Assembly (NCBI GenBank): GCA_030697645.1 | Contig: JAUYPI010000015.1 | Location: 15,583-79,582, forward strand | Reading direction: 5' to 3' | DNA: 64,000 nucleotides | Source of the DNA: a bacterium | GTDB lineage: Bacteria > Patescibacteriota > Minisyncoccia > Phycocordibacterales > VMGT01 | Shown here: positions 1 to 64,000 of the stretch, piece after piece | Layout of the letters: the number at the start of each line of letters is the position of its first letter | Position numbering within the stretch: position 1 is the stretch's first letter | Position numbers and translations under genes: made by a program | The notes under the pieces: model-generated | Databases searched by the model: none | What the model was told of the DNA's origin: nothing | The model's input: only the letters and a program-made list of their open reading frames with translations

Positions 1-1261
1 TGTTTGAGCCGCCGGACGTCCTGGCCGTCTACGAGGACTGCGCCCTCCTCTACATCCGCGAAGCGGAGGATGAGTTTCGTGATCGTGGTTTTGCCGGCGC
101 CCGAGTGGCCGACGATGCCGACCTTTTCTCCTGCCCGAATCTTGAGAGAAAAATCGGAGAAGATTTTTTGCTTATGATACGCAAATGTCACGCGGTCGAA
201 TACGATCTCGCCCCCGGCGATATGGAATTCTTCCGGCGCGTCGGGATCGCTAATGTCCGATTTTTTTTCGAACACCTCGACAAGTTCTGATGCGTTTGAG
301 AGCGTTCTGGTGAAGCGGCTTATCGAATTTCCGAGAAACCAGAGACTGTTAAAAATTCTGCCGAAGTAGAGCTGTACGAGTACCACGGTTCCCGTCGAAA
401 GGGCGCCCGCAAGCCAGAAGCGGATTGAAAGATACATACCGACGATCTCAAGGAGCATCATGAGCGTCCCCTGTGCCGCGTACATGACGATCTCAAAATT
501 CCATGCTTGACGCCGTGCTTCTTCTTGGCGGCCGGTGTAGACCGTAAATGCGTCATACTCACGTCTGCTCGACGCGAACATTTTTATATTGAGAATGTTC
601 GTAATCACATCCGCGATGCGGCCGGTCACCTTTGAATCTTCCGCTGCCTCGGCGAGATCATACGGGCGTTGTTTTCGGATAAACAATAAAACGATCGCGA
701 TGAATGCGACGCTCCACAGAAAGAAGAAAATCGCTATTCCCGGCGATGCTTGGAAAAGCACCACCAGTACCACAACGAGAAGCAGGCCGTTCATCCAGAA
801 GTTGAAGGCGAATACTTCTTGCATGTTTTGAAATGCGTCTATATAACGGCGCGTGCTCGCGACGAGCGAGCCGACGAACGTGTTGCTGAAAAAACTATAC
901 GAATGCCGGGTGATCCGCACGAATGCGTCATTCGCAAGCGCCCGGATTATCTTGCGCTGCGATTTCCAAAGCAGGTAGTCCGCCAGGCGATAGGCGATAT
1001 TGCTTGCCACGGCGGCTATCACAACAAAAAAGAGCAGGTGAAAAAGCGTCTGCGCGATCGCTGACTTCTCCGGCTCGCTTGATATGGCGTCTATGAGTCT
1101 GCGGTAGAGGACCGGCGTGACTCCGTTCGAGATGAGCGTTCCGGTCGCATAGAAAGAGAGAGCCGAAAAAAACGACCAGCGGTATTTTTTCATCTGGAGC
1201 CAGTAGTAGTGTATGATGGTGCGAAAACGCACGCCACCTTTTTGTTTTTTAGTTTGTGCCA
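1..1261 (-). CDS. ABC transporter, fused permease/ATP-binding protein (MsbA-like); C-terminal nucleotide-binding domain runs off the window edge
   Basis: The minus-strand frame from ATG (complement of 1259..1261) to nt 1 encodes multi-TM segments followed by a Walker A motif (GHSGAGKTT) near nt 60..100. The ORF continues past the window start, so it is absent from the supplied ORF track. Confidence 0.55.
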
Positions 1262-1446
1262 TGGTGTTACGGTCGGGAGCCTAAGGCTCCTCGCCCAAAT
1301 AACTTTACGAACCTCGCGCTCACTGCGCATTCACCTGCGGCTCGTGCTCAATCACGAAATCCTCGTCGTACAACCAGTACGCCTACGGTTTCGTTCATTG
1401 CGCGCCAAGCCACATCTGAACGCACATTGAACACGAGTTCCGCAAA

Positions 1447-2052
1447 TTATTTTGGCGAGGAGCCTAAGGTCTTGAGCGCCGCCTTGATCCTCTCGCTCGT
1501 GTCTGCGGTGCTTGGCGGCATTTTTTTGAGTGCTTCCCGTGCCTCACGGGCGCTGTAGCCGAGGGTGGTGAGGGCGTCAATGACATCGCCGTAGTCCTCG
1601 CCCGCGCTATCCGCCTCGCGTGCGCTTGCGAGCGAGTCGCGGAGTTCGAGCACGATTTTTTGGGCCGTCTTTTTGCCGATGCCGGAGACCTTGGTGAGGT
1701 AGGAAGTGTCGCCGCGCGCAATCGCGCTCCGCAGGGTCTCGACCGGCGCGAGGTCGAGGATCGCAAGAGCGGATTTTGGCCCGATGCCGGAGACCGATAT
1801 GAGCCGCTCGAAGAGCGAGAGTTCGTCGCGCTCACGGAAGCCGAAGAGCTCGAGCGCGTCATCTCGCACCACAAGGTGCGTCCAGAGGGAGACCTCGCCG
1901 CGCGCGGCGCCGTGCCCTGCGCTCCCTGGTGCGGGACGGAGTGCCGCGCGCGCGTCGGCGCCCACGCGCACGCGGTAGCCGACGCCATGAACGTCGAGAA
2001 TAATGGCGTGATCCTCAACGAGGACAATCGAGCCGGTGAGTCGACCAATCAT
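1447..2052 (-). CDS. ruvA: Holliday junction DNA helicase subunit RuvA
   Basis: The 201-aa product has an N-terminal OB-like domain (MIGRLTGSIV...GVGYRV), two HhH motifs (SGIGPKSA, VSGIGKKTAQKI) and a C-terminal domain, which is the canonical RuvA layout. Confidence 0.9.
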   Translation of the reverse strand: MIGRLTGSIVLVEDHAIILDVHGVGYRVRVGADARAALRPAPGSAGHGAARGEVSLWTHLVVRDDALELFGFRERDELSLFERLISVSGIGPKSALAILDLAPVETLRSAIARGDTSYLTKVSGIGKKTAQKIVLELRDSLASAREADSAGEDYGDVIDALTTLGYSAREAREALKKMPPSTADTSERIKAALKTLGSSPK

Positions 2053-2090
2053 AGCGCCATGATAGCGCCCTTGATTTTTTTCGCAAATTT

Positions 2091-2177
2091 GTGTAGAAAG
2101 TAGAAAGTGGAGAGTAGAAAGTAGGACGACGTTCGTCGTCTACAATCTACCCTCTACCTTCCACTCTCTACTCTCTA
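2091..2177. repeat. Hairpin-array element, arm unit GTAGAAAGT / ACTCTCTAC, core GGACGACGTTCGTCGTC
   Basis: Direct copies of (a)gtagaaagt, a palindromic GC core, then inverted copies (ctctac/ctctactct). The element ends 7 nt before the rpsT ATG. Confidence 0.7.
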
Positions 2178-2183
2178 AGAACC

Positions 2184-2456
2184 ATGCCTATTACCAAATC
2201 AGCCCAAAAGGCCCATCGCAGCTCGCTTCGGAAGCGAGTGTTCAACCGTCGCCGCAAAGATGCGATGCGCGTGGGGATCAAGCGCGTGCGCTTGTCTATC
2301 GTGGTGGGGAAGCGAGAGGAAGGCGCGGCGTTCATCCCCGCGGCTTACAGCGCGATTGATAAGGCGGCAAAGCGCGGCGTCATTAAGAAAAACACCGCAG
2401 CGCGGAAAAAAGCGCGACTCATGGCGGCGTTACATCGAATCGGCCCTAAAACCTAA
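2184..2456 (+). CDS. rpsT: 30S ribosomal protein S20
   Basis: The 90-aa basic protein starts MPITKSAQKAHRSSLRKRVFNRRRK and matches S20 in length and N-terminal signature. Confidence 0.85.
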   Translation: MPITKSAQKAHRSSLRKRVFNRRRKDAMRVGIKRVRLSIVVGKREEGAAFIPAAYSAIDKAAKRGVIKKNTAARKKARLMAALHRIGPKT

Positions 2457-2530
2457 CCCCTAAAACCTAGAGCCTAACGCCAGAAGGTAAAGGTGTCGGT
2501 GACGAAATAACGAATGCACGAGAGAGCAAA

Positions 2531-2568
2531 CATCAAAACAGCGCGGTATAGACCGCGCTGTTTTGATG
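2531..2568. terminator. Intrinsic terminator hairpin (bidirectional candidate) between rpsT and the tRNA pair
   Basis: Perfect inverted repeat caaaacagcgcggt-ata-gaccgcgctgttttg followed by a T-rich tract. Confidence 0.55.
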
Positions 2569-2575
2569 TTTGTCG

Positions 2576-2650
2576 TGGTGCCCCCACGAGGAATCGAACC
2601 CCGATCTCGAGCTCCGGAAGCTCACGTTTTGTCCATTAAACTATGGGGGC
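2576..2650 (-). tRNA. tRNA-Arg (anticodon CCG), CCA encoded
   Basis: Reverse complement folds as a cloverleaf: acceptor GCCCCCA/TGGGGGC, D-arm GTTT/AAAC, anticodon loop TTCCGGA, T-loop TTCGATT, discriminator A plus CCA. Confidence 0.8.
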
Positions 2651-2687
2651 GCGCGCTCGCTTCTTCTCGAGCAGATTTTGCTCCGTA

Positions 2688-2759
2688 TCCCCCCGAGAGG
2701 AATCGAACCTCTGTTTTGAGATCCGCAATCTCATGTCCTGTCCATTGAACGACGAGGGG
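2688..2759 (-). tRNA. tRNA-Arg (anticodon GCG), no encoded CCA
   Basis: Reverse complement folds with a 7-bp acceptor (CCCCTCG/CGGGGGG), D-stem GTTC/GGAC, anticodon stem TGAGA/TCTCA with loop TTGCGGA, and T-arm AGAGG-TTCGATT-CCTCT. The GCG anticodon is unusual for bacteria, where ACG is usual. Confidence 0.6.
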
Positions 2760-2813
2760 TAATGTGTGCGAGGAGTATAGCAGGGTGGCGGTCAGTATGC
2801 CATCCGTGGGCGC

Positions 2814-3266
2814 CTAGAATCCAACCCAGCTCATAAGCCGCGCCGAGAGTGGTTCTTCGAGGGCCTCTTCGATGAGGTGGCGGCGGAGGAGACTGCGCGC
2901 GGGATCAAGATGCTCGTGCGGCAGGGGGATAGTGAGGTGGGGCGTGAAGAGCTTGTGCGGGCGCATGATGAGTTTTGGCGGCTCGCCGCTGGTTAATCCA
3001 AAGGCGTCAAATGCACTGTAGGGATAGAGCGTGTCGTCGAGCGAGATGCCGCGATCACCGAGCTCGAAGCGCCGCAGGCGAGGAGCTCGCGAGGCGATGA
3101 GTCCGAGCGAGACCGCGCTGATGACGATGAGTATCGCGAGCAGCACGTTTTGAAACATGAGGGCGGCCACCGTGAGTGCCGCGGCGAGGATGCCGAGCGC
3201 CCAATACCAGTCGGCGCCGTGTTCGCGCGCTTCGTATTCATACTCATCCCAGGTGATCGGCTGCAT
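2814..3266 (-). CDS. Hypothetical membrane protein
   Basis: 150-aa ORF with one predicted TM stretch (LGILAAALTVAALMFQNVLLAILIVISAVSLGLI). No recognisable domain. Confidence 0.4.
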   Translation of the reverse strand: MQPITWDEYEYEAREHGADWYWALGILAAALTVAALMFQNVLLAILIVISAVSLGLIASRAPRLRRFELGDRGISLDDTLYPYSAFDAFGLTSGEPPKLIMRPHKLFTPHLTIPLPHEHLDPARSLLRRHLIEEALEEPLSARLMSWVGF

Positions 3267-3375
3267 ACTCTATAAAGTCTAGCGCGTTTGGTATTTTGGA
3301 ACAAAGGAAAACCCCGCCGCAAGGTCGCGCGGCGGGGTTTGAGGAACATGAGGCTCTGGCAGGGCAGCATCTTCC

Positions 3376-4479
3376 TTAATAGAAAAGAGTTCTAAAAACT
3401 GGCTGGAACAGGCTGGTGTCTTTCCGACACGCGACCCGGAAGTCACAGCTCGGGCAATTGGGCTCCACGAGCTCGGGGCAGTAGGAACGTGCTCGCCAAA
3501 GCGCGTGATCCACAAATGCCATCACACGCCTTAGACGTGGGAGCCGGGCTCGCACAATCGTGGCAAGCGTATGGACGGCCTGATATGTCGCCCGGCGGAT
3601 CGCTTCCTCGATCGTTGCGGTGACAAAGAGTCGGGCACTATTTGCGGTGCGGAGTACTTTCGCGAGTAGCACCATGCCGCTCCTGAGGCAGACGCGCATG
3701 ATGTGGTAGTCAATGATCGGCCGCAGGTCTTCCCTCTCTGCCGGGACGAGAAAACGCTCGGGCCGCGAAATCATCTCCATCGCAAAGAGCCCGATTTTTT
3801 TTTGGAGCGGGTCCTCCCAAAAACCGGGGACCCACGAGAAGAGCCGATACAATGCTGCGAGCGGCTGTGCAGCGAGGTTTGCGACTTCGATCATTTTTTT
3901 CGGGCTGTTGAGGCCCGACAGTGCGGCACGAAAGTATGCGCCATAGCGGTGCGTGAGCGCGACGCGTGCCTCGATGTCAGGAAACGGCATGGGACCAAGA
4001 TCATCCGAGAGGAGATGCTGGATCGCAACGCCGCTCATGTGCGCGAGGCGGTAGGGCTCGAAGATGCCGCGGTCGCGGTCAAATTCCTGTTTGAGTGCCG
4101 CGAAGAGCAAGGCTGACCCGCGGTACTCTTTGCCTCTGATGTGGCCGGTGATGGGACTCTCATAGCGGCCGTCGCTTGCATACCAAAACCCGTGGTTTTG
4201 AACACAGCTGAATGCGAAAAAGTTTACTGCCTCACTGTCGCCTAGCCCCGGGAAGAGGTCGGCGGCGTAGGTGCGGACGCCATTTTTCTCGGAGCTGTGA
4301 AAGTCCATGCCGCCGCCGCTCTCCGGTATCGGCATCGAGCACAAGACATTTGCAATTTTTTCAATCCGTCGCGGGTTGGTTCGCGCGAGCATGGGTATCT
4401 CCTTGTGGACCGGAACGTCTTGGGTGTTCGATTCTGATGAGACAATAGCCGATTTTTCACCTTCTGACAACCCGCGCAT
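3376..4479 (-). CDS. Hypothetical protein, possibly DUF2419 / queuosine-salvage (Qng1)-like
   Basis: 367-aa ORF with consistent codon usage. Weak resemblance to Qng1 signature segments (SFW..G.Y.G..AL.AA, IDYHIMRV). The C-terminal Cys cluster CPELVEPNCPSCDFRVAC is not typical of Qng1. The family assignment is from memory, not a search. Confidence 0.4.
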   Translation of the reverse strand: MRGLSEGEKSAIVSSESNTQDVPVHKEIPMLARTNPRRIEKIANVLCSMPIPESGGGMDFHSSEKNGVRTYAADLFPGLGDSEAVNFFAFSCVQNHGFWYASDGRYESPITGHIRGKEYRGSALLFAALKQEFDRDRGIFEPYRLAHMSGVAIQHLLSDDLGPMPFPDIEARVALTHRYGAYFRAALSGLNSPKKMIEVANLAAQPLAALYRLFSWVPGFWEDPLQKKIGLFAMEMISRPERFLVPAEREDLRPIIDYHIMRVCLRSGMVLLAKVLRTANSARLFVTATIEEAIRRATYQAVHTLATIVRARLPRLRRVMAFVDHALWRARSYCPELVEPNCPSCDFRVACRKDTSLFQPVFRTLFY

Positions 4480-4588
4480 GAAATTTACAATAACCCACGA
4501 TCATAAATTAGTGTCAAATGTTACGCGATTTCGTGCTTCGGGTTTCGACACATGTGCTTACTGCTTGTTGCATAGTGCTTGCTGCTCG

Positions 4589-5320
4589 CTAGTGCGCGAA
4601 CGCAACGCATATGACACGACGCACTCCAGCGGCGCGGAGCGCGCGGCGGGCTTCAGCGAGTGTGGCGCCGGTGGTGGTGACGTCGTCGAGGACGATCACA
4701 TCGCGGCCGCGGACCGAGGCAGCAGAACGCACAGCAAAACTGCCGACGACATTTCGGAGTCGCTCGGCGCGGTCTCTGAGCGTGGTTTGCGGTTTTGTGT
4801 CGCGAATTTTGTACAGCGTGTGTGGCGTGTGCGTACACATTTCGCCGAGGAGCGAGGCAGTACGCGAGGCGAGAAGTGCGAGGGGGTCGCCACGCTCCCT
4901 TGCGCGCCTCGGTGAGGCGGGGATTGAGACGATGAGCGGTTGCGAGAGCGCGCCGAAGAGCGCGCGCTCCGCGATCTCCTCGGCGAGCACAGCGGCAAGG
5001 CACTCCGCAGCGAGCGCGATCGCCCTCGGCGAGGTGCGGTACTTCATTTCCCAGACGAGTCGCCGTACGAGCGGATCGCGGTACGCGAAGAGCGCTTCAA
5101 TATCAGCGCCGATCTTCTCTGCGCGCGGAGAGAGCTTCAAGAGTGCTTCGGCTGTGAGAGATCGGAGAGATCGACTTGCCGCTCTCGGCGGGGCGAGCAC
5201 GTCGAGTGTGTGCTCGGCGAGGGCATGAAGAACAGCCACAGCGCGTTGGACTTTTCCCCACAGAGGCGCGTTTTTCTTTTGCCGCGTTTTTGCAGCGGAT
5301 GGTATACTAGATGGTATCAC
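4589..5320 (-). CDS. comF: ComF-family protein (phosphoribosyltransferase domain)
   Basis: C-terminal PRTase motif VIVLDDVTTTGATL with a basic N-terminal region. It sits next to the pilus cluster, as comF often does. Confidence 0.7.
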   Translation of the reverse strand: MIPSSIPSAAKTRQKKNAPLWGKVQRAVAVLHALAEHTLDVLAPPRAASRSLRSLTAEALLKLSPRAEKIGADIEALFAYRDPLVRRLVWEMKYRTSPRAIALAAECLAAVLAEEIAERALFGALSQPLIVSIPASPRRARERGDPLALLASRTASLLGEMCTHTPHTLYKIRDTKPQTTLRDRAERLRNVVGSFAVRSAASVRGRDVIVLDDVTTTGATLAEARRALRAAGVRRVICVAFAH

Positions 5321-5410
5321 GGCAGCTCGAGCGGGGAGCGAGCAGAGGACAGACGGCGCACCCGCGGTACCTTATTATACTCCGCGGGGAGGGCATAAAC
5401 CCGAAACACC

Positions 5411-6616
5411 ATGACGTTCGGCGACTTACTTAGAACGCTGATGAAGGTCGTACGACGGCCGGTCTTTGGCACGCGTGGGCCGAGCGTTCTCGGAATAGAC
5501 TTCGGCACTTCCTCACTCAAGGTCGTGCAGGCGTATAAACAAGGCGGCAAGGCAATGCTTGAGACGTATGGGGCTGTCGCGCTTGGACCCTACGGCGGTG
5601 TCGAGGTCGGGCAAGCGACGCGTCTTAGTCCCGAGCAGGCGGCAGCGGCCCTTACAGACCTCTTCCGGGAGGCAAATGTAACGACGCGCCAGTGCGCAGT
5701 CGCGATCCCGCTCTCGGCGAGCCTCGTCTCGTTTATGCAACTGCCCGAGGTCTCCGAGAATGAGCTCACTACGATGGTGCCACTCGAGGCGCGTAAGTAC
5801 ATCCCGGTACCGCTCTCTGAGGTCTCGCTCGACTGGATGATCGTACCGGAGGTGCCCGCCGCGGGGGACCGGGCAGGGGGCGTTCAAGAGGGTGGCGCGT
5901 TTGGAGACAGTGACGCTCACACGCCCCGCTCGGCTTCGGGCGGGGCGAGAGAGGCAGAACGACGTAGTGCCGAACGCGTGGGTGTGCTTGTGGTCGCCAT
6001 TCACAACGAGGAGCTTGCACTCTACCGCGCGATTGGGAGAGCCGCCGCGCTCGCTGTGCATTTTGTGGAAGTGGAGATTTTTAGCGCGGTGCGCGCGGTA
6101 CTCCGACAGGGGATGGAGGTGGTGCTCGTGGTTGACGTCGGCGGACACACCACAAAGATGTATCTTGTGGAACGCGGTATAGTGAAGGGTACGCACAGTA
6201 TCAATCGCGGCTCGCAGCACATTACTGAGGCGCTCGCGCGTTCTCTCGGGATCCCCCTTACTGAGGCCGAGGAGCTGAAGCGGAGTGGCAAGATTGCGGA
6301 GAAGATGGGCGCTCGTACGCTCGAGGAGCTCGTGCCGACCCAGGTAGACCTTATTTTTGCAGAGATACGACGGCTTTTGATTCAGTATCAGCACCGCTCT
6401 CTGAGGGTTGTCTCGCACGCGATTTTTATCGGCGGCGGTGCGCTTCTTCCCGGTTTCCTCGATCGGGCGCGCGCGGTACTGCCGACCGAGGTCTCGCTCG
6501 GCGATCCGTTCCAGAAGCTCGAGGCGCCGGCGTTCCTTGAGGACGTGCTGCGACAGGCAGGGCCGGAGTTTGCGGTGGCCACGGGCTTGGCTCTCCGTGC
6601 GCTGGCGGAACAGTAG
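5411..6616 (+). CDS. pilM: Type IV pilus assembly protein PilM (actin-like ATPase)
   Basis: N-terminal LGIDFGTSSLKVV motif and a two-domain actin/FtsA-like fold pattern (VLVVDVGGHTTK). First gene of the pil cluster. Confidence 0.85.
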   Translation: MTFGDLLRTLMKVVRRPVFGTRGPSVLGIDFGTSSLKVVQAYKQGGKAMLETYGAVALGPYGGVEVGQATRLSPEQAAAALTDLFREANVTTRQCAVAIPLSASLVSFMQLPEVSENELTTMVPLEARKYIPVPLSEVSLDWMIVPEVPAAGDRAGGVQEGGAFGDSDAHTPRSASGGAREAERRSAERVGVLVVAIHNEELALYRAIGRAAALAVHFVEVEIFSAVRAVLRQGMEVVLVVDVGGHTTKMYLVERGIVKGTHSINRGSQHITEALARSLGIPLTEAEELKRSGKIAEKMGARTLEELVPTQVDLIFAEIRRLLIQYQHRSLRVVSHAIFIGGGALLPGFLDRARAVLPTEVSLGDPFQKLEAPAFLEDVLRQAGPEFAVATGLALRALAEQ

Positions 6617-6733
6617 CTCAAAAATTTTCAATTATCAATTTTATAATTTTTAATCAATTTTCAATTACTCAATTTTCAAACACGACGTCGTCCGTTATTG
6701 AAAATTGAAAATTGTAAATTGAAAATTATCACC
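6617..6733. repeat. Hairpin-array element (arm AATTTTCAAT / ATTGAAAATT, core CAAACACGACGTCGTCCGTT)
   Basis: Fills the whole pilM-pilN intergenic region and ends 3 nt before the ATG at 6734. The core contains the palindrome ACGACGTCGT. Confidence 0.8.
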
Positions 6734-7354
6734 ATGGACACTCGCTTCAAAACCACATTTATGTCGAAGCAGCCGATCATGGCGGCGTCGCAAAAGAGAC
6801 ATCGAACGCTCGGCCCGAGCGCCGATCTCCTCGGCATTGTCGTTTCCGGCATATTCGTCCTCGCGTTTCTCTTTGCTGCTGGCACGTTTCTCTACGAGCG
6901 TTTGTCGATCCGCCGCGTCGTCGTGCTGGAAAAAACACTCGCGGAGGCACGCGAGGCATTCGAACCTGCGGTGATCGAGGAGCTCAAGCGCGACGACGCG
7001 CGAATGAAGGCGGCCGAGGTGCTCGTTGCAGGTCACCGGGCAGCGACGCCGCTTTTTCGAGTTCTTGAGGACGAGACTCTTCGAAGTGTGCAGTACAGCT
7101 CGTTTGCCTATACGGTAGAGGGCGGGCCTGGGGGGAAACTCAAGCTCGATGGTAGAGCGCGAGGATTCCGTTCTGTTGCGCTCCAGGCAGATACCTTCGG
7201 TAGTCAGCCAGACCTGATCAATCCGGTATTTTCGAACCTCGATCAGGATGTGAAAACAGGGTTCGCGACGTTTGATTTCGAAGCACAAATCGGGAAGAGG
7301 CTTATGGATTATGGAGCGATGATTGAGAGTGAGGAGGGCGCTGGAAGGCAGTGA
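6734..7354 (+). CDS. pilN: PilN-like pilus assembly protein
   Basis: Short cytoplasmic N-terminus, a single TM (LLGIVVSGIFVLAFLFAAGTFL), then a coiled-coil periplasmic region. Positioned after pilM. Start taken at ATG 6734; the ORF track starts at 6698. Confidence 0.5.
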   Translation: MDTRFKTTFMSKQPIMAASQKRHRTLGPSADLLGIVVSGIFVLAFLFAAGTFLYERLSIRRVVVLEKTLAEAREAFEPAVIEELKRDDARMKAAEVLVAGHRAATPLFRVLEDETLRSVQYSSFAYTVEGGPGGKLKLDGRARGFRSVALQADTFGSQPDLINPVFSNLDQDVKTGFATFDFEAQIGKRLMDYGAMIESEEGAGRQ

Positions 7355-7399
7355 CCGTTTCTTATGAAAGTGCATGTTTTGTAGAATGGCTCGAACTGC

Positions 7400-7514
7400 C
7401 TCAATTATCAATGTTCAATTTTAAATTTTCAATCAATTTTCAATTACCAAATTTTCAAACACGACGTCGTCCGTTATTGAAAATTGAAAATTGTAAATTG
7501 AAAATTAATAATCC
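7400..7514. repeat. Hairpin-array element (same arm and core as 6617..6733)
   Basis: caattatcaatgttcaattttaaattttcaatcaattttcaattacc - caaacacgacgtcgtccgtt - attgaaaattgaaaattgtaaattgaaaatt. Ends 7 nt before the pilO ATG. Confidence 0.8.
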
Positions 7515-8135
7515 ATGAAGCCATTTATTTCCATTCTTATATTCGCCCTCAGTGTTGCCGTGGTGGTGTTCTATATCAAGCCAGCGTTGCCACGGATTAA
7601 GGCGCTCCGGCAGGATATCTTTTTTTTGGAGGATACGCTTGAGAGCGCGCGCGAGCTTCAGAGTGTGCGCGACAAGCTCCTCGCGAAGTATAACAGCTTC
7701 CCGCCGGATGATATTGAGCGGCTGCATAAGCTCCTGCCGGACAATGTTGATAATGTCCGCTTGATTATTGACATAGATGAGATGGCGAGCCGCTACGGCC
7801 TCACGATTCAGGATATAAACATTAAGCAGCAACAAGAATCGCGCGTGCGCACCGCCGGAGCGGCGGACGAGGAAGCGGAGGACTTTGGAACGAGTGCGCG
7901 CACGGCACGTGAAATGTCGGAGGCGGCGGAAGGACTCGTTGAGCCGAAGCTCTCATTCCTCACGCTTTCATTTAGTGTGGTTGCGTCCTACGAGCGGTTT
8001 CTCGCCTTCCTCCGTGACATGGAGCGGAGTCTGCGGATTGTTGACGTCACCGAGCTTTCGTTCGAGTCGGGCAAAGACGCCGCGACCAAGGGGCACCTGT
8101 TTAAGGTGGCGGTGAAGACGTACTGGCTGCAATAG
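7515..8135 (+). CDS. pilO: PilO-like pilus assembly protein
   Basis: N-terminal TM (FISILIFALSVAVVVFYI), coiled coil, and a C-terminal domain. Gene order is pilM-N-O. Confidence 0.5.
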   Translation: MKPFISILIFALSVAVVVFYIKPALPRIKALRQDIFFLEDTLESARELQSVRDKLLAKYNSFPPDDIERLHKLLPDNVDNVRLIIDIDEMASRYGLTIQDINIKQQQESRVRTAGAADEEAEDFGTSARTAREMSEAAEGLVEPKLSFLTLSFSVVASYERFLAFLRDMERSLRIVDVTELSFESGKDAATKGHLFKVAVKTYWLQ

Positions 8136-8136
8136 T

Positions 8137-8328
8137 ATGAAAATTTTCAATTTTCAATTTTGCAATTTTCAATCAATTTCCAAGTACTCAATTTTCAAAC
8201 ACGACGCCGTTCGTCATTAAGTCATTGCAGCATTGAAAATTTATTGAAAATTGTAAATTGAAAATTATGAACACCGGCGCTTGGTTTGACATTTGAGTTT
8301 GCTCCAATTTCGGATTTTAATTTGTTGT
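8137..8328. repeat. Hairpin-array element (AATTTTCAAT family)
   Basis: aattttcaattttcaattttgcaattttcaatcaatttccaag... core caaacacgacgccgttcgtcatt ... attgaaaatttattgaaaattgtaaattgaaaatt. Ends at the ATG of the next gene. Confidence 0.75.
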
Positions 8329-8697
8329 ATGGCTCTCGTAAAAAAATATTGGCTCGCACTTGTGGTAACCGCTGTCCTCGGCGCGGGTGCTCTGGCGTAC
8401 ACACTGTTCCGTTCTTCCGAGGTCACCGAGCTCGCATCGAGCGAGTCGAAGGATCCGGTTGTCGCCGCGCAGAGCGCCGAGACGCTCGAACTTTTGAGCA
8501 ACCTCAAAAGATTGAGCTTTGACGAGGCGCTCTTCCGCGATCCACGCTTCAGAAGCCTTATTGATTTTAGCGTTGAGCTCACGCCGGAGCCCAAGGGGAG
8601 GCGCAACCCCTTTTTGCCGTTTAGCGACGAGGGTGGCGGCGCGGCGGGCACCAGCACGTCCGCTCTGGTAGCAACGTCTACACGCTCTCTCCCATGA
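8329..8697 (+). CDS. Hypothetical pilus-associated protein (PilP-like position)
   Basis: About 122 aa with an N-terminal TM (YWLALVVTAVLGAGALAY). Sits between the pilO-like gene and pilB. Identity is inferred only from context. The ORF track starts at 8293. Confidence 0.35.
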   Translation: MALVKKYWLALVVTAVLGAGALAYTLFRSSEVTELASSESKDPVVAAQSAETLELLSNLKRLSFDEALFRDPRFRSLIDFSVELTPEPKGRRNPFLPFSDEGGGAAGTSTSALVATSTRSLP

Positions 8698-8739
8698 GCG
8701 GCGGGAACAGCGCTGTAGCATAAGAAGTGTAAAACGCAA

Positions 8740-8927
8740 AGCGAAAAGCGAAAAACAACAGCACAAAATTTCAAGCTCCAACCAACAAGCTCCAAACAAA
8801 TTCCAATGATTCAAATCTCAATCTCGAAACACGCCGGTTTGAGATTTGAGATTTGGAATTTGAGGTTTATTTGGAAGTTGTTTTTTGGAATTTGGAAATT
8901 CGTTTTCTTTGCGCTTTTCATTTCTGT
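8740..8927. repeat. Composite hairpin-array element (outer arms GCAAAGCGAAAA, inner arms ATTTCCAA / TTGGAAAT, core GAAACACGCCGGTTTGAG)
   Basis: Nested inverted repeats: acgcaaagcgaaaagcgaaaaacaacagcacaaaat...ttccaa... core ...ttggaatttgag...ggaaattcgttttctttgcgc. Ends at the pilB ATG (8928). Confidence 0.75.
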
Positions 8928-10658
8928 ATGAGTTACCTTTCAGTATTAGCAGACAAGGGCTTGCTTAACTCAGAGGACCTCGCGGCCCTTGAAGAGGAGA
9001 TGGTCATCGCGCCCGAGAAGATTGAAGACGGGCTTGTCGCGCGCGGCGTCAGTGCTGAGCAGGTGCTCCGCGCGAAAGGCGGGTACTTCGGACTTCCCGT
9101 GCGTTCGATTTCGAACGAGAAAATCCCCGATGAGATATTGAAGTATATTCCACAGGAATCAGCCCGGCACTACCGCGTTCTACCGCTCGCGCTTGCGGAC
9201 GGCGTCCTTGAGGTCGGCATTGTTGATCCGGAGAATTTCGAGGCACGTGACGCGATTAGTTTCCTCGCGTCAAAAAATCATGTCCCGTTTAAATTTTTTC
9301 TCATATCGCGTGATGATTTTGATCGCGCACTGCGTACGTACGAAGGGCTCACCGCCCAGGTTGGGGAGGCACTCGAGGAGTACGAGACCGAGCTTGGCGG
9401 CGAGGAAGAGGCGATCAGCAAAGCCGCGGAGGATGTCTCGGGGGCGCCGCTTCCTGGGGGCGAGGTGACGACCATCGAGGAAGCGCCGGTGACGAAAATT
9501 GTTGCAACGATCCTTCGCTATGCGATTGAGGGCGGGGCTTCCGACGTCCATATCGAGCCCACGCTCGAGCGCGTACGGGTGCGGTTTCGCGTTGATGGCA
9601 TTTTGCACACGAGCCTCATTTTGCCGATTAAGGTGCACCGCGCCGTGGTAGCGAGGATCAAGGTGCTCTCGAACATAAAACTTGACGAAAAACGCAGACC
9701 GCAGGATGGTCGATTCTCCGCGCGTATCTCGGGGCGCAAGGTCGATTTTCGAGTTTCCTCTTTTCCAGCCTCCGGCGGCGAAAAGGTGGTGCTGCGCATC
9801 CTTGATCAGGAACGAGGTGTGAAGACACTCGAGGGGATCGGCATGCGCGACTCGCATCTCTCTCTCGTGCGGCAGGCGCTGAAGATGCCCTATGGCATGA
9901 TCCTCATCTCCGGTCCGACCGGTTCGGGAAAGTCAACGACGCTCTATGCGATGCTCCAGGAGGTGGATCGCGAGAAGCTGAACGTGGTGAGCCTTGAGGA
10001 CCCGGTAGAGTACCATATCGATGGCGTCGCGCAGTCGCAGGTGATGCCCGAGATCGGATTTACGTTCGCCTCGGGACTCCGTTCTGTACTGCGACAGGAC
10101 CCGGATGTCATCATGGTCGGCGAGATTCGCGACCGCGAGACCGCACAGCTTGCGATCCAGGCCGCGCTCACCGGACATATCGTTTTTTCGACGCTTCACA
10201 CGAACACCGCGGCAGGTGCCATACCGCGACTTATTGATATGGGGGTGGACCCCTATCTTATCGCGCCAACCGTGGTGCTCGTCGTCGCGCAGCGTCTGGT
10301 GCGCACACTCTGCGCCGGGGCGGGCCGTGCGGTCGCCATCGACGGTAGCATTAAACTGATGCTTGAGAAGCAGTTTGCCGACATGCCGAATGCGCATCGC
10401 GATAGGCTGCCTTTGGGAAAAGAAGTATACGAGGCATCGCCGACCCCCGAGTGCGCTTCGGGCGTGCGGGGACGCACCGCCGTCTTCGAGATGTTTCGTA
10501 TGACGAAAGAGCTTGAACGGGTGATTCTCGAAACGCCGACCGAGTCGAGTGTCTATCAACATGTGCGCGAGGTGCAAGGGATGCTCACCATGAAAGAGGA
10601 TGCTATACTGAAGTCATCCGAGCGTATCGTGCCGTTTGAGGAGGTAAATACACTGTGA
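8928..10658 (+). CDS. pilB: Type IV pilus assembly ATPase PilB (GspE family)
   Basis: Walker A LISGPTGSGKSTTLYAML, GspE N-terminal domain, Asp box, His box (HIVFSTLHTN) and the tetracysteine-region equivalent. Start taken at ATG 8928, just after the repeat; the ORF track extends to 8853 inside the repeat. Confidence 0.9.
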   Translation: MSYLSVLADKGLLNSEDLAALEEEMVIAPEKIEDGLVARGVSAEQVLRAKGGYFGLPVRSISNEKIPDEILKYIPQESARHYRVLPLALADGVLEVGIVDPENFEARDAISFLASKNHVPFKFFLISRDDFDRALRTYEGLTAQVGEALEEYETELGGEEEAISKAAEDVSGAPLPGGEVTTIEEAPVTKIVATILRYAIEGGASDVHIEPTLERVRVRFRVDGILHTSLILPIKVHRAVVARIKVLSNIKLDEKRRPQDGRFSARISGRKVDFRVSSFPASGGEKVVLRILDQERGVKTLEGIGMRDSHLSLVRQALKMPYGMILISGPTGSGKSTTLYAMLQEVDREKLNVVSLEDPVEYHIDGVAQSQVMPEIGFTFASGLRSVLRQDPDVIMVGEIRDRETAQLAIQAALTGHIVFSTLHTNTAAGAIPRLIDMGVDPYLIAPTVVLVVAQRLVRTLCAGAGRAVAIDGSIKLMLEKQFADMPNAHRDRLPLGKEVYEASPTPECASGVRGRTAVFEMFRMTKELERVILETPTESSVYQHVREVQGMLTMKEDAILKSSERIVPFEEVNTL

Positions 10659-10731
10659 GCTTGGAGAGTAGAGGGTAGACACGGATAAAACGGCACTGAG
10701 TTGCCCGTCCCACTTTCCACTTTCTCGTCAC

Positions 10732-11121
10732 ATGAGCGAAAATGAAAAACAAAAAAAGCAACTCCTGCTTATTGATGACGATGAGTTTCTCATTGATATG
10801 TACTCCACGAAGTTTACGGGGGCAGGGTTCGCTGTTATGGCGATGCGGAGCGTAGATGAGGCCCTCGGGAAGCTGCGTGAAGGGTACACACCTGCCATTA
10901 TCCTTCTTGATCTTGTCATGCCCACGGTTGGCGGCATTGCATTTTTGAAAGCGAGGCGAGATGAGCGCCTTGCGCCTGATGCGGTCGTCATTGTGCTCTC
11001 AAATCAGAGTGATGAGGCGCGCATCGAGGAGGCGAAGAAGCTTGGGGCGAAGGGATATATTTTGAAAGCGAACACCGTACCGTCGGAGGTATTAGAGCAG
11101 GTGCAGGCGCTTGCGGGTTAA
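10732..11121 (+). CDS. Single-domain response regulator (CheY/PilH-like receiver)
   Basis: 129 aa with receiver-domain acidic pocket residues (LLIDDDE...LLDLVMP) and a conserved K near the C-terminus. Sits between pilB and pilT. Confidence 0.7.
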   Translation: MSENEKQKKQLLLIDDDEFLIDMYSTKFTGAGFAVMAMRSVDEALGKLREGYTPAIILLDLVMPTVGGIAFLKARRDERLAPDAVVIVLSNQSDEARIEEAKKLGAKGYILKANTVPSEVLEQVQALAG

Positions 11122-11232
11122 TTTTCAATGCTCAATTTTCAATCAATTTACAATGGTCCAATTTTCAAACACGACGTCGTTCATCTATTGAAACATTGAA
11201 AATTGAAAATTAGAAATTGAAAATTTTCGTCT
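11122..11232. repeat. Hairpin-array element (AATTTTCAAT family)
   Basis: ttaattttcaatgctcaattttcaatcaatttacaatggtcc - aattttcaaacacgacgtcgttcatct - attgaaacattgaaaattgaaaattagaaattgaaaatt. Ends 9 nt before the pilT ATG. Confidence 0.8.
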
Positions 11233-12294
11233 ATGGATTACCACAAAGAATTCGAAAGGCTGGTGGAGATTATCTCGAATGAGAACGCGTCCGATCTCCA
11301 CCTTGCAGAAGGGCGTAACCCGATCATCCGCGTGGGGAGCTTCCTCGCGCCACTTTTGAAGTGGCCGGCACTCACGCGCGAGAACATGGAAGGCTATATG
11401 GGAGTTTTGCTATCGAAGAAGAATGAGGCACGATTCCTTGAAACGCGCGAGGTTGACTTTTCGTTTGGTTTACGCGACGTGATGCGTTTCCGCGGGAACG
11501 GGTACATGCAGCGGGGGCTTCTCTCGTTCGCGCTTCGCGTGATCCCGCGCGAAATCCGTACACTTGCGGAGCTCGGCCTTCCGCCGATACTCGAAACATT
11601 TGCGGGACGGCGGCAGGGGTTTTTTCTGGTTGTGGGGCCGGTGGGGCAGGGCAAGAGCACGACGCTCGCTTCGATGGTAGAGATCATTAACCGCACCCGC
11701 GCCGAGCATATCATCACGATCGAGGATCCAATCGAGTATATCTATGAACCCAAGAAGGCTATTATTGATCAGCGGGAAGTGCGCATTGATACCGGCGACT
11801 TCAAAACCGCCCTCCAATCAACATTCCGCCAGGATGTCAATGTGATTCTCGTCGGGGAGATGCGCGATCCTGAGACCATGGCGACGGCAGTGACCGCGGC
11901 GGAGACGGGACACCTCGTTTTCTCGACGCTCCACACGAATAATGCTTCACAGACCGTGGATCGCATCATTGACTCATTCCCAGCGACCCAGCAGGAGCAA
12001 ATCCGCACACAGCTTGCAGGATCGCTCCTCGGCATATTCTCGCAGCGGCTCCTGCCGCGGATCGCGGGCGGGCTCTCTCCGGCCTATGAGCTTCTCGTGA
12101 ATACCCCCGCGACTGCGAATCTCATCCGTGAGGGGCGGACCCATGAACTGCCCTCGGCCCTCGAGACCGGTTCCGAGCATGGGATGGTGGCGCTCAACCG
12201 CTCGCTCGCCGAACTCGTTGGCGCGGGAGAGATCTCGGTGGAGGATGCCTATACGCATTCGTATAATCCGCAGGCGTTGGAGAAGATGCTCTAA
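11233..12294 (+). CDS. pilT: Twitching motility ATPase PilT
   Basis: Walker A VVGPVGQGKSTTLASMV, followed by IITIEDPIEY and the AIRNLIRE-like region (ATANLIREGRTHEL). 353 aa. Confidence 0.9.
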   Translation: MDYHKEFERLVEIISNENASDLHLAEGRNPIIRVGSFLAPLLKWPALTRENMEGYMGVLLSKKNEARFLETREVDFSFGLRDVMRFRGNGYMQRGLLSFALRVIPREIRTLAELGLPPILETFAGRRQGFFLVVGPVGQGKSTTLASMVEIINRTRAEHIITIEDPIEYIYEPKKAIIDQREVRIDTGDFKTALQSTFRQDVNVILVGEMRDPETMATAVTAAETGHLVFSTLHTNNASQTVDRIIDSFPATQQEQIRTQLAGSLLGIFSQRLLPRIAGGLSPAYELLVNTPATANLIREGRTHELPSALETGSEHGMVALNRSLAELVGAGEISVEDAYTHSYNPQALEKML

Positions 12295-12359
12295 AACGAA
12301 ATTGCTCGACCTGTCACCTGTCGAGGCGGCATGGTTCAAGGTTGCCTGGAGGAGTGCCG

Positions 12360-12531
12360 GCACGAGAAATTTTCAATTTCCAATTTTCAATTTCCAATCA
12401 ATTTTTAATTACTCAATTTTCAAACACGTCGTCGCCATTGAGTCATTGAAGCATTGAAAATTTATTGAAAATTGCTCATTGAAAATTGAAAATTAAAAAT
12501 GTCTGCCTTTGGTTTCCCCCTTTAGCATTTC
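12360..12531. repeat. Hairpin-array element (AATTTTCAAT family)
   Basis: gaaattttcaatttccaattttcaatttccaatcaatttttaattactcaattttcaaacacgtcgtcgccattgagtc ... attgaaaatttattgaaaattgctcattgaaaattgaaaatt. Confidence 0.75.
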
Positions 12532-13773
12532 TTGCGATTGTCTAGGATTTTTGATACTGGTATGCTTTTTCGATACACTGCCTATGACGCGGCTGGTCAG
12601 GAGTGCTCGGGCGAAATTGAGGCCGTGAGTGCGGATATTGCGGTCGGCACACTCCAACACCGCGGGCTTGTGATCGCCTCCCTTGAGGAGGCGGCGGGTG
12701 GCGGGGGGCTTTTTGCGGCGAAGCTCACATTTTTCGACCGCGTTACCACCAAGGACCTCGTGATTCTCTCGCGGCAGATCGCGACTCTCTTCGAGGCGCG
12801 GATATCTGCGCTCCGTATATTTCAGATGCTCGCATCGGACGCGGAGAAGCCGATCCTCCAGCGGATATTAGGGCAGATTGTTTCTGACATCCAGGGTGGC
12901 AGCTCCCTGTCCATGGCACTGGGGAAACACCCACGGGTGTTTTCGGCGTTTTATATCAATATGGTCGCCGCTGGCGAGGAATCAGGGAAGATTAACGATG
13001 TCTTCATGTACCTCGCGGATTATTTTGACCGCTACTACCAGGTCACGGCAAAGATTCGCGGCGCGATGGTGTACCCTGCGTTCATTCTCACCGCCTTCGT
13101 GGGCGTGATGGTGCTCCTTCTGACGCAGGTCATCCCGCAGCTTGCGGACGTGCTGCGCGAGGCAGGGCAGGGAGTGCCTATCTACACACGGGTCGTTATC
13201 GGCATGAGCACCCTACTCGTTGACTACGGCGTGTTCGTGGCGGCTGGCGTGATTGGGCTTGGGTTTGCGCTCTGGCGGTATCGTGCCGCAGAGGGCGGCC
13301 GTGTGGCGTTTGACCGTCTTGAGATATCGGTCCCTATTTTTGGGCGTCTTTTCAAACTCCTCTATCTCTCGCGCATCGCTGACAATCTCCATACCATGCT
13401 TGCCGCGGGCGTCCCCATGGTGCGCGTGCTCGAGGTCTCATCATCGGTCGTCGACAACGTGGTCTACGAGACGATTCTCAAGGACGTCGTCGAGGCGGTG
13501 CGCGGCGGCGCGTCGGTCTCGGAGTCCTTCGGCCGCTACGAGGAGATACCCGGCATCATGGTGCAGATGATCAAGGTCGGCGAGGAGGCGGGAGAGGTAG
13601 GCACCATCCTGAAGACACTTGCGGTATTTTATCAGCGCGAAGTGAATAGCGCCGTCGACAGCTTGATTTCGCTTATTGAGCCGGCACTGGTCATGATCCT
13701 CGGCGGCGGCGTCGGCATCGTTGTTGCATCGGTGCTGATACCCATTTACAATATCGCGACGAGTATACAGTAG
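12532..13773 (+). CDS. pilC: Type IV pilus inner-membrane platform protein PilC (GspF family)
   Basis: Two GspF repeats with three TM segments. 12532 is a TTG; the first in-frame ATG is 12562 (MLFRYTAYDAAG) and is probably the true start. Confidence 0.85.
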   Translation: MRLSRIFDTGMLFRYTAYDAAGQECSGEIEAVSADIAVGTLQHRGLVIASLEEAAGGGGLFAAKLTFFDRVTTKDLVILSRQIATLFEARISALRIFQMLASDAEKPILQRILGQIVSDIQGGSSLSMALGKHPRVFSAFYINMVAAGEESGKINDVFMYLADYFDRYYQVTAKIRGAMVYPAFILTAFVGVMVLLLTQVIPQLADVLREAGQGVPIYTRVVIGMSTLLVDYGVFVAAGVIGLGFALWRYRAAEGGRVAFDRLEISVPIFGRLFKLLYLSRIADNLHTMLAAGVPMVRVLEVSSSVVDNVVYETILKDVVEAVRGGASVSESFGRYEEIPGIMVQMIKVGEEAGEVGTILKTLAVFYQREVNSAVDSLISLIEPALVMILGGGVGIVVASVLIPIYNIATSIQ

Positions 13774-13900
13774 AAGTCAATTTCCAATTTCCAAATTTTC
13801 AAATCTCAAACACGGAAAACGTTCGGGTTTGGAAATTGGAGCTTTGAGATTTGGAGATTGTTTGGAAATTGTAAATTTGGAACTTGGAAATTCGAGTCTT
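13774..13900. repeat. Hairpin-array element (arm ATTTCCAA / TTGGAAAT, core CAAACACGGAAAACGTTCGGGTTTGG)
   Basis: caatttccaatttccaaattttcaaatctcaaacacg...cgggtttggaaattggagctttgagatttggagattgtttggaaattgtaaatttggaacttggaaatt. Ends 6 nt before the secF ATG at 13901. Confidence 0.75.
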
Positions 13901-14812
13901 ATGTTCGTTATTCGCCACAAGTTATTTTTCATCATTTTTTCCACTACGCTCGTGGTGCTCTCGCTCGCGGCTGCGGCGATTTTTGGCGTGCGGCTCTCGA
14001 TTGATTTTACCGGCGGGACGCTCGTCGAGGTGAGCTATCCGGGCGGGAGGCCTTCTGTCGCGGAGTTTGAGGAGCGCTTGGGCGTGCTTGTGCTCGACAA
14101 TTTTTTGCTCCAGCCGGCAGGCGAGGGTGGCTACATACTGCGAACGAGGGAAATTCGGTCCGACGAGCGCGCGGCGCTCTTTGATGCGCTTTCATTCGGT
14201 GGCTCGCGCGAGGTCCGCGAGGAGCGATTTAGCGCGATTGGCCCTGCGGTTGGTGAGGAACTCAAGCGAAAGAGTGTCGTCGCGCTTGCGGTCGTCCTCG
14301 GCATGATTATTCTTTTCGTCGCGTGGGCGTTCCGCAGAGTATCAAAGCCGGTGCCGTCATGGAAGTATGGCACGGTGGCGGTGCTCACTCTTTTCCACGA
14401 TATCACCATCCCCATGGGTGTATTCGTGGTGCTTGGCAGGTTTGCTGGCGTTGAGATCGATATTCTTTTTGTTACCGCGCTGCTCGCCATCCTCGGGTAT
14501 TCGGTGAGCGACACGATTGTCATCTTTGATCGCATTCGCGAGAACCTGTTACATAACGAGGAGTACCGCGTGCGGGAGGAGTTCGCCGCGACGGTGGGCA
14601 AGAGCCTTGAGCAGACGTATGTACGCTCGATCAACCTTTCCATCACGACCGCGCTCGTGCTTGCGGCGCTTCTTGTCTTTGGCTCAAGCGCTCTGTGGCA
14701 CTTCGCGCTGGTACTCATGATCGGCGTCGTCGCCGGCAGCTACTCATCAATCTTCCTCGCGAGCCCACTCCTCGTCGTGCTTCGAGGCCGAGCGCAAGAA
14801 AAGAAAACGTAA
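13901..14812 (+). CDS. secF: Protein translocase subunit SecF (SecD/SecF family)
   Basis: Six-TM layout with the conserved SecDF motif GYSVSDTIVIFDRIREN. The 303-aa size fits SecF. Start taken at ATG 13901. Confidence 0.75.
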   Translation: MFVIRHKLFFIIFSTTLVVLSLAAAAIFGVRLSIDFTGGTLVEVSYPGGRPSVAEFEERLGVLVLDNFLLQPAGEGGYILRTREIRSDERAALFDALSFGGSREVREERFSAIGPAVGEELKRKSVVALAVVLGMIILFVAWAFRRVSKPVPSWKYGTVAVLTLFHDITIPMGVFVVLGRFAGVEIDILFVTALLAILGYSVSDTIVIFDRIRENLLHNEEYRVREEFAATVGKSLEQTYVRSINLSITTALVLAALLVFGSSALWHFALVLMIGVVAGSYSSIFLASPLLVVLRGRAQEKKT

Positions 14813-14860
14813 CTCACCTATACCGTCGCGGCTTGCTCGGCGGTTCGTGATTAAATTTTT

Positions 14861-14902
14861 GCATTTGCAATAACTCTGCGATCGCAGAGTTATTGCAAAT
14901 GC
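14861..14902. promoter_or_regulatory. 42-bp perfect palindrome GCATTTGCAATAACTCTGCG-AT-CGCAGAGTTATTGCAAATGC (GCGATCGC centre)
   Basis: Perfect dyad between the secF stop and gmhA. A near-identical copy lies at 40032..40073. It could be an operator or a terminator stem. Confidence 0.5.
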
Positions 14903-15025
14903 CACAAGTGACCACGCGTTGCTTTTCGCGTTTGCTTTTAGAGAGCGCAGCTGCTACTCTGCCTCATAGGTTGACCTTTTTTAAGATATATACGAGCCGA
15001 AACAACGAGACGAGGAGGAGAGCCC

Positions 15026-15631
15026 ATGGGACAGTTGGCGTGGAATTGCCAGTTTTTTCAGTACCTGCAACAGATCGATCAGCTCGCCGAGAAAATGCGG
15101 AACGATAAGGAGCTGGTTCGAAGCGTTGAGCATGCAACCCAGTGCCTGATTTCTACCCTGGGCACTGGCCACAAGATCCTCATTGCCGGCAATGGCGGCA
15201 GCGCGGCGCATGCGCAGCACTTTGCGGCCGAGCTCGTGGGTCGCTTTGCGAGGGCGCGACGGGCGCTGCCAGCACTCGCGCTCACGACCGACACCTCGAT
15301 CATCACGGCGTGGAGCAATGATTTTTCGTTTGAGGATGTGTTTGCGCGGCAGATCGAGGCGCTTGGCGCACAACGCGATATTTTTCTCGCCCTCTCAACG
15401 AGCGGTAATTCTTCGAACGTGATAGTCGCACAGAACGCGGCAAAGTTGCGAGGCCTTAGGATGCTGTGCCTTTTGGGCAAAGGCGGCGGCAAGCTTCTCG
15501 AAGCGTGTGAGCTCGAAGACTGTATTGTCGTGCCGTCGGACAACACGCAGCTTATCCAGGATGCGCATCAGTGGATTTTGCATCATTGGTGCGCGGCAAT
15601 TGATGAGGCGTTCTCGTCGATGGAGCGGTAG
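15026..15631 (+). CDS. gmhA: Phosphoheptose isomerase (SIS domain) GmhA
   Basis: SIS-domain motifs ILIAGNGGSAAHAQHFAAEL and FLALSTSGNSSNVI. About 190 aa. Confidence 0.7.
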   Translation: MGQLAWNCQFFQYLQQIDQLAEKMRNDKELVRSVEHATQCLISTLGTGHKILIAGNGGSAAHAQHFAAELVGRFARARRALPALALTTDTSIITAWSNDFSFEDVFARQIEALGAQRDIFLALSTSGNSSNVIVAQNAAKLRGLRMLCLLGKGGGKLLEACELEDCIVVPSDNTQLIQDAHQWILHHWCAAIDEAFSSMER

Positions 15632-15704
15632 GATGATTGCGCGGCTACTGCGGGACATCCGATGTCCCGCAGTTCTGTAAACCGGAAAAAACAAAAGGGG
15701 CGAA

Positions 15705-16703
15705 ATGATGAATAGCGGTGCGCAGGGGTTGAGAGACATTGTTCTATCCTGGCAGGGCAAGCGCATCGGGGTGATCGGCGACGTGATGCTCGACCACTAT
15801 ATTGAGGGCGAGGTCACAAGAATTTCCCCCGAGGCACCGGTGCCGATCGTGAACGTCAAGCGGGAGTGGTATGCCCCTGGCGGTGCGGCGAATGTTGCGG
15901 CGAATATCGCCTCACTCGGCGGGGAAGTTGAGCTCAGTGGCGTGATCGGCGTTGATGAGGCGGGGGACCAGCTGGTGCGTGAGCTTAAAAAGCGCGGTGT
16001 GAGTTTTCGCGCTACGTGTTTCCCCGACCGTCCCACAACGGAGAAGACCAGGATTCTGGTAGGCAATCAACAGTTGGTGCGCATTGATCGAGAAGCGTGT
16101 ACATCAGTTGATTCCGGGCGTATGCAGCAACTATGGAATGAGCTCGTGGATTGGAAGCAGGCGTGGGACGTGGTTGTAATTTCTGACTACGCGAAGGGCG
16201 TTCTCGCCACGGGTCTCCCTCCGCACATCATTGAATGTGCGCGTCGGCGTCAGAAGCCAGTCATCGGCGATGCGAAACCACAGAACATCAGGGCGTTTTA
16301 TGGCGCCACGGTTTTAATGCCGAACGAATTGGAGATGCGCGCCGTTTTAGAGGGGCTGCATGTCGAGAATTATTGCGCTGCTGCAAAGACGCTCGAGACT
16401 TTATTTTTGGTGACACTTGGCGAGAAAGGTATGGTGTCTGCTGACGCGGAGTCGATAGAGGAGTATCCGACGATACCACGCGATGTGTCCGATAATGTCG
16501 GCGCGGGCGATACTGCGACAGCGGCAGTTGCGCTTGCACTTGCCTTTGGTACCGCGATTCCTGACGCCGCTCGAATCGCAAACGCCGCCGCTGGTGTCGT
16601 CGTCGGCAAGCGTGGCACGGCAACGGTCTCGACCGATGAGCTGCTTGCGGCGCTTGATGAGATGGGCGTGCATGAAATGCACCCGCCGTCTCGGCCGTCG
16701 TGA
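15705..16703 (+). CDS. hldE: D-beta-D-heptose 7-phosphate kinase (RfaE/HldE domain I, PfkB family)
   Basis: PfkB carbohydrate-kinase pattern GVIGDVMLDHYIEGEVTRISPEAPVPIV...GGAANVA with a C-terminal GAGDT motif (VGAGDTATAA). Sits next to gmhA. Confidence 0.75.
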   Translation: MMNSGAQGLRDIVLSWQGKRIGVIGDVMLDHYIEGEVTRISPEAPVPIVNVKREWYAPGGAANVAANIASLGGEVELSGVIGVDEAGDQLVRELKKRGVSFRATCFPDRPTTEKTRILVGNQQLVRIDREACTSVDSGRMQQLWNELVDWKQAWDVVVISDYAKGVLATGLPPHIIECARRRQKPVIGDAKPQNIRAFYGATVLMPNELEMRAVLEGLHVENYCAAAKTLETLFLVTLGEKGMVSADAESIEEYPTIPRDVSDNVGAGDTATAAVALALAFGTAIPDAARIANAAAGVVVGKRGTATVSTDELLAALDEMGVHEMHPPSRPS

Positions 16704-16786
16704 GGCGGCGAAAAATCGTCCTCCAAGCCTGTAAAACGTTACGGGGCAGCTTCTTATTCTAAGAAGCTGCCCCCCTTTTTCGATCT

Positions 16787-17962
16787 TTACGCGAGGAGCT
16801 CAGCGAAGCGACGCCTGTCTTCTATATGCTGCCGAAGGTATTGCATGTAGGGAGTTCCGCCCGTCCCGACATCAGATCGGTTGTATGCACTCGAGTGCGC
16901 CGTCTGATCCTGAATGTAACGTTGCGGATAGCCGAAGTGTATTTCGGAAAATTCCACCATGAGCATCAGAGAGCGATGGAGTTCCTCGCACAGTGCCGGG
17001 TACGTCCTCTGGCAGCCAAGCGCGTAGAGGAGGAGCGATTCGTCTCCTTGTTGGGTCAGAATGGCGAGATCCTTGAGATACTGCCGATGGTGCGATGGCA
17101 TATAATTTGGCATGTCCCGCAAATACTCAGCGAATGCTCCGTCAGTTCGGTGCGGGATGCCAAAAGCGCAGTCGAGAGCAGGAACGATGAGACTTTGTGA
17201 TCCGCTCTCGCCCCAGAAATCCTGCGGTACGTCATCCCAAAAACCGCTGTAGATGACGGGGTGCAGGCGGAAACCCTGGATGTACGGACGCACCATGCTG
17301 AAATACGCTCCCGGATTACAGTGCTCGGGCATGCGTCTGAGGTGCGCATTCATTTTTTCGAGGATCCCTGCGCATTCCCTCAAGAGTGTAATCATCCTTA
17401 CTGCGTCATCGGCAATCCGCGCGTGGTGGAGTTCGGCGAGGAGCGACGGGATCCGTGCGGCAGACGCTTCAATGGCAACATGGATTGCGTTAAACCATCT
17501 GGCATCTTCTGTGCGCAGAAAATACTGCTGCAGTTCGATGTTGTCCGGCTCCAGTTTTCCGTCCGGATCAATGAGCTCCCAGTTCCAGAGCAGGAACGGC
17601 GCGTAGGAGAGAATGGACTTCATGCCGAGACGCCTCGCAAGGTAGACGAGGACTGCTGAGAGCGGTGACTTGATGGACGCCGTCGGAGGCGTCGCACCCC
17701 ATACCCACGCGGCTCCGAGAAATGTTGCCGTGCGGAATAAAAGACGCGCCTGTGCCGGCGGCATCGGTTTCTCCAATGCTTTCTTCGTTATCGCAAGTCG
17801 TGCGATTTCGTCGCACGCGGTGCCGCGGAGGAGGAGCTCGGGAAGGCGTTGTGCAACTTCGAGCCATTCGTCGAACGGCGGTTGTAGGCTATCGGCGCAT
17901 CGCTGAAGGCAGCCAAGCTCTGTGTCGATACCGTAGAGTTCCGAGAAGATTTTGTGATCCAC
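16787..17962 (-). CDS. Indoleamine 2,3-dioxygenase (IDO)-family heme dioxygenase homolog
   Basis: FWDDVPQDFWGESGSQSLIVPALDCAFGI...EYLRDMPNYMPSHHRQYLKDL matches the IDO core FWEDPKEFAGGSAGQSS..FDVLLGI...FLQDMRRYMPPAHRNFL, including the proximal His region. 391 aa. The family match is from memory, not a search. Confidence 0.65.
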   Translation of the reverse strand: MDHKIFSELYGIDTELGCLQRCADSLQPPFDEWLEVAQRLPELLLRGTACDEIARLAITKKALEKPMPPAQARLLFRTATFLGAAWVWGATPPTASIKSPLSAVLVYLARRLGMKSILSYAPFLLWNWELIDPDGKLEPDNIELQQYFLRTEDARWFNAIHVAIEASAARIPSLLAELHHARIADDAVRMITLLRECAGILEKMNAHLRRMPEHCNPGAYFSMVRPYIQGFRLHPVIYSGFWDDVPQDFWGESGSQSLIVPALDCAFGIPHRTDGAFAEYLRDMPNYMPSHHRQYLKDLAILTQQGDESLLLYALGCQRTYPALCEELHRSLMLMVEFSEIHFGYPQRYIQDQTAHSSAYNRSDVGTGGTPYMQYLRQHIEDRRRFAELLA

Positions 17963-18163
17963 TGGCTACTCCTTTAAGGAAGAGTGGTTATTGTCGGGTG
18001 GGGAACAGACGCTCACCATATGCTAGCGATTCTTGTTTTTTTTGTCAATCATAGGACATACGGTCGGCGATCAGGACACGTGTAACGATGGCACTTGATC
18101 GCCTCGAAATAGAGGCGGTCGTAGAGGAAGTTGCGAACATGATCTTCGGCGGTCACCTGGACG

Positions 18164-19570
18164 TTGCTCTCGCCCGTGCAGTGGTTGACCTCTCGTTTGT
18201 TTTCGTCTATAAAACTGGAGATGACTTCCAGCTTAAAATACGTAGTCAAGACCGCTGCATTTCTCGCGGTGCCGTATGCTCTGACTGCTGCGATTATCTA
18301 TCTTGCGTTCTCAACGACCTATAGGCCGATTGAGGAATACAGGATTGTTCGGTTCGTCGTTGTCCTCTTCTTCGTGCCGGTAGTCTTGAAGTATGCGCTT
18401 CACCTACTTGTTGCACCGTTTTATCCCGTGGTCGAGTCCTCTCAGGCAAGACGATTACGATCCGCCATGCTGTCGGTGTCCGTGCTTATACCAGCGTATA
18501 ACGAAGAGGTTGGCATACAAACGACGCTGCGATCAGTGCTTGCCACCGCGTACCCACATCTCGAGATCATTGTCATCAACGATGGATCAACCGATCGCAC
18601 ACACCGCCTTGTCGTGGACTTTATTCGACACCAGAGGAAGACACAGTCGTCTCCAGCCACGATACGATACCGCCAGATAGTAAACGGCGGCAAGGCGCGC
18701 GCACTAAACGTCGGCCTATCCATGGCACACGGCGATATCGTCATTACGATTGACGCCGACAGTGTCATGGGCAAGGACGCCATAGTCAACATGGTGCGGC
18801 GCTTTACGCACTCGCGAGTGGCGTCTGTCGCCGGCAACGTTGCCATAGGCAACAAGCATGGTCTTCTCGGACTGGTTCAGCAGCTCGAATATCTCTACGG
18901 ATTTTATTTCAAGCGTGCGGATGCGCTTTTGAACGCAGTCTATATCGTCGGCGGCGCTGCAGCTGCGTATCGTCGGGATGTGATTGAGGCACTCGGCGGA
19001 TTCGACGAGCACACTATCACAGAAGATATCGAGCTTTCCACACGTCTGCAAGATCACGGCTATATGGTTCGCTACGCTGCAGACGCGTGTGTGCTGACCG
19101 AGGGGCCCGAAACGTTTTCCGGGCTCTGTCGGCAGCGATTGCGTTGGAAGTTTGGCCGGCTGGTGACGTTCTATAGATACCGCCACCTCTTTTTCAGCAC
19201 TGATCATCACCATAGTTTTTTCCTAAGCTTTGTGATTCTCCCGATGGCGCTGTTTGCGGAGTTTCTTCTCTTGCTCCAGGGCGCCCTGCTAACAATCTTT
19301 TATATCTATATAGTGCGCACGAACGACTTTATTCCACTCATGGTCGTGATTATACTGCTGACGTGTATCATTATCTGGCAAATTTTGTCGGATACCCAGT
19401 CGCGCTACCATCGGAATCTGTTTTTGCTCGCCCCAGTCGCGTGGTTCCTTTTTTATCTGCTAGATATCGTAGAATACCAGGCGTTGATTCGGAGCATGTG
19501 GAATCTCCACCGTCGACGGCGTCCTTTGTGGCAGAGATGGAATCGTGTCGGCGTTTTCAGCGCGACGTAA
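18164..19570 (+). CDS. Family 2 glycosyltransferase, membrane-embedded (PgaC / cellulose-synthase-like)
   Basis: GT2 motifs VLIPAYNEE, INDGSTDRT, D-x-D (TIDADS), and Q-x-x-RW (CRQRLRWKFG), flanked by N- and C-terminal TM helices. The likely start is ATG 18221. Confidence 0.75.
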   Translation: MLSPVQWLTSRLFSSIKLEMTSSLKYVVKTAAFLAVPYALTAAIIYLAFSTTYRPIEEYRIVRFVVVLFFVPVVLKYALHLLVAPFYPVVESSQARRLRSAMLSVSVLIPAYNEEVGIQTTLRSVLATAYPHLEIIVINDGSTDRTHRLVVDFIRHQRKTQSSPATIRYRQIVNGGKARALNVGLSMAHGDIVITIDADSVMGKDAIVNMVRRFTHSRVASVAGNVAIGNKHGLLGLVQQLEYLYGFYFKRADALLNAVYIVGGAAAAYRRDVIEALGGFDEHTITEDIELSTRLQDHGYMVRYAADACVLTEGPETFSGLCRQRLRWKFGRLVTFYRYRHLFFSTDHHHSFFLSFVILPMALFAEFLLLLQGALLTIFYIYIVRTNDFIPLMVVIILLTCIIIWQILSDTQSRYHRNLFLLAPVAWFLFYLLDIVEYQALIRSMWNLHRRRRPLWQRWNRVGVFSAT

Positions 19571-19783
19571 GCCCTTCTTCTTCCTGTGTGCGTGTCGCCG
19601 TCCTTGCACACCACAGGTTGTCGTGGTCACCCCAGCTGCATCGGCTATAGTGGCGAGCATGACATGCGCCCACCATGAGCGATCTTTACTACGTTAACCG
19701 CCCATGCGCATGACGCGCATGGGCGCCGCTCTGTCCGTTTTCTACATTGGCCAGTCTTTGCGTTCGAGCGCGCCCACGGTACA

Positions 19784-20404
19784 ATGATTCGTGGACTGTA
19801 TTGGGTATCCTACAAGGAGGTGAAAATGGCAAAGATCCAAAATAGAGTGATGCGCTCGGTCGTGGGCGCATTTTCTCATGGGGTCGGAAAATATAGCGAA
19901 GAAAAGGAGTGCGGCGAGGCGATACACTGGACTCGGAGTGGTGGAAGTATTGGCCGTGAAAGGCGTCGCGCCTACTACCGGCTGCTCGAGAATTATGCGC
20001 AGGATTACTGCCTCTGGGCGCGGGAGCATGTCGTCGTCCTGCTTCGAAAAAAGTTCGTATTTTACCAAATGCCGGGTGGGGTGACGGAGAGTAGCGGCTG
20101 TTTTGCCTCGGAGGCGGTTCAGGACTTTTGCGTGTTCGCTTGGAATGCGCTCGCTGGTTTGCGTCTTCTGTGCAACCCGCGTCGACTGCTCTCTATAGAC
20201 AAGAGCGTAGGAGCACGCATGCTCGAGCAGGCTCTTGCCGGCCTGAAGACGCTCTTTGAGCTCTGCCGACCGCTTCTCACCGGCGAGGCACTGCGACGTG
20301 TTTTTCGCAAATTTCGTCTCTGGTGGCACGAGTGGTGCGTACACGTGAGAGGCCTGCGCGAGCTCATCCGTATATACTGGCCTCCATCATCCTCCGGCTC
20401 GTGA
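19784..20404 (+). CDS. Hypothetical protein
   Basis: 206-aa ORF with a hairpin terminator after it (cccgcccgcgca-tttttt-gtgcgggcggg at 20412..20445). No recognisable domain. Confidence 0.35.
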   Translation: MIRGLYWVSYKEVKMAKIQNRVMRSVVGAFSHGVGKYSEEKECGEAIHWTRSGGSIGRERRRAYYRLLENYAQDYCLWAREHVVVLLRKKFVFYQMPGGVTESSGCFASEAVQDFCVFAWNALAGLRLLCNPRRLLSIDKSVGARMLEQALAGLKTLFELCRPLLTGEALRRVFRKFRLWWHEWCVHVRGLRELIRIYWPPSSSGS

Positions 20405-20553
20405 TAGTAAACCCGCCCGCGCATTTTTTGTGCGGGCGGGCAAACATTTGTGCACGACCGATTTTTCCTCCACTGGTTTAGGGTTGAGCATGTCTGGAGC
20501 GTGAACATCTTTGCCGAAAATACCACCGTCGCCCGCTCACTACAAAAGTGGCC

Positions 20554-20582
20554 TTGACCGCGCGCGGGGCTTCGGCTATAGT
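20554..20582 (+). promoter_or_regulatory. Candidate rRNA promoter (TTGACC-17 nt-TATAGT)
   Basis: Near-consensus sigma-70 -35 and -10 hexamers with a 17-nt spacer, about 180 nt upstream of the 16S 5' end. Confidence 0.4.
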
Positions 20583-20764
20583 AGCTAGGCGGTGTCTTCA
20601 AGGCATGCGCGCGAGAGTTCTTTGACAACAGAATAAGCATACACACAAGACAAAGCAAAAACAAAACGTCTATTCCTTAAAAAAACAGAGAGCAGAAGAA
20701 GTTGTTCCTTCTTTTGTTCCGTCCACAAATAGGGAGGTTGGAGATACTCCAACTTCTATAATTT

Positions 20765-20803
<39 letters not shown>

Positions 20804-20851
20804 GATAAGGCATGCAAGTCATACGGGCCGCACCTCATTGCATTCGGTGCG

Positions 20852-20990
20852 GAATTTTCAATTTTCAATTTTACAATTTTCAAATAATTTCCAATGATTA
20901 AATTTCCAATTTCCAAACACGACGTCGTCGGCGTTTGAAAATTGACCCATTGAAAATTTATTGAAAATTGAAAATTGATAATTGAAAATT
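20852..20990. repeat. Hairpin-array element (AATTTTCAAT family) inserted in the 16S V1 helix
   Basis: Same arm unit and core (caaacacgacgtcgtcggcgtt) as the pil intergenic copies. Flanked by hairpins ccgcacctcattgcattcggtgcgg and gccgcaccgagtgtggcgaggtgcggc. Confidence 0.8.
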
Positions 20991-21190
20991 CCGCCGCACC
21001 GAGTGTGGCGAGGTGCGGCTAGTGGCGAACGAGGCAGTAATACGCAGGAACGTACCCTGGAGACGGGCATAACCAGCCGAAAGGTTGGCTAATTCCCGAT
21101 GGTCCGAGCACATATTTTTGGAGAAAAACAAAAGGCGCATCCTGTACCTGTATAGATACTTTGGATGCGCCCTGCAACATTGAGCGGTTT

Positions 21191-21310
21191 CTAGAGGAAC
21201 AGGAAAGTAGCAATCATTACGGCGATGATACCGACTAAGACCCAAGACATCCAACGAAGCTGACTTGGGCCATAGTCTATTCTTCCGCTCTGTCCTCTCG
21301 CGATTTTCAT
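21191..21310 (-). CDS. Candidate 39-aa single-TM peptide antisense to the 16S V2 insertion
   Basis: aggaggTCGTCatg SD-ATG, then MKIARGQSGRIDYGPSQLRWMSWVLVGIIAVMIATFLFL. It is below the 60-aa cut-off of the ORF track. Coordinates are approximate to a few nt. Confidence 0.3.
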   Translation of the reverse strand: MKIARGQSGRIDYGPSQLRWMSWVLVGIIAVMIATFLFL

Positions 21311-22157
21311 GACGACCTCCTTTTTCGCTGAAGAAAGAAAAGCATAGGGGTCTATATATTGTCAAGTATCTTACTTGGCTTCCAAAAATATGTGCTCGGT
21401 AAAGGAGCAATCTGCTCCGGGAGCGGCCTGCGGGCTATCAGCTAGTTGGTGGGGTAACGGCCTACCAAGGCTCTGACGGCTAGGGGGGGTGAGAGCCCGA
21501 TCCCCGCCGATGACACTGCGACACGGGTCATACACCTACGGGTGGCAGCAGCCGAGAATATTCGACAATGGGCGAAAGCCTGATCGAGCGACGCCGCGTG
21601 GTGGATGAAGCACTTCGGTGCGTAAACACCTTTTATGAGGGAAGAAGTTCGCCGCACCTCATTGCATTCGGTGCGGACATTTCGATATATCGAAATTTCG
21701 AAATATCGAAATGTCCGCCGCACCGAGTGCAGCGAGGTGCGGCGGATTGACGGTACCTCATGAATAAGGGGCTCCTAATCACGTGCCAGCAGGAGCGGTA
21801 ATACGTGAGCCCCAAGCGTTATCCGGAATCACTGGGCGTAAAGGGTGTGTAGGCGGCCGCGTTAGTCCTCCGTTAAATCCCACGGCTCAACCGTGGAGCT
21901 GCGGAGGATACGGCGCGGCTTGAGGGCGCGAGAGGTGTGCGGAACTCACGGTGTAGGGGTGAAATCCGTTGATATCGTGGGGAACACCAAAAGCGAAGGC
22001 AGCACACTGGCGCGCCCCTGACGCTGAAACACGAAAGCGTGGGTAGCGAAGCAGATTAGATACCTGCGTAGTCCACGCCCTAAACTCTGTCCGCTAGCTT
22101 TTCGGAGTATCGACCCTCTGGGAGGCGAAGCTAACGCGTTAAGCGGACCGCCTGGGA

Positions 22158-22189
<32 letters not shown>

Positions 22190-22722
22190 AGACGGGGACC
22201 AGCACAAGCGGTGGATCATGTGGTTCAATTCGATGGTAAACGAAGAACCTCACCAGGGCTTGAAATCCAGATGAACTCGCCTCGAAAGGGGTGCGGCCTT
22301 CACAAGAGGCATCTGGACAGGTGCTGCATGGTTGTCGTCAGTTCGTGGCTTAAGTTGTTCCCTTTAGTGGGGTAACGAACGCAACCCCCGTCGCCTGTTA
22401 TACGTGTCAGGCGAGACTGCCCAGCCCAAAGTGCGGCTCACTTCGGTTCGCCGCAGAATCAAGAAGTATGAAGTATGAAGTATGGAAATGTACGAAGAAA
22501 AACCATAATTCATGATTCATAATTCTTGCTTCTGCATCGAGCGGAGCGAGATGCATTTCGGGCTGGGAGGAAGGCGGGGATGACGCCAAATCAGCATGGC
22601 CCTCTGACGCCCTGGGCTACACACGTGATACAATGGCCGGTACAACGGGTCGCGACGGGGTAACCCTGAGCCAATCCTTATAAAGCCGGCCTCAGTTCGG
22701 ATTGAGGTCTGCAACTCGACCT

Positions 22723-22757
<35 letters not shown>

Positions 22758-23610
22758 TATACTGCGGTGAATACGTTCTCTGGTCTTGTACTCACCGCCC
22801 GTCATGCTAAGGGAGCCGGGAATACCCGAAACCCCGCCCTTTGCTCGCGGAGCAAAGGGCGGGATATATCGAAATTTTGAAATATCGATATGTCCCGCCC
22901 TTTGTTCACTTCGTGAACAAAGGGCGGGGTTACGGTAAGCTCGGTGACAGGAGCAAAGTCGTTGAGACATACTGTCTTGTTGCGACCTATGTGAGCGATC
23001 ACATAGTAAAACCCAACTGATATCGGTGAACCCCAGCGTACACAATTCACAATTTCTAATTTCAATTTTGAATTAGTCATTGAGAATTCGTAGTTGCGCC
23101 AGCTGGGCAATACCGAGGGAAGCCCACTAGGAGCTAGTTTTTTAACTGGTAACTAGTTGCGGCCCCGTAGAGACTTCCTGCACTTTTCTAGAAGTAGAAG
23201 GCGCAGGGGATGGCGTTGAAAAATTCACGCTATAAAACGTTGGCCCCAGCCGTAAAGTTTCCTAAAGAAACATTACGGCTGGGTGAAGATATAGTCCGTG
23301 CCTCAATGTAAATTGAGGGTAACACATGAACAAGGCACCGGTAGCGGAAGCTGTTGGTGGAATCATTCCTAGATCCCGTCCCAAGGCGCGTAAAGCGCGC
23401 CATGTTTAAATATTTAAATGTTTAAACATGGCCAAAATTCGCTTTGCGAATTTTGGCGAGGACTGATCAGGTCGGTCCGAGGGTGGAAGTTTTTCTTCCA
23501 TTCCTCGGAATCATGCTGTGGCTGTCAGCTAAACCAGCTAGCGGAGTTAGATGCAAATTTAGCTTCCAACCGTGGACGGAACAAAAGAGGGAACAAAAAA
23601 CACTCAAAAA

Positions 23611-23640
23611 ACCGCTCAATCGAGCGGTTTTTTGCTTCGC
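23611..23640 (+). terminator. Intrinsic terminator after the 16S gene
   Basis: aaccgctcaatcgagcggtt hairpin plus a TTTTTT tail. There is no 23S or tRNA in the following 40 kb of window, so the rRNA operon looks unlinked. Confidence 0.6.
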
Positions 23641-23703
23641 AGCGAATAGCCGAAAGATTTTTATTGCACGTTAAAAAATCATGCTAGTCAAGTAGTATCT
23701 TGG

Positions 23704-23732
23704 TTGACAATCGTACATTCTCCTGTAAGCTA
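23704..23732 (+). promoter_or_regulatory. Candidate promoter (TTGACA-16 nt-TAAGCT) of duplicated unit 1
   Basis: Consensus -35 followed by a TAnnnT -10. It is duplicated almost exactly at 25489..25516 upstream of the paralogous gene. Confidence 0.4.
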
Positions 23733-23902
23733 TTGAAGTTGCCTAGATTTAGGCATCGAGATTAAACCTCTCTTTATATGGGAGGTTTTGTTTGTTCTTT
23801 GTTAACGGAAAGGAGGTGATGCCTATGTGGGTTTCGTGAGAGATACAAGGGTTTTTCCCGAGTTTTTCAACTGATGACAAACGGAAATGAAAGGGAAGAT
23901 TC

Positions 23903-25276
23903 ATGGTTTCGAAATTAAAGTTCTTGGTCGCAGTATTGCTGATGATTGGTCTTGGTCTGCCCATGTCTATGGTGGCAGCCCCGGCGCCAGATGCAGTGTC
24001 TGTCCTTATTTTGGACAGCACAGTAAGCGGAGGGGCTCTATCGCGTGAGGCAGTACTCGCTGCCGCGAACGGGTTCACAGTGGTAGTTGACAGCGCCGCG
24101 GCCTGGGGCGCGAGAACTATGGCTGAATTCGCGACCTTTAGGGCGATCATTCTCGGTGATGCGACGTGCACGGGCGTTGGCGCGGTGGCCGCCGCCGAAG
24201 CAAACAAGGCAGTGTGGGGGCCAGCGATAGATGGCAACGTGATTATCAACGGTACGGACCCGGTATTTCACCAGGGCCAAGGCGGGGATGCGCTTACCGA
24301 AGGCAGCATTAAGTTTGCGGCTGATGAGCCAACTAAGACAGGCGCCTACATCAGTCTGAGCTGCTATTATGCCGGTGCAGCCTCTGGCACACCCGCGCCT
24401 GTGTTGGATCCTTTTGGCAGTTTTACGGTCGTTGGTCAGGGTGGATGCCCCGCAGATTCGCACATCGTGGCAGTGCACCCGGCGCTTGCTGGGATTACTG
24501 ATGCCAGCCTGTCAAACTGGGGTTGTTCTACCCACAACGGGTTTGTGACGTATCCGGCGGACTTCCTCGTTCTTGCTATTTCCGAGGATATCCCTTCAAC
24601 CTATGTGGCGCCTGATGGATCGACTGGCGCCCCCTATATTCTCGCGCGTGGTGAGACGCTCTCGCCGATTCTGTGCGGGAACGGGATTCTGGAGATGACC
24701 GAGGAGTGCGACGACGGTAACGTTGTCAACGGAGATGGATGTTCTGCCCAGTGCAAGATTGAGGTCTATGTACCTGCGTGCGGGAACGGAATCCTTGATT
24801 CAGGCGAGCAGTGCGACGACGGAAACCTGCTGAATGGGGACGGATGTTCGGATGTCTGTAAGTTCGAGAACCAAGACCCCGATTGTAAGAGCGCGTATCC
24901 TGATCCGGCGACCCTTTGGCCACCGAATCATAAGTACGTGACCGTTTCTGTTCTCGGTGTCACGGATCCTGACGGCGATGCAGTCGTTGTCATGGTGAAC
25001 AGCGTGACGCAGGACGAGCCAGTAAATGGTCTCGGTGACGGCGACACCTCGCCCGATGCCGTGATTAATTCTGACGGTACAGTCAAGGTTCGCGCCGAAC
25101 GCTCCGGAACCCCAAAGGTACCAGGTGATGGACGAGTCTATCACATTGGTTTCATGGCGGAAGACGGCATGGGCGGCAAGTGCGCCGGGACTGTCTTAGT
25201 GTGCGTGCCCCACGACATGGGACAGGGCAGCGTCTGTGTAGACGGCGGACCGCTGTATGACTCGCTCATGCCGTAG
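23903..25276 (+). CDS. Secreted protein: signal peptide, N-terminal domain, two myxo-type cysteine-rich repeats, shared C-terminal domain
   Basis: Signal peptide MVSKLKFLVAVLLMIGLGLPMSMVAAPA. Two C-x-N-G-x-L-E/D-x-x-E-x-C-D-D-G-N-x-x-N-G-D-G-C-S repeats (TIGR02232-like; family from memory). A C-terminal ~130-aa domain (WPPNHK...VTDPDGD...GTPKVPGDGRVYH...VCVPHDMGQGSVCVDGGPLYDSLMP) is shared with 25712..27766. Confidence 0.6.
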   Translation: MVSKLKFLVAVLLMIGLGLPMSMVAAPAPDAVSVLILDSTVSGGALSREAVLAAANGFTVVVDSAAAWGARTMAEFATFRAIILGDATCTGVGAVAAAEANKAVWGPAIDGNVIINGTDPVFHQGQGGDALTEGSIKFAADEPTKTGAYISLSCYYAGAASGTPAPVLDPFGSFTVVGQGGCPADSHIVAVHPALAGITDASLSNWGCSTHNGFVTYPADFLVLAISEDIPSTYVAPDGSTGAPYILARGETLSPILCGNGILEMTEECDDGNVVNGDGCSAQCKIEVYVPACGNGILDSGEQCDDGNLLNGDGCSDVCKFENQDPDCKSAYPDPATLWPPNHKYVTVSVLGVTDPDGDAVVVMVNSVTQDEPVNGLGDGDTSPDAVINSDGTVKVRAERSGTPKVPGDGRVYHIGFMAEDGMGGKCAGTVLVCVPHDMGQGSVCVDGGPLYDSLMP

Positions 25277-25334
25277 TAGTTAACCCTCCTTCCGTAATTT
25301 TGTAAGGCCGCCTCATCCTCTGAGGCATGGCAAA

Positions 25335-25372
25335 CGGCCCGAGCTTATACCTTGCTCGGGCCGTTTCCTTTT
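25335..25372 (+). terminator. Intrinsic terminator of duplicated unit 1
   Basis: ggcccgagc-ttatacctt-gctcgggcc plus a T-rich tail. A near-identical copy lies at 27822..27860 after the paralog. Confidence 0.55.
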
Positions 25373-25488
25373 GTCCAATTGTCCAACGATTAAAAATCGC
25401 TCCGTTGAGCGGTTTTTTGCGTCGCGTTTAATCGAAGGAGGATTTTAATCGCACATTAAATAATCATAGCAGTCAAGTATTACTTGTG

Positions 25489-25516
25489 TTGACAAACGTA
25501 CATCCTCCTGTAAGCT
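25489..25516 (+). promoter_or_regulatory. Candidate promoter of duplicated unit 2
   Basis: Near-identical copy of 23704..23732 and its downstream structured leader (gttgcctag.tttaggcatcg...aacctctctttat.gggaggt.ttgtttgttctttgttaacggaaaggaggtg). Confidence 0.4.
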
Positions 25517-25711
25517 ATGGAAGTTGCCTAGTTTTAGGCATCGGTATCAAACCTCTCTTTATGGGAGGTCTTGTTTGTTCTTTGTTAACGGAAAGGAGGT
25601 GGTGCATTTGAGTGTCGCAGGTATCGCAGGACGATATTTTTTGCGAGAGGGACGGAGCGAATTGTTCACTCCGCCCGAGACGAATCCAGTCTACGGAAAA
25701 GGAACGATTGA

Positions 25712-27766
25712 ATGTTACGACATTATGTAGCGACTGTTTTGGTTGTAGTGATGGCGCTTGTTGCGCCATTGCAATCGGCTCTCGCGGGCCATCTCACCGG
25801 TACTCCGGCAACGTACACGCTCGATGCAGACTTCGACGAGGGCACCCTCGTGAACGTCAACCATACTGATGTGACTGATCAACTTCAGCTCAACAGTGTA
25901 GCTAAGCCATTTGGTTTCATTTGGATCGCCGCATCCGATCGTGGAACGGTGATCAAGATTAACACAGTGACTGGCGCAATTCTCGGCGAATATCGGACTG
26001 CACCTGCAGGCCGCGCGCTTAACCCGTCTCGGACTACCGTTGACAGCAATGGCAGTGTCTGGGCAACAAACCGCAACGAAGGCGACTTTGTCGCAGCCAA
26101 CGCCATTTCACCAGGTATTCCAGCCGCAGGTGGCGGCATGGGTTCTGTCGTCCACATCGGCCTTGAAGAAAACGGGCAGTGTGTGGATCGAAACGGCAAT
26201 GCTGTTATTGATACGTCCGCGGGACTTGGCGATATTAAGCCATGGCTAAACGGCGGCGGTGTTGATAATCTTGGCGGTGTCTCAACCGCCGAGGACGAGT
26301 GTATTATTCACTACACGCGTGTCAACTCAACCTTTTCCCGGCATGTGTCTGTTAATACCAGCAACAATGTGTGGGTCTCTGGCATCGGGGATCGGAACTT
26401 CGACCTCGTTGACGGTGCGACTGGCATGATCATTAGTCAACAGCCATCCGTCGGCTTCGGGGGCTATGGCGGTTTGATTGACGGCGCAGGTGTTATCTGG
26501 TCTGCGCGGCCACTCCTGCGCTGGGATACGGCGCTTCCTTTAGTGGGGCCAAATGGGGATCCTGCGGGATTTAGCATCGGTCCGCCAGCGCCTGCAACCA
26601 ATTGGTCCGGCCAAGGTGCGCCTGATAGTTATGGGCTCTGCATTGACCCATCTGGCAATGTCTGGAATACGCGCTTGTTCGGAAATGCGATTGACAAGTA
26701 CGCGCCGGACGGCACACACCTCGGCACATTTGCCCATGGAAATGGTGAAGCGCAGGGCTGTGTCGCAGACACGAGTGGCCATATCTGGGTTGCACATTCT
26801 TTATTCGGTGCGACCACTGTTGGTCATTTACTGAATGACGGCACCTACGTGGGGAACGTGCCTCTTCCGGGAGGTGTCGGCCCAACTGGTCTTGCCGTGG
26901 ATGCGGCTGGAAAAATTTGGTCTGCTAATATTAGCTCCAATAACGCCTCACGGATTGATCCCTCGTTGGGACCTATCGGTGGAGGCGGAGTTCCTGTCGG
27001 TGCCGTAGACATGACGGTCGCGCTCGGTGCGGGCGCAGGTCCGTATAATTATTCCGACATGACCGGCAGCACCCTGATTGCTGCGCCGAACAATGGCACA
27101 TGGACGATCGTTCATGATAGCGGTGTCGTCGGGCAAGAGTGGGGCAAGGTGAGCTGGACTGCTTCCACGCCGTCCGATAGCATGCTGACGGTGACGGTTG
27201 CGAGTAGTGGCGACGGTTTGATCTTTGGACCTCCGGAAGCCGCGACGAATGGCGGCGATCTGTCGGTCGCGAACGGACAGTATGTGAAGGTGGTCGTGAG
27301 CTTTACGCGCGCGACGACCGGCGAGAGTCCTATCTTGTATGACTTAAGTCTCTCAACGAACGAAGCTCCCGACTGCGACGGTGCCTATGCGGACCCAGGC
27401 GTAATCTGGCCGCCGAATCACAAAATGGTGCCGCTTACAATAAGCGGCGTGACGGATCCTGATGGCGATCCGGTCGTGATCATAGTGACAGGTATCATGC
27501 AGGACGAGCCGACGAACACGCTTGGCGATGGCAACACCGAAGTTGATGGCGCTATTGACATGAGTGGCATGGCTTCTGTTCGTGCCGAACGCACCGGAAC
27601 CCCCAAAGTACCGGGTGACGGACGAGTCTACCATGTGACCTTCGAAGCTGATGATGGCAATGGTGGAAAATGCTCCGGTGTTGCACGGGTCTGCGTACCC
27701 CACGACATGGGACAGGGCAGCGTCTGTGTAGACGGCGGACCGCTGTATGACTCGCTCATGCCATAA
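25712..27766 (+). CDS. Secreted protein: signal peptide, beta-propeller-like repeat region, shared C-terminal domain
   Basis: Signal peptide MLRHYVATVLVVVMALVAPLQSALA. Repeated G-x-h-W-x-x-N blades (NGSVWATN, SGNVWNTR, SGHIWVAH, AGKIWSAN) resembling NHL / SMP-30-type propellers. The final ~130 aa are paralogous to 23903..25276, and the last 25 aa are identical. Confidence 0.6.
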   Translation: MLRHYVATVLVVVMALVAPLQSALAGHLTGTPATYTLDADFDEGTLVNVNHTDVTDQLQLNSVAKPFGFIWIAASDRGTVIKINTVTGAILGEYRTAPAGRALNPSRTTVDSNGSVWATNRNEGDFVAANAISPGIPAAGGGMGSVVHIGLEENGQCVDRNGNAVIDTSAGLGDIKPWLNGGGVDNLGGVSTAEDECIIHYTRVNSTFSRHVSVNTSNNVWVSGIGDRNFDLVDGATGMIISQQPSVGFGGYGGLIDGAGVIWSARPLLRWDTALPLVGPNGDPAGFSIGPPAPATNWSGQGAPDSYGLCIDPSGNVWNTRLFGNAIDKYAPDGTHLGTFAHGNGEAQGCVADTSGHIWVAHSLFGATTVGHLLNDGTYVGNVPLPGGVGPTGLAVDAAGKIWSANISSNNASRIDPSLGPIGGGGVPVGAVDMTVALGAGAGPYNYSDMTGSTLIAAPNNGTWTIVHDSGVVGQEWGKVSWTASTPSDSMLTVTVASSGDGLIFGPPEAATNGGDLSVANGQYVKVVVSFTRATTGESPILYDLSLSTNEAPDCDGAYADPGVIWPPNHKMVPLTISGVTDPDGDPVVIIVTGIMQDEPTNTLGDGNTEVDGAIDMSGMASVRAERTGTPKVPGDGRVYHVTFEADDGNGGKCSGVARVCVPHDMGQGSVCVDGGPLYDSLMP

Positions 27767-27821
27767 GTAGTTACCCTCCTTCCGTAATTTTGCGAGGCCG
27801 CTTCATCTTCTGATGCGTGCC

Positions 27822-27860
27822 ACGGCCCGAGCTATTACCTTGCTCGGGCCGTTTCCTTTT
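27822..27860 (+). terminator. Intrinsic terminator of duplicated unit 2
   Basis: ggcccgagc-tattacctt-gctcgggcc plus gtttccttttg. Confidence 0.55.
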
Positions 27861-27985
27861 GTAAAAGTGGACATCTAAAAGTGGACATCGGATGTCCACC
27901 AAATGTCCACCAATTTATTCAAAGCGTAAAAAATCCGGGCAACCACGGCTGTGGTTGCCCGGATTCTCCTTGCCCGCGATCGTTT

Positions 27986-28228
27986 TTAAATGATCCCCGC
28001 CTTTTTCAGTGTTGCGTAGGCACCATTTCTATTGATGGTTTTGATCGCGCGCGTGGAGAGCTCGAGGCGCACGGTTCTGCCGAGCTCCGGCACAAAAAAT
28101 CTTTTCTTCTGCAGATTCGGCTGTCGGCGGCGTTTGCCCGTCGGGTTGAACTGCGTCGCGCGTGTGCGGTTCGAATATCCGCCGCCGACTTGTGAAGATT
28201 TATGGGTAATGGGACACGATCTTGCCAT
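27986..28228 (-). CDS. rpmB: 50S ribosomal protein L28
   Basis: The 80-aa product MARSCPITHKSSQVGGGYSNRTRATQFNPTGKRRRQPNLQKKRFFVPELGRTVRLELSTRAIKTI matches the L28 pattern (M.R.C..TGK....GN..SHA.N.TKRRF.PNL). The ORF track extends it spuriously to 28468. Confidence 0.8.
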   Translation of the reverse strand: MARSCPITHKSSQVGGGYSNRTRATQFNPTGKRRRQPNLQKKRFFVPELGRTVRLELSTRAIKTINRNGAYATLKKAGII

Positions 28229-28277
28229 ATGATTTTCGCATACTATCACGACAGATACCACTATGCAATTCGTTTTT

Positions 28278-29222
28278 TTAACGGGCCCTAAGATAGACGT
28301 AGATGTCTTCAAGCGCGCGGACGGCGTCGCCGACCGCGATGTTGTTCTGATGGTAGCGCACATTCGTGCAGTCGCCTGCGGCCCAGAGACCCTCGACTGA
28401 CGTGCGTTGTGTCCAGGGGTCAATCTCGATCTGGTTGTACTGATTGAGCGCGAGGAGACCTTCGACAAAGTTGGTTGTTGGCACGAGGCCGATCTCGACG
28501 AAGATGCCCTGCGTCGGATGCTCGCGCACCTCGTCGCTCGATCGGTCTTTGTATATGAGCGATGTCACAAATTGCTCCCCTTTAACTTCAAGGAGCTCGG
28601 CGTTGCTGATTGCTTTCATTTTTGGGTCTTTGAGTACGGCCTTGACGGTAACCGGATCCGCCTTGAACTGCGGCGAGTAGTCGAGGAGTGTCACGCTTTT
28701 GGCATAGGCGAGAAGCTGCGCTGCGGTCTCAAATCCGGCGTTGCCGCCGCCGACGACGGCGACGTCTTTCCCCGCAAAGAGCGGTCCATCGCAGGAGGCG
28801 CAGTAGGTGATGCCCTTATGCTCGAAGCGATCCGCTCCGGGCACCGTGAGGCGGCGGCGGGCGCTTCCGGTCGTGATGAGCACGGTGCGCGCCTCGTAGG
28901 AGCTCTTCTCGGTGAGCACGGCAAAATCGTTTTCCCGTTTTTCAACTTTTGTTACTCTCTCGCTGGCCTTGATCTCGATAAACTCGCCTGCATACGTGCG
29001 CAGATGCTTCTCGAGCATCGCGGCTAGCTCGACGCCAGTTACCGAGGGCGTCCCAATCCAATTCTGCACGTCCGTGGAGACCACGCTCTGGCCGCCGAAG
29101 GGAAGCTGGTTCGGCATGGCAGCGGTGAGGAGTGCGGTCTTAAGCTGCTTTCGAGCGGCGTACACCCCTGCCCCTACTCCCGCAGGACCGCCGCCGATGA
29201 TGATGAGATCGTACATGTCCAT
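28278..29222 (-). CDS. trxB: Thioredoxin-disulfide reductase
   Basis: FAD motif IIGGGPAGVGAG, redox-active CASCDG, and NADPH motif VAVVGGGNAGFETA. 314 aa. Confidence 0.85.
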   Translation of the reverse strand: MDMYDLIIIGGGPAGVGAGVYAARKQLKTALLTAAMPNQLPFGGQSVVSTDVQNWIGTPSVTGVELAAMLEKHLRTYAGEFIEIKASERVTKVEKRENDFAVLTEKSSYEARTVLITTGSARRRLTVPGADRFEHKGITYCASCDGPLFAGKDVAVVGGGNAGFETAAQLLAYAKSVTLLDYSPQFKADPVTVKAVLKDPKMKAISNAELLEVKGEQFVTSLIYKDRSSDEVREHPTQGIFVEIGLVPTTNFVEGLLALNQYNQIEIDPWTQRTSVEGLWAAGDCTNVRYHQNNIAVGDAVRALEDIYVYLRAR

Positions 29223-29376
29223 AAGTATAGCAGAGAGAAGTCATAGGAAAGTAGTATTGACCTACCGACCTCGCCCTGTTAAAGATTAAGAGCAGAAGTG
29301 TTCATGCGAAAGACACCCTCTGCCCGGAACGATTATGATCTTTGCCTTGATTTTTCAAGGATAGAGGAGATGATAC

Positions 29377-30441
29377 ATGACTGCGCCTTCTGTGTTTAGC
29401 CACGATGATGAGGGTGTGAAAGAGGAAGAAGCAGGTGACGGAGAAGAAGTTTCTTCTATTGAAGAGAGTTTTCTATTGGAGGACCTCGACGAGCAGTTTT
29501 TTGAGACCACCGAAGAGGAGGATGCGGAAGAGGAAGCTTCAGAGTGGCTGACGGACCAGGACTCTCGAGTGGCCGAAGCGAAGGGCGTGGTTGACTTCCA
29601 TGAGGTAGGACTCGTTGCTGGATGGTTTCAAACGATTTGTTCTATTCCACTCCTCGATCGCGCGGGCGAGGTCGCTCTTGCGAAACGCATAGAGGAGGCA
29701 GAGACAGAAGCCGAGCGCGATGCAGCAAAGAAGGAGATGATTGAGGCAAACCTGCGCCTGGTGGCGAGTATCGCAAGGAAGTACACCTACAGTTTCGGAC
29801 TGTCGTTCTTGGATAGTATCCAAGAAGGCAACATCGGGCTTATGCGCGCTGTCGAGAAGTTTGATTATCGTCGCGGATTCAAATTTAGCACCTACGCAAT
29901 CTGGTGGATTCGGGATGCGATCCTGCGCGCGATTGTTGACCAAGGCAGGGCAATCCGTATTCCCGTGCATGTCGCAGAGGTTGTCCAAAAAGTACAGCAA
30001 TCTCGCGAGAAACTTGAGGCACTCCACGCTCGTTTACCAACCGCAGAAGCGATTGCTGTGGATACGGAGTTGGACGTCGGACGGGTGCGGCGTGCCTTGC
30101 ATCTTCCGTTGGTCGGCTCACTTGAGCGACGTATAGGCGATGGCGATATCGAGTTCGGCGCGCTGCTCGAGGATAAGAATGCTCCTTCTCCCGTCGACGA
30201 CGCTGTTAAGGAGGATTTGGCGCAAAAAATTAAGGATGTTCTTTCTACGTTAACCCCGCGGGAGGAAAAAATTCTCCAGTTGAGATTCGGCCTCAATGGT
30301 GAGAAGCCGCATACGCTTGAGGAAATCGGACAAATGTTCGGCGTAACTCGCGAGCGGATCCGGCAGCTCGAAGCGCAAGCCCTGAGAAAGCTCCGACACC
30401 CCGCCAAGAGCAGGGTATTACGTGAGTTCCTAGAGGAGTGA
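29377..30441 (+). CDS. RNA polymerase sigma-70 family factor (RpoD/SigA-like) with acidic N-terminal region
   Basis: Region 2 ([35 protein letters not shown]), region 3, and the region 4 HTH ([15 protein letters not shown]...[28 protein letters not shown]). Confidence 0.8.
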
Positions 30442-30521
30442 TTCGCGGCACCGGCCACCAATGGGCTCGTGCCGCGTTTTTTTACCCGGCACCTTGAGGG
30501 AGAGGTGCCGGGTGCGCTAGT

Positions 30522-30971
30522 ATGGACGCTATGCATCTCGAACTGACACAAAATCAATACGATGCGCTGATAAAGCTCGTTGCGCTTGGTAACTGGACGG
30601 CAAATGCTCACCGAGACGAGAACGAGCGGATTGTCGCCTTCGACGAGCTTGAGCGGCATGTCCGTGCTGCGGCGGCGGCTGGTCGCGGTGATGGCACGAT
30701 TGCGCAAGACGCTGAGACCGGCGCCTACTACGCCACCTGGGAGGCGGACGACGATCCGGTTGTGGGCAAACTTATTGACGAGTATGACAACGATACGTTT
30801 TGGGATGAGCTGCTACACCGCCTCGTCGAGCGAGACCTCGAGCGCGCGTACGGGCATGACATTCTCCACGATCCAGAGCACCGCGCGACGCTCGAAGAGC
30901 CGTTTGTCTCTCGGTGGGATGACGAGTTGACGAATTATGGAATCGGGAGGCTCGAGGTGGGGGAGGCGTGA
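30522..30971 (+). CDS. Hypothetical acidic protein
   Basis: 149-aa ORF with no recognisable domain. Confidence 0.3.
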   Translation: MDAMHLELTQNQYDALIKLVALGNWTANAHRDENERIVAFDELERHVRAAAAAGRGDGTIAQDAETGAYYATWEADDDPVVGKLIDEYDNDTFWDELLHRLVERDLERAYGHDILHDPEHRATLEEPFVSRWDDELTNYGIGRLEVGEA

Positions 30972-30974
30972 AGT

Positions 30975-31191
30975 GCCAAGCGGAAAACGCAAAACGAAAA
31001 ACAACAGTGCAAAGCGCAAAAAATTTCCAATTTCCAAAAAACAATTTCCAAACGAATCTCAAATCTCAAGTTCCAAATCACAAACGTTCGTGTTTGGAAC
31101 TTGAACTTTGAATCATTGGAATTTGTTTGGAGCTTGTTTTTTGGAGCTTGAAATTTTATTCTGTTGTTTTGCGCTTTTCGTTTTGCGCTGC
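30975..31191. repeat. Composite hairpin-array element (outer GCAAAACGAAAA / inner ATTTCCAA, core CAAACGTTCGTGTTTGG)
   Basis: Same nested architecture as 8740..8927 and 54286..54520. Ends at the ATG (31194) of the next gene. Confidence 0.75.
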
Positions 31192-31193
31192 AT

Positions 31194-32306
31194 ATGAGCC
31201 GTATGAAATCGTTTTTTGGCACTCTTGCGCGCAGATTTTCTCGAGCGACTCGTTTCTTCAGCGCACATTTCTCGACGCTTGCCCTCCTCGCGGGTTTTGT
31301 GTGGGACAATCTGACGCTCACGCGCGTTGATCTGTGGCTGAATCATATCGGCCTCCTGATCTACCTCGCGCTTGCTGGCGTCGGGATCATTCTGATCAAC
31401 GCCTCACGCGCATCGCAGCCCGCCTGCCTCACCCGCTACGCCTTCTGGTATCCGATTGCCGTGCAGTTTGCCTTCGGTGGCCTGTTTAGCGGCTATTTTG
31501 TATTTTACTCGCGGAGCGGCTCGCTCCCGGCAAGCTGGCCGTTTCTTTTTTTCCTTGCGGCGATTCTCGTCAGTAATGAATTCCTCCGCGAGCGCTACCA
31601 TCGCTTGCTGCTTCAGGTCGGCATCTTGTACATAGCCCTGTTCTCTTACGCGATCTTCGCCGTGCCGGTCGTACTTCGCTCGGTCGGCACCGGCGTTTTT
31701 CTTCTCTCGGGGCTCGTGAGCCTTGCTATGGCGGCATTTTTTCTCGCGCTTCTCTCGCTCGTGCTCACGGAGCGATTTCGCGCACTGGTGCGCCGTGTTG
31801 CGATTTTGATTATCGCGATCTACGCGCTCTTCAACGCCTTCTATTTTTTAAACGTCATCCCGCCGCTTCCGCTCTCACTCAAAGACATCGGCGTCTATCA
31901 CCGCGTCGAGAAGACGGATGGTGGAGGATACCGCGTGCTCGCCGAGGCACCACGGAGAGCATGGCTGCCGTGGCCGCGGCATGATCGGACGCTCTATCTC
32001 GCCCCCGGCGGTACACTCTACTGCTTCAGCTCGGTATTCGCGCCGACAGCGATAACGACGCGCATCTTTCACAGTTGGGAATACAAAGACGCGAGGACAG
32101 GGAAATGGGCGCAAGCGACGCGCGTGCCGTTCTCGATCACCGGTGGGCGCGACGGCGGCTACCGCGGCTTCTCATTTAAGAGTGCGCTCTTCCCAGGTCA
32201 TTGGCGCTGCGACGTCGAGACCGAGCGCGGCGCGCTCATCGGACGGCGGACATTTCGCATCGTCGAGACCGACACACTGCCGAAACTCGTCGAGCGCGAG
32301 GAGTGA
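31194..32306 (+). CDS. Hypothetical polytopic membrane protein with C-terminal extracytoplasmic domain
   Basis: About 8 predicted TM helices followed by a ~150-aa soluble tail. No recognisable family. Confidence 0.4.
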   Translation: MSRMKSFFGTLARRFSRATRFFSAHFSTLALLAGFVWDNLTLTRVDLWLNHIGLLIYLALAGVGIILINASRASQPACLTRYAFWYPIAVQFAFGGLFSGYFVFYSRSGSLPASWPFLFFLAAILVSNEFLRERYHRLLLQVGILYIALFSYAIFAVPVVLRSVGTGVFLLSGLVSLAMAAFFLALLSLVLTERFRALVRRVAILIIAIYALFNAFYFLNVIPPLPLSLKDIGVYHRVEKTDGGGYRVLAEAPRRAWLPWPRHDRTLYLAPGGTLYCFSSVFAPTAITTRIFHSWEYKDARTGKWAQATRVPFSITGGRDGGYRGFSFKSALFPGHWRCDVETERGALIGRRTFRIVETDTLPKLVEREE

Positions 32307-32396
32307 GGGGCAGCAGCGAGGAGCGAGGAAGGCGCGAGGAGGTTTCCCCGTCGTCATAATAACCTGACGGTCGCAATTTTATTATGACGGGGGATA

Positions 32397-32636
32397 ATGG
32401 CTGGCGGCACGGTCCACGATGTACAAATCAACCAAAAAGCGTATAGTGTCTCTATGGCACACACCGTTAAAGACAAGGATATACAATTCGCAAAGAAGTT
32501 GGCAAAGTATGCCGAGAAATGGGTGGCGCTCGAGGTGAAAGAAAAACGTATTATTGCGTCTGGGGTAACCCTTCGAGAGGTACAGGCGAAGCTCGGCCGA
32601 AAAAAAGAGCGGGGGTTACGTTTTCCATTTGGTTGA
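32397..32636 (+). CDS. Small hypothetical protein (79 aa), antitoxin-like size
   Basis: Sits in a locally AT-rich patch, preceded by hairpin cgtcataataa...ttattatgacg and followed by terminator hairpin caccccgagtgaaaacactcggggtg at 32823..32848. Segment KWVALEVKEKRIIASGVTLREV. Confidence 0.3.
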   Translation: MAGGTVHDVQINQKAYSVSMAHTVKDKDIQFAKKLAKYAEKWVALEVKEKRIIASGVTLREVQAKLGRKKERGLRFPFG

Positions 32637-32969
32637 GAAGTACCCCCTCGCGCTGGGTCATCTGCGACCACTGCAAGCCGCTCTTCGGGAAGTATAAAAA
32701 TCAGTTTGCAGTGATGGCGAAGTAGGCCAGGACAACGAGCCTGAACAACTCGACATAATGCGCCAGAAAAACGTGCGGCGAAGTTTAGTACAACCAGAGC
32801 GACTGATCAAAATAAAAATCACCCCGAGTGAAAACACTCGGGGTGATACGATGAATTGCGCTACTCCTTTACAGGCCGACATGCCTACTTCGTTTCTCAT
32901 TCGGCCCGCATTTTGGCGTTGATTTGCTCGATGTGATCTCTCACGCTTAATTTATATTTTGTCAAATTT

Positions 32970-33590
32970 TTGCGCCAGAGGGCAATTGTGCGTATAGTGG
33001 TGATGATGTCAGGGATCGGGGCTATAGCAAAGAAGGCGGCTCTCGCGTGCGCGAGGCGCGCCACGGAGCTTGAGGCCGCACGGCGTCGTGCGAATACTGC
33101 CCGCACGGCCGCAAAGCGCGCCGTTGCGCTAGTGCGGCATGGCGATGCGGAGAGCGCAGGCGGGCTCATCTCAGCTGCGGAGAAAGAACTTGAGGTACTC
33201 GCGCGACTCGCGCGCACGAACCCGCGCCTCCTTGCCGAGAGTTTTTATCGCGAGGCAGTTGAGGAGTATGTAGAGGCAAAAGCGCTCGCTGCTTTTGTGG
33301 CGCAGGGGCGATTTGTCTTGCCTACCGGAATCATTGTTGACCCTGAAGAGATGCTCGGCGGCCTTGCGGATGCAACGGGCGAGCTCGTGCGTCGGGCGGT
33401 GACGATTGCACATGAGAGCGGGGCACTCGCGGAGCTTGAGCTCTACCGTGCCGCCGCTGCCGCCCTCTCCCACGAACTTGCGGCAGTCTCCGAGGCCGGA
33501 AAACTCCGCCAGAAGCACGATGAGGTCGAGCGCAATCTCCACCGCCTCGAGCAGCTCATCTACGAAATAAAGGGGAGAGGGGAGGAGTGA
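32970..33590 (+). CDS. Translin-family protein
   Basis: All-helical, about 200 aa. EEMLGGLADATGELVRRAVT and KHDEVERNLHRLEQLIYEIKG resemble the translin motifs E.YL.GL..L.SEL.R.AV and KYD.KK.EE..YD..IRG. The family match is from memory. The likely start is ATG 33003. Confidence 0.5.
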   Translation: MRQRAIVRIVVMMSGIGAIAKKAALACARRATELEAARRRANTARTAAKRAVALVRHGDAESAGGLISAAEKELEVLARLARTNPRLLAESFYREAVEEYVEAKALAAFVAQGRFVLPTGIIVDPEEMLGGLADATGELVRRAVTIAHESGALAELELYRAAAAALSHELAAVSEAGKLRQKHDEVERNLHRLEQLIYEIKGRGEE

Positions 33591-33594
33591 GAAA

Positions 33595-33760
33595 ATTCGC
33601 CCCGAAAGCCCAAAACACAAATTACAAAACCCAAACAAAACACAAACGCACAAAATCAAAACTCGCGACGCGGAGGTTTATGCTTTTGTGTTTTGAATAC
33701 TGTGCTTTGTTTGGGTTTTGTGTCTTTGTGCTTTGTGCGTTTTATAGCTTAGGTCTTGTG
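33595..33760. repeat. Hairpin-array element (arm ACAAAA(C) / (G)TTTTGT variant)
   Basis: Direct arm copies caaaacacaaattacaaaacccaaacaaaacacaaacgcacaaaatcaaaa, core ctcgcgacgcggag, then inverted ttttgtgttttgaatactgtgctttgtttgggttttgtgtctttgtgctttgtg. Confidence 0.7.
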
Positions 33761-33796
33761 TTTTCGTGAGGCCTGTTTTGAATTTCGAGCTTCGTA

Positions 33797-34921
33797 ATGA
33801 TACGGGTTATGCGTCGTTTCCAATTTTCCACTTCCAACTCCCGATTTCTAAATACAGGCCGGATTCTCCCGTATGTGTTTCTCGTGGGCGGAGTTGTGCT
33901 TGCGGCGCTTGCCGTGCTGTTTTTTTCAGGCGGGGGAGGCGAGAGCGCGCCGGCTGATTCCGTTTCCGAGACTGGAGGCGAGACGGCCTCGGGTGCTCTC
34001 GATACTAGTCTCTGGGAGACATACCAGAGTGATGCATTCGGCTTTTCGATTAAGCATCCGGCGCACTGGGAGGTTCGCGTTTCAGAAGATGAGTTCACGC
34101 CAGCGATCAACATTTTCGACCCGGCAACCGCTGTGGGTGCCGCGTTTCCGCTGACTCATTTCTCCGAGGCGACGCATGTCTCTATGTACCCGCGCGGCAT
34201 CCCGACCGAAGGCGTGTTCAGCAATACGCGTGAGAGCGGCGTTCGTTTCGGTGAGAGCGTGCGCGTGGCGAACGATTTCCTGCTCGAGGATGGAAGCGCA
34301 TGGGCAACGGCCGCGAGCTTCGGCCGTATCGTGCCCGCCGGCTGGGACGAGGCCGGATTTCTGTGGGCGAAAGTAGTGATTGACAATCTCGACCTCACCT
34401 GTCGCCGGGGTGTGGAGACGGTGCCAGTAGACGTTTGCGATCCGCTCTCGGGTGACACACTCGTGCGCCGCGGCACAGTGAATGCACGTGTGCGTGCCAT
34501 TGAGGAGGCGATGCTCGCGTCGTTTCACTATCTTAATCGCGTGCGAGGAGGCACCGTGAGCACGAGCACCGATGCGACGAACCTCTCCGACGACCTTATT
34601 CGCGTCACCTCGCCCGAGCCCGGAGCCGTGATTACAAGTCCGCTCACCATTCGCGGTGAGGCGCGCGGCAATTGGTACTTTGAGGCAACATTTCCGGTCG
34701 TGCTCGTTGACTGGGACGGCCGGATCATCGCGGAGCACTATGCAGAAGCGAAAAGCGATTGGATGACCACCGACTTCGTGCCGTTTGAAGCGATGCTCGA
34801 GTTTGTGGTGCCGGACACCTCCGTGAGCGATCGCGGCGCGCTCATCCTTCGAAACGCCAACCCGTCCGGTCTTCCGGATTATGATGCGGCGATTGAAATC
34901 CCCGTTAGGTTTGTGCAGTGA
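33797..34921 (+). CDS. Hypothetical exported protein (N-terminal TM or signal anchor)
   Basis: ILPYVFLVGGVVLAALAVLFF followed by a Gly/Ser linker and a ~330-aa soluble domain. No recognisable family. Confidence 0.4.
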   Translation: MIRVMRRFQFSTSNSRFLNTGRILPYVFLVGGVVLAALAVLFFSGGGGESAPADSVSETGGETASGALDTSLWETYQSDAFGFSIKHPAHWEVRVSEDEFTPAINIFDPATAVGAAFPLTHFSEATHVSMYPRGIPTEGVFSNTRESGVRFGESVRVANDFLLEDGSAWATAASFGRIVPAGWDEAGFLWAKVVIDNLDLTCRRGVETVPVDVCDPLSGDTLVRRGTVNARVRAIEEAMLASFHYLNRVRGGTVSTSTDATNLSDDLIRVTSPEPGAVITSPLTIRGEARGNWYFEATFPVVLVDWDGRIIAEHYAEAKSDWMTTDFVPFEAMLEFVVPDTSVSDRGALILRNANPSGLPDYDAAIEIPVRFVQ

Positions 34922-34943
34922 TTAGGCCGGGCCATAGGATTGG

Positions 34944-35351
34944 TTGCGCTATTTGTGTAGCCGGGGTTTCGCAGCAAGCAGCAAGCGCCAAGCAATAAGC
35001 ACGGACGGTACATTTGTGTTTGCCGCTTGTTCGATGGTGCTTACTGCTCGGACAACTATGCACAAAGCCCTCCAGCTTCTCCGCCTCATCCCTCGCGGCA
35101 GAGTGGTGACCTACAAAGAGCTCGCGCGCGCCTGCGGCACCTCGCCGCGCGCCGTGGGACGGATACTTGCAGGGAATAAAGAGCCAGCGAAGTATCCTTG
35201 CTACAAAGTCGTCTCTTCGCGAGGCGCGCTCACGGGCTACAGCGCCCCGGGCGGCCTCACTCGTAAGCGCGAGCTCCTCGAGCGCGACGGCGCCACCTTC
35301 GCTCGAGACGGCCGCGTGCTGCCGGAGCATTTTTATCGTTTTGAAGAATGA
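34944..35351 (+). CDS. Methylated-DNA-protein-cysteine methyltransferase DNA-binding-domain protein (Ogt/MGMT C-terminal domain only)
   Basis: HTH VVTYKELARACG and active-site-like YPCYKVV (consensus PCHRV), with the Cys retained. The real start is probably internal (MHKALQLL, about 35058), giving about 98 aa. Confidence 0.5.
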   Translation: MRYLCSRGFAASSKRQAISTDGTFVFAACSMVLTARTTMHKALQLLRLIPRGRVVTYKELARACGTSPRAVGRILAGNKEPAKYPCYKVVSSRGALTGYSAPGGLTRKRELLERDGATFARDGRVLPEHFYRFEE

Positions 35352-36448
35352 GCAGTGATCTTAAACCTAAAGTATTCGTCGCGATGTCTGGGGGCGTGGA
35401 CAGCTCTCTCGCGGCGGCGCTTCTTCAGGAGCGCGGGTTTGACGTGCATGGAGCGTTCATCATGACGTGGCAGATTCCGGGCTTGCCATGCAGCGCGGCC
35501 GAGGACCGTCGCGACGCGATGCGCGTCGCGGCGAAGCTCAACATTCCATTCCATACATTTGATTTCGCCGAGGAGTACAAGCGCGGCGTTGTGGACTACA
35601 TGCTCCGCGAGTATGCGGCAGGGCGGACGCCGAACCCGGACGTGATGTGCAATAAAGAGATTAAGTTCGGTGCGTTTCTGCGGAAGACGCGGGAGATGGG
35701 GGCGGAGTACATGGCGACGGGGCACTATGCGCGCTTAGAAAGAATCAAGAATCATGAATCAAGAATCATGAATCGACTCCTCATGTCCAAAGATACAAAC
35801 AAAGATCAGACGTACTTTCTTTGGATGCTGGGGCAGGAGGCGCTCTCGCGCACACTGTTTCCGATCGGCGATTATCTGAAGAGCGAGGTACGGGAGATGG
35901 CGCGGGAGCGGGGGTTGATCACGGCTGACAAACGAGATAGTCAAGGGCTTTGCTTCCTCGGCAAGATTGACGTGCGGGCATTTCTCGCTCGGCACTTGGG
36001 AGCGAAGGAAGGCAGCGTGCTTGATGCCGCGAGCGGTAAGGCGATCGGGGTTCATGCAGGAGCGGCGCTCTATACGCTCGGACAGCGGCACGGCTTTAGG
36101 GTTGAACACGAAACACCCCGGAGCGAGCCGCTCTATGTCGTGTCGCGCGACATTGCCGCGAATACGATTACGGTCGCGTCGCGAGCGGCCGTACTTCGCG
36201 TTCCCTCTGCGCGTTGCGAAGTTGATCTCGGTATATGCAACTGGATCGGCGAGGCGCCGGAGGCAGGCGGTGTCTACCTCGCCCGTATCAGACACCGCGG
36301 CGAGCTTATGCCGTGTCGAATTGAGCCATTTGAGCGAGATATGAGCCGCACACGAGTGCTTTTTGAAACGCCACTCCTCGCCGCCTCCGGCCAGTCGCTC
36401 GTGCTCTATGAAGGAGAGCGCGTCGTTGGAGGAGGGGTGATTGGATGA
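35348..36448 (+). CDS. mnmA: tRNA-specific 2-thiouridylase MnmA
   Basis: PP-loop VAMSGGVDSS and downstream MnmA blocks. Contains an in-frame insertion of a short tandem repeat (35740..35772) encoding IKNHESRIMNR. Confidence 0.85.
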   Translation: MSSDLKPKVFVAMSGGVDSSLAAALLQERGFDVHGAFIMTWQIPGLPCSAAEDRRDAMRVAAKLNIPFHTFDFAEEYKRGVVDYMLREYAAGRTPNPDVMCNKEIKFGAFLRKTREMGAEYMATGHYARLERIKNHESRIMNRLLMSKDTNKDQTYFLWMLGQEALSRTLFPIGDYLKSEVREMARERGLITADKRDSQGLCFLGKIDVRAFLARHLGAKEGSVLDAASGKAIGVHAGAALYTLGQRHGFRVEHETPRSEPLYVVSRDIAANTITVASRAAVLRVPSARCEVDLGICNWIGEAPEAGGVYLARIRHRGELMPCRIEPFERDMSRTRVLFETPLLAASGQSLVLYEGERVVGGGVIG

Positions 36449-36476
36449 TGTCCTTGCCTGTCTCGTAACAAGAAGT

Positions 36477-36506
36477 ACACCCCGTGCACAGTGGTGCACG
36501 GGGTGT
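36477..36506 (+). terminator. Hairpin after mnmA
   Basis: acaccccgtgcac-agtg-gtgcacggggtgt, a perfect 13-bp stem. It starts a 430-nt non-coding gap before rmuC. Confidence 0.45.
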
Positions 36507-36877
36507 CTATACTGGGGTTCGCGTCGCACGTTACGGACGACGGGTTCCATGACTTTGTTTTTCGTACAGACGTAGTTGTATTATCTCGCCGCTCGTTTCG
36601 GGCGGATAGTCAAAAAAAGCCGATTCGGCGGTATACTGCTGTCGCCGGTCCTTTCGGTAGCACTGGGGGTATCGCCTCCATTGTCGCACGAATTTTGTCA
36701 GTATTGTTGCGCAGTCGACTATCAGTCCCGTCACTATATAGCTTCCTTTCTTAGAATATCTGTGTACTCCGAGCGTTTCTTTTTGTAGTAAAGCAAAAGA
36801 GTAGTCGATAGTCAATGTACTGGGTCTTGCCTCGCGTGTATAGCTGGAGCGCTGCGACTGCGGTAGAATAAAGCGCG

Positions 36878-37987
36878 ATGTCAACGACTCTCCTTCTAGT
36901 TATAGTTGCGATCACGGGGTTTCTCGTCGCGAGCGTTTCTGCATGGTTTTATTTTAGTACCCGTCGGCGTGAGCGCGAGGAGCGCGAGCGAGAGGGGGGG
37001 CAGTCCTTCCTTATGCTACAGAATCAGCTGGGCGAGATTGCGCGTACACTCGATGGGCGCCTCAGTGAGGCGTCGCGGTTTATGCAGGAATCGAACCGCG
37101 AGGTACAGACCGCGGTGCGCGCGCAGTTTAGTGAATCGGCGAAGATCATACGGGAGGTGACCGAGGGGCTCACGAGTCTGCGGGAGACCAATACGCAGGT
37201 CGTTTCGTTTGCGGAGCAGCTGCAGTCCCTGCAGGATGTTCTCCAGAACCCGAAGCGTCGCGGGGTGCTCGGCGAGTATTATCTTGAAACGGTGCTCAAA
37301 AACGTGCTGCCTCCCTCGGTGTACGCGATGCAGCATCGGCTGGGCGCGGACGGCGAGGGAAGCGAGCTCATCGTTGACGCGGCGATTTTCGTGCAGGGGA
37401 AAATCATCCCCATAGACTCTAAATTCTCGCTTGAAAATTACAACCGCCTCGCGAGTGAGCGCGACGAGGCGGAGCGAGTGCGGCTCGAGCGACAGTTCAA
37501 GCAGGACCTCAAGAATCGTATTGACGAGACGAGCAAGTACATCGAACCCTCACTCGGCACCATGGACTTCGCGCTCATGTTCATTCCCTCTGAGGCGATT
37601 TTTTACGATCTCATCATCAACCAGGTTGGCGCGGTAAAGGTCAATACCGAAGAGCTTATCCAGTACGCGGCGCGTAAACACGTCAACATCGTCTCGCCGA
37701 ATTCTTTTTACGCGTTTCTGCAGGTCATCCTCCACGGCCTCCGGCAGGTTGAGATCGAGCAGAATACCGAGCTCATAAGGAAGCGCGTCGGGGAGCTCGG
37801 GCGGCACCTCAAGAGCTACGAGGATTTCTCCCTCCGGCTCGGGAACTCCTTGCGTACCACAGTGAATCACTACAACGCCGCAGGGAAAGAGTTCGGGAAG
37901 ATTGATAAAGACATCCTGCGCATCAGCGGGGCAGAGGCCGGGCTCTCTGCCCTCTCGATTGAGCGGCCGGAGGGGGAGGGAGAGTAG
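36878..37987 (+). CDS. rmuC: DNA recombination protein RmuC
   Basis: N-terminal TM, long coiled coil, and the RmuC C-terminal nuclease-like domain (MFIPSEAIFYDLI...NIVSPNSFYAFLQ). Confidence 0.8.
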   Translation: MSTTLLLVIVAITGFLVASVSAWFYFSTRRREREEREREGGQSFLMLQNQLGEIARTLDGRLSEASRFMQESNREVQTAVRAQFSESAKIIREVTEGLTSLRETNTQVVSFAEQLQSLQDVLQNPKRRGVLGEYYLETVLKNVLPPSVYAMQHRLGADGEGSELIVDAAIFVQGKIIPIDSKFSLENYNRLASERDEAERVRLERQFKQDLKNRIDETSKYIEPSLGTMDFALMFIPSEAIFYDLIINQVGAVKVNTEELIQYAARKHVNIVSPNSFYAFLQVILHGLRQVEIEQNTELIRKRVGELGRHLKSYEDFSLRLGNSLRTTVNHYNAAGKEFGKIDKDILRISGAEAGLSALSIERPEGEGE

Positions 37988-38129
37988 CGCGAGAGCAGAG
38001 CGGCTGCTATTCTACGTTATAGAGTAGGGGTAGAGTAGGGGAAGCCCTGTTTCTTTACACCCAAATGGGATACGAGTGTCCTATTTCATCTGCGGGTTTT
38101 GTGGCATAGAGATCTGAAGGAGGATAGTT

Positions 38130-39569
38130 ATGCGAGGAGAGTATAAGGAAGACAGGCAGTATGTCGTAGTGCATGGGGGTGAGAATGAGGATTTGAGCGA
38201 CGAGGGGTCATCGGAGTTTAACCTCGCAACCAATATCGATGCGCTGAAGGGTGAGGGCACGGCCAATAACATCGCTCGGTACCTCTCTGACGTGCGACGG
38301 TACACACTGCTCACGCGCAAGCAGGAGCAGCAACTGTTCAAGCGTCTTGAGCTGCTTCGGGCGCGAGTGCTTCGCATTCTTCACCTTGCACCGACGACAT
38401 GGGCAGTGATCGAGCGTTTGCGGAAAGAGATTGCCCGGGGAGAAGTCGCGATCAGTGAAATCACCGCACGCGAAGGGGATGAGTCAGCAGAGAGGTTGTG
38501 GGCAGCGTTCTCGACCAGCGCGGATGAACTAGATGAGCTTTTTGTTCGTCTTGATGCATTGCGGCAGGGCGGCGTGCGAGAGCATGTGCAGAGAAAAGCG
38601 CGGCGTGTGCGTCTTGAGCGCCGCGAGGTGCTGCGATCTATTGTTGAGAAGCTCGCACAGGAGCTCTGCCTCACGGAGGTCGTGTACACAATGCTCCGTA
38701 GCGCACTCGAGCGCGGCGTGGAGGAGTGTCCGGAAAATCGGTCGGTGTATGTGTCCTATATGGCTCTGGTCCGCGCCGAAGAGCGTCTGAAGGCAGTTGC
38801 CGACCTCGTGATCGCGTCAAATACGCGCCTCGTGGTCCATGTCGCGAAGCACTACCGCAGGAGCGGCATGCCGTTTCTCGATCTGATCCAGCAAGGAAAC
38901 CTCGGCCTTATGCGCGCCTGCAGAACATTTGAGTACCAGCGCGGGCTCAGGTTTTCCACATACGCGACCTGGTGGGTGCGACAGAGCATCATGAGATCGT
39001 TTGTGGGGCGGCGTATCGTGCGTCTCCCTGAATATATCGAGGATAAGGTGGGTCGTTTTTTTGGTGTTTGTGACGCGTCTATAGCCACACACGGAAGGCA
39101 GCCAAGCGCCTCCGAGCTCGCCGAAGCATTAGGGATACCTGTCGAGAGGGCACACACGTTGCTCGACACATTTGGTGTCAGCGGTTGTGTATATCAGATC
39201 TCGCTCGACAAGCCGATACCGCGAGATAAGGGAGGCAGGGCAAGAAGCCCCCTTGATTTCCTGGCGGATTCGCGAGTCGCATCGGCGGAAGCGCGCGAGA
39301 TCGTCCGTTCGACCGACGCTCTGCTTCGATCATTGCTTGAGTGTCTGGATGCGCGTGAGCAGGATATAGTTCAGCTGCGTTATGGGCTTAGAGAGCATAA
39401 GCCGCATACGCTTCGGCAAGTGGCGGTTGTCCGTAGGCTTTCCCAAGAGCGTATACGGCAGATCGAGGTAGGTGCTCTCCAGAAACTTCAGGACCGCGCC
39501 AGTCGCTGTGGGCCGCTTGCCCGGGAACTCGTTCGAGAACTTTTTCACCTGCGCGCGCAGGAAGAGTGA
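38130..39569 (+). CDS. Second sigma-70 family factor (RpoD-like paralog)
   Basis: Region 2 LIQQGNLGLMRACRTFEYQRGLRFSTYATWWVRQSI and the region 4 HTH. 479 aa, with an N-terminal extension distinct from 29377..30441. Confidence 0.75.
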   Translation: MRGEYKEDRQYVVVHGGENEDLSDEGSSEFNLATNIDALKGEGTANNIARYLSDVRRYTLLTRKQEQQLFKRLELLRARVLRILHLAPTTWAVIERLRKEIARGEVAISEITAREGDESAERLWAAFSTSADELDELFVRLDALRQGGVREHVQRKARRVRLERREVLRSIVEKLAQELCLTEVVYTMLRSALERGVEECPENRSVYVSYMALVRAEERLKAVADLVIASNTRLVVHVAKHYRRSGMPFLDLIQQGNLGLMRACRTFEYQRGLRFSTYATWWVRQSIMRSFVGRRIVRLPEYIEDKVGRFFGVCDASIATHGRQPSASELAEALGIPVERAHTLLDTFGVSGCVYQISLDKPIPRDKGGRARSPLDFLADSRVASAEAREIVRSTDALLRSLLECLDAREQDIVQLRYGLREHKPHTLRQVAVVRRLSQERIRQIEVGALQKLQDRASRCGPLARELVRELFHLRAQEE

Positions 39570-39679
39570 CGAGTGGTCTACCTTTTTTGAGCGCGCAATA
39601 CACCATAACCTCCGTGTCGGTCCGCGAATCGGCACGGGGGTTGAGTTTTTGCCTTTGGCACTGTAGGATGGCTCTATAC

Positions 39680-40018
39680 ATGGAATTTGCGGTGATACAA
39701 ACAGGGGGCAAGCAGTATCCGGTCGCTGTGGGCGAGAGGATCACGATTGAGAAGCTGCCCGGCGAGCTCAAGGAGGGCGACAATGTCACCTTCGACTCCG
39801 TGCTTCTTGTTGAGGACGGTTCCGACACTACGATCGGCACGCCGTTTATCGAAGGGGCGGCGGTGCACGGCACGATCGAGAAAATCGGCCGCGCCAAGAA
39901 GGTTGACGTGGTGAAGTACAAGGCAAAGAGCCGCTACTTTAAGCGCCGCGGCCACCGGCAGCCGTATATGGAGGTGAGGATTACGTCGCTTGATGGGAAA
40001 GTGGAAAGTGGAGGGTAG
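39680..40018 (+). CDS. rplU: 50S ribosomal protein L21
   Basis: MEFAVIQTGGKQYPVAVGERI matches the L21 N-terminus (M.AVI.TGGKQY.V). The ORF track extends it upstream to 39566. Confidence 0.85.
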   Translation: MEFAVIQTGGKQYPVAVGERITIEKLPGELKEGDNVTFDSVLLVEDGSDTTIGTPFIEGAAVHGTIEKIGRAKKVDVVKYKAKSRYFKRRGHRQPYMEVRITSLDGKVESGG

Positions 40019-40031
40019 AAGGTGGAGCGAG

Positions 40032-40073
40032 AAATTTGCAATAACTATGCGACCGCATAATTATTGCAAATTT
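40032..40073. terminator. Second copy of the TTTGCAATAAC-TATGCG-CGCATA-ATTATTGCAAA palindrome plus T tract
   Basis: aaatttgcaataactatgcg-ac-cgcataattattgcaaattt followed by ttatttt, directly after rplU. Paralog of 14861..14902. Confidence 0.5.
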
Positions 40074-40120
40074 TTATTTTCTGTGCAGATCCGCGTTCCG
40101 TCAGCGTACTTCTGCGACTT

Positions 40121-40768
40121 TTATTTCTGCACAGGTTTGCGTTCAGTCAGCGTATTTCTGCGACTCTCGAGCGCTTGTCGCAGCGTCTCAGGGTCCGAGT
40201 ACTCGATCTCGAGCCCGCTCGAGAGACCGCGGCCAAGCGTCGAGAGTTTGACGTGGTTCTGTTCCGTGGCTTCACGGAGCAGCTCCGTGAGGAGGGAGGC
40301 GGTGTGTTCGCCTTCGGTCGTGAGCGAGAGCGCGAGGACGATTTCTTTAAGTTCATCGCGTTCGGCGATTTTTTCCTTGAGCGATGCGAGACGTGGCCAG
40401 CGCAGGGCTGTGCTCTCTGTGAGCGGGAGCGTGCCGCCGAGGACAAAATAGCGCCCTCTGTAGCAGCCGCTCCGCTCCACGACCTCAAGGTCGGCGTCTT
40501 TCTCGACGACCATGAGGACGCTCTTCTCGCGGCGGGGATCGCTGCAGATCGGGCACTCGGCAACATCGGCCTTCACGCGTCGCTCAAAAAATCTGCCGCA
40601 CAGCGCGCACTGTGCCACACTCGTGCTGAGTTCTGCTACGAGTCGAACAAGCTCGCTGCGGTAGCGGTCATCTTCACGCAAGAGAAAATACACGAATCGC
40701 CGCGCCTGCCGCGGCCCGATGCCGGGGAATTTCATGAAGAGATCCGAGAGTTTTGAGAGAGAGTCCAT
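40121..40768 (-). CDS. recR: Recombination protein RecR
   Basis: HhH (KFPGIGPRQARR), C4 zinc finger (C..C...C..C) and a Toprim domain. The likely start is MDSLSKL (40768); the ORF track extends to 40786. Confidence 0.85.
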   Translation of the reverse strand: MDSLSKLSDLFMKFPGIGPRQARRFVYFLLREDDRYRSELVRLVAELSTSVAQCALCGRFFERRVKADVAECPICSDPRREKSVLMVVEKDADLEVVERSGCYRGRYFVLGGTLPLTESTALRWPRLASLKEKIAERDELKEIVLALSLTTEGEHTASLLTELLREATEQNHVKLSTLGRGLSSGLEIEYSDPETLRQALESRRNTLTERKPVQK

Positions 40769-40961
40769 GTAGTGTATGCGCCTCACGTTTTAAAGTAGCA
40801 TACGACGCCCATACTGCGAAGCTCGCGATGCTGCCTAACGAAATGGCGCTGGGTTGAGCCGCTCGTTTTTTGGATGGGTTTCGCATACAATGGACGAAGA
40901 GACAGTATAAAGACCTTGAAAGTGTGAGTATTTACGTCGATGTGTGTGAGCATGTACAAAC

Positions 40962-41816
40962 ATGAAAAACCAAGAAAAGTCATCCCCTCTCGAATCCCTA
41001 ACCATTAACTTCCGACCCGGACACCTCCACCCACTCACGCAGGTGATGGAGCGGATCGCGGCTGTCTTTACTGCACTTGGGTTCGCGATTGCAGACGGGC
41101 CGGAGATCGAAACTGAGTATTACAATTTCGACGCGCTCAATATCCCCGCCGATCATCCGGCGCGTGATATGCAGGACACTTTTTGGCTCGCGGAGCCGAA
41201 AAGTGAATTTCCAATTTCCAAAAACCAATTTCCAAATACGACGAACGTCGAGCGCGCGGATGCCGGGGCAACGTCACAGAAACTTTTGCTCCGCACGCAC
41301 ATAAGCTCACTTCAGGTGCGTTATATGGAGGCACATGGACCGCCGTTTCGGATGATATCGAGTGGGCGGGTGTATCGGCACGAGGCGACAGATGCGACGC
41401 ATGAGGCCCAATACCACTACACGGAGGGGCTTGCCGTGGAGCAAAGCGCCTCGCTGGCGCAGTTGAAGTACGTGCTGGACGCATTTGCAAAAAGCATTTT
41501 CGGCGAGAGTATGAAGAGTCGTTTTCGCCCTGCGTACTTTCCGTTTGTCGAGCCGGGGGTTGAAGTGGACCTCTCGTGCGTCGCGTGTGGCGGCGTTGGT
41601 GGGGCGTGCAGCGTGTGCAAGGGCACCGGCTGGGTGGAGGTGCTTGGCGCTGGCATGGTGCACCCGCAGGTGCTCACGAACGGCGGCATTGACCCCGCGC
41701 TCTGGCGCGGTTATGCATTCGGCGTTGGCGTTGATCGCATCGCCATGCTTCTCTACGGGATTCCGGATATACGATTGTTTTATAACGGCGACCTGCGCGT
41801 GGTGAATCAGTTTTGA
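40962..41816 (+). CDS. pheS: Phenylalanine-tRNA ligase alpha subunit, short form
   Basis: Class II motifs (FRMISSGRVYRHEATDATHEAQYHYTEGL, FPFVEPGVEVD, GAGMVHPQVL). Carries an in-frame insertion at 41199..41250. Confidence 0.85.
   Translation: MKNQEKSSPLESLTINFRPGHLHPLTQVMERIAAVFTALGFAIADGPEIETEYYNFDALNIPADHPARDMQDTFWLAEPKSEFPISKNQFPNTTNVERADAGATSQKLLLRTHISSLQVRYMEAHGPPFRMISSGRVYRHEATDATHEAQYHYTEGLAVEQSASLAQLKYVLDAFAKSIFGESMKSRFRPAYFPFVEPGVEVDLSCVACGGVGGACSVCKGTGWVEVLGAGMVHPQVLTNGGIDPALWRGYAFGVGVDRIAMLLYGIPDIRLFYNGDLRVVNQF
41199..41250. repeat. Half hairpin-array (ATTTCCAA units plus core remnant) inserted in-frame in pheS
   Basis: gtgaatttccaatttccaaaaaccaatttccaaatacgacgaacgtcgag encodes SEFPISKNQFPNTTNVE. 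Confidence 0.7.
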
Positions 41817-41850
41817 TGAGAAAGCCAAGTAGAGAGTAGAAAGTAGAAAC

Positions 41851-43935
41851 ATGAAAATCAGTTACAACTGGCTCCAATCTTTTTTTGATCAAAAGCTTCC
41901 GCAACCGCGGGAGGTCGCGGAGGCGCTCACGATGCATAGCTTTGAAGTCGAGGCGCTCCGCGAGGCGGACAAGGATACCATTTTTGATATTGACATACTG
42001 CCGAATCGCGCGCACGACTGCCTTGCGCACTACGGCGTGGCGCGGGAAGTTTCGACGCTCTTCAATCTGCCGCTCTCGCGCGCGCCGCTCACCGCTGTCC
42101 TTCCCGAGTGGCCAGCTTCCTCCCGTCTCTTTGTGAGCATTGAGGACGCTCACCTCTGTCCGCGCTACAGCGCGCTGGTGATCGAGAACATCGCGGTGGC
42201 CCCGTCGCCCGAGTGGCTCATCGAGCGCCTTCGCGCGATTGGCGAGCGGTCGATTAACAATATCGTGGACGCGATGAATTATGTGATGTTTGACATCGGC
42301 CAGCCGCTCCACGCGTTTGACCTCGAGCAGTTTGCGGTTTCCGAGGGCGCCGTGGCAATCAGCGTGCGCGGTGCTCGTGAGAACGAGAAGATAACGACGC
42401 TCGAAGGCCTCGAGTGCGCTCTTCCCCAAGGGACGCTCCTCGTCACAGACGCAAGCACGAACGCTGCACTTGGCATTGCCGGCATCAAAGGCGGGAGCAG
42501 CACCGCGATTCGGCCGGAGACCGAGCATATCATCATCGAGGCGGCGAATTTTGATCCGGTGCTCATTCGGAAAAGTTCCCGTGCTCTTGGCATCCGTACC
42601 GCGGCATCGGTGCGTTTTGAGCACGGGCTTGCTCTCGACCTTACGCTTCACGCGCTCCGTGAGGCCGCGGCTCTGATTCAGAAGATTGCCGCGACGTCGG
42701 AGACGAGAATCGAGGGATACGTTGACTCTCGAGGGGAAGCGGACGGCGCAGCACAAGAGAGAGGGCGGCCCATTACGATTAGTATTGGCGATGTCGGCGG
42801 CGTGCTTGGGGCCGCGTTTACCGAAGACGATGTTGCGGCAACGCTGAAGCGGCTCGGGTTTTCTTTTTCGGCCGCTGCGGACGGGAATTTTTTCGTAACG
42901 CCGCCATTCGAGCGGTTGGACATCGGAGCCAAAGAGGACCTCGCGGAGGAGATCGGACGCGTGTGGGGTTACGGGCGCCTCACGCCGCAGCCGCCACGGC
43001 CTCCGGAGCAGTCGCCTGAAATGAATAAGCGATTTGCGTATACGAGCGCGATCCGGCACCTCCTCGCGCGGCAGGGGTTTTCCGAGGTGTACATGTATGC
43101 GTTTGCTGGAGCGGGCGCAGTCGAGCTCGCGAACCCTCTTGCGAGCGACAAAAAGTTTCTGCGCGATTCATTGGTGCCTGGTATCATCGGCGCTCTTGAG
43201 CAGAATCTCGCGAACATGGACTTCCTCGGTCTCGAGCGCGTGAGGATATTTGAAATAGGAACGGTGTTTCGCGCTGAAGGTGAGCGGCTTGTGCTTGCAC
43301 TTGCCGCAGGGGAGAGGCAGTCGCGAAGCGGCATACATACTCCGGAGGAGGAGCTTGATCGTACACTCACGAGCCTCCGCGAGCTCTGCGGTGAAGTGTT
43401 TTTGAAAAAGAACGTCGGAGTGCGTGAGGTCGGCAAGAATCGCGCCATCTACGAAGTCGGAATGGAGAAAGTGAATCTCGCGGAAGCTTTTGAGTCGTTC
43501 ACCGTGCTTTCCATGCAACCATGGCGCGAGTCGTCGTCCGAGCACGCGCGCTTTCAGGCGATTTCACCGTATCCGTTTGTGGTGCGCGACATCGCACTGT
43601 GGGTGGAAGTTGGAAGTGGCTTGCCCGCCGAAGCTCGGCTCGCCACGCGAGAGCTCGGCGAGGCGAGGGCGGAGGCGGGAGCTCGGGCGAAGGCGGAGAA
43701 GTTAGAATTTGGGTTCGTGACGGACGAGGTTCGTGGTAGTATAGAAAAAGCTGCAGGCGACTTGCTCGTTGGGATACGCCTCTTTGATACCTTTGAGAAA
43801 GAAGGTCGCACCTCCTACGCCTTCCGGCTTGTCTTCCAGTCTTCCGCGCGCACGCTCACCGACGAGGAGGTGAATTATCAGATGTGGCAGATTACGCAGG
43901 CGCTCGGGGAGCACGATGGCTTTGAGGTTAGGTGA
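41851..43935 (+). CDS. pheT: Phenylalanine-tRNA ligase beta subunit
   Basis: N-terminal MKISYNWLQSFF signature, B3/B4, B5 and C-terminal anticodon-binding-like regions. 694 aa (compact). Confidence 0.85.
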   Translation: MKISYNWLQSFFDQKLPQPREVAEALTMHSFEVEALREADKDTIFDIDILPNRAHDCLAHYGVAREVSTLFNLPLSRAPLTAVLPEWPASSRLFVSIEDAHLCPRYSALVIENIAVAPSPEWLIERLRAIGERSINNIVDAMNYVMFDIGQPLHAFDLEQFAVSEGAVAISVRGARENEKITTLEGLECALPQGTLLVTDASTNAALGIAGIKGGSSTAIRPETEHIIIEAANFDPVLIRKSSRALGIRTAASVRFEHGLALDLTLHALREAAALIQKIAATSETRIEGYVDSRGEADGAAQERGRPITISIGDVGGVLGAAFTEDDVAATLKRLGFSFSAAADGNFFVTPPFERLDIGAKEDLAEEIGRVWGYGRLTPQPPRPPEQSPEMNKRFAYTSAIRHLLARQGFSEVYMYAFAGAGAVELANPLASDKKFLRDSLVPGIIGALEQNLANMDFLGLERVRIFEIGTVFRAEGERLVLALAAGERQSRSGIHTPEEELDRTLTSLRELCGEVFLKKNVGVREVGKNRAIYEVGMEKVNLAEAFESFTVLSMQPWRESSSEHARFQAISPYPFVVRDIALWVEVGSGLPAEARLATRELGEARAEAGARAKAEKLEFGFVTDEVRGSIEKAAGDLLVGIRLFDTFEKEGRTSYAFRLVFQSSARTLTDEEVNYQMWQITQALGEHDGFEVR

Positions 43936-43962
43936 GAGAGGCGTATGGCCTAAATCCGAACT

Positions 43963-44225
43963 GGACATTTGACCATTGACATTTGACCTCGAACCCGCCG
44001 TCGTAGTATCAAAGGTCAAATGTTACATGTCAAATGTCATCGTAATCACTCACACCCGTCATTGCGAGCGGAGCGAAGCAATCCAGTTGTTGAGGCATAA
44101 TTCTGGATTGCCTCGTCGCTCCACTCCGTTCCGCTCCTCGCAATGACGGCTCTGTTACGCAAGATCGTGGTGAGTGTGAGCGGTTACTGTCTGTCAAATG
44201 TCAAAGGTCAATTGTTACCTGTTAC
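43963..44225. repeat. Long nested imperfect palindrome (about 260 nt)
   Basis: Outer arms acatttgaccattgacatttgacc / ggtcaaatgttacatgtcaaatgtc ... tgtcaaatgtcaaaggtcaattg. Inner arms cactcacacccgtcattgcgagcggagcgaagcaatccag / ctggattgcctcgtcgctccactccgttccgctcctcgcaatgacgg...ggtgagtgtgag. Confidence 0.7.
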
Positions 44226-44416
44226 AACAACACGGATTTCGTGCTTCGACATTAGGCTTTAGCTTTTATGTATCTAAAAATTCTTGCCATCCTCTTTTTC
44301 TTGAGCGTCCAAGCGCTGGCGTTGCAGCAGATATGCGTGCATGTTATAAAACCTCGAGGTAGGCGAGACTGAATCGTTTCGTCTTGTAGCGGTTTTTTTC
44401 GAGAAGGGGTTTTGGA

Positions 44417-44749
44417 ATGGTATGGGGAAATGGTGCTGCGCATTGGCGTAAGGTACACGAAGAGCGCGACGCTCTTCGAGCACAAGGGCCTCCTGGTCTC
44501 GTGGGGAGAGACGTGTCTTGTAAGAAGTGTGGTAGTGTGAGCAGGATCGTTCATGACGAGGACGTGATGCATCGTAGTAGACGTTTCGATAGCGAGTTTT
44601 TTGTGACCTGTGCTTGCTGCGAGCAGTCGATTGTCGTGATGAATTCTGAATGGGTTCCTCCGCCCCCGAGGGATAGAAACGGGAACGTGAATTGGGAGTG
44701 CGACGGATCGTATATGCGCTACGAGTTGTCGGACGCGCTTTTGCCGTGA
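44417..44749 (+). CDS. Hypothetical zinc-ribbon protein
   Basis: 110 aa with two C-x-x-C pairs (CKKCGS ... CACCEQS). Lies in a lower-GC patch (44250..45100). Confidence 0.3.
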   Translation: MVWGNGAAHWRKVHEERDALRAQGPPGLVGRDVSCKKCGSVSRIVHDEDVMHRSRRFDSEFFVTCACCEQSIVVMNSEWVPPPPRDRNGNVNWECDGSYMRYELSDALLP

Positions 44750-45107
44750 TCCTTCCTGTTGTGTTGTTTGTGCCATGCGAACAACTGCCCTGCTGCCTTC
44801 GGCTGCAGGGCAATCGTTTTTCGTGAACGTATGAATTCCGTAAACAGGAGCGTATGCGGTTGTACGGAGAGAGTCATTTTGCGAAGATTGACGAAGTTGC
44901 AGCCAAAAATCAAAAATCGCAGCAGGAAGGGATTTCGAAAGAAGTCTATTGTGGAAGAACCAAAAAATGGCGCCAGAGGGCGCCGTTTTTTTTTGTGGTG
45001 AATTATCCACACGAGAGTTCAAAAACGCTTGTATTGATTGGTTTTTTCTGCTAGTATGATTCAGGGGAGGCCGGAGTGCTTTTGAATAAGCCAAGCCGGT
45101 ATTTTTT

Positions 45108-48100
45108 ATGGTAAAAAAGGTGGCACAAAAAAAGGCAAAGAAAGCCGTACAAAAACGTGCGGGAAAAATGAAAACGGCAAAGCCGGGGAATGGCTACGGC
45201 GCCGATCAGATCCAGGTGCTCGAGGGCCTCGAGCCGGTGCGCCGCAGGCCCGGCATGTACATCGGCACGACCGGGCCCGACGGCCTGCATCATCTGGTCG
45301 TCGAGGTGTTTGACAACTCGCGCGACGAGGCGATGGCGGGCTTTGGCGGCGACATCGAGCTTGCGCTTCTCCCGGGTAACCGCGTGCGCGTTGTGGACAA
45401 CGGCCGCGGCATTCCGGTGGAACGCCATCCGCAGACCAAAGTTTCGACACTTGAAACCGTGATGACGACGCTCCATGCGGGAGGCAAGTTCGGCTCCGGC
45501 GGCTACACGGTGAGCGGCGGGCTCCATGGCGTCGGCGTCTCGGTCGTGAACGCGCTCTCGGAGCGGCTCCGCGCCGAGGTGCACCGCGACGGCAGCGCTC
45601 ACGCGCAGGAGTACCGCCGCGGCGAGCCGCTCGCGGCGGCGAAGCGCATCGGCGCGTCGGAGCGCACTGGCACTATCATTACCTTCGAGCCGGACGCAAC
45701 CGTATTTAAAGACGGCATCAGTTTTGACTGGAAGCGCATCGTGGACCACATGCGCCAACAGGCGTACCTCGTGAAAGGAATGCGTATTACGCTCCTTGAT
45801 GCGCGCGCGTATGAGGGGAAGTTCGATGACCAAAAAGTGTTCTACCTGCGTGATCTCGGGCTCGATCTCCCCTCGACGTCGTTTTACTTTGAAGGTGGCC
45901 TGCTCTCGCTCGTACGGTTTTACAATCAGTCGGAGAAGCCGGTGCACAAGAGCATTTTTTATATTGAAAAAGAAGCGCGCGCGCTCGGCGTCGAGTCTGT
46001 GGAAATTGCGTTTCAGTACGTGGACGATATCTCGTACCGCATCCTCGCGTTTGCGAATAATACGTTCAACGGCGAGGGCGGCACACATCTTACCGGCTTC
46101 AAGGGCTCGCTCACTCGCACGCTGAATAGCTACGCGCGCGCGAACAATCTTCTCAAGGAGAAAGACGAAAATTTCACCGGCGAGGACGTGCTCGAGGGGC
46201 TCACCGCGGTGATTAGCGTGAAGCTCCGCGAGATACAGTTTGAAGGGCAGACGAAGGCAAAGCTCGGCTCAGTCGAGGCGCGTACGGCGCTTGAGGGCGT
46301 GATGAACGAGGCGCTTTCGAATTTTCTTGAGGAGAATCCGGACGAAGCGCGCGCGATCATCGGCAAAGTTTCGCTTGCGATGCGGGCGCGGAAAGCCGCG
46401 AAAGCCGCAAAAGACAGCGTGCTCCGCAAAGGCGCGCTCGAGGGCATGACGCTTCCGGGCAAGCTCGCCGACTGTCAGAGCAAAAAGCGCGAGGAGACGG
46501 AACTTTTCGTGGTGGAAGGCGACAGCGCCGGAGGATGTTGGAGTGGAGATACAAAGGTGGCGTTAGCTGACGGACGACATCTTAGCTTTTTAGAGTTGGT
46601 TAAAGAGCATGAGGAAGGCAAGCAGAATTTTTGTTACACCATGCAGGAAAACGGACATATCGGTTTAGCACCAATCGAAAGTCCGAGACGGACGAAACAA
46701 AATGCCGACGTGATTAAGGTGACTCTCGACACAGGCGATGACCTTCTTTGTACCCCCGACCACCTCTTTCGACTCGTGGACGGTAGTTACATTCCTGCGT
46801 ACAACCTAACGTCAAGCCACAGTTTAGCGCCCCTGTATCGCAAAATATCAAAAAAGGGAGAAGGAACACAACTGAACGGGTACGAGATGGTTTTTGACCC
46901 TCAAGCACATAAATGGATGCCAACCCATATTCTTGCTGATATATATAATTTGAAAAAAAACGTCTATGTAACAACTGATGGTAACCACCGGCATCATTTT
47001 GATTTTAATAAGAGGAATAATAATCCGACGAACATTAAACGAGTAACGTATGAGCAGCACATGGCGTACCACCATGCCTACATAGAAAGGACGTTACATC
47101 GTCCTGATGTTAAGCAGAAATCTATTGACTCAAAACGTATCGCGGAGTTTCGTGAACGTGCGAGGGCAAAGTCGCTCGAAAAGCGCGAGCTTTTTAGTGA
47201 GAATGCAAAACGACAGTGGCAGGATGAGGACTATAAGACGTATATGGTCCAAAAATTTCTCGATTACTATTCGAGTAACGAATCGTATCGTAAGCGCAAT
47301 AACGCTCTGCTCGATAAAGCGCAGCGTGAATATTGGAGCGATAACGAAAATCGTCGTGTGCAGTCCGATCGCGTGCGTGTGTTTTTCGAAGCACATCCGG
47401 AACGGAAAGCGTGGTTGTCGCGAGAAGCGAAGCGGCAATGGGACAGCGAATCGCTGCGCGCATGGCGGGGTGAGACAACGCGCCTACAATGGACTCCGGC
47501 GTTTCGTGAAAAACGTCGGGAGGCGTACAACGAGACCTATCTACGTAAGGCGCTCGGTGTCTTGCATGAGCTCTACGCGGAAAACGGCACCATCGATTAT
47601 GCGCGCTATAACGCGCTTCGCAGAGAACGAAATGACCGGAGCATTATTCGCCACGACACAATATGCGAGCGATTTTTTGACGGCGACATGGGACGTATGG
47701 AGGAGGCAGTGGTGAATTATAACCACCGCATCGTAAGGATTGAGCGGCTTGAGGAGCCGATGGATGTTTATGATCTTGAGGTCCCCGGCACGCACAACTT
47801 CGCGCTTGCATCGGGCGTGTTCGTCCACAATAGCGCAAAAATGGCGCGGGACCGGGTAACACAGGCGATTCTGCCGCTCTTCGGCAAGGTGCTCAATGCC
47901 GAGCGCGCGCGGCTTGATAAAATTTTGGCATCGGACAAATTCCGCGCGCTTGTGATCGCGCTCGGCACGGGGATCGGCGAGGGGGTTGATCTCGAGAAGC
48001 TCCGCTACGGCCGCATCATCATCATGGCCGATGCGGACGTTGACGGGTCGCACATCAAGACGCTCTACCTTACCTTTTTTTATCGCCAGCTGCGCGACAT

Positions 48101-48575
48101 TATCGAGCGCGGGCACCTCTACATCGCCGTGCCGCCGCTCTATAAAATTACGCGAGGCAAAGAGGCGCACTACGTGTTTACCGATGACGAGAAGGCGGCG
48201 TATCTCAAAAAACTCGGCGTTGCGATTGATGACGTCTCGGAGCTTGAAGAGGAAGGGGAGGATGGAGAAGGGGATGCGGCTGCGGGCGGCGAGGCACCCG
48301 GAGGCGGAGAGCGCGAGGCAGGAGGAAGCGCGGAAGAGGGAAAACCGAAGAAAACCCCAAAGGTCTCGGTCCAGCGCTACAAGGGCCTCGGCGAGATGAG
48401 CGCGGACGAGCTCTGGGAGACCACGATGGACCCGGCGAGCCGCCTGCTTCACCATGTGATGATCGAGGATGCCGCCGAGGCGGACAAAGTCTTTGACATC
48501 CTCATGGGCACCGATGTTCCGGCGCGCAAAAGTTTTATCCAGAGCAACGCGAAATTGGCGAATCTTGATATATAG
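45108..48575 (+). CDS. gyrB: DNA gyrase subunit B, interrupted by an intein
   Basis: GHKL ATPase N-terminus, then LFVVEGDSAGG | intein | SAKMARDRVTQAILPLFGKVLN, and the Toprim and C-terminal domains (IIIMADADVDGSHI...YKGLGEMS). Has a Lys-rich N-terminal extension. Confidence 0.9.
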   Translation: MVKKVAQKKAKKAVQKRAGKMKTAKPGNGYGADQIQVLEGLEPVRRRPGMYIGTTGPDGLHHLVVEVFDNSRDEAMAGFGGDIELALLPGNRVRVVDNGRGIPVERHPQTKVSTLETVMTTLHAGGKFGSGGYTVSGGLHGVGVSVVNALSERLRAEVHRDGSAHAQEYRRGEPLAAAKRIGASERTGTIITFEPDATVFKDGISFDWKRIVDHMRQQAYLVKGMRITLLDARAYEGKFDDQKVFYLRDLGLDLPSTSFYFEGGLLSLVRFYNQSEKPVHKSIFYIEKEARALGVESVEIAFQYVDDISYRILAFANNTFNGEGGTHLTGFKGSLTRTLNSYARANNLLKEKDENFTGEDVLEGLTAVISVKLREIQFEGQTKAKLGSVEARTALEGVMNEALSNFLEENPDEARAIIGKVSLAMRARKAAKAAKDSVLRKGALEGMTLPGKLADCQSKKREETELFVVEGDSAGGCWSGDTKVALADGRHLSFLELVKEHEEGKQNFCYTMQENGHIGLAPIESPRRTKQNADVIKVTLDTGDDLLCTPDHLFRLVDGSYIPAYNLTSSHSLAPLYRKISKKGEGTQLNGYEMVFDPQAHKWMPTHILADIYNLKKNVYVTTDGNHRHHFDFNKRNNNPTNIKRVTYEQHMAYHHAYIERTLHRPDVKQKSIDSKRIAEFRERARAKSLEKRELFSENAKRQWQDEDYKTYMVQKFLDYYSSNESYRKRNNALLDKAQREYWSDNENRRVQSDRVRVFFEAHPERKAWLSREAKRQWDSESLRAWRGETTRLQWTPAFREKRREAYNETYLRKALGVLHELYAENGTIDYARYNALRRERNDRSIIRHDTICERFFDGDMGRMEEAVVNYNHRIVRIERLEEPMDVYDLEVPGTHNFALASGVFVHNSAKMARDRVTQAILPLFGKVLNAERARLDKILASDKFRALVIALGTGIGEGVDLEKLRYGRIIIMADADVDGSHIKTLYLTFFYRQLRDIIERGHLYIAVPPLYKITRGKEAHYVFTDDEKAAYLKKLGVAIDDVSELEEEGEDGEGDAAAGGEAPGGGEREAGGSAEEGKPKKTPKVSVQRYKGLGEMSADELWETTMDPASRLLHHVMIEDAAEADKVFDILMGTDVPARKSFIQSNAKLANLDI
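46536..47831 (+). mobile_element. Intein in GyrB (432 aa) with no recognisable LAGLIDADG/HNH block
   Basis: Starts C-W-S-G-D-T-K-V (block A) and ends VFVHN followed by extein Ser. The middle carries KRQW/REYW-type tandem repeats. Its first ~550 nt are markedly more AT-rich than the flanking gyrB. Confidence 0.8.
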
Positions 48576-48656
48576 CGTACGCAACGGCGAACTACCAACT
48601 TATAACCACAAGCGAGGAAAAAGCGAAAAAGTTTTCATTTTTTCCGAGCGCCGTGG

Positions 48657-48710
48657 TTATATACCCGAAAACATTTTCGCAAACCTATTGCTTTCGGGTA
48701 TATAATTTTT
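48657..48710 (+). terminator. Intrinsic terminator after gyrB
   Basis: tatatacccgaaa...tttcgggtatata stem followed by attttt. Confidence 0.5.
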
Positions 48711-48795
48711 GGTTAGTGGAATTCGTGAGTCGGGCGTGTTCGTCATCCTCTGTCGCATAGCCACGAAATCCGAACATTAAGCGGACTTTTTTCGG

Positions 48796-48829
48796 AAAAA
48801 AACGAGCCCGTGATTTCCATCACGGGCTC
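48796..48829 (-). terminator. Intrinsic terminator for the minus-strand gene 48880..49518
   Basis: On the minus strand, gagcccgtgat-ggaa-atcacgggctc followed by gtttttttcc. Confidence 0.55.
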
Positions 48830-48879
48830 TATGGTCGGGTCGGGCTTCAGGATTGTGAAATTACGAGTGGGACTAACTA

Positions 48880-49518
48880 TTAGTATTTGATTTTCACCAT
48901 GTCCCCGTAGTCAATGTCGGCGATGTCGGCATACTCAGCGGAGTTTGGGGCGAGGTTTACACCACCCTGCACCACGCTTCCATTTGCCGTCGCCGGAGCA
49001 AATGCGCCTTTGAAGTTTGACTTGACGCTAAATCCCGGCGCCCGGTAGAACGACCGGCTTCCGGTGCGGCTCGCGGAGTCTGTCGCGCTCCAGTCGAGTG
49101 TTATCTCGACCTCGACAGGCGTGTCACTCACATAGTCGTACGCGTTGACCGTCGTTTTGACGCGGGCGCTTGCCAATTTTTTGCCAACCACGAAATCGTC
49201 TGCTGCGATCTCCTGGTACCCGAATATCGACGACAGGTAGATCCACTCGCAGTAGTCGAGGCTGTCGACAAATACAAACACGCTCGACGTTGCCGTTCGC
49301 GGCTCGGGCTTGATGCGCACGACCTGGTCGCTCGCATACACGCCGACATAGGTAACGACACATCCAGTCTCGTCCGTACTTGAAAAGAACGCGGATGCCG
49401 TTTCTCCCCTGACAGAGAATTGCTGGACGTCCGTTTCGGCGCTCGCCTTGGTGGTAAAAGAACCAAAGAGGCACGCCATAACCACAACCGCCGCCAACCA
49501 CTTTACTCTCTGCATCAT
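48880..49518 (-). CDS. Hypothetical secreted protein
   Basis: Signal peptide MMQRVKWLAAVVVMACLFGSFTTKASA and a beta-rich mature region. No recognisable family. Confidence 0.4.
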   Translation of the reverse strand: MMQRVKWLAAVVVMACLFGSFTTKASAETDVQQFSVRGETASAFFSSTDETGCVVTYVGVYASDQVVRIKPEPRTATSSVFVFVDSLDYCEWIYLSSIFGYQEIAADDFVVGKKLASARVKTTVNAYDYVSDTPVEVEITLDWSATDSASRTGSRSFYRAPGFSVKSNFKGAFAPATANGSVVQGGVNLAPNSAEYADIADIDYGDMVKIKY

Positions 49519-49786
49519 TCTGAGTCTCCTTTGGCCACATGACCACAGTGTTTGTTTGTGTACATCGAGACGAGAATCCTGAATCCTGAAGCCGACCGAT
49601 TATGTCTAGCACGGTCTATATGATTTGTCAATGAATTTGGCTACTGCCGAATACTTGGCTCCACGAGCCCCAAAGAACCCGCAACAAGCGCGAAAGTATA
49701 CGAGCGTGCTTACTGCTTATTGCATACTCCTCAGCACTGTTGCCCGGCCTTGGCTGGTTTGATACACTGCGAGTGAAAAGCGCACC

Positions 49787-50377
49787 ATGCCACCTCGCAC
49801 CATTCTCTTCTACGGCAGGTCCGGCTGCGGCAAGGGCACGCAGGCGGGGCTTCTTGCCGAGCGACTTGGAGAGAGCGGAGGCGCGGTGCTTATGGTTGAG
49901 ACCGGCAAGCTCTTTCGGGAGTTCATGGAGCGAAAGAACTTCACGAGCTCGCTCACGAAAGCACTTCTTGCCAAGGGCGGGCTTTTGCCGGAGTTTCTGC
50001 CGGTCTGGATCTGGACGCAAATAATAATTGATCGCTTCAGCGGCGCAGAGCATCTCGTGCTCGACGGGCTTGCGCGGCGGAGCGCGGAGTCCGAGGTGCT
50101 CGATGGCGCGCTCCGATTTTACGAGCGCCTGCCGGCCGACATCGTGATGATCAATGTCTCGCGCGAGTGGTCATTCACGCGGCTCAAGGGCCGTGGTCGT
50201 TACGACGATACGGACGCCGACATCAACCGCCGGCTCGATTGGTACGAGGAGATCGTGGTCCCCGCAGTCGCTTTTTTCCGCAACAAGCCGGGGTATCGTT
50301 TTCACGAGATCAACGGCGAGCAGGCGATCGAGGCGGTCGAGAGAGAGATCACGGAAGCCCTCGCACTTGGCGCGTAA
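49787..50377 (+). CDS. adk: Adenylate kinase
   Basis: P-loop GRSGCGKGTQA (Adk consensus G.PG.GKGTQ) and a C-terminal LID/NMP-bind arrangement. Confidence 0.75.
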   Translation: MPPRTILFYGRSGCGKGTQAGLLAERLGESGGAVLMVETGKLFREFMERKNFTSSLTKALLAKGGLLPEFLPVWIWTQIIIDRFSGAEHLVLDGLARRSAESEVLDGALRFYERLPADIVMINVSREWSFTRLKGRGRYDDTDADINRRLDWYEEIVVPAVAFFRNKPGYRFHEINGEQAIEAVEREITEALALGA

Positions 50378-50380
50378 CGT

Positions 50381-50953
50381 ATGTTCATCGTCGGTATTAC
50401 CGGAACGCTCGGCGCGGGGAAGGGCACGGTGGTTGATTACCTCGTGCGGGAGAAGGGGTTCGTCCACGCATCTGTTTCTGAATTTCTTGCGGTGGAGACA
50501 AAGCGTCGCGGCATCGAGCCGGACAGGATTGCCCGACACAACCTCGCAAACGAATATCGAGCACAAGGGCCGACGGTGCTCATGGAGGCCGTGTATCAAT
50601 CGGTTCCTCAGGGAGTCGAGAGGGTCGTACTCGAGCCGCAACACACCGTCTCCGAGGTGCGGTTTATGCAGAGCCGAGGAGGCGTGGTGTTCGCAGTTGA
50701 TGCGGACCTCGAGACTCGCTATAACCGCATACGAGAGCGTGGGAGTCTTAAAGATAACGTATCATTTGATGAGTTTGCTGCGATTCAGAAGCTCGAAATG
50801 GCTTCGGATGATCCGAACAAGAACAATCTTGGCGCGGCTATCGAGGCAGCTGATTTTCATGTTACAAACGACGGGACGCTGGAGGAGCTCTATACGCAGA
50901 TCGAGCAGGTACTGGCAAAAATTCATTTCTCCAAACACGACGTGCGTGTTTGA
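50381..50953 (+). CDS. P-loop nucleotide or nucleoside kinase (dephospho-CoA kinase / dNK-like)
   Basis: Walker A GITGTLGAGKGTV and a size (190 aa) typical of small NMP/dNMP kinases. Exact specificity is not determinable from sequence. Confidence 0.4.
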   Translation: MFIVGITGTLGAGKGTVVDYLVREKGFVHASVSEFLAVETKRRGIEPDRIARHNLANEYRAQGPTVLMEAVYQSVPQGVERVVLEPQHTVSEVRFMQSRGGVVFAVDADLETRYNRIRERGSLKDNVSFDEFAAIQKLEMASDDPNKNNLGAAIEAADFHVTNDGTLEELYTQIEQVLAKIHFSKHDVRV

Positions 50954-51010
50954 GGTTTGATGCATTGGAATTTGAAATTTGTTTGGAAATTGTTGGTTGG
51001 AAATTGGAGC
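50954..51010. repeat. Half hairpin-array (TTGGAAAT units) after the kinase gene
   Basis: gtttgaggtttgatgcattggaatttgaaatttgtttggaaattgttggttggaaattggag. The core gacgtgcgtgtttgagg overlaps the CDS end. Confidence 0.6.
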
Positions 51011-51078
51011 TTCGTCGTGGTGTGACGTCGGATGTCAACGTCGGCGATTTCGATTATTCAAAGTAACCAAATACGGCG

Positions 51079-51783
51079 ATGCTAGATACTTCACCGAATG
51101 AGTTGCGAATAATTTCCCTCGGCGGCTCGCTCGTCGTGCCGCAGGGTGTTGGCATTGATTTGGGGTTTCTCCACGAGTTCAAACGCTCCCTCGAGCGCGC
51201 GATTGCCCGAGGGCAGCGGTTTGCGGTGGTCGTCGGCGGTGGGAGCGTTGCGCGCGAGTACCAGAGCGCGGCGCGCGAGCTCTCCGAACTCTCGGACGAG
51301 GACGCCGATTGGCTCGGCATTCACGCAACGCGGCTCAACGCCCACCTTCTGCGTACGATTTTTAAGGACGTGGCGCACCCGAGAGTGTTTTCTTCCGAGG
51401 GTGATATTGTCGCGGTTGCGGAGCCGCTTACGATCGGTGCCGGGTGGCGGCCCGGGTGGAGCACGGACTACGTTGCGGTCGCGATTGCAGCGAAACTTGG
51501 CGCTCGGCGCATCGCAAATCTCTCGAACACCGACTATGTGTATGAGCGCGATCCGCGCGAGGACCCGACAGCAAAAAAACTTGCGCGTATCTCATGGCAC
51601 GAGTACCGGCTTCTCATCCCGCGCGAGTGGCGCCCCGGTCTCAACACGCCATTCGACCCCGTGGCCTCGGCGAAAGCGGAGGAGCTCGGAGTTGAAGTGG
51701 CGATCATGAACGGAAAGAAACTTGAGAATTTTGAGCGGTATCTTGTGGGGGAGAAGTTCGAAGGCACCGTTATTGCGCAGTGA
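51079..51783 (+). CDS. pyrH: Uridylate kinase (amino-acid-kinase family, archaeal-type PyrH)
   Basis: ISLGGSLVV...VVVGGGSVAR...IANLSNTDYVYERDP pattern of UMP kinases. 234 aa. Confidence 0.7.
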   Translation: MLDTSPNELRIISLGGSLVVPQGVGIDLGFLHEFKRSLERAIARGQRFAVVVGGGSVAREYQSAARELSELSDEDADWLGIHATRLNAHLLRTIFKDVAHPRVFSSEGDIVAVAEPLTIGAGWRPGWSTDYVAVAIAAKLGARRIANLSNTDYVYERDPREDPTAKKLARISWHEYRLLIPREWRPGLNTPFDPVASAKAEELGVEVAIMNGKKLENFERYLVGEKFEGTVIAQ

Positions 51784-51795
51784 CCAGGAGCCTTG

Positions 51796-51917
51796 AAACG
51801 TCAACGTCCAAAAAAGCCTGCAAAGTCAAAAGTCAAAACGCAAAAGTCAAAGCCACAGCCTAAAAGTCAAAAGTTTTAAGGTTTTGAGTTGTGGTTTTGA
51901 CTTTTGATTTTTGAGCT
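51796..51917. repeat. Hairpin-array element (arm AAAGTCAAA / TTTGACTTT variant)
   Basis: ctgcaaagtcaaaagtcaaaacgcaaaagtcaaagcc ... gttttgagttgtggttttgacttttgatttttgagctttgacttt. Ends at the map ATG (51918). Confidence 0.7.
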
Positions 51918-52697
51918 TTGACTTTCATGTCTCTCATCAAAACTCCAGAGGAAATCGCCCTCATGCGCGCTGCTGGTAAGCGGCTTGCATTCGTGTTGCA
52001 CGAGGTCACTACTGCAGCGCTGCCGGGGGTTTCCGCGCGCGAGCTCGACTCCTCTGCGGAGCGTCTGATCCGCGCAGGCGGCGATCGGCCTGCATTTCTC
52101 GACTATACACCCGGCGGTGCGCGACGGCCGTACCCGGCGACGCTTTGTGTTTCCGTGAACGACGAAGTCGTGCACGGCATTCCGAACGAGCGCGAGAAAA
52201 TACTCCGCGAGGGCGACATCGTCGGTTTCGATCTCGGGCTTGAACACGGGGGATTTTTCGCCGACATGGCGGTGACGATCGGCGTCGGCGGGATTGACGA
52301 GCCGGGCCGACGGCTCATCGAGGCGACGCGTGGCGCGCTTGATGCGGGGATCGCCGTAGCGCGCGCAGGCAGCCACATTGGCGACATAGGTTTCGCTGTC
52401 GCGCGGTTCGTGCGTAAAGGTGGTTTTGGCCTCGTGACGGAGCTCGGTGGACACTCGATCGGCCGCTCTCTCCACGAACTCCCGTTCGTGCCAAACAGTG
52501 CGACGCGCGGCTCAGGCGCTCTACTTGCGAGCGGCATGACGATCTGTATTGAGCCGATGCTCTGTGAGGGAAGTGGCGCAGTACGGCTTGATTCGGACGG
52601 CTACACCTTCCGTACCCGAGACGGCCGCCGCAGCGCGCACTTTGAGCACACGATATTGATCACTGATGGAGGGGCGGAGATACTCACAGCGCCGTGA
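51918..52697 (+). CDS. map: Methionine aminopeptidase type I
   Basis: MSLIKTPEEIALMRAAGK start and metal-ligand blocks (VVHGIPN, DIVGFD, GHSIGRSLHE, FTIEP, HFEHT). Confidence 0.85.
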   Translation: MTFMSLIKTPEEIALMRAAGKRLAFVLHEVTTAALPGVSARELDSSAERLIRAGGDRPAFLDYTPGGARRPYPATLCVSVNDEVVHGIPNEREKILREGDIVGFDLGLEHGGFFADMAVTIGVGGIDEPGRRLIEATRGALDAGIAVARAGSHIGDIGFAVARFVRKGGFGLVTELGGHSIGRSLHELPFVPNSATRGSGALLASGMTICIEPMLCEGSGAVRLDSDGYTFRTRDGRRSAHFEHTILITDGGAEILTAP

Positions 52698-52715
52698 AAG
52701 TATCATGCGCATTGA

Positions 52716-52857
52716 GATGCGATGCGCTTAATTTTCAATTTTCAATTCCAATGAATTTTCAATGTTTCAATGATGCAATGACGGACGACGTCGTGTTTGA
52801 AAATTGGGTAATTGAAAATTGATTGAAAATTGAGCATTGAAAATTTTTCCTTGAGTC
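52716..52857. repeat. Hairpin-array element (AATTTTCAAT family, core in reverse orientation)
   Basis: ttaattttcaattttcaattccaatgaattttcaatg...gcaatgacggacgacgtcgtgtttg...aaaattgggtaattgaaaattgattgaaaattgagcattgaaaatt. Confidence 0.75.
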
Positions 52858-52872
52858 TTGTATACTATACTC

Positions 52873-54285
52873 ATGGCCGAGCAGGACACAGTGAGCCCCG
52901 GTGCTGACATCTTTGAACGCGACGGCGTCGAGTACCGCCGCGTCCGAGGTTCGGAGAACGTGTACGAGTACAACCGTCTTACCGATGCGTCGGCGATTCG
53001 TTTTGAGGGCGGCGGCATCGCCGACGGCTACGTGATGCTCCACGCCGACGGCACCCCGGCGGCTCCGGCGATCTCCTACGTGGTGCTTGATCAGTACATC
53101 AAACGTGATGAACCGTTTCTCGGCGAGCTTGCGCGGACACCCCTCACCGCGCGCGACTTTTCGTATTACAGCGCCGCAGAGCAGGCACTGCGCGCGCTTG
53201 AGCGCGTCTCGATTACCTCTGACGGCAGGAGCGTCACGGTGATCTCAGGAGGGAGACAAGCGCGGATTGATCTCGTCCCGCCGTATCTGGTCGTGGACCG
53301 ATCGTATCGCGAGTTTTTTTCGTTCGTTGACATACGCGCAGGCATGCGGCTTTTCACGGATGTGGAGCTTAAAGTTGATTTCAAAAATCGCAACGTGGTG
53401 CTCGTTGACCGCCGCGGGAGCGGGACGATTCTCGCCGAGCTGCCGTATGCGCGCATACAAGATCTGAGGAGCGGCGAGATGATCGAGCCGGAAGAAAAAA
53501 CGCAAGAGGAAGCACTGGAGCGCGCTTCGTCTCCCGACGGGCGCGCCGCGCCAAAAACTCCTGCGAGCCCGCAAGCTGCGCCTGAGACACTGAGCGCGAG
53601 CGCAGTCATTCGGGGCAATACGGACCAGCCCTCGCCCCCTGCGGAGGGTGTCGCTCGCAGAGCTTCCACCGCAGGTGCTGTCCCTTCCGGGGAAAGCGTA
53701 ACCCCTGATAAGACGGAAACAGAGGAGAAGAGCGCGCAGAAGGAGAAGAGTGCGCCGCAGCGGTCGTCATTTTTGCGCCTCATTACTCCACAGGGCTCTG
53801 AGGCGAGCCCGACGCGCTCCACGGCGCCTTCGGCGAAAGATGCAGAACCGACTCTTCCCGCTCCGCCGCGCGAAGGCTTCCCGCGCCTCATCTCCGAGAC
53901 GCGGCGAGAGGCGGGTACGGAGCGGATTTACGAGCTCCCGCAGAGCAAGGTACGCCTCGCGCTCTCCTACCAGAGAGACGGTTCTATCGTTGTGGTGAGT
54001 GTACAACCAGGCATGTCGCTCTACCCGGGGAGTGCAGTCGTCTCCGACTGGGAGCAGCGCATCCTCCGCGCGCGCGAGCGCTGGAAGAAATTTCGCCACG
54101 ATGACGCGGAACAGGATATTGCCGCGGCAAAGCGCGTCGTCGTCGCCCGCGCGCGTGAGCTTCTTGCCTACGCCGCCGCAGTAGCGGCATTTGCCCCGGG
54201 GTCAAGCGAGGCCCGGGCGCTTGAGGAAGCGCGATTGAAGCTCAGGGCGGATACGGAAGCGAGGTACGGAAAGGTGTTTAAATGA
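52873..54285 (+). CDS. Hypothetical protein with low-complexity Pro/Ser/Ala middle region
   Basis: 470-aa ORF with structured N- and C-terminal portions around a disordered linker. Start taken at ATG 52873. Confidence 0.35.
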   Translation: MAEQDTVSPGADIFERDGVEYRRVRGSENVYEYNRLTDASAIRFEGGGIADGYVMLHADGTPAAPAISYVVLDQYIKRDEPFLGELARTPLTARDFSYYSAAEQALRALERVSITSDGRSVTVISGGRQARIDLVPPYLVVDRSYREFFSFVDIRAGMRLFTDVELKVDFKNRNVVLVDRRGSGTILAELPYARIQDLRSGEMIEPEEKTQEEALERASSPDGRAAPKTPASPQAAPETLSASAVIRGNTDQPSPPAEGVARRASTAGAVPSGESVTPDKTETEEKSAQKEKSAPQRSSFLRLITPQGSEASPTRSTAPSAKDAEPTLPAPPREGFPRLISETRREAGTERIYELPQSKVRLALSYQRDGSIVVVSVQPGMSLYPGSAVVSDWEQRILRARERWKKFRHDDAEQDIAAAKRVVVARARELLAYAAAVAAFAPGSSEARALEEARLKLRADTEARYGKVFK

Positions 54286-54520
54286 AACTGAGTGCAAAAT
54301 GTAAAGTGCAAAGCGCAAAACAACAGTACAAAATTCCAAGCTCCAACCAACAATTTCCAAACAAATTTCAAATTCCAATGCATCAAATCTCAAACACGCA
54401 CGTCGTGTTTGGAAATTGGATTTTGAGTATTGTGATTTATTTGGAGCTTGTTTTTTGGAATTTGGAAATTCGTTTTGCTCATTGCGCTGTTGTTTTTCGC
54501 TTTGCGAGTGCGAGCGGAAC
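54286..54520. repeat. Composite hairpin-array element (outer CAAAGCGAAAAACAACAG, inner ATTTCCAA, core CAAACACGCACGTCGTGTTTGG)
   Basis: Same three-layer nesting as 8740..8927 and 30975..31191. Confidence 0.75.
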
Positions 54521-54612
54521 TATCCGAGGTTTGCGTAGGCAAATGTATACTAGTACCTTGTCCCCACCTCCCTATTTTTAGTCAATCGATGAGCAGCGTA
54601 TAATACTTACTA

Positions 54613-57600
54613 ATGGATTCTCCATCTCAAGAGCGCATATCGCGCGGTTCTCTTACCGTTCTGGGCGAAGACGATCTGGATGTTCAGCTTCGCGAGGCTG
54701 AGCGCAGTAAGGCGATCCTTAAGGAACGCATGGGGGCAGAGAGCGAGGGTGGCTCAAAAGAAAAACGTTTGGCGGAGCAGGAGCTTCAACGTATGCTCGG
54801 TGAGGGCGATGGCGGCACGGGACGTGAGTCGGAAGTAGAAGCCGCGCGCGGAGAGCGGAACCCGGCACCTTCCACGGAAGGCGCTGAGCGGAGCGATAGG
54901 AAGGTTTCCGCGCCTCCCGAACCTCTGCCGGAGATGGGCTTGGCAAAGAAATTCCCGTCGGTGCCACCTGTGACCGAGAGTTCTCGGAGAGACGAAGACC
55001 CTGCATGGGATGCATTTTTTGGCGACGTAGAGGACGTCTCGCACACGGGAGGGGCCGAGATAGGGGAGCGCGAGGAACCCGCCGCACCTTCCCCGCGAGA
55101 CGCCGCAGCGATTGCGCCAGGGGGTGCGTCGGCTGCGCCTCGGGTATCCGAGCGCGCGGGTGCGGCAGGCGCTGCGGCCGAGTCGGCGGTCCCCATCAAG
55201 CTCGACCAGAGCGAGATGGGCGAGGAGGAGAAAAAGGCAGCGGCGCAAATTTTCGCGGAGATCGAAAAGCTGCCGCCGACCGAGCGCGAGGAGGTGGCGC
55301 TCGGATTTGAGAACTGGAATCTCGCCGTGAAGAAATTTAAGGGCCGTATTATTGACCGCGCGGTGAGCGCGGTGCCCGGTGCGCGCAAAGTCGAGTTTAT
55401 TGATGCGTGGGCGCGCAATTTCAATAAAGAGTATCTTGCGGCAAAGCGTGACATCGAGCGGATTCGCGAGGAGAAAGAGAGCGGCACCTACGCCACAAAG
55501 GGTTGGTGGGGGCAGGCGAAAAACATAGGGTATCTTTACGGTACTGCGGCAAAGTTTGCGCGGCCGGCGCTTTCTGCCGCAGGGTTCATGGGCTGGCCGT
55601 ATAAAGTGTGGATGCTCGGCGCGCTCGCTGCCGCGCGCGCGGCAGAGGTGGGAGCGCAAGTTTCGAGGCAGCGGGTGGCGACGACGCTCCGCGGCATGGA
55701 TGAGAGGGAGGCAGACGAGGCGGCTTCAGAGTTGCGTGCGATGGAGAGCGCGTCTGCTGCGATTAGCCGAGAAGGGGAGGACGCAGAAGCCCGCCGTGAC
55801 TACGAACTTGAGGCGCATGAGGGGCTGCCGGCTGAGTATCAAGCAGCATATGATGAAGCGTGGAATTTGTATGCAGAGGCACGCGAGAAACCCGCTGGGG
55901 GTGAACAGGCGACGAGGGAGGCGCTTGACGCGGTATACGCAAGCAGCCTGCCTCAGGGTCTTGCCGAGCGCATCGCACTCGGAAGCGAAGATCAACAACG
56001 TGATTGGCTTGCACAGCGGATGCAGCGGAAGGTAGGTGAGCGCATCGGAGGAATTGTGCAAGAGATTGATGCGGCGAAGACGCCGGAAGAAAAAGAGGCG
56101 CTGGTGAAAAAACACCGCGCAACGCTTGAGAAGTACGACGCGCTCATTGATTCGACCGGCCGCGTGCACGTGACTGCAGTGCGACTTGATCGGCTTGCGA
56201 CAGCCGGTAAGCTCGCGGTTGCAGGGCTTGCGATTGAGACCGGCGTCAGCGGCGGGTGGGCGCTCGCCGGAGCGGTTAAGTATTGGTGGGAGAGAGTCGA
56301 GCTGGTAGCGAACACAGAGGCGGCTCATTTTGAGAGTCGCGGACAGAAAGCTCCGTTTGAGTTTCGCGACAAAGAAGCTCCGTCTGTGCCTGATGCCCCC
56401 ACACAGCCGCCTACAGCGTCGTCGGCACCACCACCGGTGCCGACCGCGCCGCTCTCTCCGTCACTGCCAGAGGCTCCTGCCGCAGAGGTGAGCGCGGCGG
56501 AGGCGGAGGAGTTACCCAAGGCGCCTGCCGTCGCAGTAGGGGCCGCTGTTGCGCCGCGAATGGATGCAGAAGTCGAGAGTGGTGAGCGTGAACGAGGAAC
56601 TCCCACCGAGGGCGAGCAGTTCTCTGTAGCAGTGGAGGAACCTCACGCGGCAGAGGCGGCATCTCGTGTGGAAGCAGTACCCGAGCAAGCCATTGCGGCC
56701 GAAGAGGTGACAGGGGTACACGCTGGAGTCGAGACAGGACATCGAGGAATCGCGGCGGCAGCGCGAGAGGCTGCGGAGAGTGAGCGTGCGGTGGATAGCA
56801 CTGGCGTGCTCGCGGAGGACGTGGCTACCACAGAGGAGGCCGAAAAAGCAGTTGCCGCCATGCGCGAGACACACGCGGAATCAGTGCTTCCCGGGCGCGA
56901 GAGGCTTCCCGTGCGCAAGGGCGATTCGCCGCTGAGGCTCGCGAAGAAGCTCTACGCAGCGCGTGCGCAAGAACTCGGCTACACCGGTGATATGAAAAAC
57001 GCGGCCGCGCTCGAGCGCTGGGCTACTCGCGCGAGCACGCGGCAGTATGTCGGGCAGTGGCTCGTCGAGCACGCAGGGGATAGCAAAGAGCCGATGGCGC
57101 AGAAGTTTTTTGAAGACGTTGAACACGAGCAGCTCCTCGCGCGCTGGAAGGAGCACGCCGATCGCGGCGCGCTTGAGACGCTCGTGCGGCACCTTCGCGT
57201 CGGGGATTTTAACGATATTCTCAAAGAGAAGGCGCCGAACCTCTCTCTTGCGGGCGGCCATATTGAGCTCGATGAGCGCGGCAATATACTCTCCATTGAC
57301 TCCAAAGGCGATCGTCTCTTGGGCCACAGCGCGGAGCGTCGAGCTTCACTGTCGCCGATCGGAGAACGGGAACCTGTATCTCCGAGGCGCGACACAGTGG
57401 CAGAGCGTGAGCAACCAAGTGTGGTCTCCGTGTCGGGAGAGCATCGTGGTGCGCCCCGCGAGGCAGACACTCCTTTGAGCTACACGTCATTCTGGGAGCG
57501 GAGCGGCTTTGAGAAACCTGCGATCGTTCAGAGCGTGGCGGAGAGGGCGGGGATTACACCGCAGGCACTTGACCGCAGGGAGGAGCTCCTCCTTGACTTC

Positions 57601-58233
57601 TGGGGCAAGCACCCGCACGCTATTGCGCACGACTCGCCCCGCGAGGCGCGTCAGCTTTTTGAGACGCTCTCGCGGGATCCAGCGAAACTTGAAAGCCAGC
57701 TTTCGTTCCTTGACCACTTTGCGTACCGCCGCGAGACGCTCTCCGAAGCCGAGCAGGTGCTTCGCGTGGCCGACTTACTTTCCGAGCGGGTAGCTGCAAC
57801 CGACATCTATCGTTCGATTCTTGCGAATTATGAGGCGGTGCGGCACGTGGCTGATGCTACCCGTCAGGCCGATATTCTCGAACTCTTTCTCTCGCACGGC
57901 GCAAGCAAGCAGCCGCTCGAGCGGCTCACCTTGGGTTGGAACCGTACGCTCTTTCGCGGCGTGTCCGCCTCGCTCGATGAGAGTCTTGATCTCCGTGTGC
58001 GATTTTCGGTACGCAGCAACGCGGTACCAGTAGATATGATTCTCTACCGCAACGGTCGCGTAGCCGTTGACGGGCACGGCTTTGATGGCAATTGGCCAGC
58101 ACGCCGTTTTAAGGCGAATGCCCTACCGCTTACCGAAGACTCGCTTCGCGAAGCACTCGCATTCATTAGCCGATCGGATGGCGAGGGCGCAGTATTCATG
58201 AAGTCCGAGAGGAATGAAGGAATGGGAGGCTAA
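54613..58233 (+). CDS. Large hypothetical membrane-associated protein (1206 aa)
   Basis: Long acidic / Ala-rich low-complexity stretches. Two predicted TM helices at about aa 330-350 and 560-585. The C-terminal ~350 aa are structured. No recognisable family. Confidence 0.4.
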   Translation: MDSPSQERISRGSLTVLGEDDLDVQLREAERSKAILKERMGAESEGGSKEKRLAEQELQRMLGEGDGGTGRESEVEAARGERNPAPSTEGAERSDRKVSAPPEPLPEMGLAKKFPSVPPVTESSRRDEDPAWDAFFGDVEDVSHTGGAEIGEREEPAAPSPRDAAAIAPGGASAAPRVSERAGAAGAAAESAVPIKLDQSEMGEEEKKAAAQIFAEIEKLPPTEREEVALGFENWNLAVKKFKGRIIDRAVSAVPGARKVEFIDAWARNFNKEYLAAKRDIERIREEKESGTYATKGWWGQAKNIGYLYGTAAKFARPALSAAGFMGWPYKVWMLGALAAARAAEVGAQVSRQRVATTLRGMDEREADEAASELRAMESASAAISREGEDAEARRDYELEAHEGLPAEYQAAYDEAWNLYAEAREKPAGGEQATREALDAVYASSLPQGLAERIALGSEDQQRDWLAQRMQRKVGERIGGIVQEIDAAKTPEEKEALVKKHRATLEKYDALIDSTGRVHVTAVRLDRLATAGKLAVAGLAIETGVSGGWALAGAVKYWWERVELVANTEAAHFESRGQKAPFEFRDKEAPSVPDAPTQPPTASSAPPPVPTAPLSPSLPEAPAAEVSAAEAEELPKAPAVAVGAAVAPRMDAEVESGERERGTPTEGEQFSVAVEEPHAAEAASRVEAVPEQAIAAEEVTGVHAGVETGHRGIAAAAREAAESERAVDSTGVLAEDVATTEEAEKAVAAMRETHAESVLPGRERLPVRKGDSPLRLAKKLYAARAQELGYTGDMKNAAALERWATRASTRQYVGQWLVEHAGDSKEPMAQKFFEDVEHEQLLARWKEHADRGALETLVRHLRVGDFNDILKEKAPNLSLAGGHIELDERGNILSIDSKGDRLLGHSAERRASLSPIGEREPVSPRRDTVAEREQPSVVSVSGEHRGAPREADTPLSYTSFWERSGFEKPAIVQSVAERAGITPQALDRREELLLDFWGKHPHAIAHDSPREARQLFETLSRDPAKLESQLSFLDHFAYRRETLSEAEQVLRVADLLSERVAATDIYRSILANYEAVRHVADATRQADILELFLSHGASKQPLERLTLGWNRTLFRGVSASLDESLDLRVRFSVRSNAVPVDMILYRNGRVAVDGHGFDGNWPARRFKANALPLTEDSLREALAFISRSDGEGAVFMKSERNEGMGG

Positions 58234-59393
58234 AATTCTCGGAAATCAAATGTCGGCGTGGTCACACACTGCGCGGTATCGATTATACAAAGGGCAGTAC
58301 AGGTGAGTTGGCCGCCGATGAAACCTTCGCTCTGGCAGGTCGAGGGACCGAAATCTTCAGTGTCGCACTTCTCGGCGAGTTGCCGGATGGCATCCCCACA
58401 CTGGTAAACAAAGAGTGTGACAGGCGCGGTTGCCTCACCGTCCCGGCTATCTCGAATGGTGTAGGTGAAGGTTTCTTCGGGGAGGCTAAAAAATCTGGGG
58501 CTTGCACTTGGTGTGTAGCGGAGTAAGGCACCGCCGCTGATTATGGTAACGGTGCCGTTTGCGGGTTGTGTTACCGACACGATGGTGATGGGGTCGCCGT
58601 CCGGATCGGAGTCCGGGGTTGGGGGTTGCGCTCCGCAGTTTGCAAGTACGTCGAGGTCTGTGGAAAGCGCGACAATGCTTTCATTTGCGAAGCAGTTATC
58701 CGCCACGGCGACGGGCGGATCGTTGAACGTATCGTTGAACGTGACGTCGGTAAACTCGATCCAGCCCGGGCCGCCATCTATGGAGCCATTGCCGTCCGTA
58801 TCGTCGCCTCCCCACGCAAACCCCTGGATTTTGCCGCCGCGCACCTCGAGCACTTCGACGGTGACGCCATGATTGTTTGAGCCCGTGCAGCCGCCCGGTT
58901 CTGACAAGCAATTGAGACTGATCCATCCGTCCCAACCGCCGCCGAAGGAGAGCGCCCGCGCCCAGCCGGTAATGGCGCCGGTGACTCTGTTTGCGCGCGC
59001 CTCACAGGGCGCGAGCGGGCAGCCGGGCTGTGGGTTGAAGTCAATCCAGCCGATGCCTGCAGGCGAGGGGCCCGGGTCGCCTGTTCCTCCCCATGCGTAG
59101 CCGGAGAGAACGTCGGTATTGATGTCAAGGTGCACGCCGTAATTGGTGCTTGCGCAGACGAACGGATCATTCGTGCAGTTGAAGCTGATCCAGCCGAAGC
59201 CGCCGTCAACGACGTCGTCGTTATCATCATCCGCTTCGCTCCATGCCCAACCCGTGAGGTTGTGCGTGCTGTCGGCGTGGGTGAGGGGCAGCAGCGATGT
59301 GTGGAAAAATAGCAGCGCAAGCGCGGCGAGCGCGAGAGGGATGATGATGAAGCCGACGCGCATGCGAAATTTCATACCTCTATAATAGCGCAT
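58230..59393 (-). CDS. Secreted repeat protein
   Basis: Signal anchor and four G-x-A-W...G-W-I-x-F-N-C repeats. A DPDGDPITIVSVTQPANGTVTI segment resembles the C-terminal domain of the 23903 and 25712 proteins. C-terminal Cys-rich tail CGDAIRQLAEKCDTEDFGPSTCQSEGFIGGQLTC. Converges on and overlaps 54613..58233 by 4 nt. Confidence 0.45.
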   Translation of the reverse strand: MRYYRGMKFRMRVGFIIIPLALAALALLFFHTSLLPLTHADSTHNLTGWAWSEADDDNDDVVDGGFGWISFNCTNDPFVCASTNYGVHLDINTDVLSGYAWGGTGDPGPSPAGIGWIDFNPQPGCPLAPCEARANRVTGAITGWARALSFGGGWDGWISLNCLSEPGGCTGSNNHGVTVEVLEVRGGKIQGFAWGGDDTDGNGSIDGGPGWIEFTDVTFNDTFNDPPVAVADNCFANESIVALSTDLDVLANCGAQPPTPDSDPDGDPITIVSVTQPANGTVTIISGGALLRYTPSASPRFFSLPEETFTYTIRDSRDGEATAPVTLFVYQCGDAIRQLAEKCDTEDFGPSTCQSEGFIGGQLTCTALCIIDTAQCVTTPTFDFREF

Positions 59394-59435
59394 GACGAGA
59401 GCGTCGCGGTGGAGTTATCCACACCACTTAAATTT

Positions 59436-59760
59436 TCAAATTATCAATTTTCAATTTCCAATCAATTTTCCAATGACACAATTTTCAAACACGACGTCGT
59501 TCGTCATTGAAATATTAGACCTCTCCAGAAAGTCATTTCTACTGCAATTTTTGGTTTTCGGCTGCGACTTCGTCAGACGTCGCAAAATGATTCTCGCCGT
59601 ACATCCAGTACGCCGTCGAATCATTTTGCTCGTCTTCCTCGTCTCGCTCGAAAACCAAAAATTTCGTCGCGAAATGACTTTTTGGAGAGGTCTATTGAAA
59701 ATTCATTGAAAATTGATAATTGGAAATTGAAAATTATGAGTCCGTTTTGGTGATTATGAT
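59436..59760. repeat. Hairpin-array element (AATTTTCAAT family) carrying a 190-nt internal palindromic cargo
   Basis: Arms and core caaacacgacgtcgttcgtcattgaaat, then a nested palindrome gacctctccagaaagtcatttc...ttttggttttcg...cgaaaaccaaaaa...gaaatgacttttggagaggtc, then attgaaaattcattgaaaattgataattggaaattgaaaatt. Confidence 0.75.
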
Positions 59761-59811
59761 AAAATTTTACAGATTTGAGATTTGAGTTTAATACGGTGTT
59801 ATACTAACCGC

Positions 59812-62679
59812 ATGGATCTTTCTCCCAACCGGACTCTCGAGCGGCGTTCTGAGAGGCATGAGGACGAGCTCTCGGAGCTTCGAGTGCGTCTTGCCCAGGC
59901 TGAGCTCGCGGCTGAGCGCGCGCGCGGGGAGCGGCTGTCTCACGAGACCCGGGAGCGCCTCGCGAGCGAGGAACTTACAAGACACCGCGAGGAGCAAGAG
60001 GCGCACGGCGCGGCGAGCCCGGCCGAGACGGCGGCGATCGTGCTTGACCTCGCGCCGGAGAGTCATGATAGTCAGGTCGGGCTCCTCCTTGGCGTCGCAC
60101 GAGATCAGAGTGTCGGCGTGGCGCTTTCCGCCGCGCACAAGCTCGGCAATCCCCACATCGAGGACGATTTTCACCGCGCGCTCGTCGAGTATATCCGCGA
60201 GGGCTATCCCGCCGAGGGAGTGCGCGAGCGGGATCGGCTTTGGAAAGTGCTCCACATGACGCTCTACGAGATTCTCTTGCCGGAATTGCCGCAGGGAGGC
60301 GAGGCGCGCGAGCGCGGTCTCAAAGGGGTGCTCTCTTCGATGGAGCAGTTTTACTCCGGGATGCGCTCGCTTGCCGAGGGAGCGCGGGGAGGGGACATAT
60401 ACGCGCTCGAACTTGCGCTCCCAAACGTCGGGGACGAGGTGAGCTTCTACGTCGCGGTGCCGAGCGCGCGGCGCGACCTCTTTGAAAAGCAGCTGCTTGC
60501 CGTCTTCCCGCGCGCCGAGATCATTCCGCAGCACAACGACTACAACATTTTCAATGAGCGCGGAGCGCATGCGGCGGTGGTCGCGGCGTTTGGTGCGCGG
60601 CCGGCCTTGCCGCTCCGGCTTTACGAGAGCTTCGACTATGATCCTCTCAATGTCATCGCGAATGCGTTTTCAAAAATAGAACGCGCGGGCGAGGGCGCGG
60701 CGCTTCAGTTCCTGGTTCGCCCCTCGGGCGGCGAGCGCTACCAGCGGCACTTTCGCACCATACTGAAGAACGTGCGTGAAGGGATGCTGCTCGCGGAAGC
60801 GCTCGAAACCCCGGAGAGCATACTTGGCGAGTTCGCGGCGAGCGTGCGGGATTTTGTTTTCCAGCGAAAAAAATCGAAACGCGAGGAAGAAGACAGAAAA
60901 CAAAAACCGCCGAGCGTAGACCAGGCAGGAGTGGAACTCCTCGAGCGCAAGGTGGCGACTCCTCTCGTCGAGGCCGCAATCCGCATCGTCGCGTCGGCTG
61001 GAGACGAGCCCCGGGCCCGGGCGATCCTCGACGAACTTGTCGCCGCGTTCCACCAGTTTGAGGACCCGCAGGGGAACCGCCTGCGCTTCTCTCGTCTCTC
61101 GCGCGGCGCGCTCTCTGCCGGCCTTCGCTCCTTCAGTTTTCGCGAGACCGGCGCCGCACCTCTGCTCCCGCTCTCGCTCCGCGAGCTCACTACGCTCTTT
61201 CATTTCCCGGTCGCAGGAGAGCTCGCGACGCCGCAGGTGAGGTTCTCACGCGCTCGAGCCGGCGCGGCGCCCGCGCTCGCCTCGTTTAGAGATACATCCC
61301 GAGCGGTGAGCGCCCCTGCCGCGGCAAGCTCCGCTTATAGCGATCGCGTCGTACGCGACGCGACTTCGGGTGCGACGAGCGCAGCTCGGCAGAGCGAGGG
61401 GGTGGCGCTCGGCGTGAACCGCTTTCGTGGCGCCGAGACTCGCGTCTCGATCGCGCCGGAGGACCGGTTGCGGCATCTCTATGTGATCGGCCAGACCGGG
61501 ACGGGCAAGTCGACGCTCCTGCGGAACATGATCGTCGAGGACATCGCCGCGGGCGAAGGCGTGTGCATGATAGATCCGCACGGCTCGGATGTCGCGGAAG
61601 TGCTTGCGGCCGTGCCGCGCGAGCGCTACGGTGACGTGATTTACTTTGACCCGGGCTATAGCGCGCGTCCGATGGCGCTCAATATGCTCGAGTATGACTC
61701 GAGGCACCCGGAGCAAAAAACGTTCGTCGTGAACGAGCTCCTCGGCATTTTCCGCAAGCTCTTCGGCGCAGTCCCCGAGTCGATGGGGCCAGCGTTCGAG
61801 CAGTACTTCCGCAACAGTGCGCTTCTCGTGATGGAGGATCCCGCCTCCGGCAACACCCTCGTTGATGTCGCGCGCGTCTTATCCGACAAGCGTTTTCGCG
61901 AGCGGAAACTCGCGCAGAACCGCAACCCCCTCATCGCGCAGTTCTGGGAGAATGCCGAGCGCACGACCGGCGAGCAGGCGCTCGCGAACTTCGCGCAGTA
62001 CGTGACCAACAAGTTCGACGTCTTCCTCTCGAATGACGTCATGCGTCCGATCATCGCGCAGCAGCATTCGGCGTTTTCGTTCCGCGACGTGATGGACGGG
62101 CGGAAAGTGCTGCTCGTCAATCTCGCTAAGGGGCGGCTCGGGGATATCAACGCGCACCTCATCGGGCTTGTTCTCGTGGGGAAAATCTTGATGGCTGCGC
62201 TCTCGCGGGTTGACACCCCCGGGCTCGCGCTCCCGCCGTTTTACCTCTATCTTGACGAGTTTCAAAACATTACGACCGACTCGATTGCGGTGATCCTCTC
62301 CGAGGCGCGCAAGTACGGCCTCGGACTCACGATCGCGCACCAGTTTATCGGCCAGCTCTCGGAGAACATCCGCGACGCGGTCTTCGGCAATGTCGGTTCA
62401 CTCGTCGCGTTCCGCGTCGGCGCGGACGACGCCGAGGTGCTCGAGAAGCAGTTCGCGCCGGACTTCCGGGCGCACGACCTGATGAATATCGAAAACCGAA
62501 ACGCGTACGTGCGCCTGCTCTCGCACGGCCGTCCGACGAAGCCTTTCACGATTGAGACTGAGCCGCCGGAGAGCGGCGAGCCACTACAGGTTGAAGACTT
62601 GAAGCTCCGGTCTTATACCCGCTACGGCCGTCCGCGGGAGGAAGTGGAGAACGAAATCTTAGAGCGATATCGAGCGTAA
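59812..62679 (+). CDS. VirD4/TraG/TraD-like coupling-protein-type ATPase with a ~450-aa N-terminal domain of unknown function
   Basis: Walker A YVIGQTGTGKSTLLRNM, Walker B FYLYLDEFQN, then SEARKYGLGLTIAHQFIGQL...GNVGSLVAFRVGADDAE, which matches the T4SS coupling-protein C-terminal region (ARKYG...QS.SQL). No N-terminal TM segments. The family assignment is from memory, not a search. Confidence 0.55.
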   Translation: MDLSPNRTLERRSERHEDELSELRVRLAQAELAAERARGERLSHETRERLASEELTRHREEQEAHGAASPAETAAIVLDLAPESHDSQVGLLLGVARDQSVGVALSAAHKLGNPHIEDDFHRALVEYIREGYPAEGVRERDRLWKVLHMTLYEILLPELPQGGEARERGLKGVLSSMEQFYSGMRSLAEGARGGDIYALELALPNVGDEVSFYVAVPSARRDLFEKQLLAVFPRAEIIPQHNDYNIFNERGAHAAVVAAFGARPALPLRLYESFDYDPLNVIANAFSKIERAGEGAALQFLVRPSGGERYQRHFRTILKNVREGMLLAEALETPESILGEFAASVRDFVFQRKKSKREEEDRKQKPPSVDQAGVELLERKVATPLVEAAIRIVASAGDEPRARAILDELVAAFHQFEDPQGNRLRFSRLSRGALSAGLRSFSFRETGAAPLLPLSLRELTTLFHFPVAGELATPQVRFSRARAGAAPALASFRDTSRAVSAPAAASSAYSDRVVRDATSGATSAARQSEGVALGVNRFRGAETRVSIAPEDRLRHLYVIGQTGTGKSTLLRNMIVEDIAAGEGVCMIDPHGSDVAEVLAAVPRERYGDVIYFDPGYSARPMALNMLEYDSRHPEQKTFVVNELLGIFRKLFGAVPESMGPAFEQYFRNSALLVMEDPASGNTLVDVARVLSDKRFRERKLAQNRNPLIAQFWENAERTTGEQALANFAQYVTNKFDVFLSNDVMRPIIAQQHSAFSFRDVMDGRKVLLVNLAKGRLGDINAHLIGLVLVGKILMAALSRVDTPGLALPPFYLYLDEFQNITTDSIAVILSEARKYGLGLTIAHQFIGQLSENIRDAVFGNVGSLVAFRVGADDAEVLEKQFAPDFRAHDLMNIENRNAYVRLLSHGRPTKPFTIETEPPESGEPLQVEDLKLRSYTRYGRPREEVENEILERYRA

Positions 62680-62682
62680 GAG

Positions 62683-62839
62683 CCTGTCCACTATCTTGCT
62701 TTCGAGATGAAATTTTCTGATTTTGAGCGAGACGAAGTCAAAAATTGCGAGGAATATCGAGATATTTCGAGAAATTTTTGACAAGTCGCAGCCAAAATCA
62801 GGAAATTTCAGGCCGGAATGAAGATAGTGGATAGGCTCT
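62683..62839. mobile_element. MITE-like element with 18-bp perfect terminal inverted repeats
   Basis: gagcctgtccactatctt ... aagatagtggataggctc flanking about 120 nt of AT-rich non-coding sequence with internal repeats (aaatttttgac / gtcaaaaattg). Confidence 0.55.
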
Positions 62840-62848
62840 AAGTGAAAT

Positions 62849-63046
62849 ATGACTCCGGAAAAACAGTACGAAAAGTTCGCCGAATGGTTCGAGCGCGCAG
62901 CGCTTGTCTTTCTCGCATCGTTGGTTGTGCAGCAGATTGTCTCTGGGGTATCGCCATGGAGCCGGTCGGTACTTTTAGGAATGATAGCGGCCGGAGCGCT
63001 CTACGCTGCGGCATATGGCCTTGTTCGTAAGAGTATGGTACGTTAA
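62849..63046 (+). CDS. Small hypothetical membrane protein (65 aa)
   Basis: Two hydrophobic helices (AALVFLASLVVQQIV, LLGMIAAGALYAAAYGL). Confidence 0.3.
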   Translation: MTPEKQYEKFAEWFERAALVFLASLVVQQIVSGVSPWSRSVLLGMIAAGALYAAAYGLVRKSMVR

Positions 63047-63050
63047 ATAT

Positions 63051-63149
63051 ATGGATGGTTTTACTGCCATATATATATTTGGCATAATTCTTGGCCTTGC
63101 TGGCTTGTACCTTGCGTATTGGCCTGAGAAAAAACACGGTCATCCGTAG
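63051..63149 (+). CDS. Candidate 32-aa single-TM peptide
   Basis: ATG at 63051: MDGFTAIYIFGIILGLAGLYLAYWPEKKHGHP. Below the ORF-track size cut-off. Lies between the previous small ORF and ndk. Confidence 0.2.
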   Translation: MDGFTAIYIFGIILGLAGLYLAYWPEKKHGHP

Positions 63150-63179
63150 ATCGTGGAGGGCGTTGCACGTTTCCCCATT

Positions 63180-63764
63180 ATGCAAAAACTCCGCGAAGAA
63201 CAAACGTTTCTCCTGATCAAGCCCGACGGCGTCCGCAAGGGGCTCGTCGGCGAGGTGCTGAAGCGCATCGAGCAGCGCGATCTCAAGATCGTCGCGCTGG
63301 AGATGTTTGCGGCCTCGCGTGAGCAGGTGGACGAGCACTACCCGAAGGACCCTGCGTGGGTGCGCCGCCTCGGCGAGAAGTCGCTCGCGACGTACCACAA
63401 GTACGGCATGGATGCTGCCGCCGAGCTCGGCACGGACGACCCCGACGAGATAGGTAAGATGGTGCGGCGCTGGCTCGTGGACTATATGGTCTCCGCACCG
63501 CTTGTGCGTATGGTTGTGCAGGGTATTCACGCGGTTGACATGGTGCGCAAGATTTGCGGGCCGACGATGCCCTACATCGCCGACATGGGGACAATCCGCG
63601 GCGATTTTTCCGCTGACTCTCCCGCGATTGCAAACAGCGAGAAGCGGGCGGTAATGAACCTCGTGCATGCCTCGGAGACTCCGGAGGAGGCGGCGCACGA
63701 GATCGGATTTTGGTTCGGCGACCGAAAGGCGTTTCAGTACAAACGCTTCGGCATTGATGAATGA
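63180..63764 (+). CDS. ndk: Nucleoside diphosphate kinase (long form)
   Basis: TFLLIKPDGVRKGLVGEVLKRIE and active-site N..H.S block (NLVHASETPEEAAHEIGFWF). Start taken at MQKLREEQ (63180). Confidence 0.75.
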   Translation: MQKLREEQTFLLIKPDGVRKGLVGEVLKRIEQRDLKIVALEMFAASREQVDEHYPKDPAWVRRLGEKSLATYHKYGMDAAAELGTDDPDEIGKMVRRWLVDYMVSAPLVRMVVQGIHAVDMVRKICGPTMPYIADMGTIRGDFSADSPAIANSEKRAVMNLVHASETPEEAAHEIGFWFGDRKAFQYKRFGIDE

Positions 63765-63829
63765 TGGGTAGGGAGGCGAGGGATTTTCAGGCAGTTCCCA
63801 GAGAGCGAGCAGCAGGATTTTTGAAGCAT

Positions 63830-64000
63830 GAATCATGAATTAAGAAGCATGGAGTCCGTTCCCACACTTCATGGTTCACGACCCATGATTCATACTTCAT
63901 GCTCCATACTGCATGACTGCACGTCCCATACTTCATACTTCTTGATTCATGCTTCACGTCCCATGATTCATGCTTCATGATCCATGCTTCAAGTCAGGCA
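63830..64000. repeat. Array of degenerate CATGATTCAT / CTTCATACTTCAT units running to the window edge
   Basis: catgaatcatgaattaagaagcatgg ... ccatgattcatacttcatgctccatactgcatgac ... ccatacttcatacttcttgattcatgcttc ... Same unit family as 22470..22540 and 35740..35772. Confidence 0.6.

What the first reader, a model, noticed from the sequence alone, without database searches (positions are those of the whole stretch)
20827..21018. A hairpin-array element sits inside the 16S rRNA V1 helix, within a flank pair that is reused at V3
The 139-nt AATTTTCAAT element (20852..20990) is inserted between hairpins ccgcacctcattgcattcggtgcgg and gccgcaccgagtgtggcgaggtgcggc. The same two flank hairpins recur at 21652..21743 (the V3 region) around a different payload (acatttcgatatatcgaaatttcgaaatatcgaaatgtcc). 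A third module at 22832..22928 (near h44) uses GC hairpins ccccgccctttgctcgcggagcaaagggcggg / cgccctttgttcacttcgtgaacaaagggcggg around atatatcgaaattttgaaatatcgatatgtcc. An 'insertion cassette' (flank pair plus payload) present at several rRNA positions implies insertion-within-insertion dynamics in a structural RNA. Such cassettes must either be excised from mature rRNA or be tolerated on the ribosome surface.
Basis: seen in the sequence. Interest (0 to 1): 0.8.

Follow-up and report, generated by a model that had tools for sequence, protein, structure and literature searches.

The report
Modular palindromic cassettes inside rRNA genes
The 16S rRNA gene of this candidate-phyla-radiation bacterium carries several rod-shaped palindromic inserts, each made of a conserved GC-rich base module capped by an AT-rich repeat hairpin; one such cap belongs to a repeat family that also fills the genome's intergenic gaps, which suggests that the short, so far uncharacterised rRNA insertions of these bacteria are modular and have been copied between helix tips.

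Summary
The 26-nt and 29-nt flank arms around the V1 insert (20827-21019) recur at V3 (21651-21743) with 26/26 and 24/26 identity. The V3 and h44 payloads are 94% alike.

1. The V1 payload is a full-length copy of a dispersed palindromic repeat. Seven more copies lie in intergenic spacers of this window, with the same termini and apex.
2. The two flanks pair with each other, so each cassette is one long rod on top of the native helix. A fourth cassette (h40) has flanks of the same type.
3. The flank module is a conserved family. An exact-pattern scan of metagenomes gave 19 hits, and 16 were complete cassettes inside rRNA genes: 23S helices 25 and 45 (the classical intervening-sequence sites), 23S ~270, and 16S h9 and h17. 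Their stems covary, and the payloads are interchangeable 7-nt-period hairpins.

An unrelated genome (L006) carries one 125-nt cassette at two 16S helices.

Best reading: modular intervening sequences, probably excised from pre-rRNA by a dsRNA nuclease, whose caps are MITE/REP-like repeats. Excision and the copying mechanism are inferred, not shown. This is a new variant of a known kind.

The parts
20758..23372 (+). 16S rRNA gene. It is interrupted by four rod cassettes, one 296-nt insert and one group I intron. The 3' end is approximate.
   Evidence: Rfam SSU_rRNA_bacteria, 1273.7 bits over the full model. E. coli alignment. The 3' exon was read from the sequence.
20827..20852 (+). V1 cassette, 5' flank arm (A-type): GCCGCACCTCATTGCATTCGGTGCGG.
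   Evidence: Exact duplicate at 21651-21676. Covariance model R1 scores it 42.1 bits.
20853..20990 (+). V1 payload: a full-length copy of dispersed palindromic repeat family X. Termini are AATTTTCAAT...ATTGAAAATT, the repeat period is 7 nt, and the apex is CAAACACGACGTCGT.
   Evidence: It is 80-85% identical to the seven intergenic copies.
20991..21019 (+). V1 cassette, 3' flank arm: CCGCCGCACCGAGTGTGGCGAGGTGCGGC. It pairs with the 5' arm.
   Evidence: (I10).
21104..21399 (+). 296-nt insert at the tip of helix h9, closed by a perfect 19-bp inverted repeat. It is a different kind of insert and carries an antisense 39-aa ORF at 21191-21310 (-).
   Evidence: (I14).
21651..21743 (+). V3 (h17) cassette: the same A-type flank arms (21651-21676 and 21715-21743) around payload Y (21677-21714, 8-nt period).
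22425..22565 (+). h40 cassette. Its flanks belong to the same motif family (5' ..GCGGCTCACTTCGGTTCGCCGC.., 3' ..GCATCGAGCGGAGCGAGATGC..). Its payload is a GAAGTAT/ATTCATA heptamer hairpin.
   Evidence: R1 30.5 bits.
22826..22935 (+). h44-tip cassette. The B-type flanks are each a perfect GC hairpin. Payload Y' is 94% identical to the V3 payload.
   Evidence: (D3, I4, I8, I24).
22963..23328 (+). Group I intron between ..AAGTCGT and AACAAGG... A peripheral loop carries a short X-like palindrome (about 23044-23090).
   Evidence: Rfam RF00028, 51.8 bits. Fold. Repeat family D7.
6623..6727 (+). Intergenic copy of repeat family X. Other copies: 7403-7506, 8142-8266, 11120-11225, 12368-12494, 52730-52845 (reverse orientation), and 59431-59735 (with a nested palindrome).

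Best explanation
The V1 element is one of at least four rod-shaped, nested-palindrome cassettes in this 16S gene. Each has two layers.

(i) A GC-rich base module, the 'flank pair'. For the A-type it reads 5' CCGCAYCUCAYUGCAUUCGRUGCGG ... 3' CGAGYGYAGCGAGRUGYGG. Its two arms pair and extend the host rRNA helix by about 25 imperfect base pairs.

(ii) An AT-rich cap: a hairpin built from 7- or 8-nt tandem repeats.

The base module is a conserved, rRNA-specific family. The caps are interchangeable. In this genome the V1 cap is a copy of repeat family X, a MITE/REP-like palindrome that occupies intergenic spacers.

Most likely mechanism. The cassette is transcribed within pre-16S rRNA and folds into a long duplex on a solvent-exposed helix tip. 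RNase III or another dsRNA endonuclease cuts it out within the base module, as happens to classical bacterial intervening sequences (IVS), so the ribosome tolerates it. At the DNA level, small palindromic repeats land and survive in the apex of base modules because that sequence is discarded anyway. Whole cassettes are copied between helix tips and between the two rRNA genes by ectopic copying or horizontal transfer.

What is shown: the architecture, the reuse, the conservation and covariation of the flanks, the family membership of the V1 payload, and the restriction of the flank module to the rRNA operon. What is inferred: excision, the nuclease involved, and the copying mechanism.
For: Reuse within this gene:
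- The flank arms are 26/26 and 24/26 identical at V1 and V3, against 0 expected by chance.
- The V3 and h44 payloads are 94% alike.

Payload as a dispersed repeat:
- AATTTTCAAT (up to 1 mismatch) occurs 84 times against 4 expected.
- Eight full elements share termini and apex. The V1 copy is 80-85% identical to the others.

Structure:
- Rod folds: V1 -98.9 kcal/mol (z -12.9), V3 -78.5, h44 -81.5, h40 -66.9.
- The rod is 10-22 kcal/mol more stable than the form with separate flank hairpins.

The flank module as a family:
- The paired motifs CTCAYT..TTCR and CGAG..GCGAG occur at window V1, V3 and h40, at L024 V1 and at L120 h9.
- L120's 5' arm matches the window's at 22 of 26 positions, with a compensatory change.
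- A metagenome scan with the 5' arm gave 19 hits. Sixteen are full cassettes in rRNA genes and three are bare hits lacking the 3' arm, about the number I estimated for a 21-mer of this degeneracy.
- Sites: 23S Ec ~540-553 (H25), ~1157-1185 (H45) and ~270-282; 16S h9 and h17.
- Covariance model R1 found further cassettes in L083, L125, L126 and L136.

Covariation across 18 cassettes:
- The outer rod helix shows compensatory pair changes (for example GC:7 AU:5; UA:11 CG:6).
- An A.C mismatch and a U.G pair are invariant in all 18.
- The 5' local hairpin is 92.9% paired, and 5 of its 7 pairs show compensatory changes.

Combinatorial modules:
- The window has one flank type with two payloads.
- L126 has one payload with two flank variants.
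- L140's 23S has another flank/payload family at three sites plus copies outside the gene.
- Independent case: L006 has one 125-nt cassette at h6 and h9, 96.8% identical.

Rarity and reliability:
- No V3 insert was seen in the related 16S loci where that segment could be measured (the loci come from a set of 120). One has an h44 insert.
- The cassette-rich 23S locus is collinear at 99.5-99.9% in six contigs from other assemblies, so it is not an assembly artefact.

Literature:
- Short ORF-less non-intron rRNA insertions of CPR are described as uncharacterised and suspected to be RNase III IVS, with H25/H45-type sites (PMC11270868).
- CPR insertions are reported absent from transcripts (PMC9297842, citing Brown 2015).
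Against: - No RNA data were available, so excision is untested. Long helix extensions can in principle be retained on the ribosome surface.
- No RNase III signature was found in the 64-kb window. That says nothing about the rest of the genome.
- No empty sites or presence/absence polymorphisms were found. The only near-identical MAG contig is chimeric from the start of the 16S gene, and the 23S locus shows no indels across samples.
- X copies have no target-site duplication, and no transposase was identified, so 'mobile' rests on copy distribution alone.
- The near-identity of the V1 and V3 arms could reflect gene conversion rather than recent transposition.
- The invariant A.C and U.G positions, and the constant 7-nt period of unrelated payloads, are not explained by a simple RNase III substrate.
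- The 3' local hairpin is poorly conserved, with 68% of cells paired.
Confidence: 0.6

Rival explanations
1. Retained expansion segments. The rods stay in the mature 16S rRNA as long helical extensions on the subunit surface, as in eukaryotic expansion segments, and the flank module is a structural or protein-binding element.
For: All the sites are apical loops of helices that I take, from general knowledge of the 30S structure, to be peripheral (h6, h9, h17, h40, h44 tip). The flank has invariant non-Watson-Crick positions and a covarying 5' hairpin, which looks like a specific recognition site.
Against: The same module sits at 23S H25 and H45, where bacterial IVS are known to be cut out (PMC11270868). 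CPR insertions are reported absent from transcripts. The caps are unrelated between genomes and are shared with intergenic repeats, which is not expected of a functional ribosomal domain. Duplexes of 50-95 bp of near-perfect AU-rich dsRNA are generic RNase III substrates.
Confidence: 0.2
2. A DNA transposon of the IS200/IS605 PATE or REP/RAYT type. The flank hairpins are end hairpins recognised by an HUH single-strand transposase, and the whole cassette moves as a unit into single-stranded DNA. The RNA-level rod is a by-product.
For: The 5' flank hairpin has a conserved loop and a covarying stem, as protein-recognised hairpins do. The elements nest inside each other: 59431-59735 carries a nested palindrome. 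No target-site duplication is seen. Payload arms carry arrays of short repeats in inverted orientation, like multiple transposase-binding sites.
Against: The flank module was found only in rRNA operons, in 16 of 16 complete cassettes, whereas such transposons scatter through genomes. Intergenic X copies lack the flanks. No transposase is linked to them, but I did not scan the window's proteins. No common target sequence is visible next to the cassettes. The arms differ from perfect inverted repeats mainly by transitions that keep G.U pairs on the rRNA-sense strand.
Confidence: 0.12
3. Ordinary lineage-specific variable-region expansion by slippage, inherited vertically with no mobility. The shared arms are then due to intragenic gene conversion.
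For: The payloads are tandem 7-8-nt repeats that can grow by slippage. The Y payloads differ in unit number.
Against: The same flank sequence occurs at six different helices of two rRNAs in different lineages. The V1 cap shares termini and apex with intergenic copies. V3 and h44 inserts are absent from nearly all relatives.
Confidence: 0.05
4. Assembly artefact: repeats were spliced into the rRNA gene by the assembler.
For: Other assemblies of this organism break or become chimeric at the conserved 5' end of the 16S gene.
Against: The cassettes sit exactly at helix tips and preserve helix continuity. The 5' and 3' processing stems match. Equivalent cassettes recur in many independent assemblies, and one 23S locus is 99.5-99.9% collinear in six contigs from other assemblies.
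Confidence: 0.03

Closest known systems
Bacterial rRNA intervening sequences (IVS), such as those at 23S helix 25 and helix 45 of Salmonella and other Proteobacteria, and the 16S V1 IVS reported in a few genera (from my own knowledge; the H25/H45 sites are also cited in PMC11270868)
   Same: Extra sequence at the apical loop of an rRNA helix. It folds into a long stem-loop. The same helices are used: family members sit at 23S H25 and H45. The distribution is patchy.
   Different: Here a sequence-conserved base module is shared by inserts at different helices of both rRNAs. The caps are interchangeable 7-nt-period hairpins, and one cap family is also an intergenic dispersed repeat. Excision has not been tested.
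Insertion sequences in CPR rRNA genes (Brown 2015; Tsurumaki 2022 and 2024: PMC9297842, PMC11270868)
   Same: The phylum-level phenomenon is the same: 48% of CPR 16S genes and 82% of CPR 23S genes carry insertions of 100 bp or more. The group I intron in this gene is a standard example.
   Different: Those surveys characterise introns and homing endonucleases. The short ORF-less non-intron class is left 'uncharacterized'. The modular flank-plus-cap architecture and the link to dispersed repeats are not described in the passages I read.
REP/BIME, ERIC, Correia, RPE and other small palindromic dispersed repeats or MITEs of bacteria (from my own knowledge)
   Same: Repeat family X is a 105-138-nt imperfect palindrome with conserved termini. 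It occurs in many intergenic spacers of operons.
   Different: No target-site duplication and no associated transposase were seen. The arms are arrays of 7-nt repeats. One copy lies inside a structural RNA gene, within another palindrome.
Mitochondrial double-hairpin elements and GC clusters (Paquin et al. 2000; summarised in PMC10085805)
   Same: Small, potentially mobile hairpin elements found in intergenic regions. In S. octosporus one of the five lies in the rnl gene.
   Different: They are organellar, GC-rich and 26-79 bp long by my recollection. They have no conserved base-plus-variable-cap design and are unrelated in sequence.
IS200/IS605-derived PATEs and REP/RAYT systems (from my own knowledge)
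   Same: Hairpins at both ends, no target-site duplication, and nesting.
   Different: The two ends here are complementary to each other, the module is confined to rRNA operons, and no HUH transposase has been identified.

Membership tests
Bacterial rRNA intervening sequence (IVS) | Extra sequence at the tip of an rRNA helix that homologues lack | tested here: met
   The Rfam alignment shows inserts of 174, 275 and 90 nt. E. coli mapping. Segment lengths in related loci: V1 208 nt here against 22-92 in most relatives (five others exceed 120), and V3 231 against 133-157.
Bacterial rRNA intervening sequence (IVS) | Folds into a long, nearly continuous stem-loop that continues the host helix | tested here: met
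   (z-scores -9 to -13).
Bacterial rRNA intervening sequence (IVS) | Removed from mature rRNA by RNase III without re-ligation, leaving fragmented rRNA | not testable with these tools
   No RNA data. The only support is the literature statement that CPR insertions are missing from transcripts.
Bacterial rRNA intervening sequence (IVS) | Occupies the recurrent sites 23S helix 25 and helix 45 | tested here: met
   Family members with the same flank module lie at E. coli 23S ~540-553 and ~1157-1185. The window itself contains no 23S gene.
MITE / REP-like dispersed palindromic repeat (payload X) | Many dispersed copies with conserved termini and inverted-repeat structure | tested here: met
   Eight copies in 64 kb, 80-94% identical, all with termini AATTTTCAAT/ATTGAAAATT.
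MITE / REP-like dispersed palindromic repeat (payload X) | Target-site duplication | tested here: not met
   The flanking dinucleotides differ on the two sides of all eight copies.
MITE / REP-like dispersed palindromic repeat (payload X) | A cognate transposase or RAYT, or empty-site polymorphism | not tested
   The window's proteins were not scanned for transposases. There is no close relative with an intact 16S for comparison.
Group I / group II intron | Conserved catalytic core detectable by covariance model | tested here: not met
   For the cassettes, Rfam gives only generic long-hairpin hits below threshold. The true group I intron is a separate feature at 22963-23328.
IS200/IS605 PATE | Subterminal hairpins plus insertion next to a fixed short target sequence | tested here: inconclusive
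   A 5' hairpin is present and covaries. No common sequence is visible next to the 18 cassettes. The 3' hairpin is weak.
Conserved A-type flank module (family defined here) | 5' CTCAYT-N3-5-TTCR within a covarying hairpin, a 3' partner CGAG-N3-6-GCGAG, and an outer helix between the two arms | tested here: met
   Window V1, V3 and h40 all match. Covariation across 18 members.

The most novel reading that the evidence does not exclude
The A-type flank pair is the signature of an undescribed, rRNA-specific mobile element class. It would be a conserved structured module, with invariant A.C and U.G positions and a switchable 5' hairpin, that homes to exposed helix tips of both 16S and 23S and carries interchangeable heptamer-array palindromes. 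It might use a dedicated nuclease/ligase or an RNA-level (reverse-integration) route rather than generic RNase III and chance insertion. The constant 7-nt period of otherwise unrelated caps would then reflect the measuring step of that machinery.
Probability: 0.2. Interest if true: 0.9.

Novelty: new variant of a known kind. Interest (0 to 1): 0.7.

Why it matters
How bacterial rRNA intervening sequences arise and spread has, to my knowledge, been unresolved since they were first described. In the candidate phyla radiation the short non-intron insertions are explicitly left uncharacterised (PMC11270868).

This locus and its relatives show three things. These inserts are built from two exchangeable layers. 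One layer, the flank module, is conserved in sequence and structure across helices, across both rRNAs and across lineages. The other layer can be the genome's own dispersed palindromic repeat.

That gives a concrete search model for annotating such inserts, namely the motif and covariance model used here. It gives direct evidence that cassettes are copied between helix tips. It also gives a testable prediction for processing: cuts within the flank duplex.

The finding also matters in practice. Inserts at V1, V3 and h44 change amplicon lengths and complicate 16S-based detection and assembly of these bacteria.

Tried and rejected
- Strain comparison. The protein next to the 16S gene was not on record. 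The second MAG contig (L121) becomes a different 16S within the conserved 5' region, and the Logan contig stops at window 20794, so no empty-site test was possible.
- Close relatives. The genome-contig scan returned 120 Paceibacteria 16S loci, but the closest is only ~83% identical. That is too distant to date the insertions.
- Rfam in permissive mode over the V1 cassette gave only sub-threshold matches to long plant miRNA hairpins. No known RNA family fits.
- Viral contigs contain neither the flank nor the X apex.
- Same organism as L140? The 23S locus with identical flank arms belongs to another assembly (GCA_964539325.1), and identity of organism could not be shown.
- The payloads of other contigs were mostly not found in the limited non-rRNA DNA held for them. 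Dispersal of the cap family is therefore shown only for this window, and for repeats R1, R2 and Y around the L140 23S gene.
- Pfam on the 39-aa antisense ORF gave no match.
- A bulge-helix-bulge (archaeal splicing) motif and self-cleaving ribozyme motifs were considered by eye and not found. The tRNA-like cloverleaf idea was dropped because the three-hairpin fold is 10-22 kcal/mol less stable than the rod.
- An RNase III signature search in the window was negative, which is uninformative for the whole genome.

Full report
WHAT IS THERE

The window holds one bacterial 16S rRNA gene at 20758..~23372 (+), scoring 1273.7 bits over the full Rfam model. It has a promoter-like site at 20554-20582 and a 25-nt processing stem that pairs 20702-20726 with 23572-23596.

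Against the Rfam model and the E. coli 16S gene, it carries six insertions:
- helix h6 (V1): 20827-21019
- helix h9: 21104-21399
- helix h17 (V3): 21651-21743
- the h40 loop: 22425-22565
- the tip of h44: 22826-22935
- a group I intron: 22963-23328 (RF00028, 51.8 bits)

The source is a Patescibacteria/Paceibacteria MAG contig of 84 kb.

CHECK OF THE OBSERVATION

- The 26-nt 5' arm occurs exactly twice, at V1 and V3, against none expected.
- The 3' arm recurs with 2 mismatches in 26.
- The V3 and h44 payloads are 94% identical over 33 nt (D3).

Folding changes one detail. The two flanks are complementary to each other, so each cassette is a single rod that continues the host helix.
- V1: -98.9 kcal/mol, z -12.9.
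- V3: -78.5 kcal/mol. h44: -81.5 kcal/mol. h40: -66.9 kcal/mol.
- The form with two separate flank hairpins is possible but 10-22 kcal/mol less stable.

THE V1 PAYLOAD IS A DISPERSED REPEAT

AATTTTCAAT (up to 1 mismatch) occurs 84 times in the window against 4 expected. The matches resolve into eight elements of 104-138 nt, not counting a nested insert in one copy. All start AATTTTCAAT and end ATTGAAAATT, and all have the apex CAAACACGACGTCGT.

Seven of them lie outside the rRNA gene, several in the short gaps between genes of a pilus operon. The V1 copy is full length. It is 80-85% identical to the others, which are 83-94% identical to each other. There is no target-site duplication.

A second family (AATTTCCAA type) has at least four full and two partial copies. 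One X copy, at 59431-59735, itself carries a nested 176-nt palindrome. The group I intron carries a short X-like hairpin. Palindromes nested inside palindromes are therefore common in this genome.

THE FLANK PAIR IS A CONSERVED FAMILY

A motif pair describes the flanks: 5' CTCAYT-N3-5-TTCR and 3' CGAG-N3-6-GCGAG. Within 1 Mb of related loci plus the window it picks out window V1, V3 and also h40, together with the V1 insert of a Portnoybacteria 16S (L024) and the h9 insert of a Kaiserbacteria 16S (L120). It also gave two probable chance pairs. L120's 5' arm matches the window's at 22 of 26 positions, with a compensatory C>T / G>A change.

An exact scan of the JGI metagenome collection with a 21-nt degenerate 5'-arm pattern returned 19 loci.
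- Sixteen are complete cassettes inside rRNA genes.
- Three are bare hits without the 3' partner, about the number I estimated by chance for a pattern of this size.

Mapping to E. coli places the cassettes at these sites:
- 23S ~540-553 (helix 25)
- 23S ~1157-1185 (helix 45)
- 23S ~270-282
- 16S h9
- 16S h17, the same site as the window's V3 cassette, in an organism whose 515 region differs from the window's
- the region upstream of a 23S gene, in one case (L136)

A covariance model of the 5' arm found more members: L083 at h9, and second cassettes in L125, L126 and L136.

I aligned the arms of 18 cassettes and counted pairs.
- The outer rod helix shows compensatory changes (for example GC:7 AU:5; CG:15 UA:3; UA:11 CG:6).
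- An A.C mismatch and a U.G pair are invariant in all 18.
- The 5' local hairpin is 92.9% paired, and five of its seven pairs change on both sides. The 3' local hairpin is weak, at 68%.

The 5' stem can therefore pair either locally or with the 3' end. The conserved 'loop' sequences are kept for some reason beyond pairing.

THE CAPS ARE INTERCHANGEABLE

Payloads differ completely between contigs: AATTTTC, AATGACC, AATGTCA, AAAAATC, GAATTAC, and so on. Even so, 16 of 19 have a 7-nt period. The Y type has an 8-nt period.

The flanks and caps combine in several ways.
- The window combines one flank with two payloads (X at V1, Y at V3), and one payload type with two flanks (V3 and h44).
- L126 has one payload with two flank variants at two 23S sites.
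- A 23S locus (L128/L140) carries arms identical to the window's, 25/25 and 29/29, around a Y-type payload.
- The same 23S locus has a different flank/payload family at three further helices, plus copies upstream of the gene.
- That locus is collinear at 99.5-99.9% in six contigs from other assemblies, which rules out assembly artefact.

A completely unrelated 125-nt cassette with the same design is present at both h6 and h9 of another 16S gene, with 96.8% identity (L006).

COMPARISON WITH RELATIVES

Of the 120 related 16S loci retrieved, many are cut or incompletely anchored. Among those that could be measured, the V3 segment is 133-157 nt, against 231 here. The h44 segment is 68-78 nt, except in one genome, against about 150 here by my own count of coordinates. 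V1 is 22-92 nt in most, against 208 here, though five relatives also exceed 120. The V3 and h44 cassettes are therefore lineage-specific acquisitions, not old expansion segments. Expansions in the h40 region are common.

INTERPRETATION

The features shown fit bacterial intervening sequences: helix-tip location, a long duplex, the classical 23S sites, and patchy distribution.

The literature describes the short, ORF-less, non-intron insertions of CPR rRNA genes as uncharacterised and probably of the RNase III type (PMC11270868). It also reports that CPR insertions are missing from transcripts (PMC9297842).

I therefore consider excision from pre-rRNA by a dsRNA endonuclease acting in the conserved base module the most likely mechanism, with confidence about 0.6. 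In this reading the AT-rich caps are MITE/REP-like repeats that survive there because the cassette is discarded.

Retention as giant expansion segments is the main rival, at about 0.2. A dedicated DNA transposition system using the flank hairpins is not excluded, at about 0.12.

Several things remain unexplained:
- the invariant non-canonical pairs
- the mutually exclusive pairing of the 5' stem
- the constant heptamer period of unrelated caps
- how whole cassettes reach new helix tips

NOVELTY

rRNA insertions in CPR and bacterial IVS are both known. The parts I did not find described in the papers I read are these:
- a base module conserved in sequence and structure that is shared by inserts at different helices of both rRNAs
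- the combinatorial flank/cap design
- the identity of one cap with a genome-wide intergenic repeat
- clear within-gene duplication of cassettes

I file this as a new variant of a known kind.

Noticed in passing
window 21104-21399; ORF 21191-21310 (-): The 296-nt insert at 16S helix h9 is closed by a perfect 19-bp inverted repeat. On the strand antisense to the rRNA it carries a 39-aa ORF, MKIARGQSGRIDYGPSQLRWMSWVLVGIIAVMIATFLFL. The ORF has an AAGGAGG site 5 nt upstream, a hydrophobic C-terminal half, and a GC hairpin followed by a T-run after the stop. This looks like a small membrane peptide (type I toxin-like) whose mRNA would be fully complementary to pre-16S rRNA. Pfam gives no match.
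   Followed up: partly
window 23359-23373, and loci L014, L023, L031, L036, L053, L090, L097, L109: The 16S 3' end reads GGAATCATTCCTAGA and lacks the canonical CCUCC anti-Shine-Dalgarno. Related Paceibacteria 16S genes also lack it (for example GGAATAATTCAA), whereas L068 and L113 keep CACCTCCTT.
   Followed up: partly
window 59431-59735: This copy of repeat X carries a nested 176-nt near-perfect palindrome (AGACCTCTCCAGAAAGTCATTTC...GAAATGACTTTTTGGAGAGGTCT) in its 3' half. That is an insertion within an insertion outside the rRNA gene.
   Followed up: partly
window 8770-8900, 13779-13888, 31021-31155, 54330-54475; partial copies at 41205-41238 and 50930-51013: A second dispersed palindromic family (AATTTCCAA / CAAATCTCAA arrays, apex CAAACACG..). 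A copy 77-78% identical lies inside the 23S gene of L140, between E. coli positions 130 and 187.
   Followed up: partly
payloads of window V1 and h40 and of loci L006, L024, L083, L120, L125-L141: Caps that are unrelated in sequence almost always have a 7-nt repeat period (16 of 19 cassettes). I have no explanation. Possibilities are arrays of protein-binding sites or a slippage constraint.
   Followed up: partly
L121 12488-12786 (GCA_034376905.1, JAXMIX010000012.1): This contig of a near-identical MAG switches to a different organism's 16S inside the conserved 5' region. It is a chimeric join in a public assembly.
   Followed up: yes
L140 / L144-L148 (23S locus; GCA_964539325.1 and JGI/ENA contigs): This 23S gene has at least nine insertions relative to E. 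coli. They include a 1.2-kb insert with LAGLIDADG and GIY-YIG ORFs, and a 110-nt cassette (CGCAGAT-type heptamers with CAGTGCTTCGCACTG / CCAATGCGTAGCATTGG flanks) at three helices plus one copy upstream of the gene.
   Followed up: partly
window 23607-23832 versus 25392-25615, and 25088-25381 versus 27578-27869: Two neighbouring genes for secreted cysteine-rich-repeat proteins (23903-25276 and 25712-27766) share duplicated upstream regions (81-87%) and duplicated 3' ends with terminators (80-90%). This is a recent tandem paralogue pair directly downstream of the 16S gene.
   Followed up: no
window 21783-21804: The 515 region reads GTGCCAGCAGGAGCGGTAATAC, with GAG in place of CCG. It therefore mismatches the universal 515F primer.
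   Followed up: partly
window 6623-12494: Five X copies, all in the same orientation as the genes, fill short gaps between genes of a type IV pilus operon, and several end 4-10 nt before the next start codon. Their 3' halves match a sigma-70-like pattern (TTGAAA-17-GAAAAT), so they may affect expression.
   Followed up: no

Follow-up and report, generated by a model that had tools for sequence, protein, structure and literature searches.

Candidate antisense expression cassettes bounded by inverted repeats in CPR rRNA loci

We analysed a 64,000-nt stretch of contig JAUYPI010000015.1 (the window), in which a 16S rRNA gene carries several insertions. The gene is flanked by a processing stem (20702-20726/23572-23596), and its 3′ exon and helix h45 (CACCGGTAGC-GGAA-GCTGTTGGTG) are readable in the sequence. 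The principal features, in window coordinates, are these:

20758..23375, plus strand: 16S rRNA host gene with several insertions (Rfam SSU_rRNA_bacteria, 1273.7 bits)
21104..21399: the cassette as a whole, occupying the h10 loop with 296 inserted nt delimited by 16S homology; the cargo is encoded on the minus strand, opposite to the rRNA
21104..21122: terminator-proximal arm of a perfect 19-bp inverted repeat
21123..21172, minus strand: intrinsic-terminator-like element, with stem GGCGCATCC/GGATGCGCC (21172→21134) followed by TTTTGTTTTT (21133→21124)
21191..21310, minus strand (21310→21191): 39-aa ORF with an ATG start, translation MKIARGQSGRIDYGPSQLRWMSWVLVGIIAVMIATFLFL
21316..21321, minus strand: Shine-Dalgarno (SD) sequence AGGAGG, 5 nt (TCGTC) ahead of the ATG
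21341..21346, minus strand: TATGCT, the sole -10-like hexamer, 13 nt after TTGACA (non-canonical)
21360..21378, minus strand: small hairpin CAAGTA-AGA-TACTTG, its 3′ arm running into a -35-like TTGACA (21365→21360)
21381..21399: promoter-proximal arm of the perfect 19-bp repeat, minus-strand reading CCGAGCACATATTTTTGGA
about 22963-23328: group I intron near the 3′ end of the host 16S gene (Rfam Intron_gpI, 51.8 bits)

When the gene was compared with about 200 16S genes of candidate-phyla-radiation (CPR) bacteria, the group to which this host belongs, core homology was found to break at 21104/5 and to resume at 21398/9. At the tip of helix h10, the usual CPR sequence GGTCCCGCAAGGGTAAAG has given way to the insertion, such that the loop spans 296 nt here as compared to about 10 nt in most of the other genes. 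An earlier note on this DNA had described an insertion of about 320 nt ending at 21425; its existence is confirmed, but by CPR 16S homology it is 296 nt long and ends at 21399, while positions 21400-21425 (TAAAGGAGCAATC...) are native 16S outside it. The segment 21104-21399 folds as a single long hairpin-closed domain (z = -4.8 for the sense strand, -5.7 for the antisense strand), with 20 consecutive pairs in the closing stem of the MFE fold, and its two ends form a perfect inverted repeat of 19 bp that ends in ATTTTTGGA/TCCAAAAAT; the chance expectation for such a repeat is 0.01. No Rfam match to a group I or group II intron fold was obtained within 21095-21410, and no nuclease gene was matched by Pfam in the insertion. 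A decayed sense-strand GIY-YIG gene was ruled out, as tblastn found no remnant. No second copy of the 296-nt insertion was readable in two same-species contigs, which end or switch within the 16S 5′ region, and the neighbouring glycosyltransferase has same-species matches only, the next best being at most 64% identical. The organism is present in SRR13727529 and in assembly GCA_034376905.1.

On the minus strand we recovered exactly the 39-codon ATG ORF preceded by AGGAGG-TCGTC that the earlier note had reported. The single transmembrane helix proposed there is also borne out as a prediction: the peptide has a basic N-terminus (K2, R5, R10, R19) followed by a predicted C-terminal 20-residue hydrophobic helix (best 17-residue Kyte-Doolittle mean, 2.74). 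The SD had been called perfect; AGGAGG does lie 5 nt before the ATG, but it is no perfect match, because the host anti-SD appears to be CAUUCCU, the 16S 3′ end reading ...GGAATCATTCCTAGA and not ...GGATCACCTCCTTA. That most genes here lack a canonical SD is roughly right, a strong one being present in only 3 of 10 called genes nearby. Sequestration of the SD by an upstream GACCCCU was set aside, since it hinges on the position of the transcription start. Located 18 nt past the stop codon, the terminator-like hairpin is G+C-rich, comprises 9-11 bp at about -27 kcal/mol, is present in the MFE fold and is followed by a T-run that abuts the repeat; our terminator scan missed it because its loop exceeds 8 nt. 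The earlier note mentioned neither this element nor the inverted repeat or the TTGACA.

Searches with the 39-aa peptide were essentially empty. A word-based search of 5.8 billion clustered proteins, queried with the peptide plus one added valine, returned no homologue, and full HMMER against 1.84 billion cluster representatives gave one marginal match (E=3.5e-4), to a repeat protein, which we judged spurious. Nothing was found in JGI metagenomes (back-translated patterns), in Pfam or PADLOC, or by tblastn against all fetched rRNA loci, and by exact look-up the ORF is not annotated in any public assembly. Such orphan status is what one might expect if the insertion were a non-coding intervening sequence or h10 expansion, in which the ORF, the AGGAGG and the hairpin with its T-run fall together by coincidence within a structured, A+T-rich RNA. 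Indeed, length alone does not set the ORF apart: 31% of shuffles of the insertion interior contain one that starts with ATG and has 39 or more codons (P=0.31). The well-folded sense strand and the want of a canonical promoter agree with this account, as does the description of CPR insertions of similar size as mostly ORF-less (PMC11270868). The signals taken jointly argue against it, as an AGGAGG 5 nt ahead of an ATG, a hydrophobic product and a terminator right behind the stop codon are expected together only about 1e-4 times per 296 nt (scaled from 66.6-kb shuffles). For this reason, and from the evidence on related insertions given below, we regard a chance ORF as quite unlikely.

The same parts in the same order, namely a repeat, a TTGACA promoter, AGGAGG with a small ORF or else a short non-coding RNA, a terminator or T-run, and the second repeat, were identified in nine further cassettes in CPR rRNA loci (L159, L019, two in L214 designated L214a and L214b, L230, L228, L182, L017 and L022). 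These lie in h10, near reference positions about 294 and about 410, at 736 and 947, and in the 16S leader, such that at least five different positions are used. Eight of the nine, spread over at least five sites, are bounded by a ...A(A/T)TTTTTGGA core, the exception being L022; the repeat of the 39-aa cassette follows the same pattern, ending TTTTTGGA / TCCAAAAA. For example, an identical 18-nt repeat bounds L159 at h10 and L019 at position about 294. Similarly, L214 includes three copies sharing one repeat, and a single rRNA locus can hold several cassette copies together with empty 61-63-nt shells bearing that repeat. In six cassettes the spacing from AGGAGG to the ATG is 5-8 nt, and in the 39-aa cassette the SD-led ORF fills the space up to a hairpin and T-run that abut the second repeat. 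L214a, L214b and L022 have only weak terminator hairpins, and L017 is without a clear T-run. No target-site duplication was seen in the 39-aa cassette, which is flanked by GGT and TAA, nor in L159, which is flanked likewise. By repeat and leader L159 is the cassette nearest to the 39-aa one, yet it has no ORF at all. Homology to the L022 element was ruled out, as repeats and peptides are unrelated and the architecture alone is common; we found no homologues of the L022 peptide. In viral contigs the cassette repeat gave one unpaired chance match only.

Rather than the plain V2 expansion envisaged earlier, a cassette-like and probably mobile element is the better description of the insertion. 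We consider it somewhat probable that it belongs to a previously undescribed family of inverted-repeat-bounded antisense cassettes in CPR rRNA loci.

This family also bears on whether the ORF is a gene. In 114 CPR 16S insertions (66.6 kb), antisense ATG ORFs of at least 30 aa led by AGGAGG were observed six times where 0.27 were expected and none of 200 shuffles gave more than 2; four antisense AGGAGG-led small hydrophobic ORFs were seen (0.02 expected), and 12 promoters scoring at least 11/12 (2.3 expected). Moreover, cassette length equals 156 + 2.98 × ORF codons (r = 0.966). With a slope of 2.98 nt per codon, the variable part of the cassettes is therefore exactly the ORF. Small hydrophobic peptides (38-51 aa) make up five of the eight protein cargoes, one of them being glycine-zipper-like, and the remaining cassettes carry soluble proteins (66, 84 and 90 aa) or non-coding RNAs (75-100 nt). 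One of the small-RNA cargoes is an h45 look-alike.

One sister cargo is also conserved. The 90-aa cargo of L182 is intact in an 89%-identical relative from four metagenomes, with 24 of 273 nt differing, no indel or stop, and changes in 7 synonymous-only and 10 non-synonymous codons; the repeat (GGTCC/GGACC to GGCCC/GGGCC) and the terminator stem both show compensatory changes. A second comparison concerns L245 and L253, which encode a 51-aa two-helix peptide and a 38-aa one-helix peptide, respectively. Their ORFs are unrelated, while identity is 88% in the flanks, 82% over repeat plus leader and 100% across the final 23 nt; on these alignments, we read the pair as a cargo swap. L256 was dropped as a further natural exchange, being a possible assembly chimera, and dN/dS from the many contigs with the 51-aa cargo (more than 50 contigs) and the 38-aa cargo was unusable, as the cassettes are invariant and exact-protein look-up biases the sample. 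Because the antisense family recurs, its ORFs are enriched, their length obeys a 3-nt-per-codon law and one sister cargo is conserved, the 39-aa ORF looks like a genuine gene and is probably the real cargo of its cassette. The recurrence of one ordered architecture in a single orientation, the length law and the L182 cargo all count likewise against coincidence.

The promoter is where the 39-aa cassette departs from its relatives. Family promoters were defined by a TTGACA 5-55 nt from the repeat followed by a -10 element at 16-18 nt, a spacing found in all nine other cassettes; repeat-proximal promoter-like sites score 9-11 of 12 in eight of these nine, and 12/12 in the relative L241. In L230, TTGACA-17-TAAGCT was read by eye and falls below the -10 threshold of the sigma-70 scan. 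The TTGACA of the 39-aa cassette occupies the homologous place, inside a CAAG..CTTGACA hairpin; this CAAG..CTTGAC(A) hairpin/-35 module is also present in L159, L214a, L214b and L230, and L019 has a GTCAATT/AATTGAC variant. However, the 39-aa cassette has its only -10-like hexamer after 13 nt, with CTTTTC/TTTTCT at the family distance of 17-18 nt, and no site on its minus strand passes the sigma-70 scan. The repeats and the CAAG..CTTGAC hairpin could, moreover, be conserved for sense-RNA structure and not as DNA or promoter signals.

The promoter of this copy thus looks defective, and the copy may be silent or decaying. By this route the ORF would be a relic, once a working cargo in a copy that is now transcriptionally dead, perhaps through loss of roughly 4 nt from the promoter spacer, which we regard as very unlikely. 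Decay of cassettes in general is indicated by empty shells and ORF-less derivatives; a LAGLIDADG element is disrupted in the L037 copy, and the ORF of the Coxiella intervening sequence was reported to be decaying and unexpressed in vivo (PMC4990558). Nonetheless, this copy retains an intact ORF, SD and terminator together with its perfect 19-bp repeat, and it is just as improbable that the ORF has lasted solely through a young insertion or structural constraint on the sense RNA. In addition, another promoter might be formed by an extended -10-like TGACAATAT and a TTGGAA lying 18 nt upstream of it, and promoter rules for CPR are not established.

All 10 of 10 cassettes are oriented antisense to the rRNA, while all six nuclease cargoes within similar repeats (five GIY-YIG, one LAGLIDADG_3) are in sense. 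We attribute the antisense orientation to selection, because an intrinsic terminator in the sense orientation would truncate the 16S rRNA. On balance, the explanation we favour is that the 39-aa ORF is the cargo of one copy in a family of antisense expression cassettes. From the shared layout we infer how such a cassette might be transcribed, translated, excised and moved. Each would be a self-contained, insulated expression unit opposite the rRNA strand, located in a hairpin loop or in the leader of a CPR 16S gene. In this unit the repeat ...ATTTTTGGA is followed by a sigma-70-type promoter (its -35 often in a hairpin), an AGGAGG leader, the cargo, a hairpin with T-run, and TCCAAAAAT... In the sense pre-rRNA the repeat arms would pair into a 19-25-bp helix, letting the insertion stick out of the rRNA or be excised, presumably by RNase III as in classical intervening sequences. 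Removal of CPR rRNA-gene insertions from transcripts has been reported (PMC11270868, citing Brown et al. 2015). The terminator, antisense-oriented, would also halt cargo transcripts before they become antisense RNA to the 16S 5′ domain. Every pre-rRNA would contain a sequence fully complementary to the cargo mRNA, and rRNA transcription, converging on the cargo promoter, would pass over it, such that the predicted product, a single-pass membrane peptide, would perhaps be made only when rRNA synthesis is low.

This geometry invites comparison with type I toxin-antitoxin systems (hok/sok, tisB/istR, fst, aapA/isoA), which likewise pair a small hydrophobic peptide gene and a strong SD with an abundant antisense transcript that overlaps the gene fully, on a probably mobile element. 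The 39-aa peptide, below 60 aa with its basic end and single predicted transmembrane helix, resembles type I toxins, and the five hydrophobic cargoes of the family fit this reading. The peptide could then be a membrane-damaging toxin with the pre-rRNA or the excised insertion RNA as its cis-antisense antitoxin, although we think this unlikely. We are equally sceptical that toxin would appear only if rRNA transcription halted or the balance were upset, thereby stabilising the element or driving dormancy. The position of the cargo does imply full complementarity of its mRNA to pre-rRNA; in Helicobacter pylori there is precedent for a cis-antisense RNA that pairs with an rRNA precursor and is cleaved by RNase III (PMC6582327), and mobile elements are commonly stabilised by type I modules (PMC7699646). 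Against this stand several observations. We found no match to known type I toxin families or to toxin or antitoxin RNA families in Pfam, PADLOC or Rfam. The earlier reading, a type-I-toxin-like peptide, is supported in part: the antisense ORF looks genuine (from family and enrichment), and a toxin-like role for its product would be plausible. Cassettes with soluble-protein or non-coding RNA cargoes imply that toxicity is not family-wide, toxin and antitoxin would sit on the same DNA so that loss of the element removes both, and the promoter of this copy looks defective. Unlike in type I systems, the "antitoxin" would be the rRNA precursor itself. Terminator polarity is a simpler explanation of the antisense orientation than repression of a toxin. 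A type I function would in any event only refine the antisense-cassette explanation, leaving the anatomy unchanged, and as such a refinement we doubt it.

Like rRNA intervening sequences, such as that in Coxiella burnetii 23S helix-45 with its S23p ORF (PMC4990558), the antisense cassette is inserted at an rRNA helix tip and has a long, perfectly paired closing stem of the kind cut by RNase III; both are sporadic and horizontally spread, and may include an ORF. However, the S23p (23S_rRNA_IVP) product is a soluble four-helix protein, has no promoter or RBS of its own and was reported not to be made in vivo (PMC4990558), whereas the cassette cargo is antisense, has its own promoter-like, SD and terminator signals and varies between copies. 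Homing-endonuclease insertions of CPR (Tsurumaki et al. 2024, PMC11270868; Brown et al. 2015 therein) use the same hosts and hot spots. In the published surveys of CPR insertions, an ORF was annotated only if it had a Pfam domain, and all other insertions were termed ORF-less. The 39-aa cassette differs from such insertions in having no nuclease gene or group I/II fold, and in a small, antisense cargo without a recognised domain. Related repeats (CCCAGCAC..TTTTTG..) enclose the GIY-YIG insertions at h10 (L133 and L217 among them) and at about position 410, suggesting on sequence grounds that these insertions and the antisense cassettes form one superfamily.

MITEs and mobile insertion cassettes (MICs) are transposase-less, repeat-bounded elements, the latter with passenger genes. 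The antisense cassettes resemble them in having terminal inverted repeats, no mobility gene of their own, variable passengers in a conserved frame, multiple copies with empty shells, and terminal repeats common to copies at different sites. Unlike MITEs and MICs, they show no visible target-site duplication, every copy found lies within or beside a 16S gene, and their repeats double as an RNA helix. We know of no cognate transposase for these repeats, GIY-YIG elements bounded by related ones being the only lead; that a GIY-YIG nuclease mobilises the cassettes in trans is only a guess. In eukaryotes, yeast TAR1 lies antisense to the 25S rDNA. As predicted for the cassettes, eukaryotic antisense rDNA genes place a protein gene with its own signals opposite the rRNA strand; they differ in using polymerase II or spliceosomal signals and in encoding different proteins. 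Antisense homing-endonuclease genes occur in eukaryotic nuclear group I introns (PMC9548176), and our literature search found no description of a bacterial counterpart of antisense rDNA protein genes.

Annotation pipelines treat rRNA genes as pure RNA genes and mask them, so that hidden genes are missed, and cassettes within 16S are a warning to 16S-based assembly and taxonomy. For these organisms, which lack genetic tools, the family is also a ready source of CPR promoters, ribosome-binding sites and terminators. If the cassettes are expressed, protein and small-RNA genes reside within the single 16S gene of some of the smallest genomes known, and the cassettes would be a new kind of mobile element whose ends serve as repeats in the DNA and as a helix in the RNA; geometry alone would couple gene output inversely to rRNA transcription, giving a simple growth-rate sensor. 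A bolder form of this proposal, possible but doubtful in our estimation, is that they constitute an undescribed class of CPR mobile elements, insulated antisense cassettes with repeats serving as an excisable helix and interchangeable cargoes that come on when rRNA transcription falls. Were this true, they would represent a growth-arrest-gated toxin or regulator system that is linked directly to ribosome synthesis and has tiny membrane peptides as most of its cargoes, small RNAs being the others.

Loci for comparison were fetched from species-representative genomes (117) and metagenomes (120) by a pattern in the conserved CPR 16S block just upstream of the insertion. From this block to the next conserved block the window has 340 nt, as compared to 52-90 nt in most fetched CPR 16S genes, and in BLAST against relatives 16S homology ends at 21104/5 and restarts at 21398/9. 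Therefore, the V2 insertion, put at ~320 nt in the earlier note, is indeed present but is 296 nt long, replacing the tip of helix h10; the final 26 nt formerly assigned to it are native 16S. The antisense ORF reported within it, MKIARGQSGRIDYGPSQLRWMSWVLVGIIAVMIATFLFL, lies exactly as described, with AGGAGG-TCGTC directly 5′ of its ATG. Its length alone is ordinary: when the interior was shuffled with dinucleotides preserved, 31% of the resulting sequences had an ATG ORF of ≥39 codons. What is unusual is the combination of features (numbers below).

Parts of the window insertion; repeat, TTGACA and hairpin are additions to the earlier note
21104-21399, both ends: perfect 19-bp inverted repeat, CCGAGCACATATTTTTGGA
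15 nt inward from the repeat arm at the 21399 end, minus (cargo) strand: TTGACA
21310→21191, minus strand: ATG ORF of 39 codons
18 nt past the ORF stop codon, minus strand: G+C-rich hairpin, then TTTTGTTTTT, running into the repeat arm at the 21104 end

The host is a CPR (Patescibacteria) genome of ~55% G+C, and its 16S gene contains several insertions, of which the one with the antisense ORF is that in V2.

The window 16S gene
from 20758, plus strand: bacterial 16S rRNA gene (Rfam)
22954-23318, plus-strand gene: group I intron in 16S (Rfam; ~22963-23328 in our own sequence reading)
20702-20726 / 23572-23596: 25-nt processing stem bracketing the entire 16S gene

In our reading the intron lies between ...AAGTCGT and AACAAGGCACCGGTAGCGGAAGCTGTTGGTGGAATCATTCCTAGA, in the classical position-1506 region. 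The true 16S 3′ end is thus near 23375, and the Rfam SSU alignment stops wrongly at 23009, inside the intron, because the intron splits the gene. The 3′ exon (23329-~23375) ends ...GGAATCATTCCTAGA, and its sequence suggests an unusual anti-SD, CAUUCCU in place of CACCUCCU. No 23S rRNA gene occurs anywhere in the 64-kb window, so the rRNA genes are unlinked. Other insertions (20827-21019, 21650-21745 and 22833-22935) form a second family: those in V1 and V3 have near-identical G+C-rich basal stems (GCCGCACCTCATTGCATTCGGTGCGG / CCGCACCGAGTG..GCGAGGTGCGGC) enclosing A+T-rich 8-nt periodic palindromes, and the V3 interior (21684-21716) matches part of the h44-tip insertion (22863-22895) with 94% identity. 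Elsewhere in the window are two minus-strand tRNA genes (2579-2759) and a minus-strand 391-aa protein (16787-17962) with a full-length Pfam match to indoleamine 2,3-dioxygenase (IDO, E=1.9e-53), an unusual enzyme in a reduced CPR genome.

Similar units are found in other CPR 16S loci. For example, the h10 insertion of L022 (282 nt) carries on its antisense strand TTGACT-17-TATAAT (11/12), AGGAGG, a 50-aa ATG ORF and T8. That of L159 (162 nt) has a terminal repeat, CCCAGCACAAATTTTTGGA, almost the same as the window's, shares with the window a small hairpin leading into TTGACA, and continues with TTGACA-17-TATACT (TG upstream) and a terminator of 15 bp, the ORF being absent. Every fetched sequence was scanned for TTTTTGGA...TCCAAAAA pairs showing outward complementarity; this yielded further cassettes, whose positions on the rRNA strand were set by Rfam and BLAST.

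Cassettes, with 16S position and cargo
window, h10: 39-aa predicted membrane peptide
L159, h10: no ORF; ~75-nt RNA
L022, h10: 50-aa predicted hydrophobic two-helix peptide
L019, ~294: 48-aa predicted membrane peptide; repeat identical to that of L159
L214a, 736: 38-aa predicted membrane peptide
L230, 736: 51-aa predicted glycine-zipper-like two-helix peptide
L228, 947: 84-aa zinc-ribbon-like protein
L182, ~410: 90-aa protein
L017, ~410: no ORF
L214b, ~160 nt upstream of the 16S 5′ end: 66-aa protein

Across all ten the order of parts is constant (repeat, -35/-10, SD leader, ORF, hairpin and/or T-run, repeat), AGGAGG lying 5-8 nt 5′ of ATG in six; the T-run of L017 is not clear, and the -10 of the window copy is doubtful (see below). 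Several cargo ORFs are annotated as genes in 2 to >50 public contigs. The L214 locus holds three copies of the frame (8281-8533, 9673-9735 and 11119-11441), with the 38-aa cargo, as an empty 63-nt shell, and with the 66-aa cargo in the 16S leader, respectively; L214 and its relatives (L245:3082-3142, L252/L253:2787-2847) have empty shells of 61-63 nt that carry this repeat. In L159 (794-955, plus strand; cargo RNA ~862-938) the ~75-nt RNA starts GTTGTAACAAGGCAC-AATCAGC-GGAA-GCTGAT, resembling the 16S 3′ end and helix h45, GGAA loop included (compare window AACAAGGCACCGGTAGCGGAAGCTGTTGG, 23329-23357); such an RNA might act as a decoy for factors that bind or modify h45, or be a piece of rRNA that was captured. 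An unrelated CPR 16S (L126:1114-1143) has a short h10 hairpin, CCGAGCACATAA-TACG-TTATGTGCTC, in whose stem the outer 11 bp of the window repeat recur; the hairpin may be the footprint of a lost cassette interior.

All ten cassettes are oriented opposite to the rRNA, while nuclease-gene elements with related repeats all run in its direction (6/6; GIY-YIG in L133, L217, L162, L110 and L238, LAGLIDADG_3 in L174). Among 114 distinct insertions (66.6 kb) from ~200 CPR 16S genes, antisense AGGAGG-led ATG ORFs of at least 30 aa numbered 6, as compared to 0.27 expected from shuffles; strongly hydrophobic ones of 30-60 aa numbered 4 (3 without the window; 0.02 expected), and promoters scoring at least 11/12 numbered 12 (2.3 expected). 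Cassette length equals 156 + 2.98 × residues (r = 0.966), and the cassettes are therefore a constant ~156-nt frame plus exactly one ORF. The L182 cargo has an 89%-identical relative at the same site in four independent metagenomes, with a perfect TTGACA-17-TATAAT promoter, AGGAGG, and compensatory changes in both repeat and terminator stem; the two genes differ at 24/273 nt (7 codons synonymous-only, 10 non-synonymous) with zero indels or stops. In L245 and L253, unrelated peptide genes sit within shared flanks, repeat and leader and a shared final 23 nt. Orientation, enrichment, length law, conservation and modularity argue for a real gene-cassette family. The sense GIY-YIG genes (83-93 aa; L133, L217, L162 (h10), L110 (next to h10), L238 (~410)) have closing repeats (CCCAGCAC.TTT.TTTG..) resembling those of the antisense cassettes, with TATAAT immediately 3′ of the repeat in L133 and L217; they could be autonomous partners of the cassettes.

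The cassettes belong among rRNA insertion elements, themselves already known. Classical intervening sequences are alike in helix-tip position and closing stem, and one type has an ORF (S23p), apparently not expressed (PMC4990558). LAGLIDADG and GIY-YIG genes are known from CPR rRNA insertions, the most complete survey of which annotated only Pfam-domain ORFs, termed the rest ORF-less and is silent on antisense units (PMC11270868). Eukaryotic group I introns provide examples of antisense protein genes in rDNA (PMC9548176), and in H. pylori RNase III cleaves a cis-antisense RNA which pairs with an rRNA precursor (PMC6582327). The literature searched contained no account of antisense cassettes that are embedded in bacterial rRNA genes and equipped with a promoter, SD, small ORF and terminator of their own.

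For the 39-aa peptide, a search of 5.8 billion clustered proteins gave no relative; there was nothing in JGI metagenome contigs, no Pfam, PADLOC or Rfam match, and no gene annotation in any public assembly looked up. Its sole HMMER match among 1.84 billion representatives, a repeat protein (E=3.5e-4), was discounted. The databases hold no close relatives of the organism: outside same-species matches the neighbouring glycosyltransferase finds only ≤64% identity, the nearest 16S genes are ~80% identical, and two same-species contigs either stop or change over to another 16S in the first 80 nt of the gene. One same-species contig, L119 (GCA_034376905.1, JAXMIX010000012.1), is 99.94% identical to window 8346-20832 and then enters a different, insertion-free 16S, the probable cause being chimeric metagenome assembly at the conserved start of 16S; L256 has a similar-looking join at a cassette repeat.

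The weak point of the window copy is its promoter. TTGACA and TATGCT, the only plausible -10, are 13 nt apart, as compared to 16-18 nt in the nine other cassettes, and no promoter passes in a scan of this cassette; in our reading its place could be taken by an extended -10-like TGACAATAT. As the earlier note observed, most genes lack a canonical SD (strong in only 3/10 called genes nearby). Given the spacing, the predicted CAUUCCU anti-SD and the few strong SDs, this copy may have weak expression or may recently have become a relic, although none of its ORF, SD, terminator and repeat is disrupted.

Antisense orientation alone does not imply regulation by rRNA: the rRNA gene is essential and single-copy, and a unit ending in an intrinsic terminator could not survive sense-oriented within it. 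The opposite orientation bias is seen for nuclease genes, which are able to ride on the rRNA transcript. The pre-rRNA would nevertheless be perfectly complementary to the cargo mRNA, and polymerases transcribing the rRNA would cross the cargo promoter head-on, so cargo expression should be inversely tied to rRNA synthesis. This geometry and inverse tie, with tiny hydrophobic peptides in five of the eight protein cargoes, make attractive the type I toxin reading that the earlier note proposed for the ORF. However, nothing links the peptides to known toxin families, and the remaining cargoes are soluble or non-coding; that interpretation is thus partly supported, in that the ORF looks like a genuine gene. 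The window insertion belongs to the antisense cassette family, with the 39-aa ORF probably as its cargo.

Follow-up and report, generated by a model that had tools for sequence, protein, structure and literature searches.

How does a bacterial 16S rRNA gene come to carry, at the tip of one of its helices, a hairpin built from tandem 7-nt units, and is this hairpin one copy of an element that has invaded rRNA and coding sequence alike, as an earlier note on this DNA proposed? The window (the whole stretch of DNA that was analysed, 64,000 nt long, with a G+C content of about 55%) comes from a Paceibacteria-like member of the Patescibacteria (CPR), and the proteins nearest to its MnmA are named Paceibacterota, Parcubacteria, Lloydbacteria and Vogelbacteria. 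Large insertions that lack an explanation are a known feature of CPR 16S genes. The earlier note had quoted repeat strings from four places, namely the 16S gene, mnmA, a site near 49565 and the edge of the window, the last of these being the stretch downstream of ndk (Table 1), and all of these strings are present in the sequence. Our data support the reading as an invading family in part; there is no sign of a dedicated invading element, and the locus is an unusual placement of a known and widespread simple repeat.

Table 1. Positions in the window of the genes, repeat arrays and hairpin parts discussed in the text.
Feature	Position	Strand	Description and evidence
16S rRNA gene	20758..23370	+	Rfam RF00177, 1273.7 bits
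Helix-40 (h40) extension	22428..22559	+	132-nt block without counterpart in the nearest relative; Rfam alignment
h40 left arm	22454..22485	+	CAGAATC AAGAAGT ATGAAGT ATGAAGT ATGG; TRF GAAGTAT x3.1, 100%
h40 apical loop	22486..22502	+	17 nt, AAATGTACGAAGAAAAA; fold
h40 right arm	22503..22534	+	CCAT AATTCAT GATTCAT AATTCTT GCTTCTG; TRF CATAATT x3.1, 86%
Group I intron in 16S	22963-23328	+	Rfam match 22954-23318; 3' exon 23329-23370 aligns to L158 directly after 22962
mnmA gene	35348..36448	+	NCBIfam NF001138, 377 bits; PDB 2DER, E 9e-83
One-armed array in mnmA	35739..35774	+	(GAATCAA GAATCAT) x2.4, 5 heptamer units; TRF perfect 14-mer repeat, 100%
Array near 49572	49572..49592		GAATCCT x2.4, weak member of the unit class; TRF and pattern scan
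ndk gene	63180..63764	+	NCBIfam Ndk models; exact protein on L001
Intergenic hairpin cluster	63811..63993	+	begins 47 nt after the ndk stop codon; fold z -3.5
TRF tandem rows of the GAA-type sites	22463-22484, 22504-22525, 35740-35774, 49574-49590, 63822-63991		TRF

The Rfam bacterial SSU model matches 20758-23009, that is 2252 nt against a 1533-position model, and the gene carries inserts in h6, near model position 188, in h17, in h40 and at the tip of h44. The feature flagged earlier, at 22425-22545, is the tip of a lineage-specific extension of helix 40; it had been assigned to h41, but the Rfam alignment puts it at the tip of helix 40, where a 137-nt insert replaces the 4-nt loop of model helix 1149-1169, between GAGACUGCC and GGAGGAAGG. 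The outer stem of the insert is G+C-rich and bears the heptamer hairpin at its tip, the core of which is an 81-nt imperfect palindrome (22454-22534). Read from its second base, the left arm consists of the units AGAATCA, AGAAGTA, TGAAGTA and TGAAGTA, followed by TGG, and there are four 7-nt units on either arm, which pair in blocks, 6 bp long for the most part and 5 bp at either end, with one mismatch every 7 nt, in order U.C and then G.A three times. Folded as RNA, the whole insert reaches -74.5 kcal/mol (z = -9.2), and the hairpin alone, folded as DNA, gives z = -7.7. An intron was considered for this segment and rejected, there being no Rfam match at 22428-22559 and the sole group I match lying at 22954-23318. 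Like an rRNA expansion segment, the insert lengthens a helix at its tip, one strand carrying a repeat motif and the opposite strand the complement, and, like a bacterial intervening sequence (IVS), it is a stem-loop that stands in place of a helix tip and occurs sporadically among relatives. The flanking proteins (23903-25276 and 25712-27766) have no database record, so no other assembly of the 16S region was reached through them.

A metagenome scan with a 34-nt 16S signature lying just 3' of h40 yielded 47 loci, 43 of them readable. In 40 of these 43 relatives the h39-h40 segment is plain and measures 56-57 nt, which on this comparison identifies the h40 segment of the window as an insertion, as had been claimed. 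Inserts at this position are found among the readable relatives only in L158, in L161, which is identical to L158 and comes from a different metagenome, and in L163. The inserts of the window, of L158/L161 and of L163 all differ and are unrelated in sequence, so that h40 is without an insert in most relatives but holds other inserts in the nearest ones. L158 is the nearest 16S relative, its core blocks being mostly 95.6-98.7% identical to those of the window, and every insert differs between the two: L158 has heptamer hairpins with TAGCTTN units at the tip of h6, GCGAATA at h17 and GCGGATN at both h40 and h44, it contains two further large introns, and the group I intron of the window is precisely missing from it. 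The h40 and h44 hairpins of L158 are one 111-nt GCGGATN-armed module with the centre ACGTCGTCGTACGT, identical at 109 of 111 positions. Modules are shared within the 16S gene of the window as well, an inner ATATCGAAAT palindrome module being common to h17 and h44 and an outer stem to h6 and h17; motifs are thus common to segments of one rRNA and different between species, as in expansion segments. The h40 motif of the window recurs at a non-rRNA locus and not at another 16S helix. Synteny between the window and L158 was not found beyond the rRNA leader. The insert sites match positions at which E. coli 16S rRNA accepts engineered insertions, namely h6, h17 and the h39/h40 junction (PMC2441807). 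Taken together, these comparisons suggest that the insert sites are fixed while their content is quickly replaced, and that modules are copied within one gene.

The h40 hairpin stands against a background of similar structures. The window contains 15 exact tandem runs at period 7 and 2 at period 14, and none at any other period between 3 and 15; a tolerant scan found 28 period-7 arrays against 0 in 5 shuffles. Units of 7 nt are therefore arranged head to tail, with period 7 more frequent than other periods and than chance would give, as in heptanucleotide simple sequence repeats (SSRs). Most of the arrays form inverted pairs, giving about 17 long heptamer-armed hairpins in the window. The dominant hairpin family has AATTTTC-type left arms and GAAAATT right arms around a conserved palindromic centre, CACGACGTCGT (20 matches with at most 1 mismatch, against 1.6 expected). 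At least 8 copies of this family, alike and dispersed, occupy successive spacers and stop 0-15 nt 5' of start codons, and one copy lies in 16S helix 6. Further hairpin units include GTAGAAA, AAAGTCA, GACATTT and CAAAACA, among others. A cyanobacterial origin, or a HIP1 context, was examined and set aside, GCGATCGC not being enriched in the window (5 sites against 5.7 expected) and the MnmA matches pointing to Paceibacteria-like CPR. Since the other hairpins use so many other units, the GAA-type family at the four sites is one flavour of a genome-wide phenomenon. An independent contig, L001 (GCA_034376905.1), is 99.93% identical to the window and precisely lacks the AATTTTC-type hairpin at 59437-59727, its junction joining AAATTTT to AAAATTATGAG; a precise presence/absence difference was observed for this copy only. 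When the folding energies of the + and - strands were compared for the 17 hairpins, the transcribed strand had no advantage: the h40 hairpin gave -31.0 against -30.0 kcal/mol, and the copies of the AATTTTC family were more stable on the non-transcribed strand, an asymmetry intrinsic to the copy.

All four sites of the GAA-type family consist of tandem 7-nt units of the class GAA-(G/T)-(C/T)-A-(T/A). The pattern (A/C)(T/A)GAA(G/T)(A/C/T) repeated three times and allowing no more than 1 mismatch, matches these four sites and no others in the window, with 0 matches in 20 shuffles; this pattern was derived from the four sites, so the result shows only that there are no further members. Of the proposal that a single repeat family occupies four sites, the common class of heptamer unit stands, while a single hairpin element is not supported, because the arrays in mnmA and at 49572 are one-armed and neither is a hairpin array as had been supposed. 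An exact 15-mer, ATGAATCATGAATTA, is common to the 16S right arm (as its reverse complement) and the ndk-downstream left arm, and both hairpins are laid out as four units, ATGG, a loop of 16-17 nt, CCAT or TCAT, and again four units. The two loops have no relation to each other, and the arms are only about 80% alike; with just two copies and unrelated loops, the GAAKYAT hairpins lack the alikeness over the whole element that marks MITE, REP or small dispersed repeat (SDR) families. The two may be copies of each other or convergent.

The mnmA array lies in frame, as had been noted, and encodes ERIKNHESRIMNR (residues 131-143). It has no second arm, and the fold of the mRNA at this place is not significant (z = -0.95). 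In an AlphaFold2 model (pLDDT 88.9) the array residues are placed at the distal end of a beta-hairpin whose two strands span 128-134 and 140-146. The E. coli MnmA is 5 residues shorter here. The alignment of orthologs that had been called for shows that the segment is not present in all of them, the GHY..KDQ loop of 115 homologues ranging from 21 to 77 aa with a mode of 25 (30 in the window). Long loops often read as translated heptamer arrays of several unit types, and DNA confirms such arrays in L002 (AATTTCC-type units) and L004 (GAAATCC x3); GAATNAN-type peptides occupy the array position in P0012, P0019, P0078 and P0085, and an MnmA protein carrying the array (P0001) is recorded from another assembly. 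In L003, whose MnmA is 55% identical to that of the window, GAAAGAATCATGAATCATGAATCAGGAATTAC with a GAATCAT unit is found at the codons matching the window array, and this is the sole period-7 array in 17.8 kb; L003 has 3-4 units against 5 in the window, in genomes that are distant from each other, and closer relatives have heptamer units other than GAATCAT at this position. The loop thus appears, from these alignments, to be a hypervariable hot spot. Because GAATCAT recurs at the L003 codons and other units occur in closer relatives, the array is best seen as a recurrent local expansion in a tolerant loop, and it looks like an older array that grew in place from the seed GAAAGAATCA, not one brought in from the 16S hairpin. 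A second in-frame heptamer hairpin in a CPR genome was observed in a 1132-codon ORF on a Moraniibacteriota contig (L113), which, judged from sequence alone, we take to encode a UvrD/PcrA-like helicase.

The array near 49572 has no inverted partner that we could find, and its unit, GAATCCT, is a different one. It lies about 55 nt upstream of the ATG of the minus-strand ORF 48880-49518, which has no Pfam or NCBIfam match, and the ORFs around it likewise gave no family matches. Downstream of ndk, three right-arm copies (63866-63899, 63926-63956 and 63961-63992) are each a possible pairing partner of the single left arm (63821-63852, TTGAAGCATGAATCATGAATTAAGAAGCATGG), and the units are GAAGCAT, GAATCAT, GAATTAA and GAAGTAT; no T-run follows the hairpin. 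This cluster had been described as a terminal array at the window edge; it is complete inside the window. Extension through L001, which is identical over the cluster, shows the array stopping at 63993 with unrelated sequence beyond, and the identity of the two contigs speaks against the assembly artefact that the earlier note had considered. The same identity over the ndk-downstream cluster means that no copy-number polymorphism was seen in the GAAKYAT arrays.

Arrays of the unit class occur widely. When 185,579 species genomes were scanned with GAAKYATGAAKYATGAAKYAT, at least 120 loci were found, and the matches listed come from Bacteroidota, Cyanobacteria, Lentisphaerae, Chloroflexi, Treponema (Spirochaetes), Firmicutes and six CPR lineages; of these 120 listed matches, 32 are accompanied by an inverted partner no more than 300 nt away, and 5 fall within ORFs of 150 codons or longer. 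Viral contigs carry arrays of the class at more than 119 loci, compared with 47 for a scrambled control, which was one unit only, and the genome and viral frequencies are both lower bounds. These counts weakly suggest that, among the heptamer repeats of bacteria and phages, GAA-K-Y-A-W is one of the more frequent units. In a Saccharimonadales spacer (L117), an array pair running CAGAATCAAGAA...CATGCTTCTG has 81% column identity to the h40 hairpin and barely pairs (z -0.7). Because the unit class is so widespread, sharing it is weak evidence for common descent, and together with the GAATCAT unit at the matching mnmA codons of L003 this tells against the invasion of rRNA and coding sequence by one element.

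The observations to be explained are the anatomy of the h40 hairpin, the period-7 excess, the insertion status, the turnover, the sharing of modules within one gene and the wide distribution of the unit. On balance, we consider that the h40 feature was probably produced by neutral, DNA-level slippage in 7-nt steps together with the copying of whole hairpin modules. Replication slippage would build and resize the arrays, the opposite arm would be kept in step by analogy with the compensatory slippage of eukaryotic rRNA expansion segments, and gene conversion or template switching would at times place copies of whole hairpin modules at other sites. Assuming neutrality, such repeats would persist only at places that can accommodate an additional stem-loop or a few more residues without harm. 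Such places would include intergenic spacers, solvent-side rRNA helix tips (h6, h17, h40 and h44) and the predicted surface beta-hairpin of MnmA, in which selection would retain only in-frame lengths. Within the rRNA, the h40 hairpin would be either carried as an expansion segment or excised as an intervening sequence, and no specific function is implied for it.

Heptameric SSRs are over-represented in many bacteria, which has been ascribed to polymerase slippage (PMC4679880; PMC4692102), and eukaryotic expansion segments are thought, in the passages of PMC1888808 that cite Hancock and Dover 1990, to grow by compensatory slippage on both strands of a helix. Recent slippage is expected to leave near-perfect internal repeats, as are seen in GAAGTAT x3.1 at h40 and the 14-mer x2.4 of mnmA, both at 100%. 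The h40 hairpin fits compensatory slippage, since the numbers of units on its two arms are equal, its repeats are near-perfect and its mismatch stays in register; and since the strand test gives no sign of selection for RNA pairing, a DNA-level and largely neutral origin is favoured. Slippage alone fails to explain the 98%-identical 111-nt modules at two helices of L158, the precise absence of 59437-59727 from L001 and the conserved CACGACGTCGT centre of the AATTTTC family. All three look like the copy-and-paste of discrete elements, so a step of whole-hairpin copying or deletion is needed in addition. That no copy-number polymorphism was seen in the GAAKYAT arrays also counts against slippage. 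The model further leaves the 7-nt step size unaccounted for; heptamer slippage has been linked to the polymerase DNA footprint, in the passages of PMC4679880 and PMC4692102 that cite Mrazek 2007.

Such copying might instead be the work of small non-autonomous mobile elements (compare SDR, REP/REPIN and MITE), inserted by an enzyme into hairpin loops including rRNA helix tips, in which case the h40 and ndk-downstream hairpins would be two copies of one element. We regard this as possible but rather doubtful. The nested and modular make-up of the inserts (outer stem A in h6 and h17, inner module B in h17 and h44), the doubled module of L158, a whole hairpin that the window has and L001 precisely lacks, the copy number, palindromic centre and copy-intrinsic asymmetry of the AATTTTC family, the similar layout and common 15-mer of the h40 and ndk-downstream hairpins and a Saccharimonadales array pair that begins and ends like the h40 hairpin (CAGAATCAAGAA...TGCTTCTG) all agree with it. 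The GAAKYAT hairpins themselves fit it badly, however, with their unrelated loops, their imperfectly matching arms and just two copies within 64 kb; neither terminal repeats nor target duplications were seen, the arrays in mnmA and at 49572 have a single arm, the Saccharimonadales 'hairpin' hardly pairs, and arrays of the unit in many phyla and in viruses are better explained by a simple repeat than by a specific element. A more particular proposal, to which we give similarly limited credence, is that CPR genomes harbour hairpin-loop-seeking micro-elements, heptamer-armed palindromes (some with a CACGACGTCGT centre) that would copy themselves into hairpin tips, nested insertion then giving rise to the large 16S inserts characteristic of CPR, while in-frame peptide inserts in conserved enzymes would be seeded as well.

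It is improbable that the hairpins are functional RNA or DNA signals, such as regulator binding sites or terminator or stabiliser stems, the h40 copy of which would recruit a factor to the head of the small subunit. Csp or S1-like single-strand-binding proteins bind about one heptamer each. The AATTTTC-family hairpins stop 0-15 nt short of start codons, a position that hints at a role in expression and recalls the TAACTGA heptamer repeats of Beggiatoaceae, which lie just 5' of start codons and for which a post-transcriptional regulator has been proposed (PMC4679880), and the ndk-downstream cluster begins only 47 nt past a stop codon. That cluster is nevertheless followed by no T-run, the transcribed strand shows no excess stability, different hairpins and different relatives have different units, and the h40 inserts found in relatives are of unrelated sequence. 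Short-read assemblies are prone to errors at repeats and palindromes, and the window and L001 do differ by one whole hairpin (59437-59727), yet it is very improbable that the arrays are assembly or chimera artefacts of metagenome assembly: the ndk-downstream cluster is identical in an independent contig, an array-bearing MnmA is recorded from another assembly, the h40 insert extends its rRNA helix through a paired outer stem, and comparable inserts recur without any difference in L158 and L161, which come from separate metagenomes.

Slippage with module copying would have consequences beyond this locus, which suggests that part of the insertion material in CPR 16S genes is not intronic and consists of 7-nt-repeat hairpins that also fill genome spacers, and that these hairpins appear to be wholly exchanged for others between relatives with mostly 96-98% identity in their rRNA core blocks. 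If true, the compensatory slippage model of eukaryotic expansion-segment growth would extend to bacteria, and there would be a concrete source for rRNA size variation and for the low-complexity inserts in CPR proteins. A practical warning follows, in that such inserts hold no phylogenetic signal and can break 16S-based tools.

Among known systems, the bacterial heptanucleotide SSRs (cyanobacterial STRR, Xanthomonas GGGAATC, Beggiatoaceae TAACTGA) resemble the window in having tandem 7-nt units that are mostly intergenic. They too include some inverted pairs and a few arrays that overlap ORFs, vary in length and sequence between close relatives and favour period 7 (PMC4692102; PMC4679880); Rehm et al. 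describe inverted pairs of heptamer SSRs, 7-11% ORF overlap and variation between close relatives. The window differs from these in that its arrays mostly form complementary pairs that give long hairpins, each hairpin having its own unit variant, in that copies lie inside 16S rRNA helices and a conserved enzyme, and in its host, a small-genome CPR bacterium; our literature search found no paper on such heptamer repeats in CPR. The small dispersed repeats of Nostoc, reportedly from work by Elhai et al. in 2008, resemble the repeats of the window in being tiny modules linked to hairpins and heptamer repeats, which show nested insertion and are present in some relatives and absent from others. 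They are said to have a conserved core of 21-27 nt, whereas the GAAKYAT hairpins have only the class of arm unit in common with one another, and a conserved core, CACGACGTCGT, is found only in the AATTTTC family of the window.

Bacterial rRNA IVSs and CPR 16S insertions are, like the h40 insert, sporadic, lineage-specific stem-loops that replace a helix tip of a conserved rRNA. Insertions in the 16S genes of CPR bacteria were reportedly described by Brown et al. in 2015. Excision of an IVS by RNase III leaves a fragmented rRNA, and to our knowledge a heptamer-repeat composition in common with non-rRNA loci has not been described for IVSs. The 16S gene of the window also holds a group I intron, and those of relatives hold LAGLIDADG-type introns. 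Eukaryotic expansion segments, in the account of Hancock and Dover 1990 given in PMC1888808, resemble h40 in being low-complexity repeats at helix tips matched on the other strand, and the same source describes motifs common to the segments of one rRNA and different between species, as in the window. The insert sites of the window coincide with the insertion-tolerant positions h6/es1, h17/es5 and h39-40/es9 (PMC2441807). The window differs from the eukaryotic case in being bacterial, in its strict 7-nt period and in having its motifs also in spacers and in a protein gene. Two known kinds of sequence, heptanucleotide simple repeats and rRNA helix-tip insertions, thus meet at this locus, and what is notable is their placement in a CPR 16S gene and a conserved enzyme, the sharing of modules and the rapid turnover.

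Inserts in the 16S rRNA gene of the window are nested and modular in build. An outer stem, CGCACCTCATTGCATTCGGTGCGG...CCGCCGCACCGAGTG (20828-20865, 20985-21017), is common to those in helices h6 and h17, and an inner period-8 palindrome, GATATATCGAAATTTYGAAATATCGA, is common to those in h17 and h44 (21650-21745, 22826-22935). In the nearest 16S relative, a metagenome locus (L158), the GCGGATN-armed modules of h40 and h44 are identical at 109 of 111 positions and share the centre ACGTCGTCGTACGT, and this locus holds further inserts of 618 nt and 659 nt, one of them with a LAGLIDADG-like motif (GLTDGEGCF). The group I intron of the window is absent from L158 to the base, both flanks being contiguous there. 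The 318-nt insert has long inverted termini (GAGCACATATTTTTGGA...TCCAAAAATATGTGCTC) and contains no heptamer repeats.

Inserts, hairpins and inverted repeats in the window and in related loci
Feature	Position	Remarks
AATTTTC-type hairpins	window 6620-6730, 7400-7510, 8140-8268, 11118-11228, 12365-12503, 20849-20994, 52727-52847, 59429-59738	
Near-perfect palindrome	window 14856-14907	30 nt; centre GCGATCGC
16S insert	window 21103-21420	318 nt; near model position 188
Group I intron	window 22963-23328	after AAGUCGU, near 16S 3' end; Rfam, 51.8 bits
gyrB with intein	window 45108-48575	product 1155 aa
Heptamer hairpin missing from L001	window 59437-59727	
Nested inverted-repeat element	window 59516-59694	
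Long inverted repeat	window 62679-62839	between DUF87/TraG-like ORF and ndk
ndk	window 63180-63764	product 194 aa
111-nt GCGGATN-armed hairpin module	L158 9432-9546, 10518-10632	tips of h40 and h44, single 16S gene
In-frame hairpin	L113 3926-4206	GAAGCAT/ATGCTTC

The most abundant hairpin family of the window, one copy of which lies in 16S helix 6, has AATTTTC-type arms flanking a conserved palindromic centre, CACGACGTCGT, for which 20 matches with at most one mismatch were found against 1.6 expected. The next start codon lies 0-15 nt beyond the end of the right arm, and the minus-strand RNA is the stabler form, an asymmetry inherent in every copy. The long inverted repeat upstream of ndk (47-nt arms, 83% complementary, spaced by 67 nt) does not belong to the heptamer hairpins, whose arms consist of tandem 7-nt units.

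An independent contig from GCA_034376905.1 (L001), 99.93% identical to the window, lacks one entire heptamer hairpin together with the inverted-repeat element nested within it; the absence is exact (L001 site 1262-1263) and leaves the junction AAATTTT|AAAATTATGAG. This difference reflects either a true polymorphism or an assembly collapse.

Protein genes also carry inserts. The GyrB intein has its N-terminal splicing motifs at residues 477-555 and its C-terminal motifs at 886-909. Family models of Ndk span about 140 aa and match the product as two stretches, implying that some 50 aa have been inserted between them; heptamer repeats do not make up this insert. Among 115 MnmA homologues, the beta-hairpin loop (GHY..KDQ) measures 21-77 aa in the Paceibacteria-like proteins, and its inserts are of several repeat types; that of homologue P0003, reading ...SNPGSLWIASSLHCGFAPRKD, looks like a G+C-rich palindrome in translation. 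In a Moraniibacteriota contig (L113), a hairpin lies in-frame inside a 1132-codon ORF, where it encodes ...MKHETCNKK...NASCFMLHASCF..., and this ORF, judged by its sequence, is apparently a UvrD/PcrA-like helicase.
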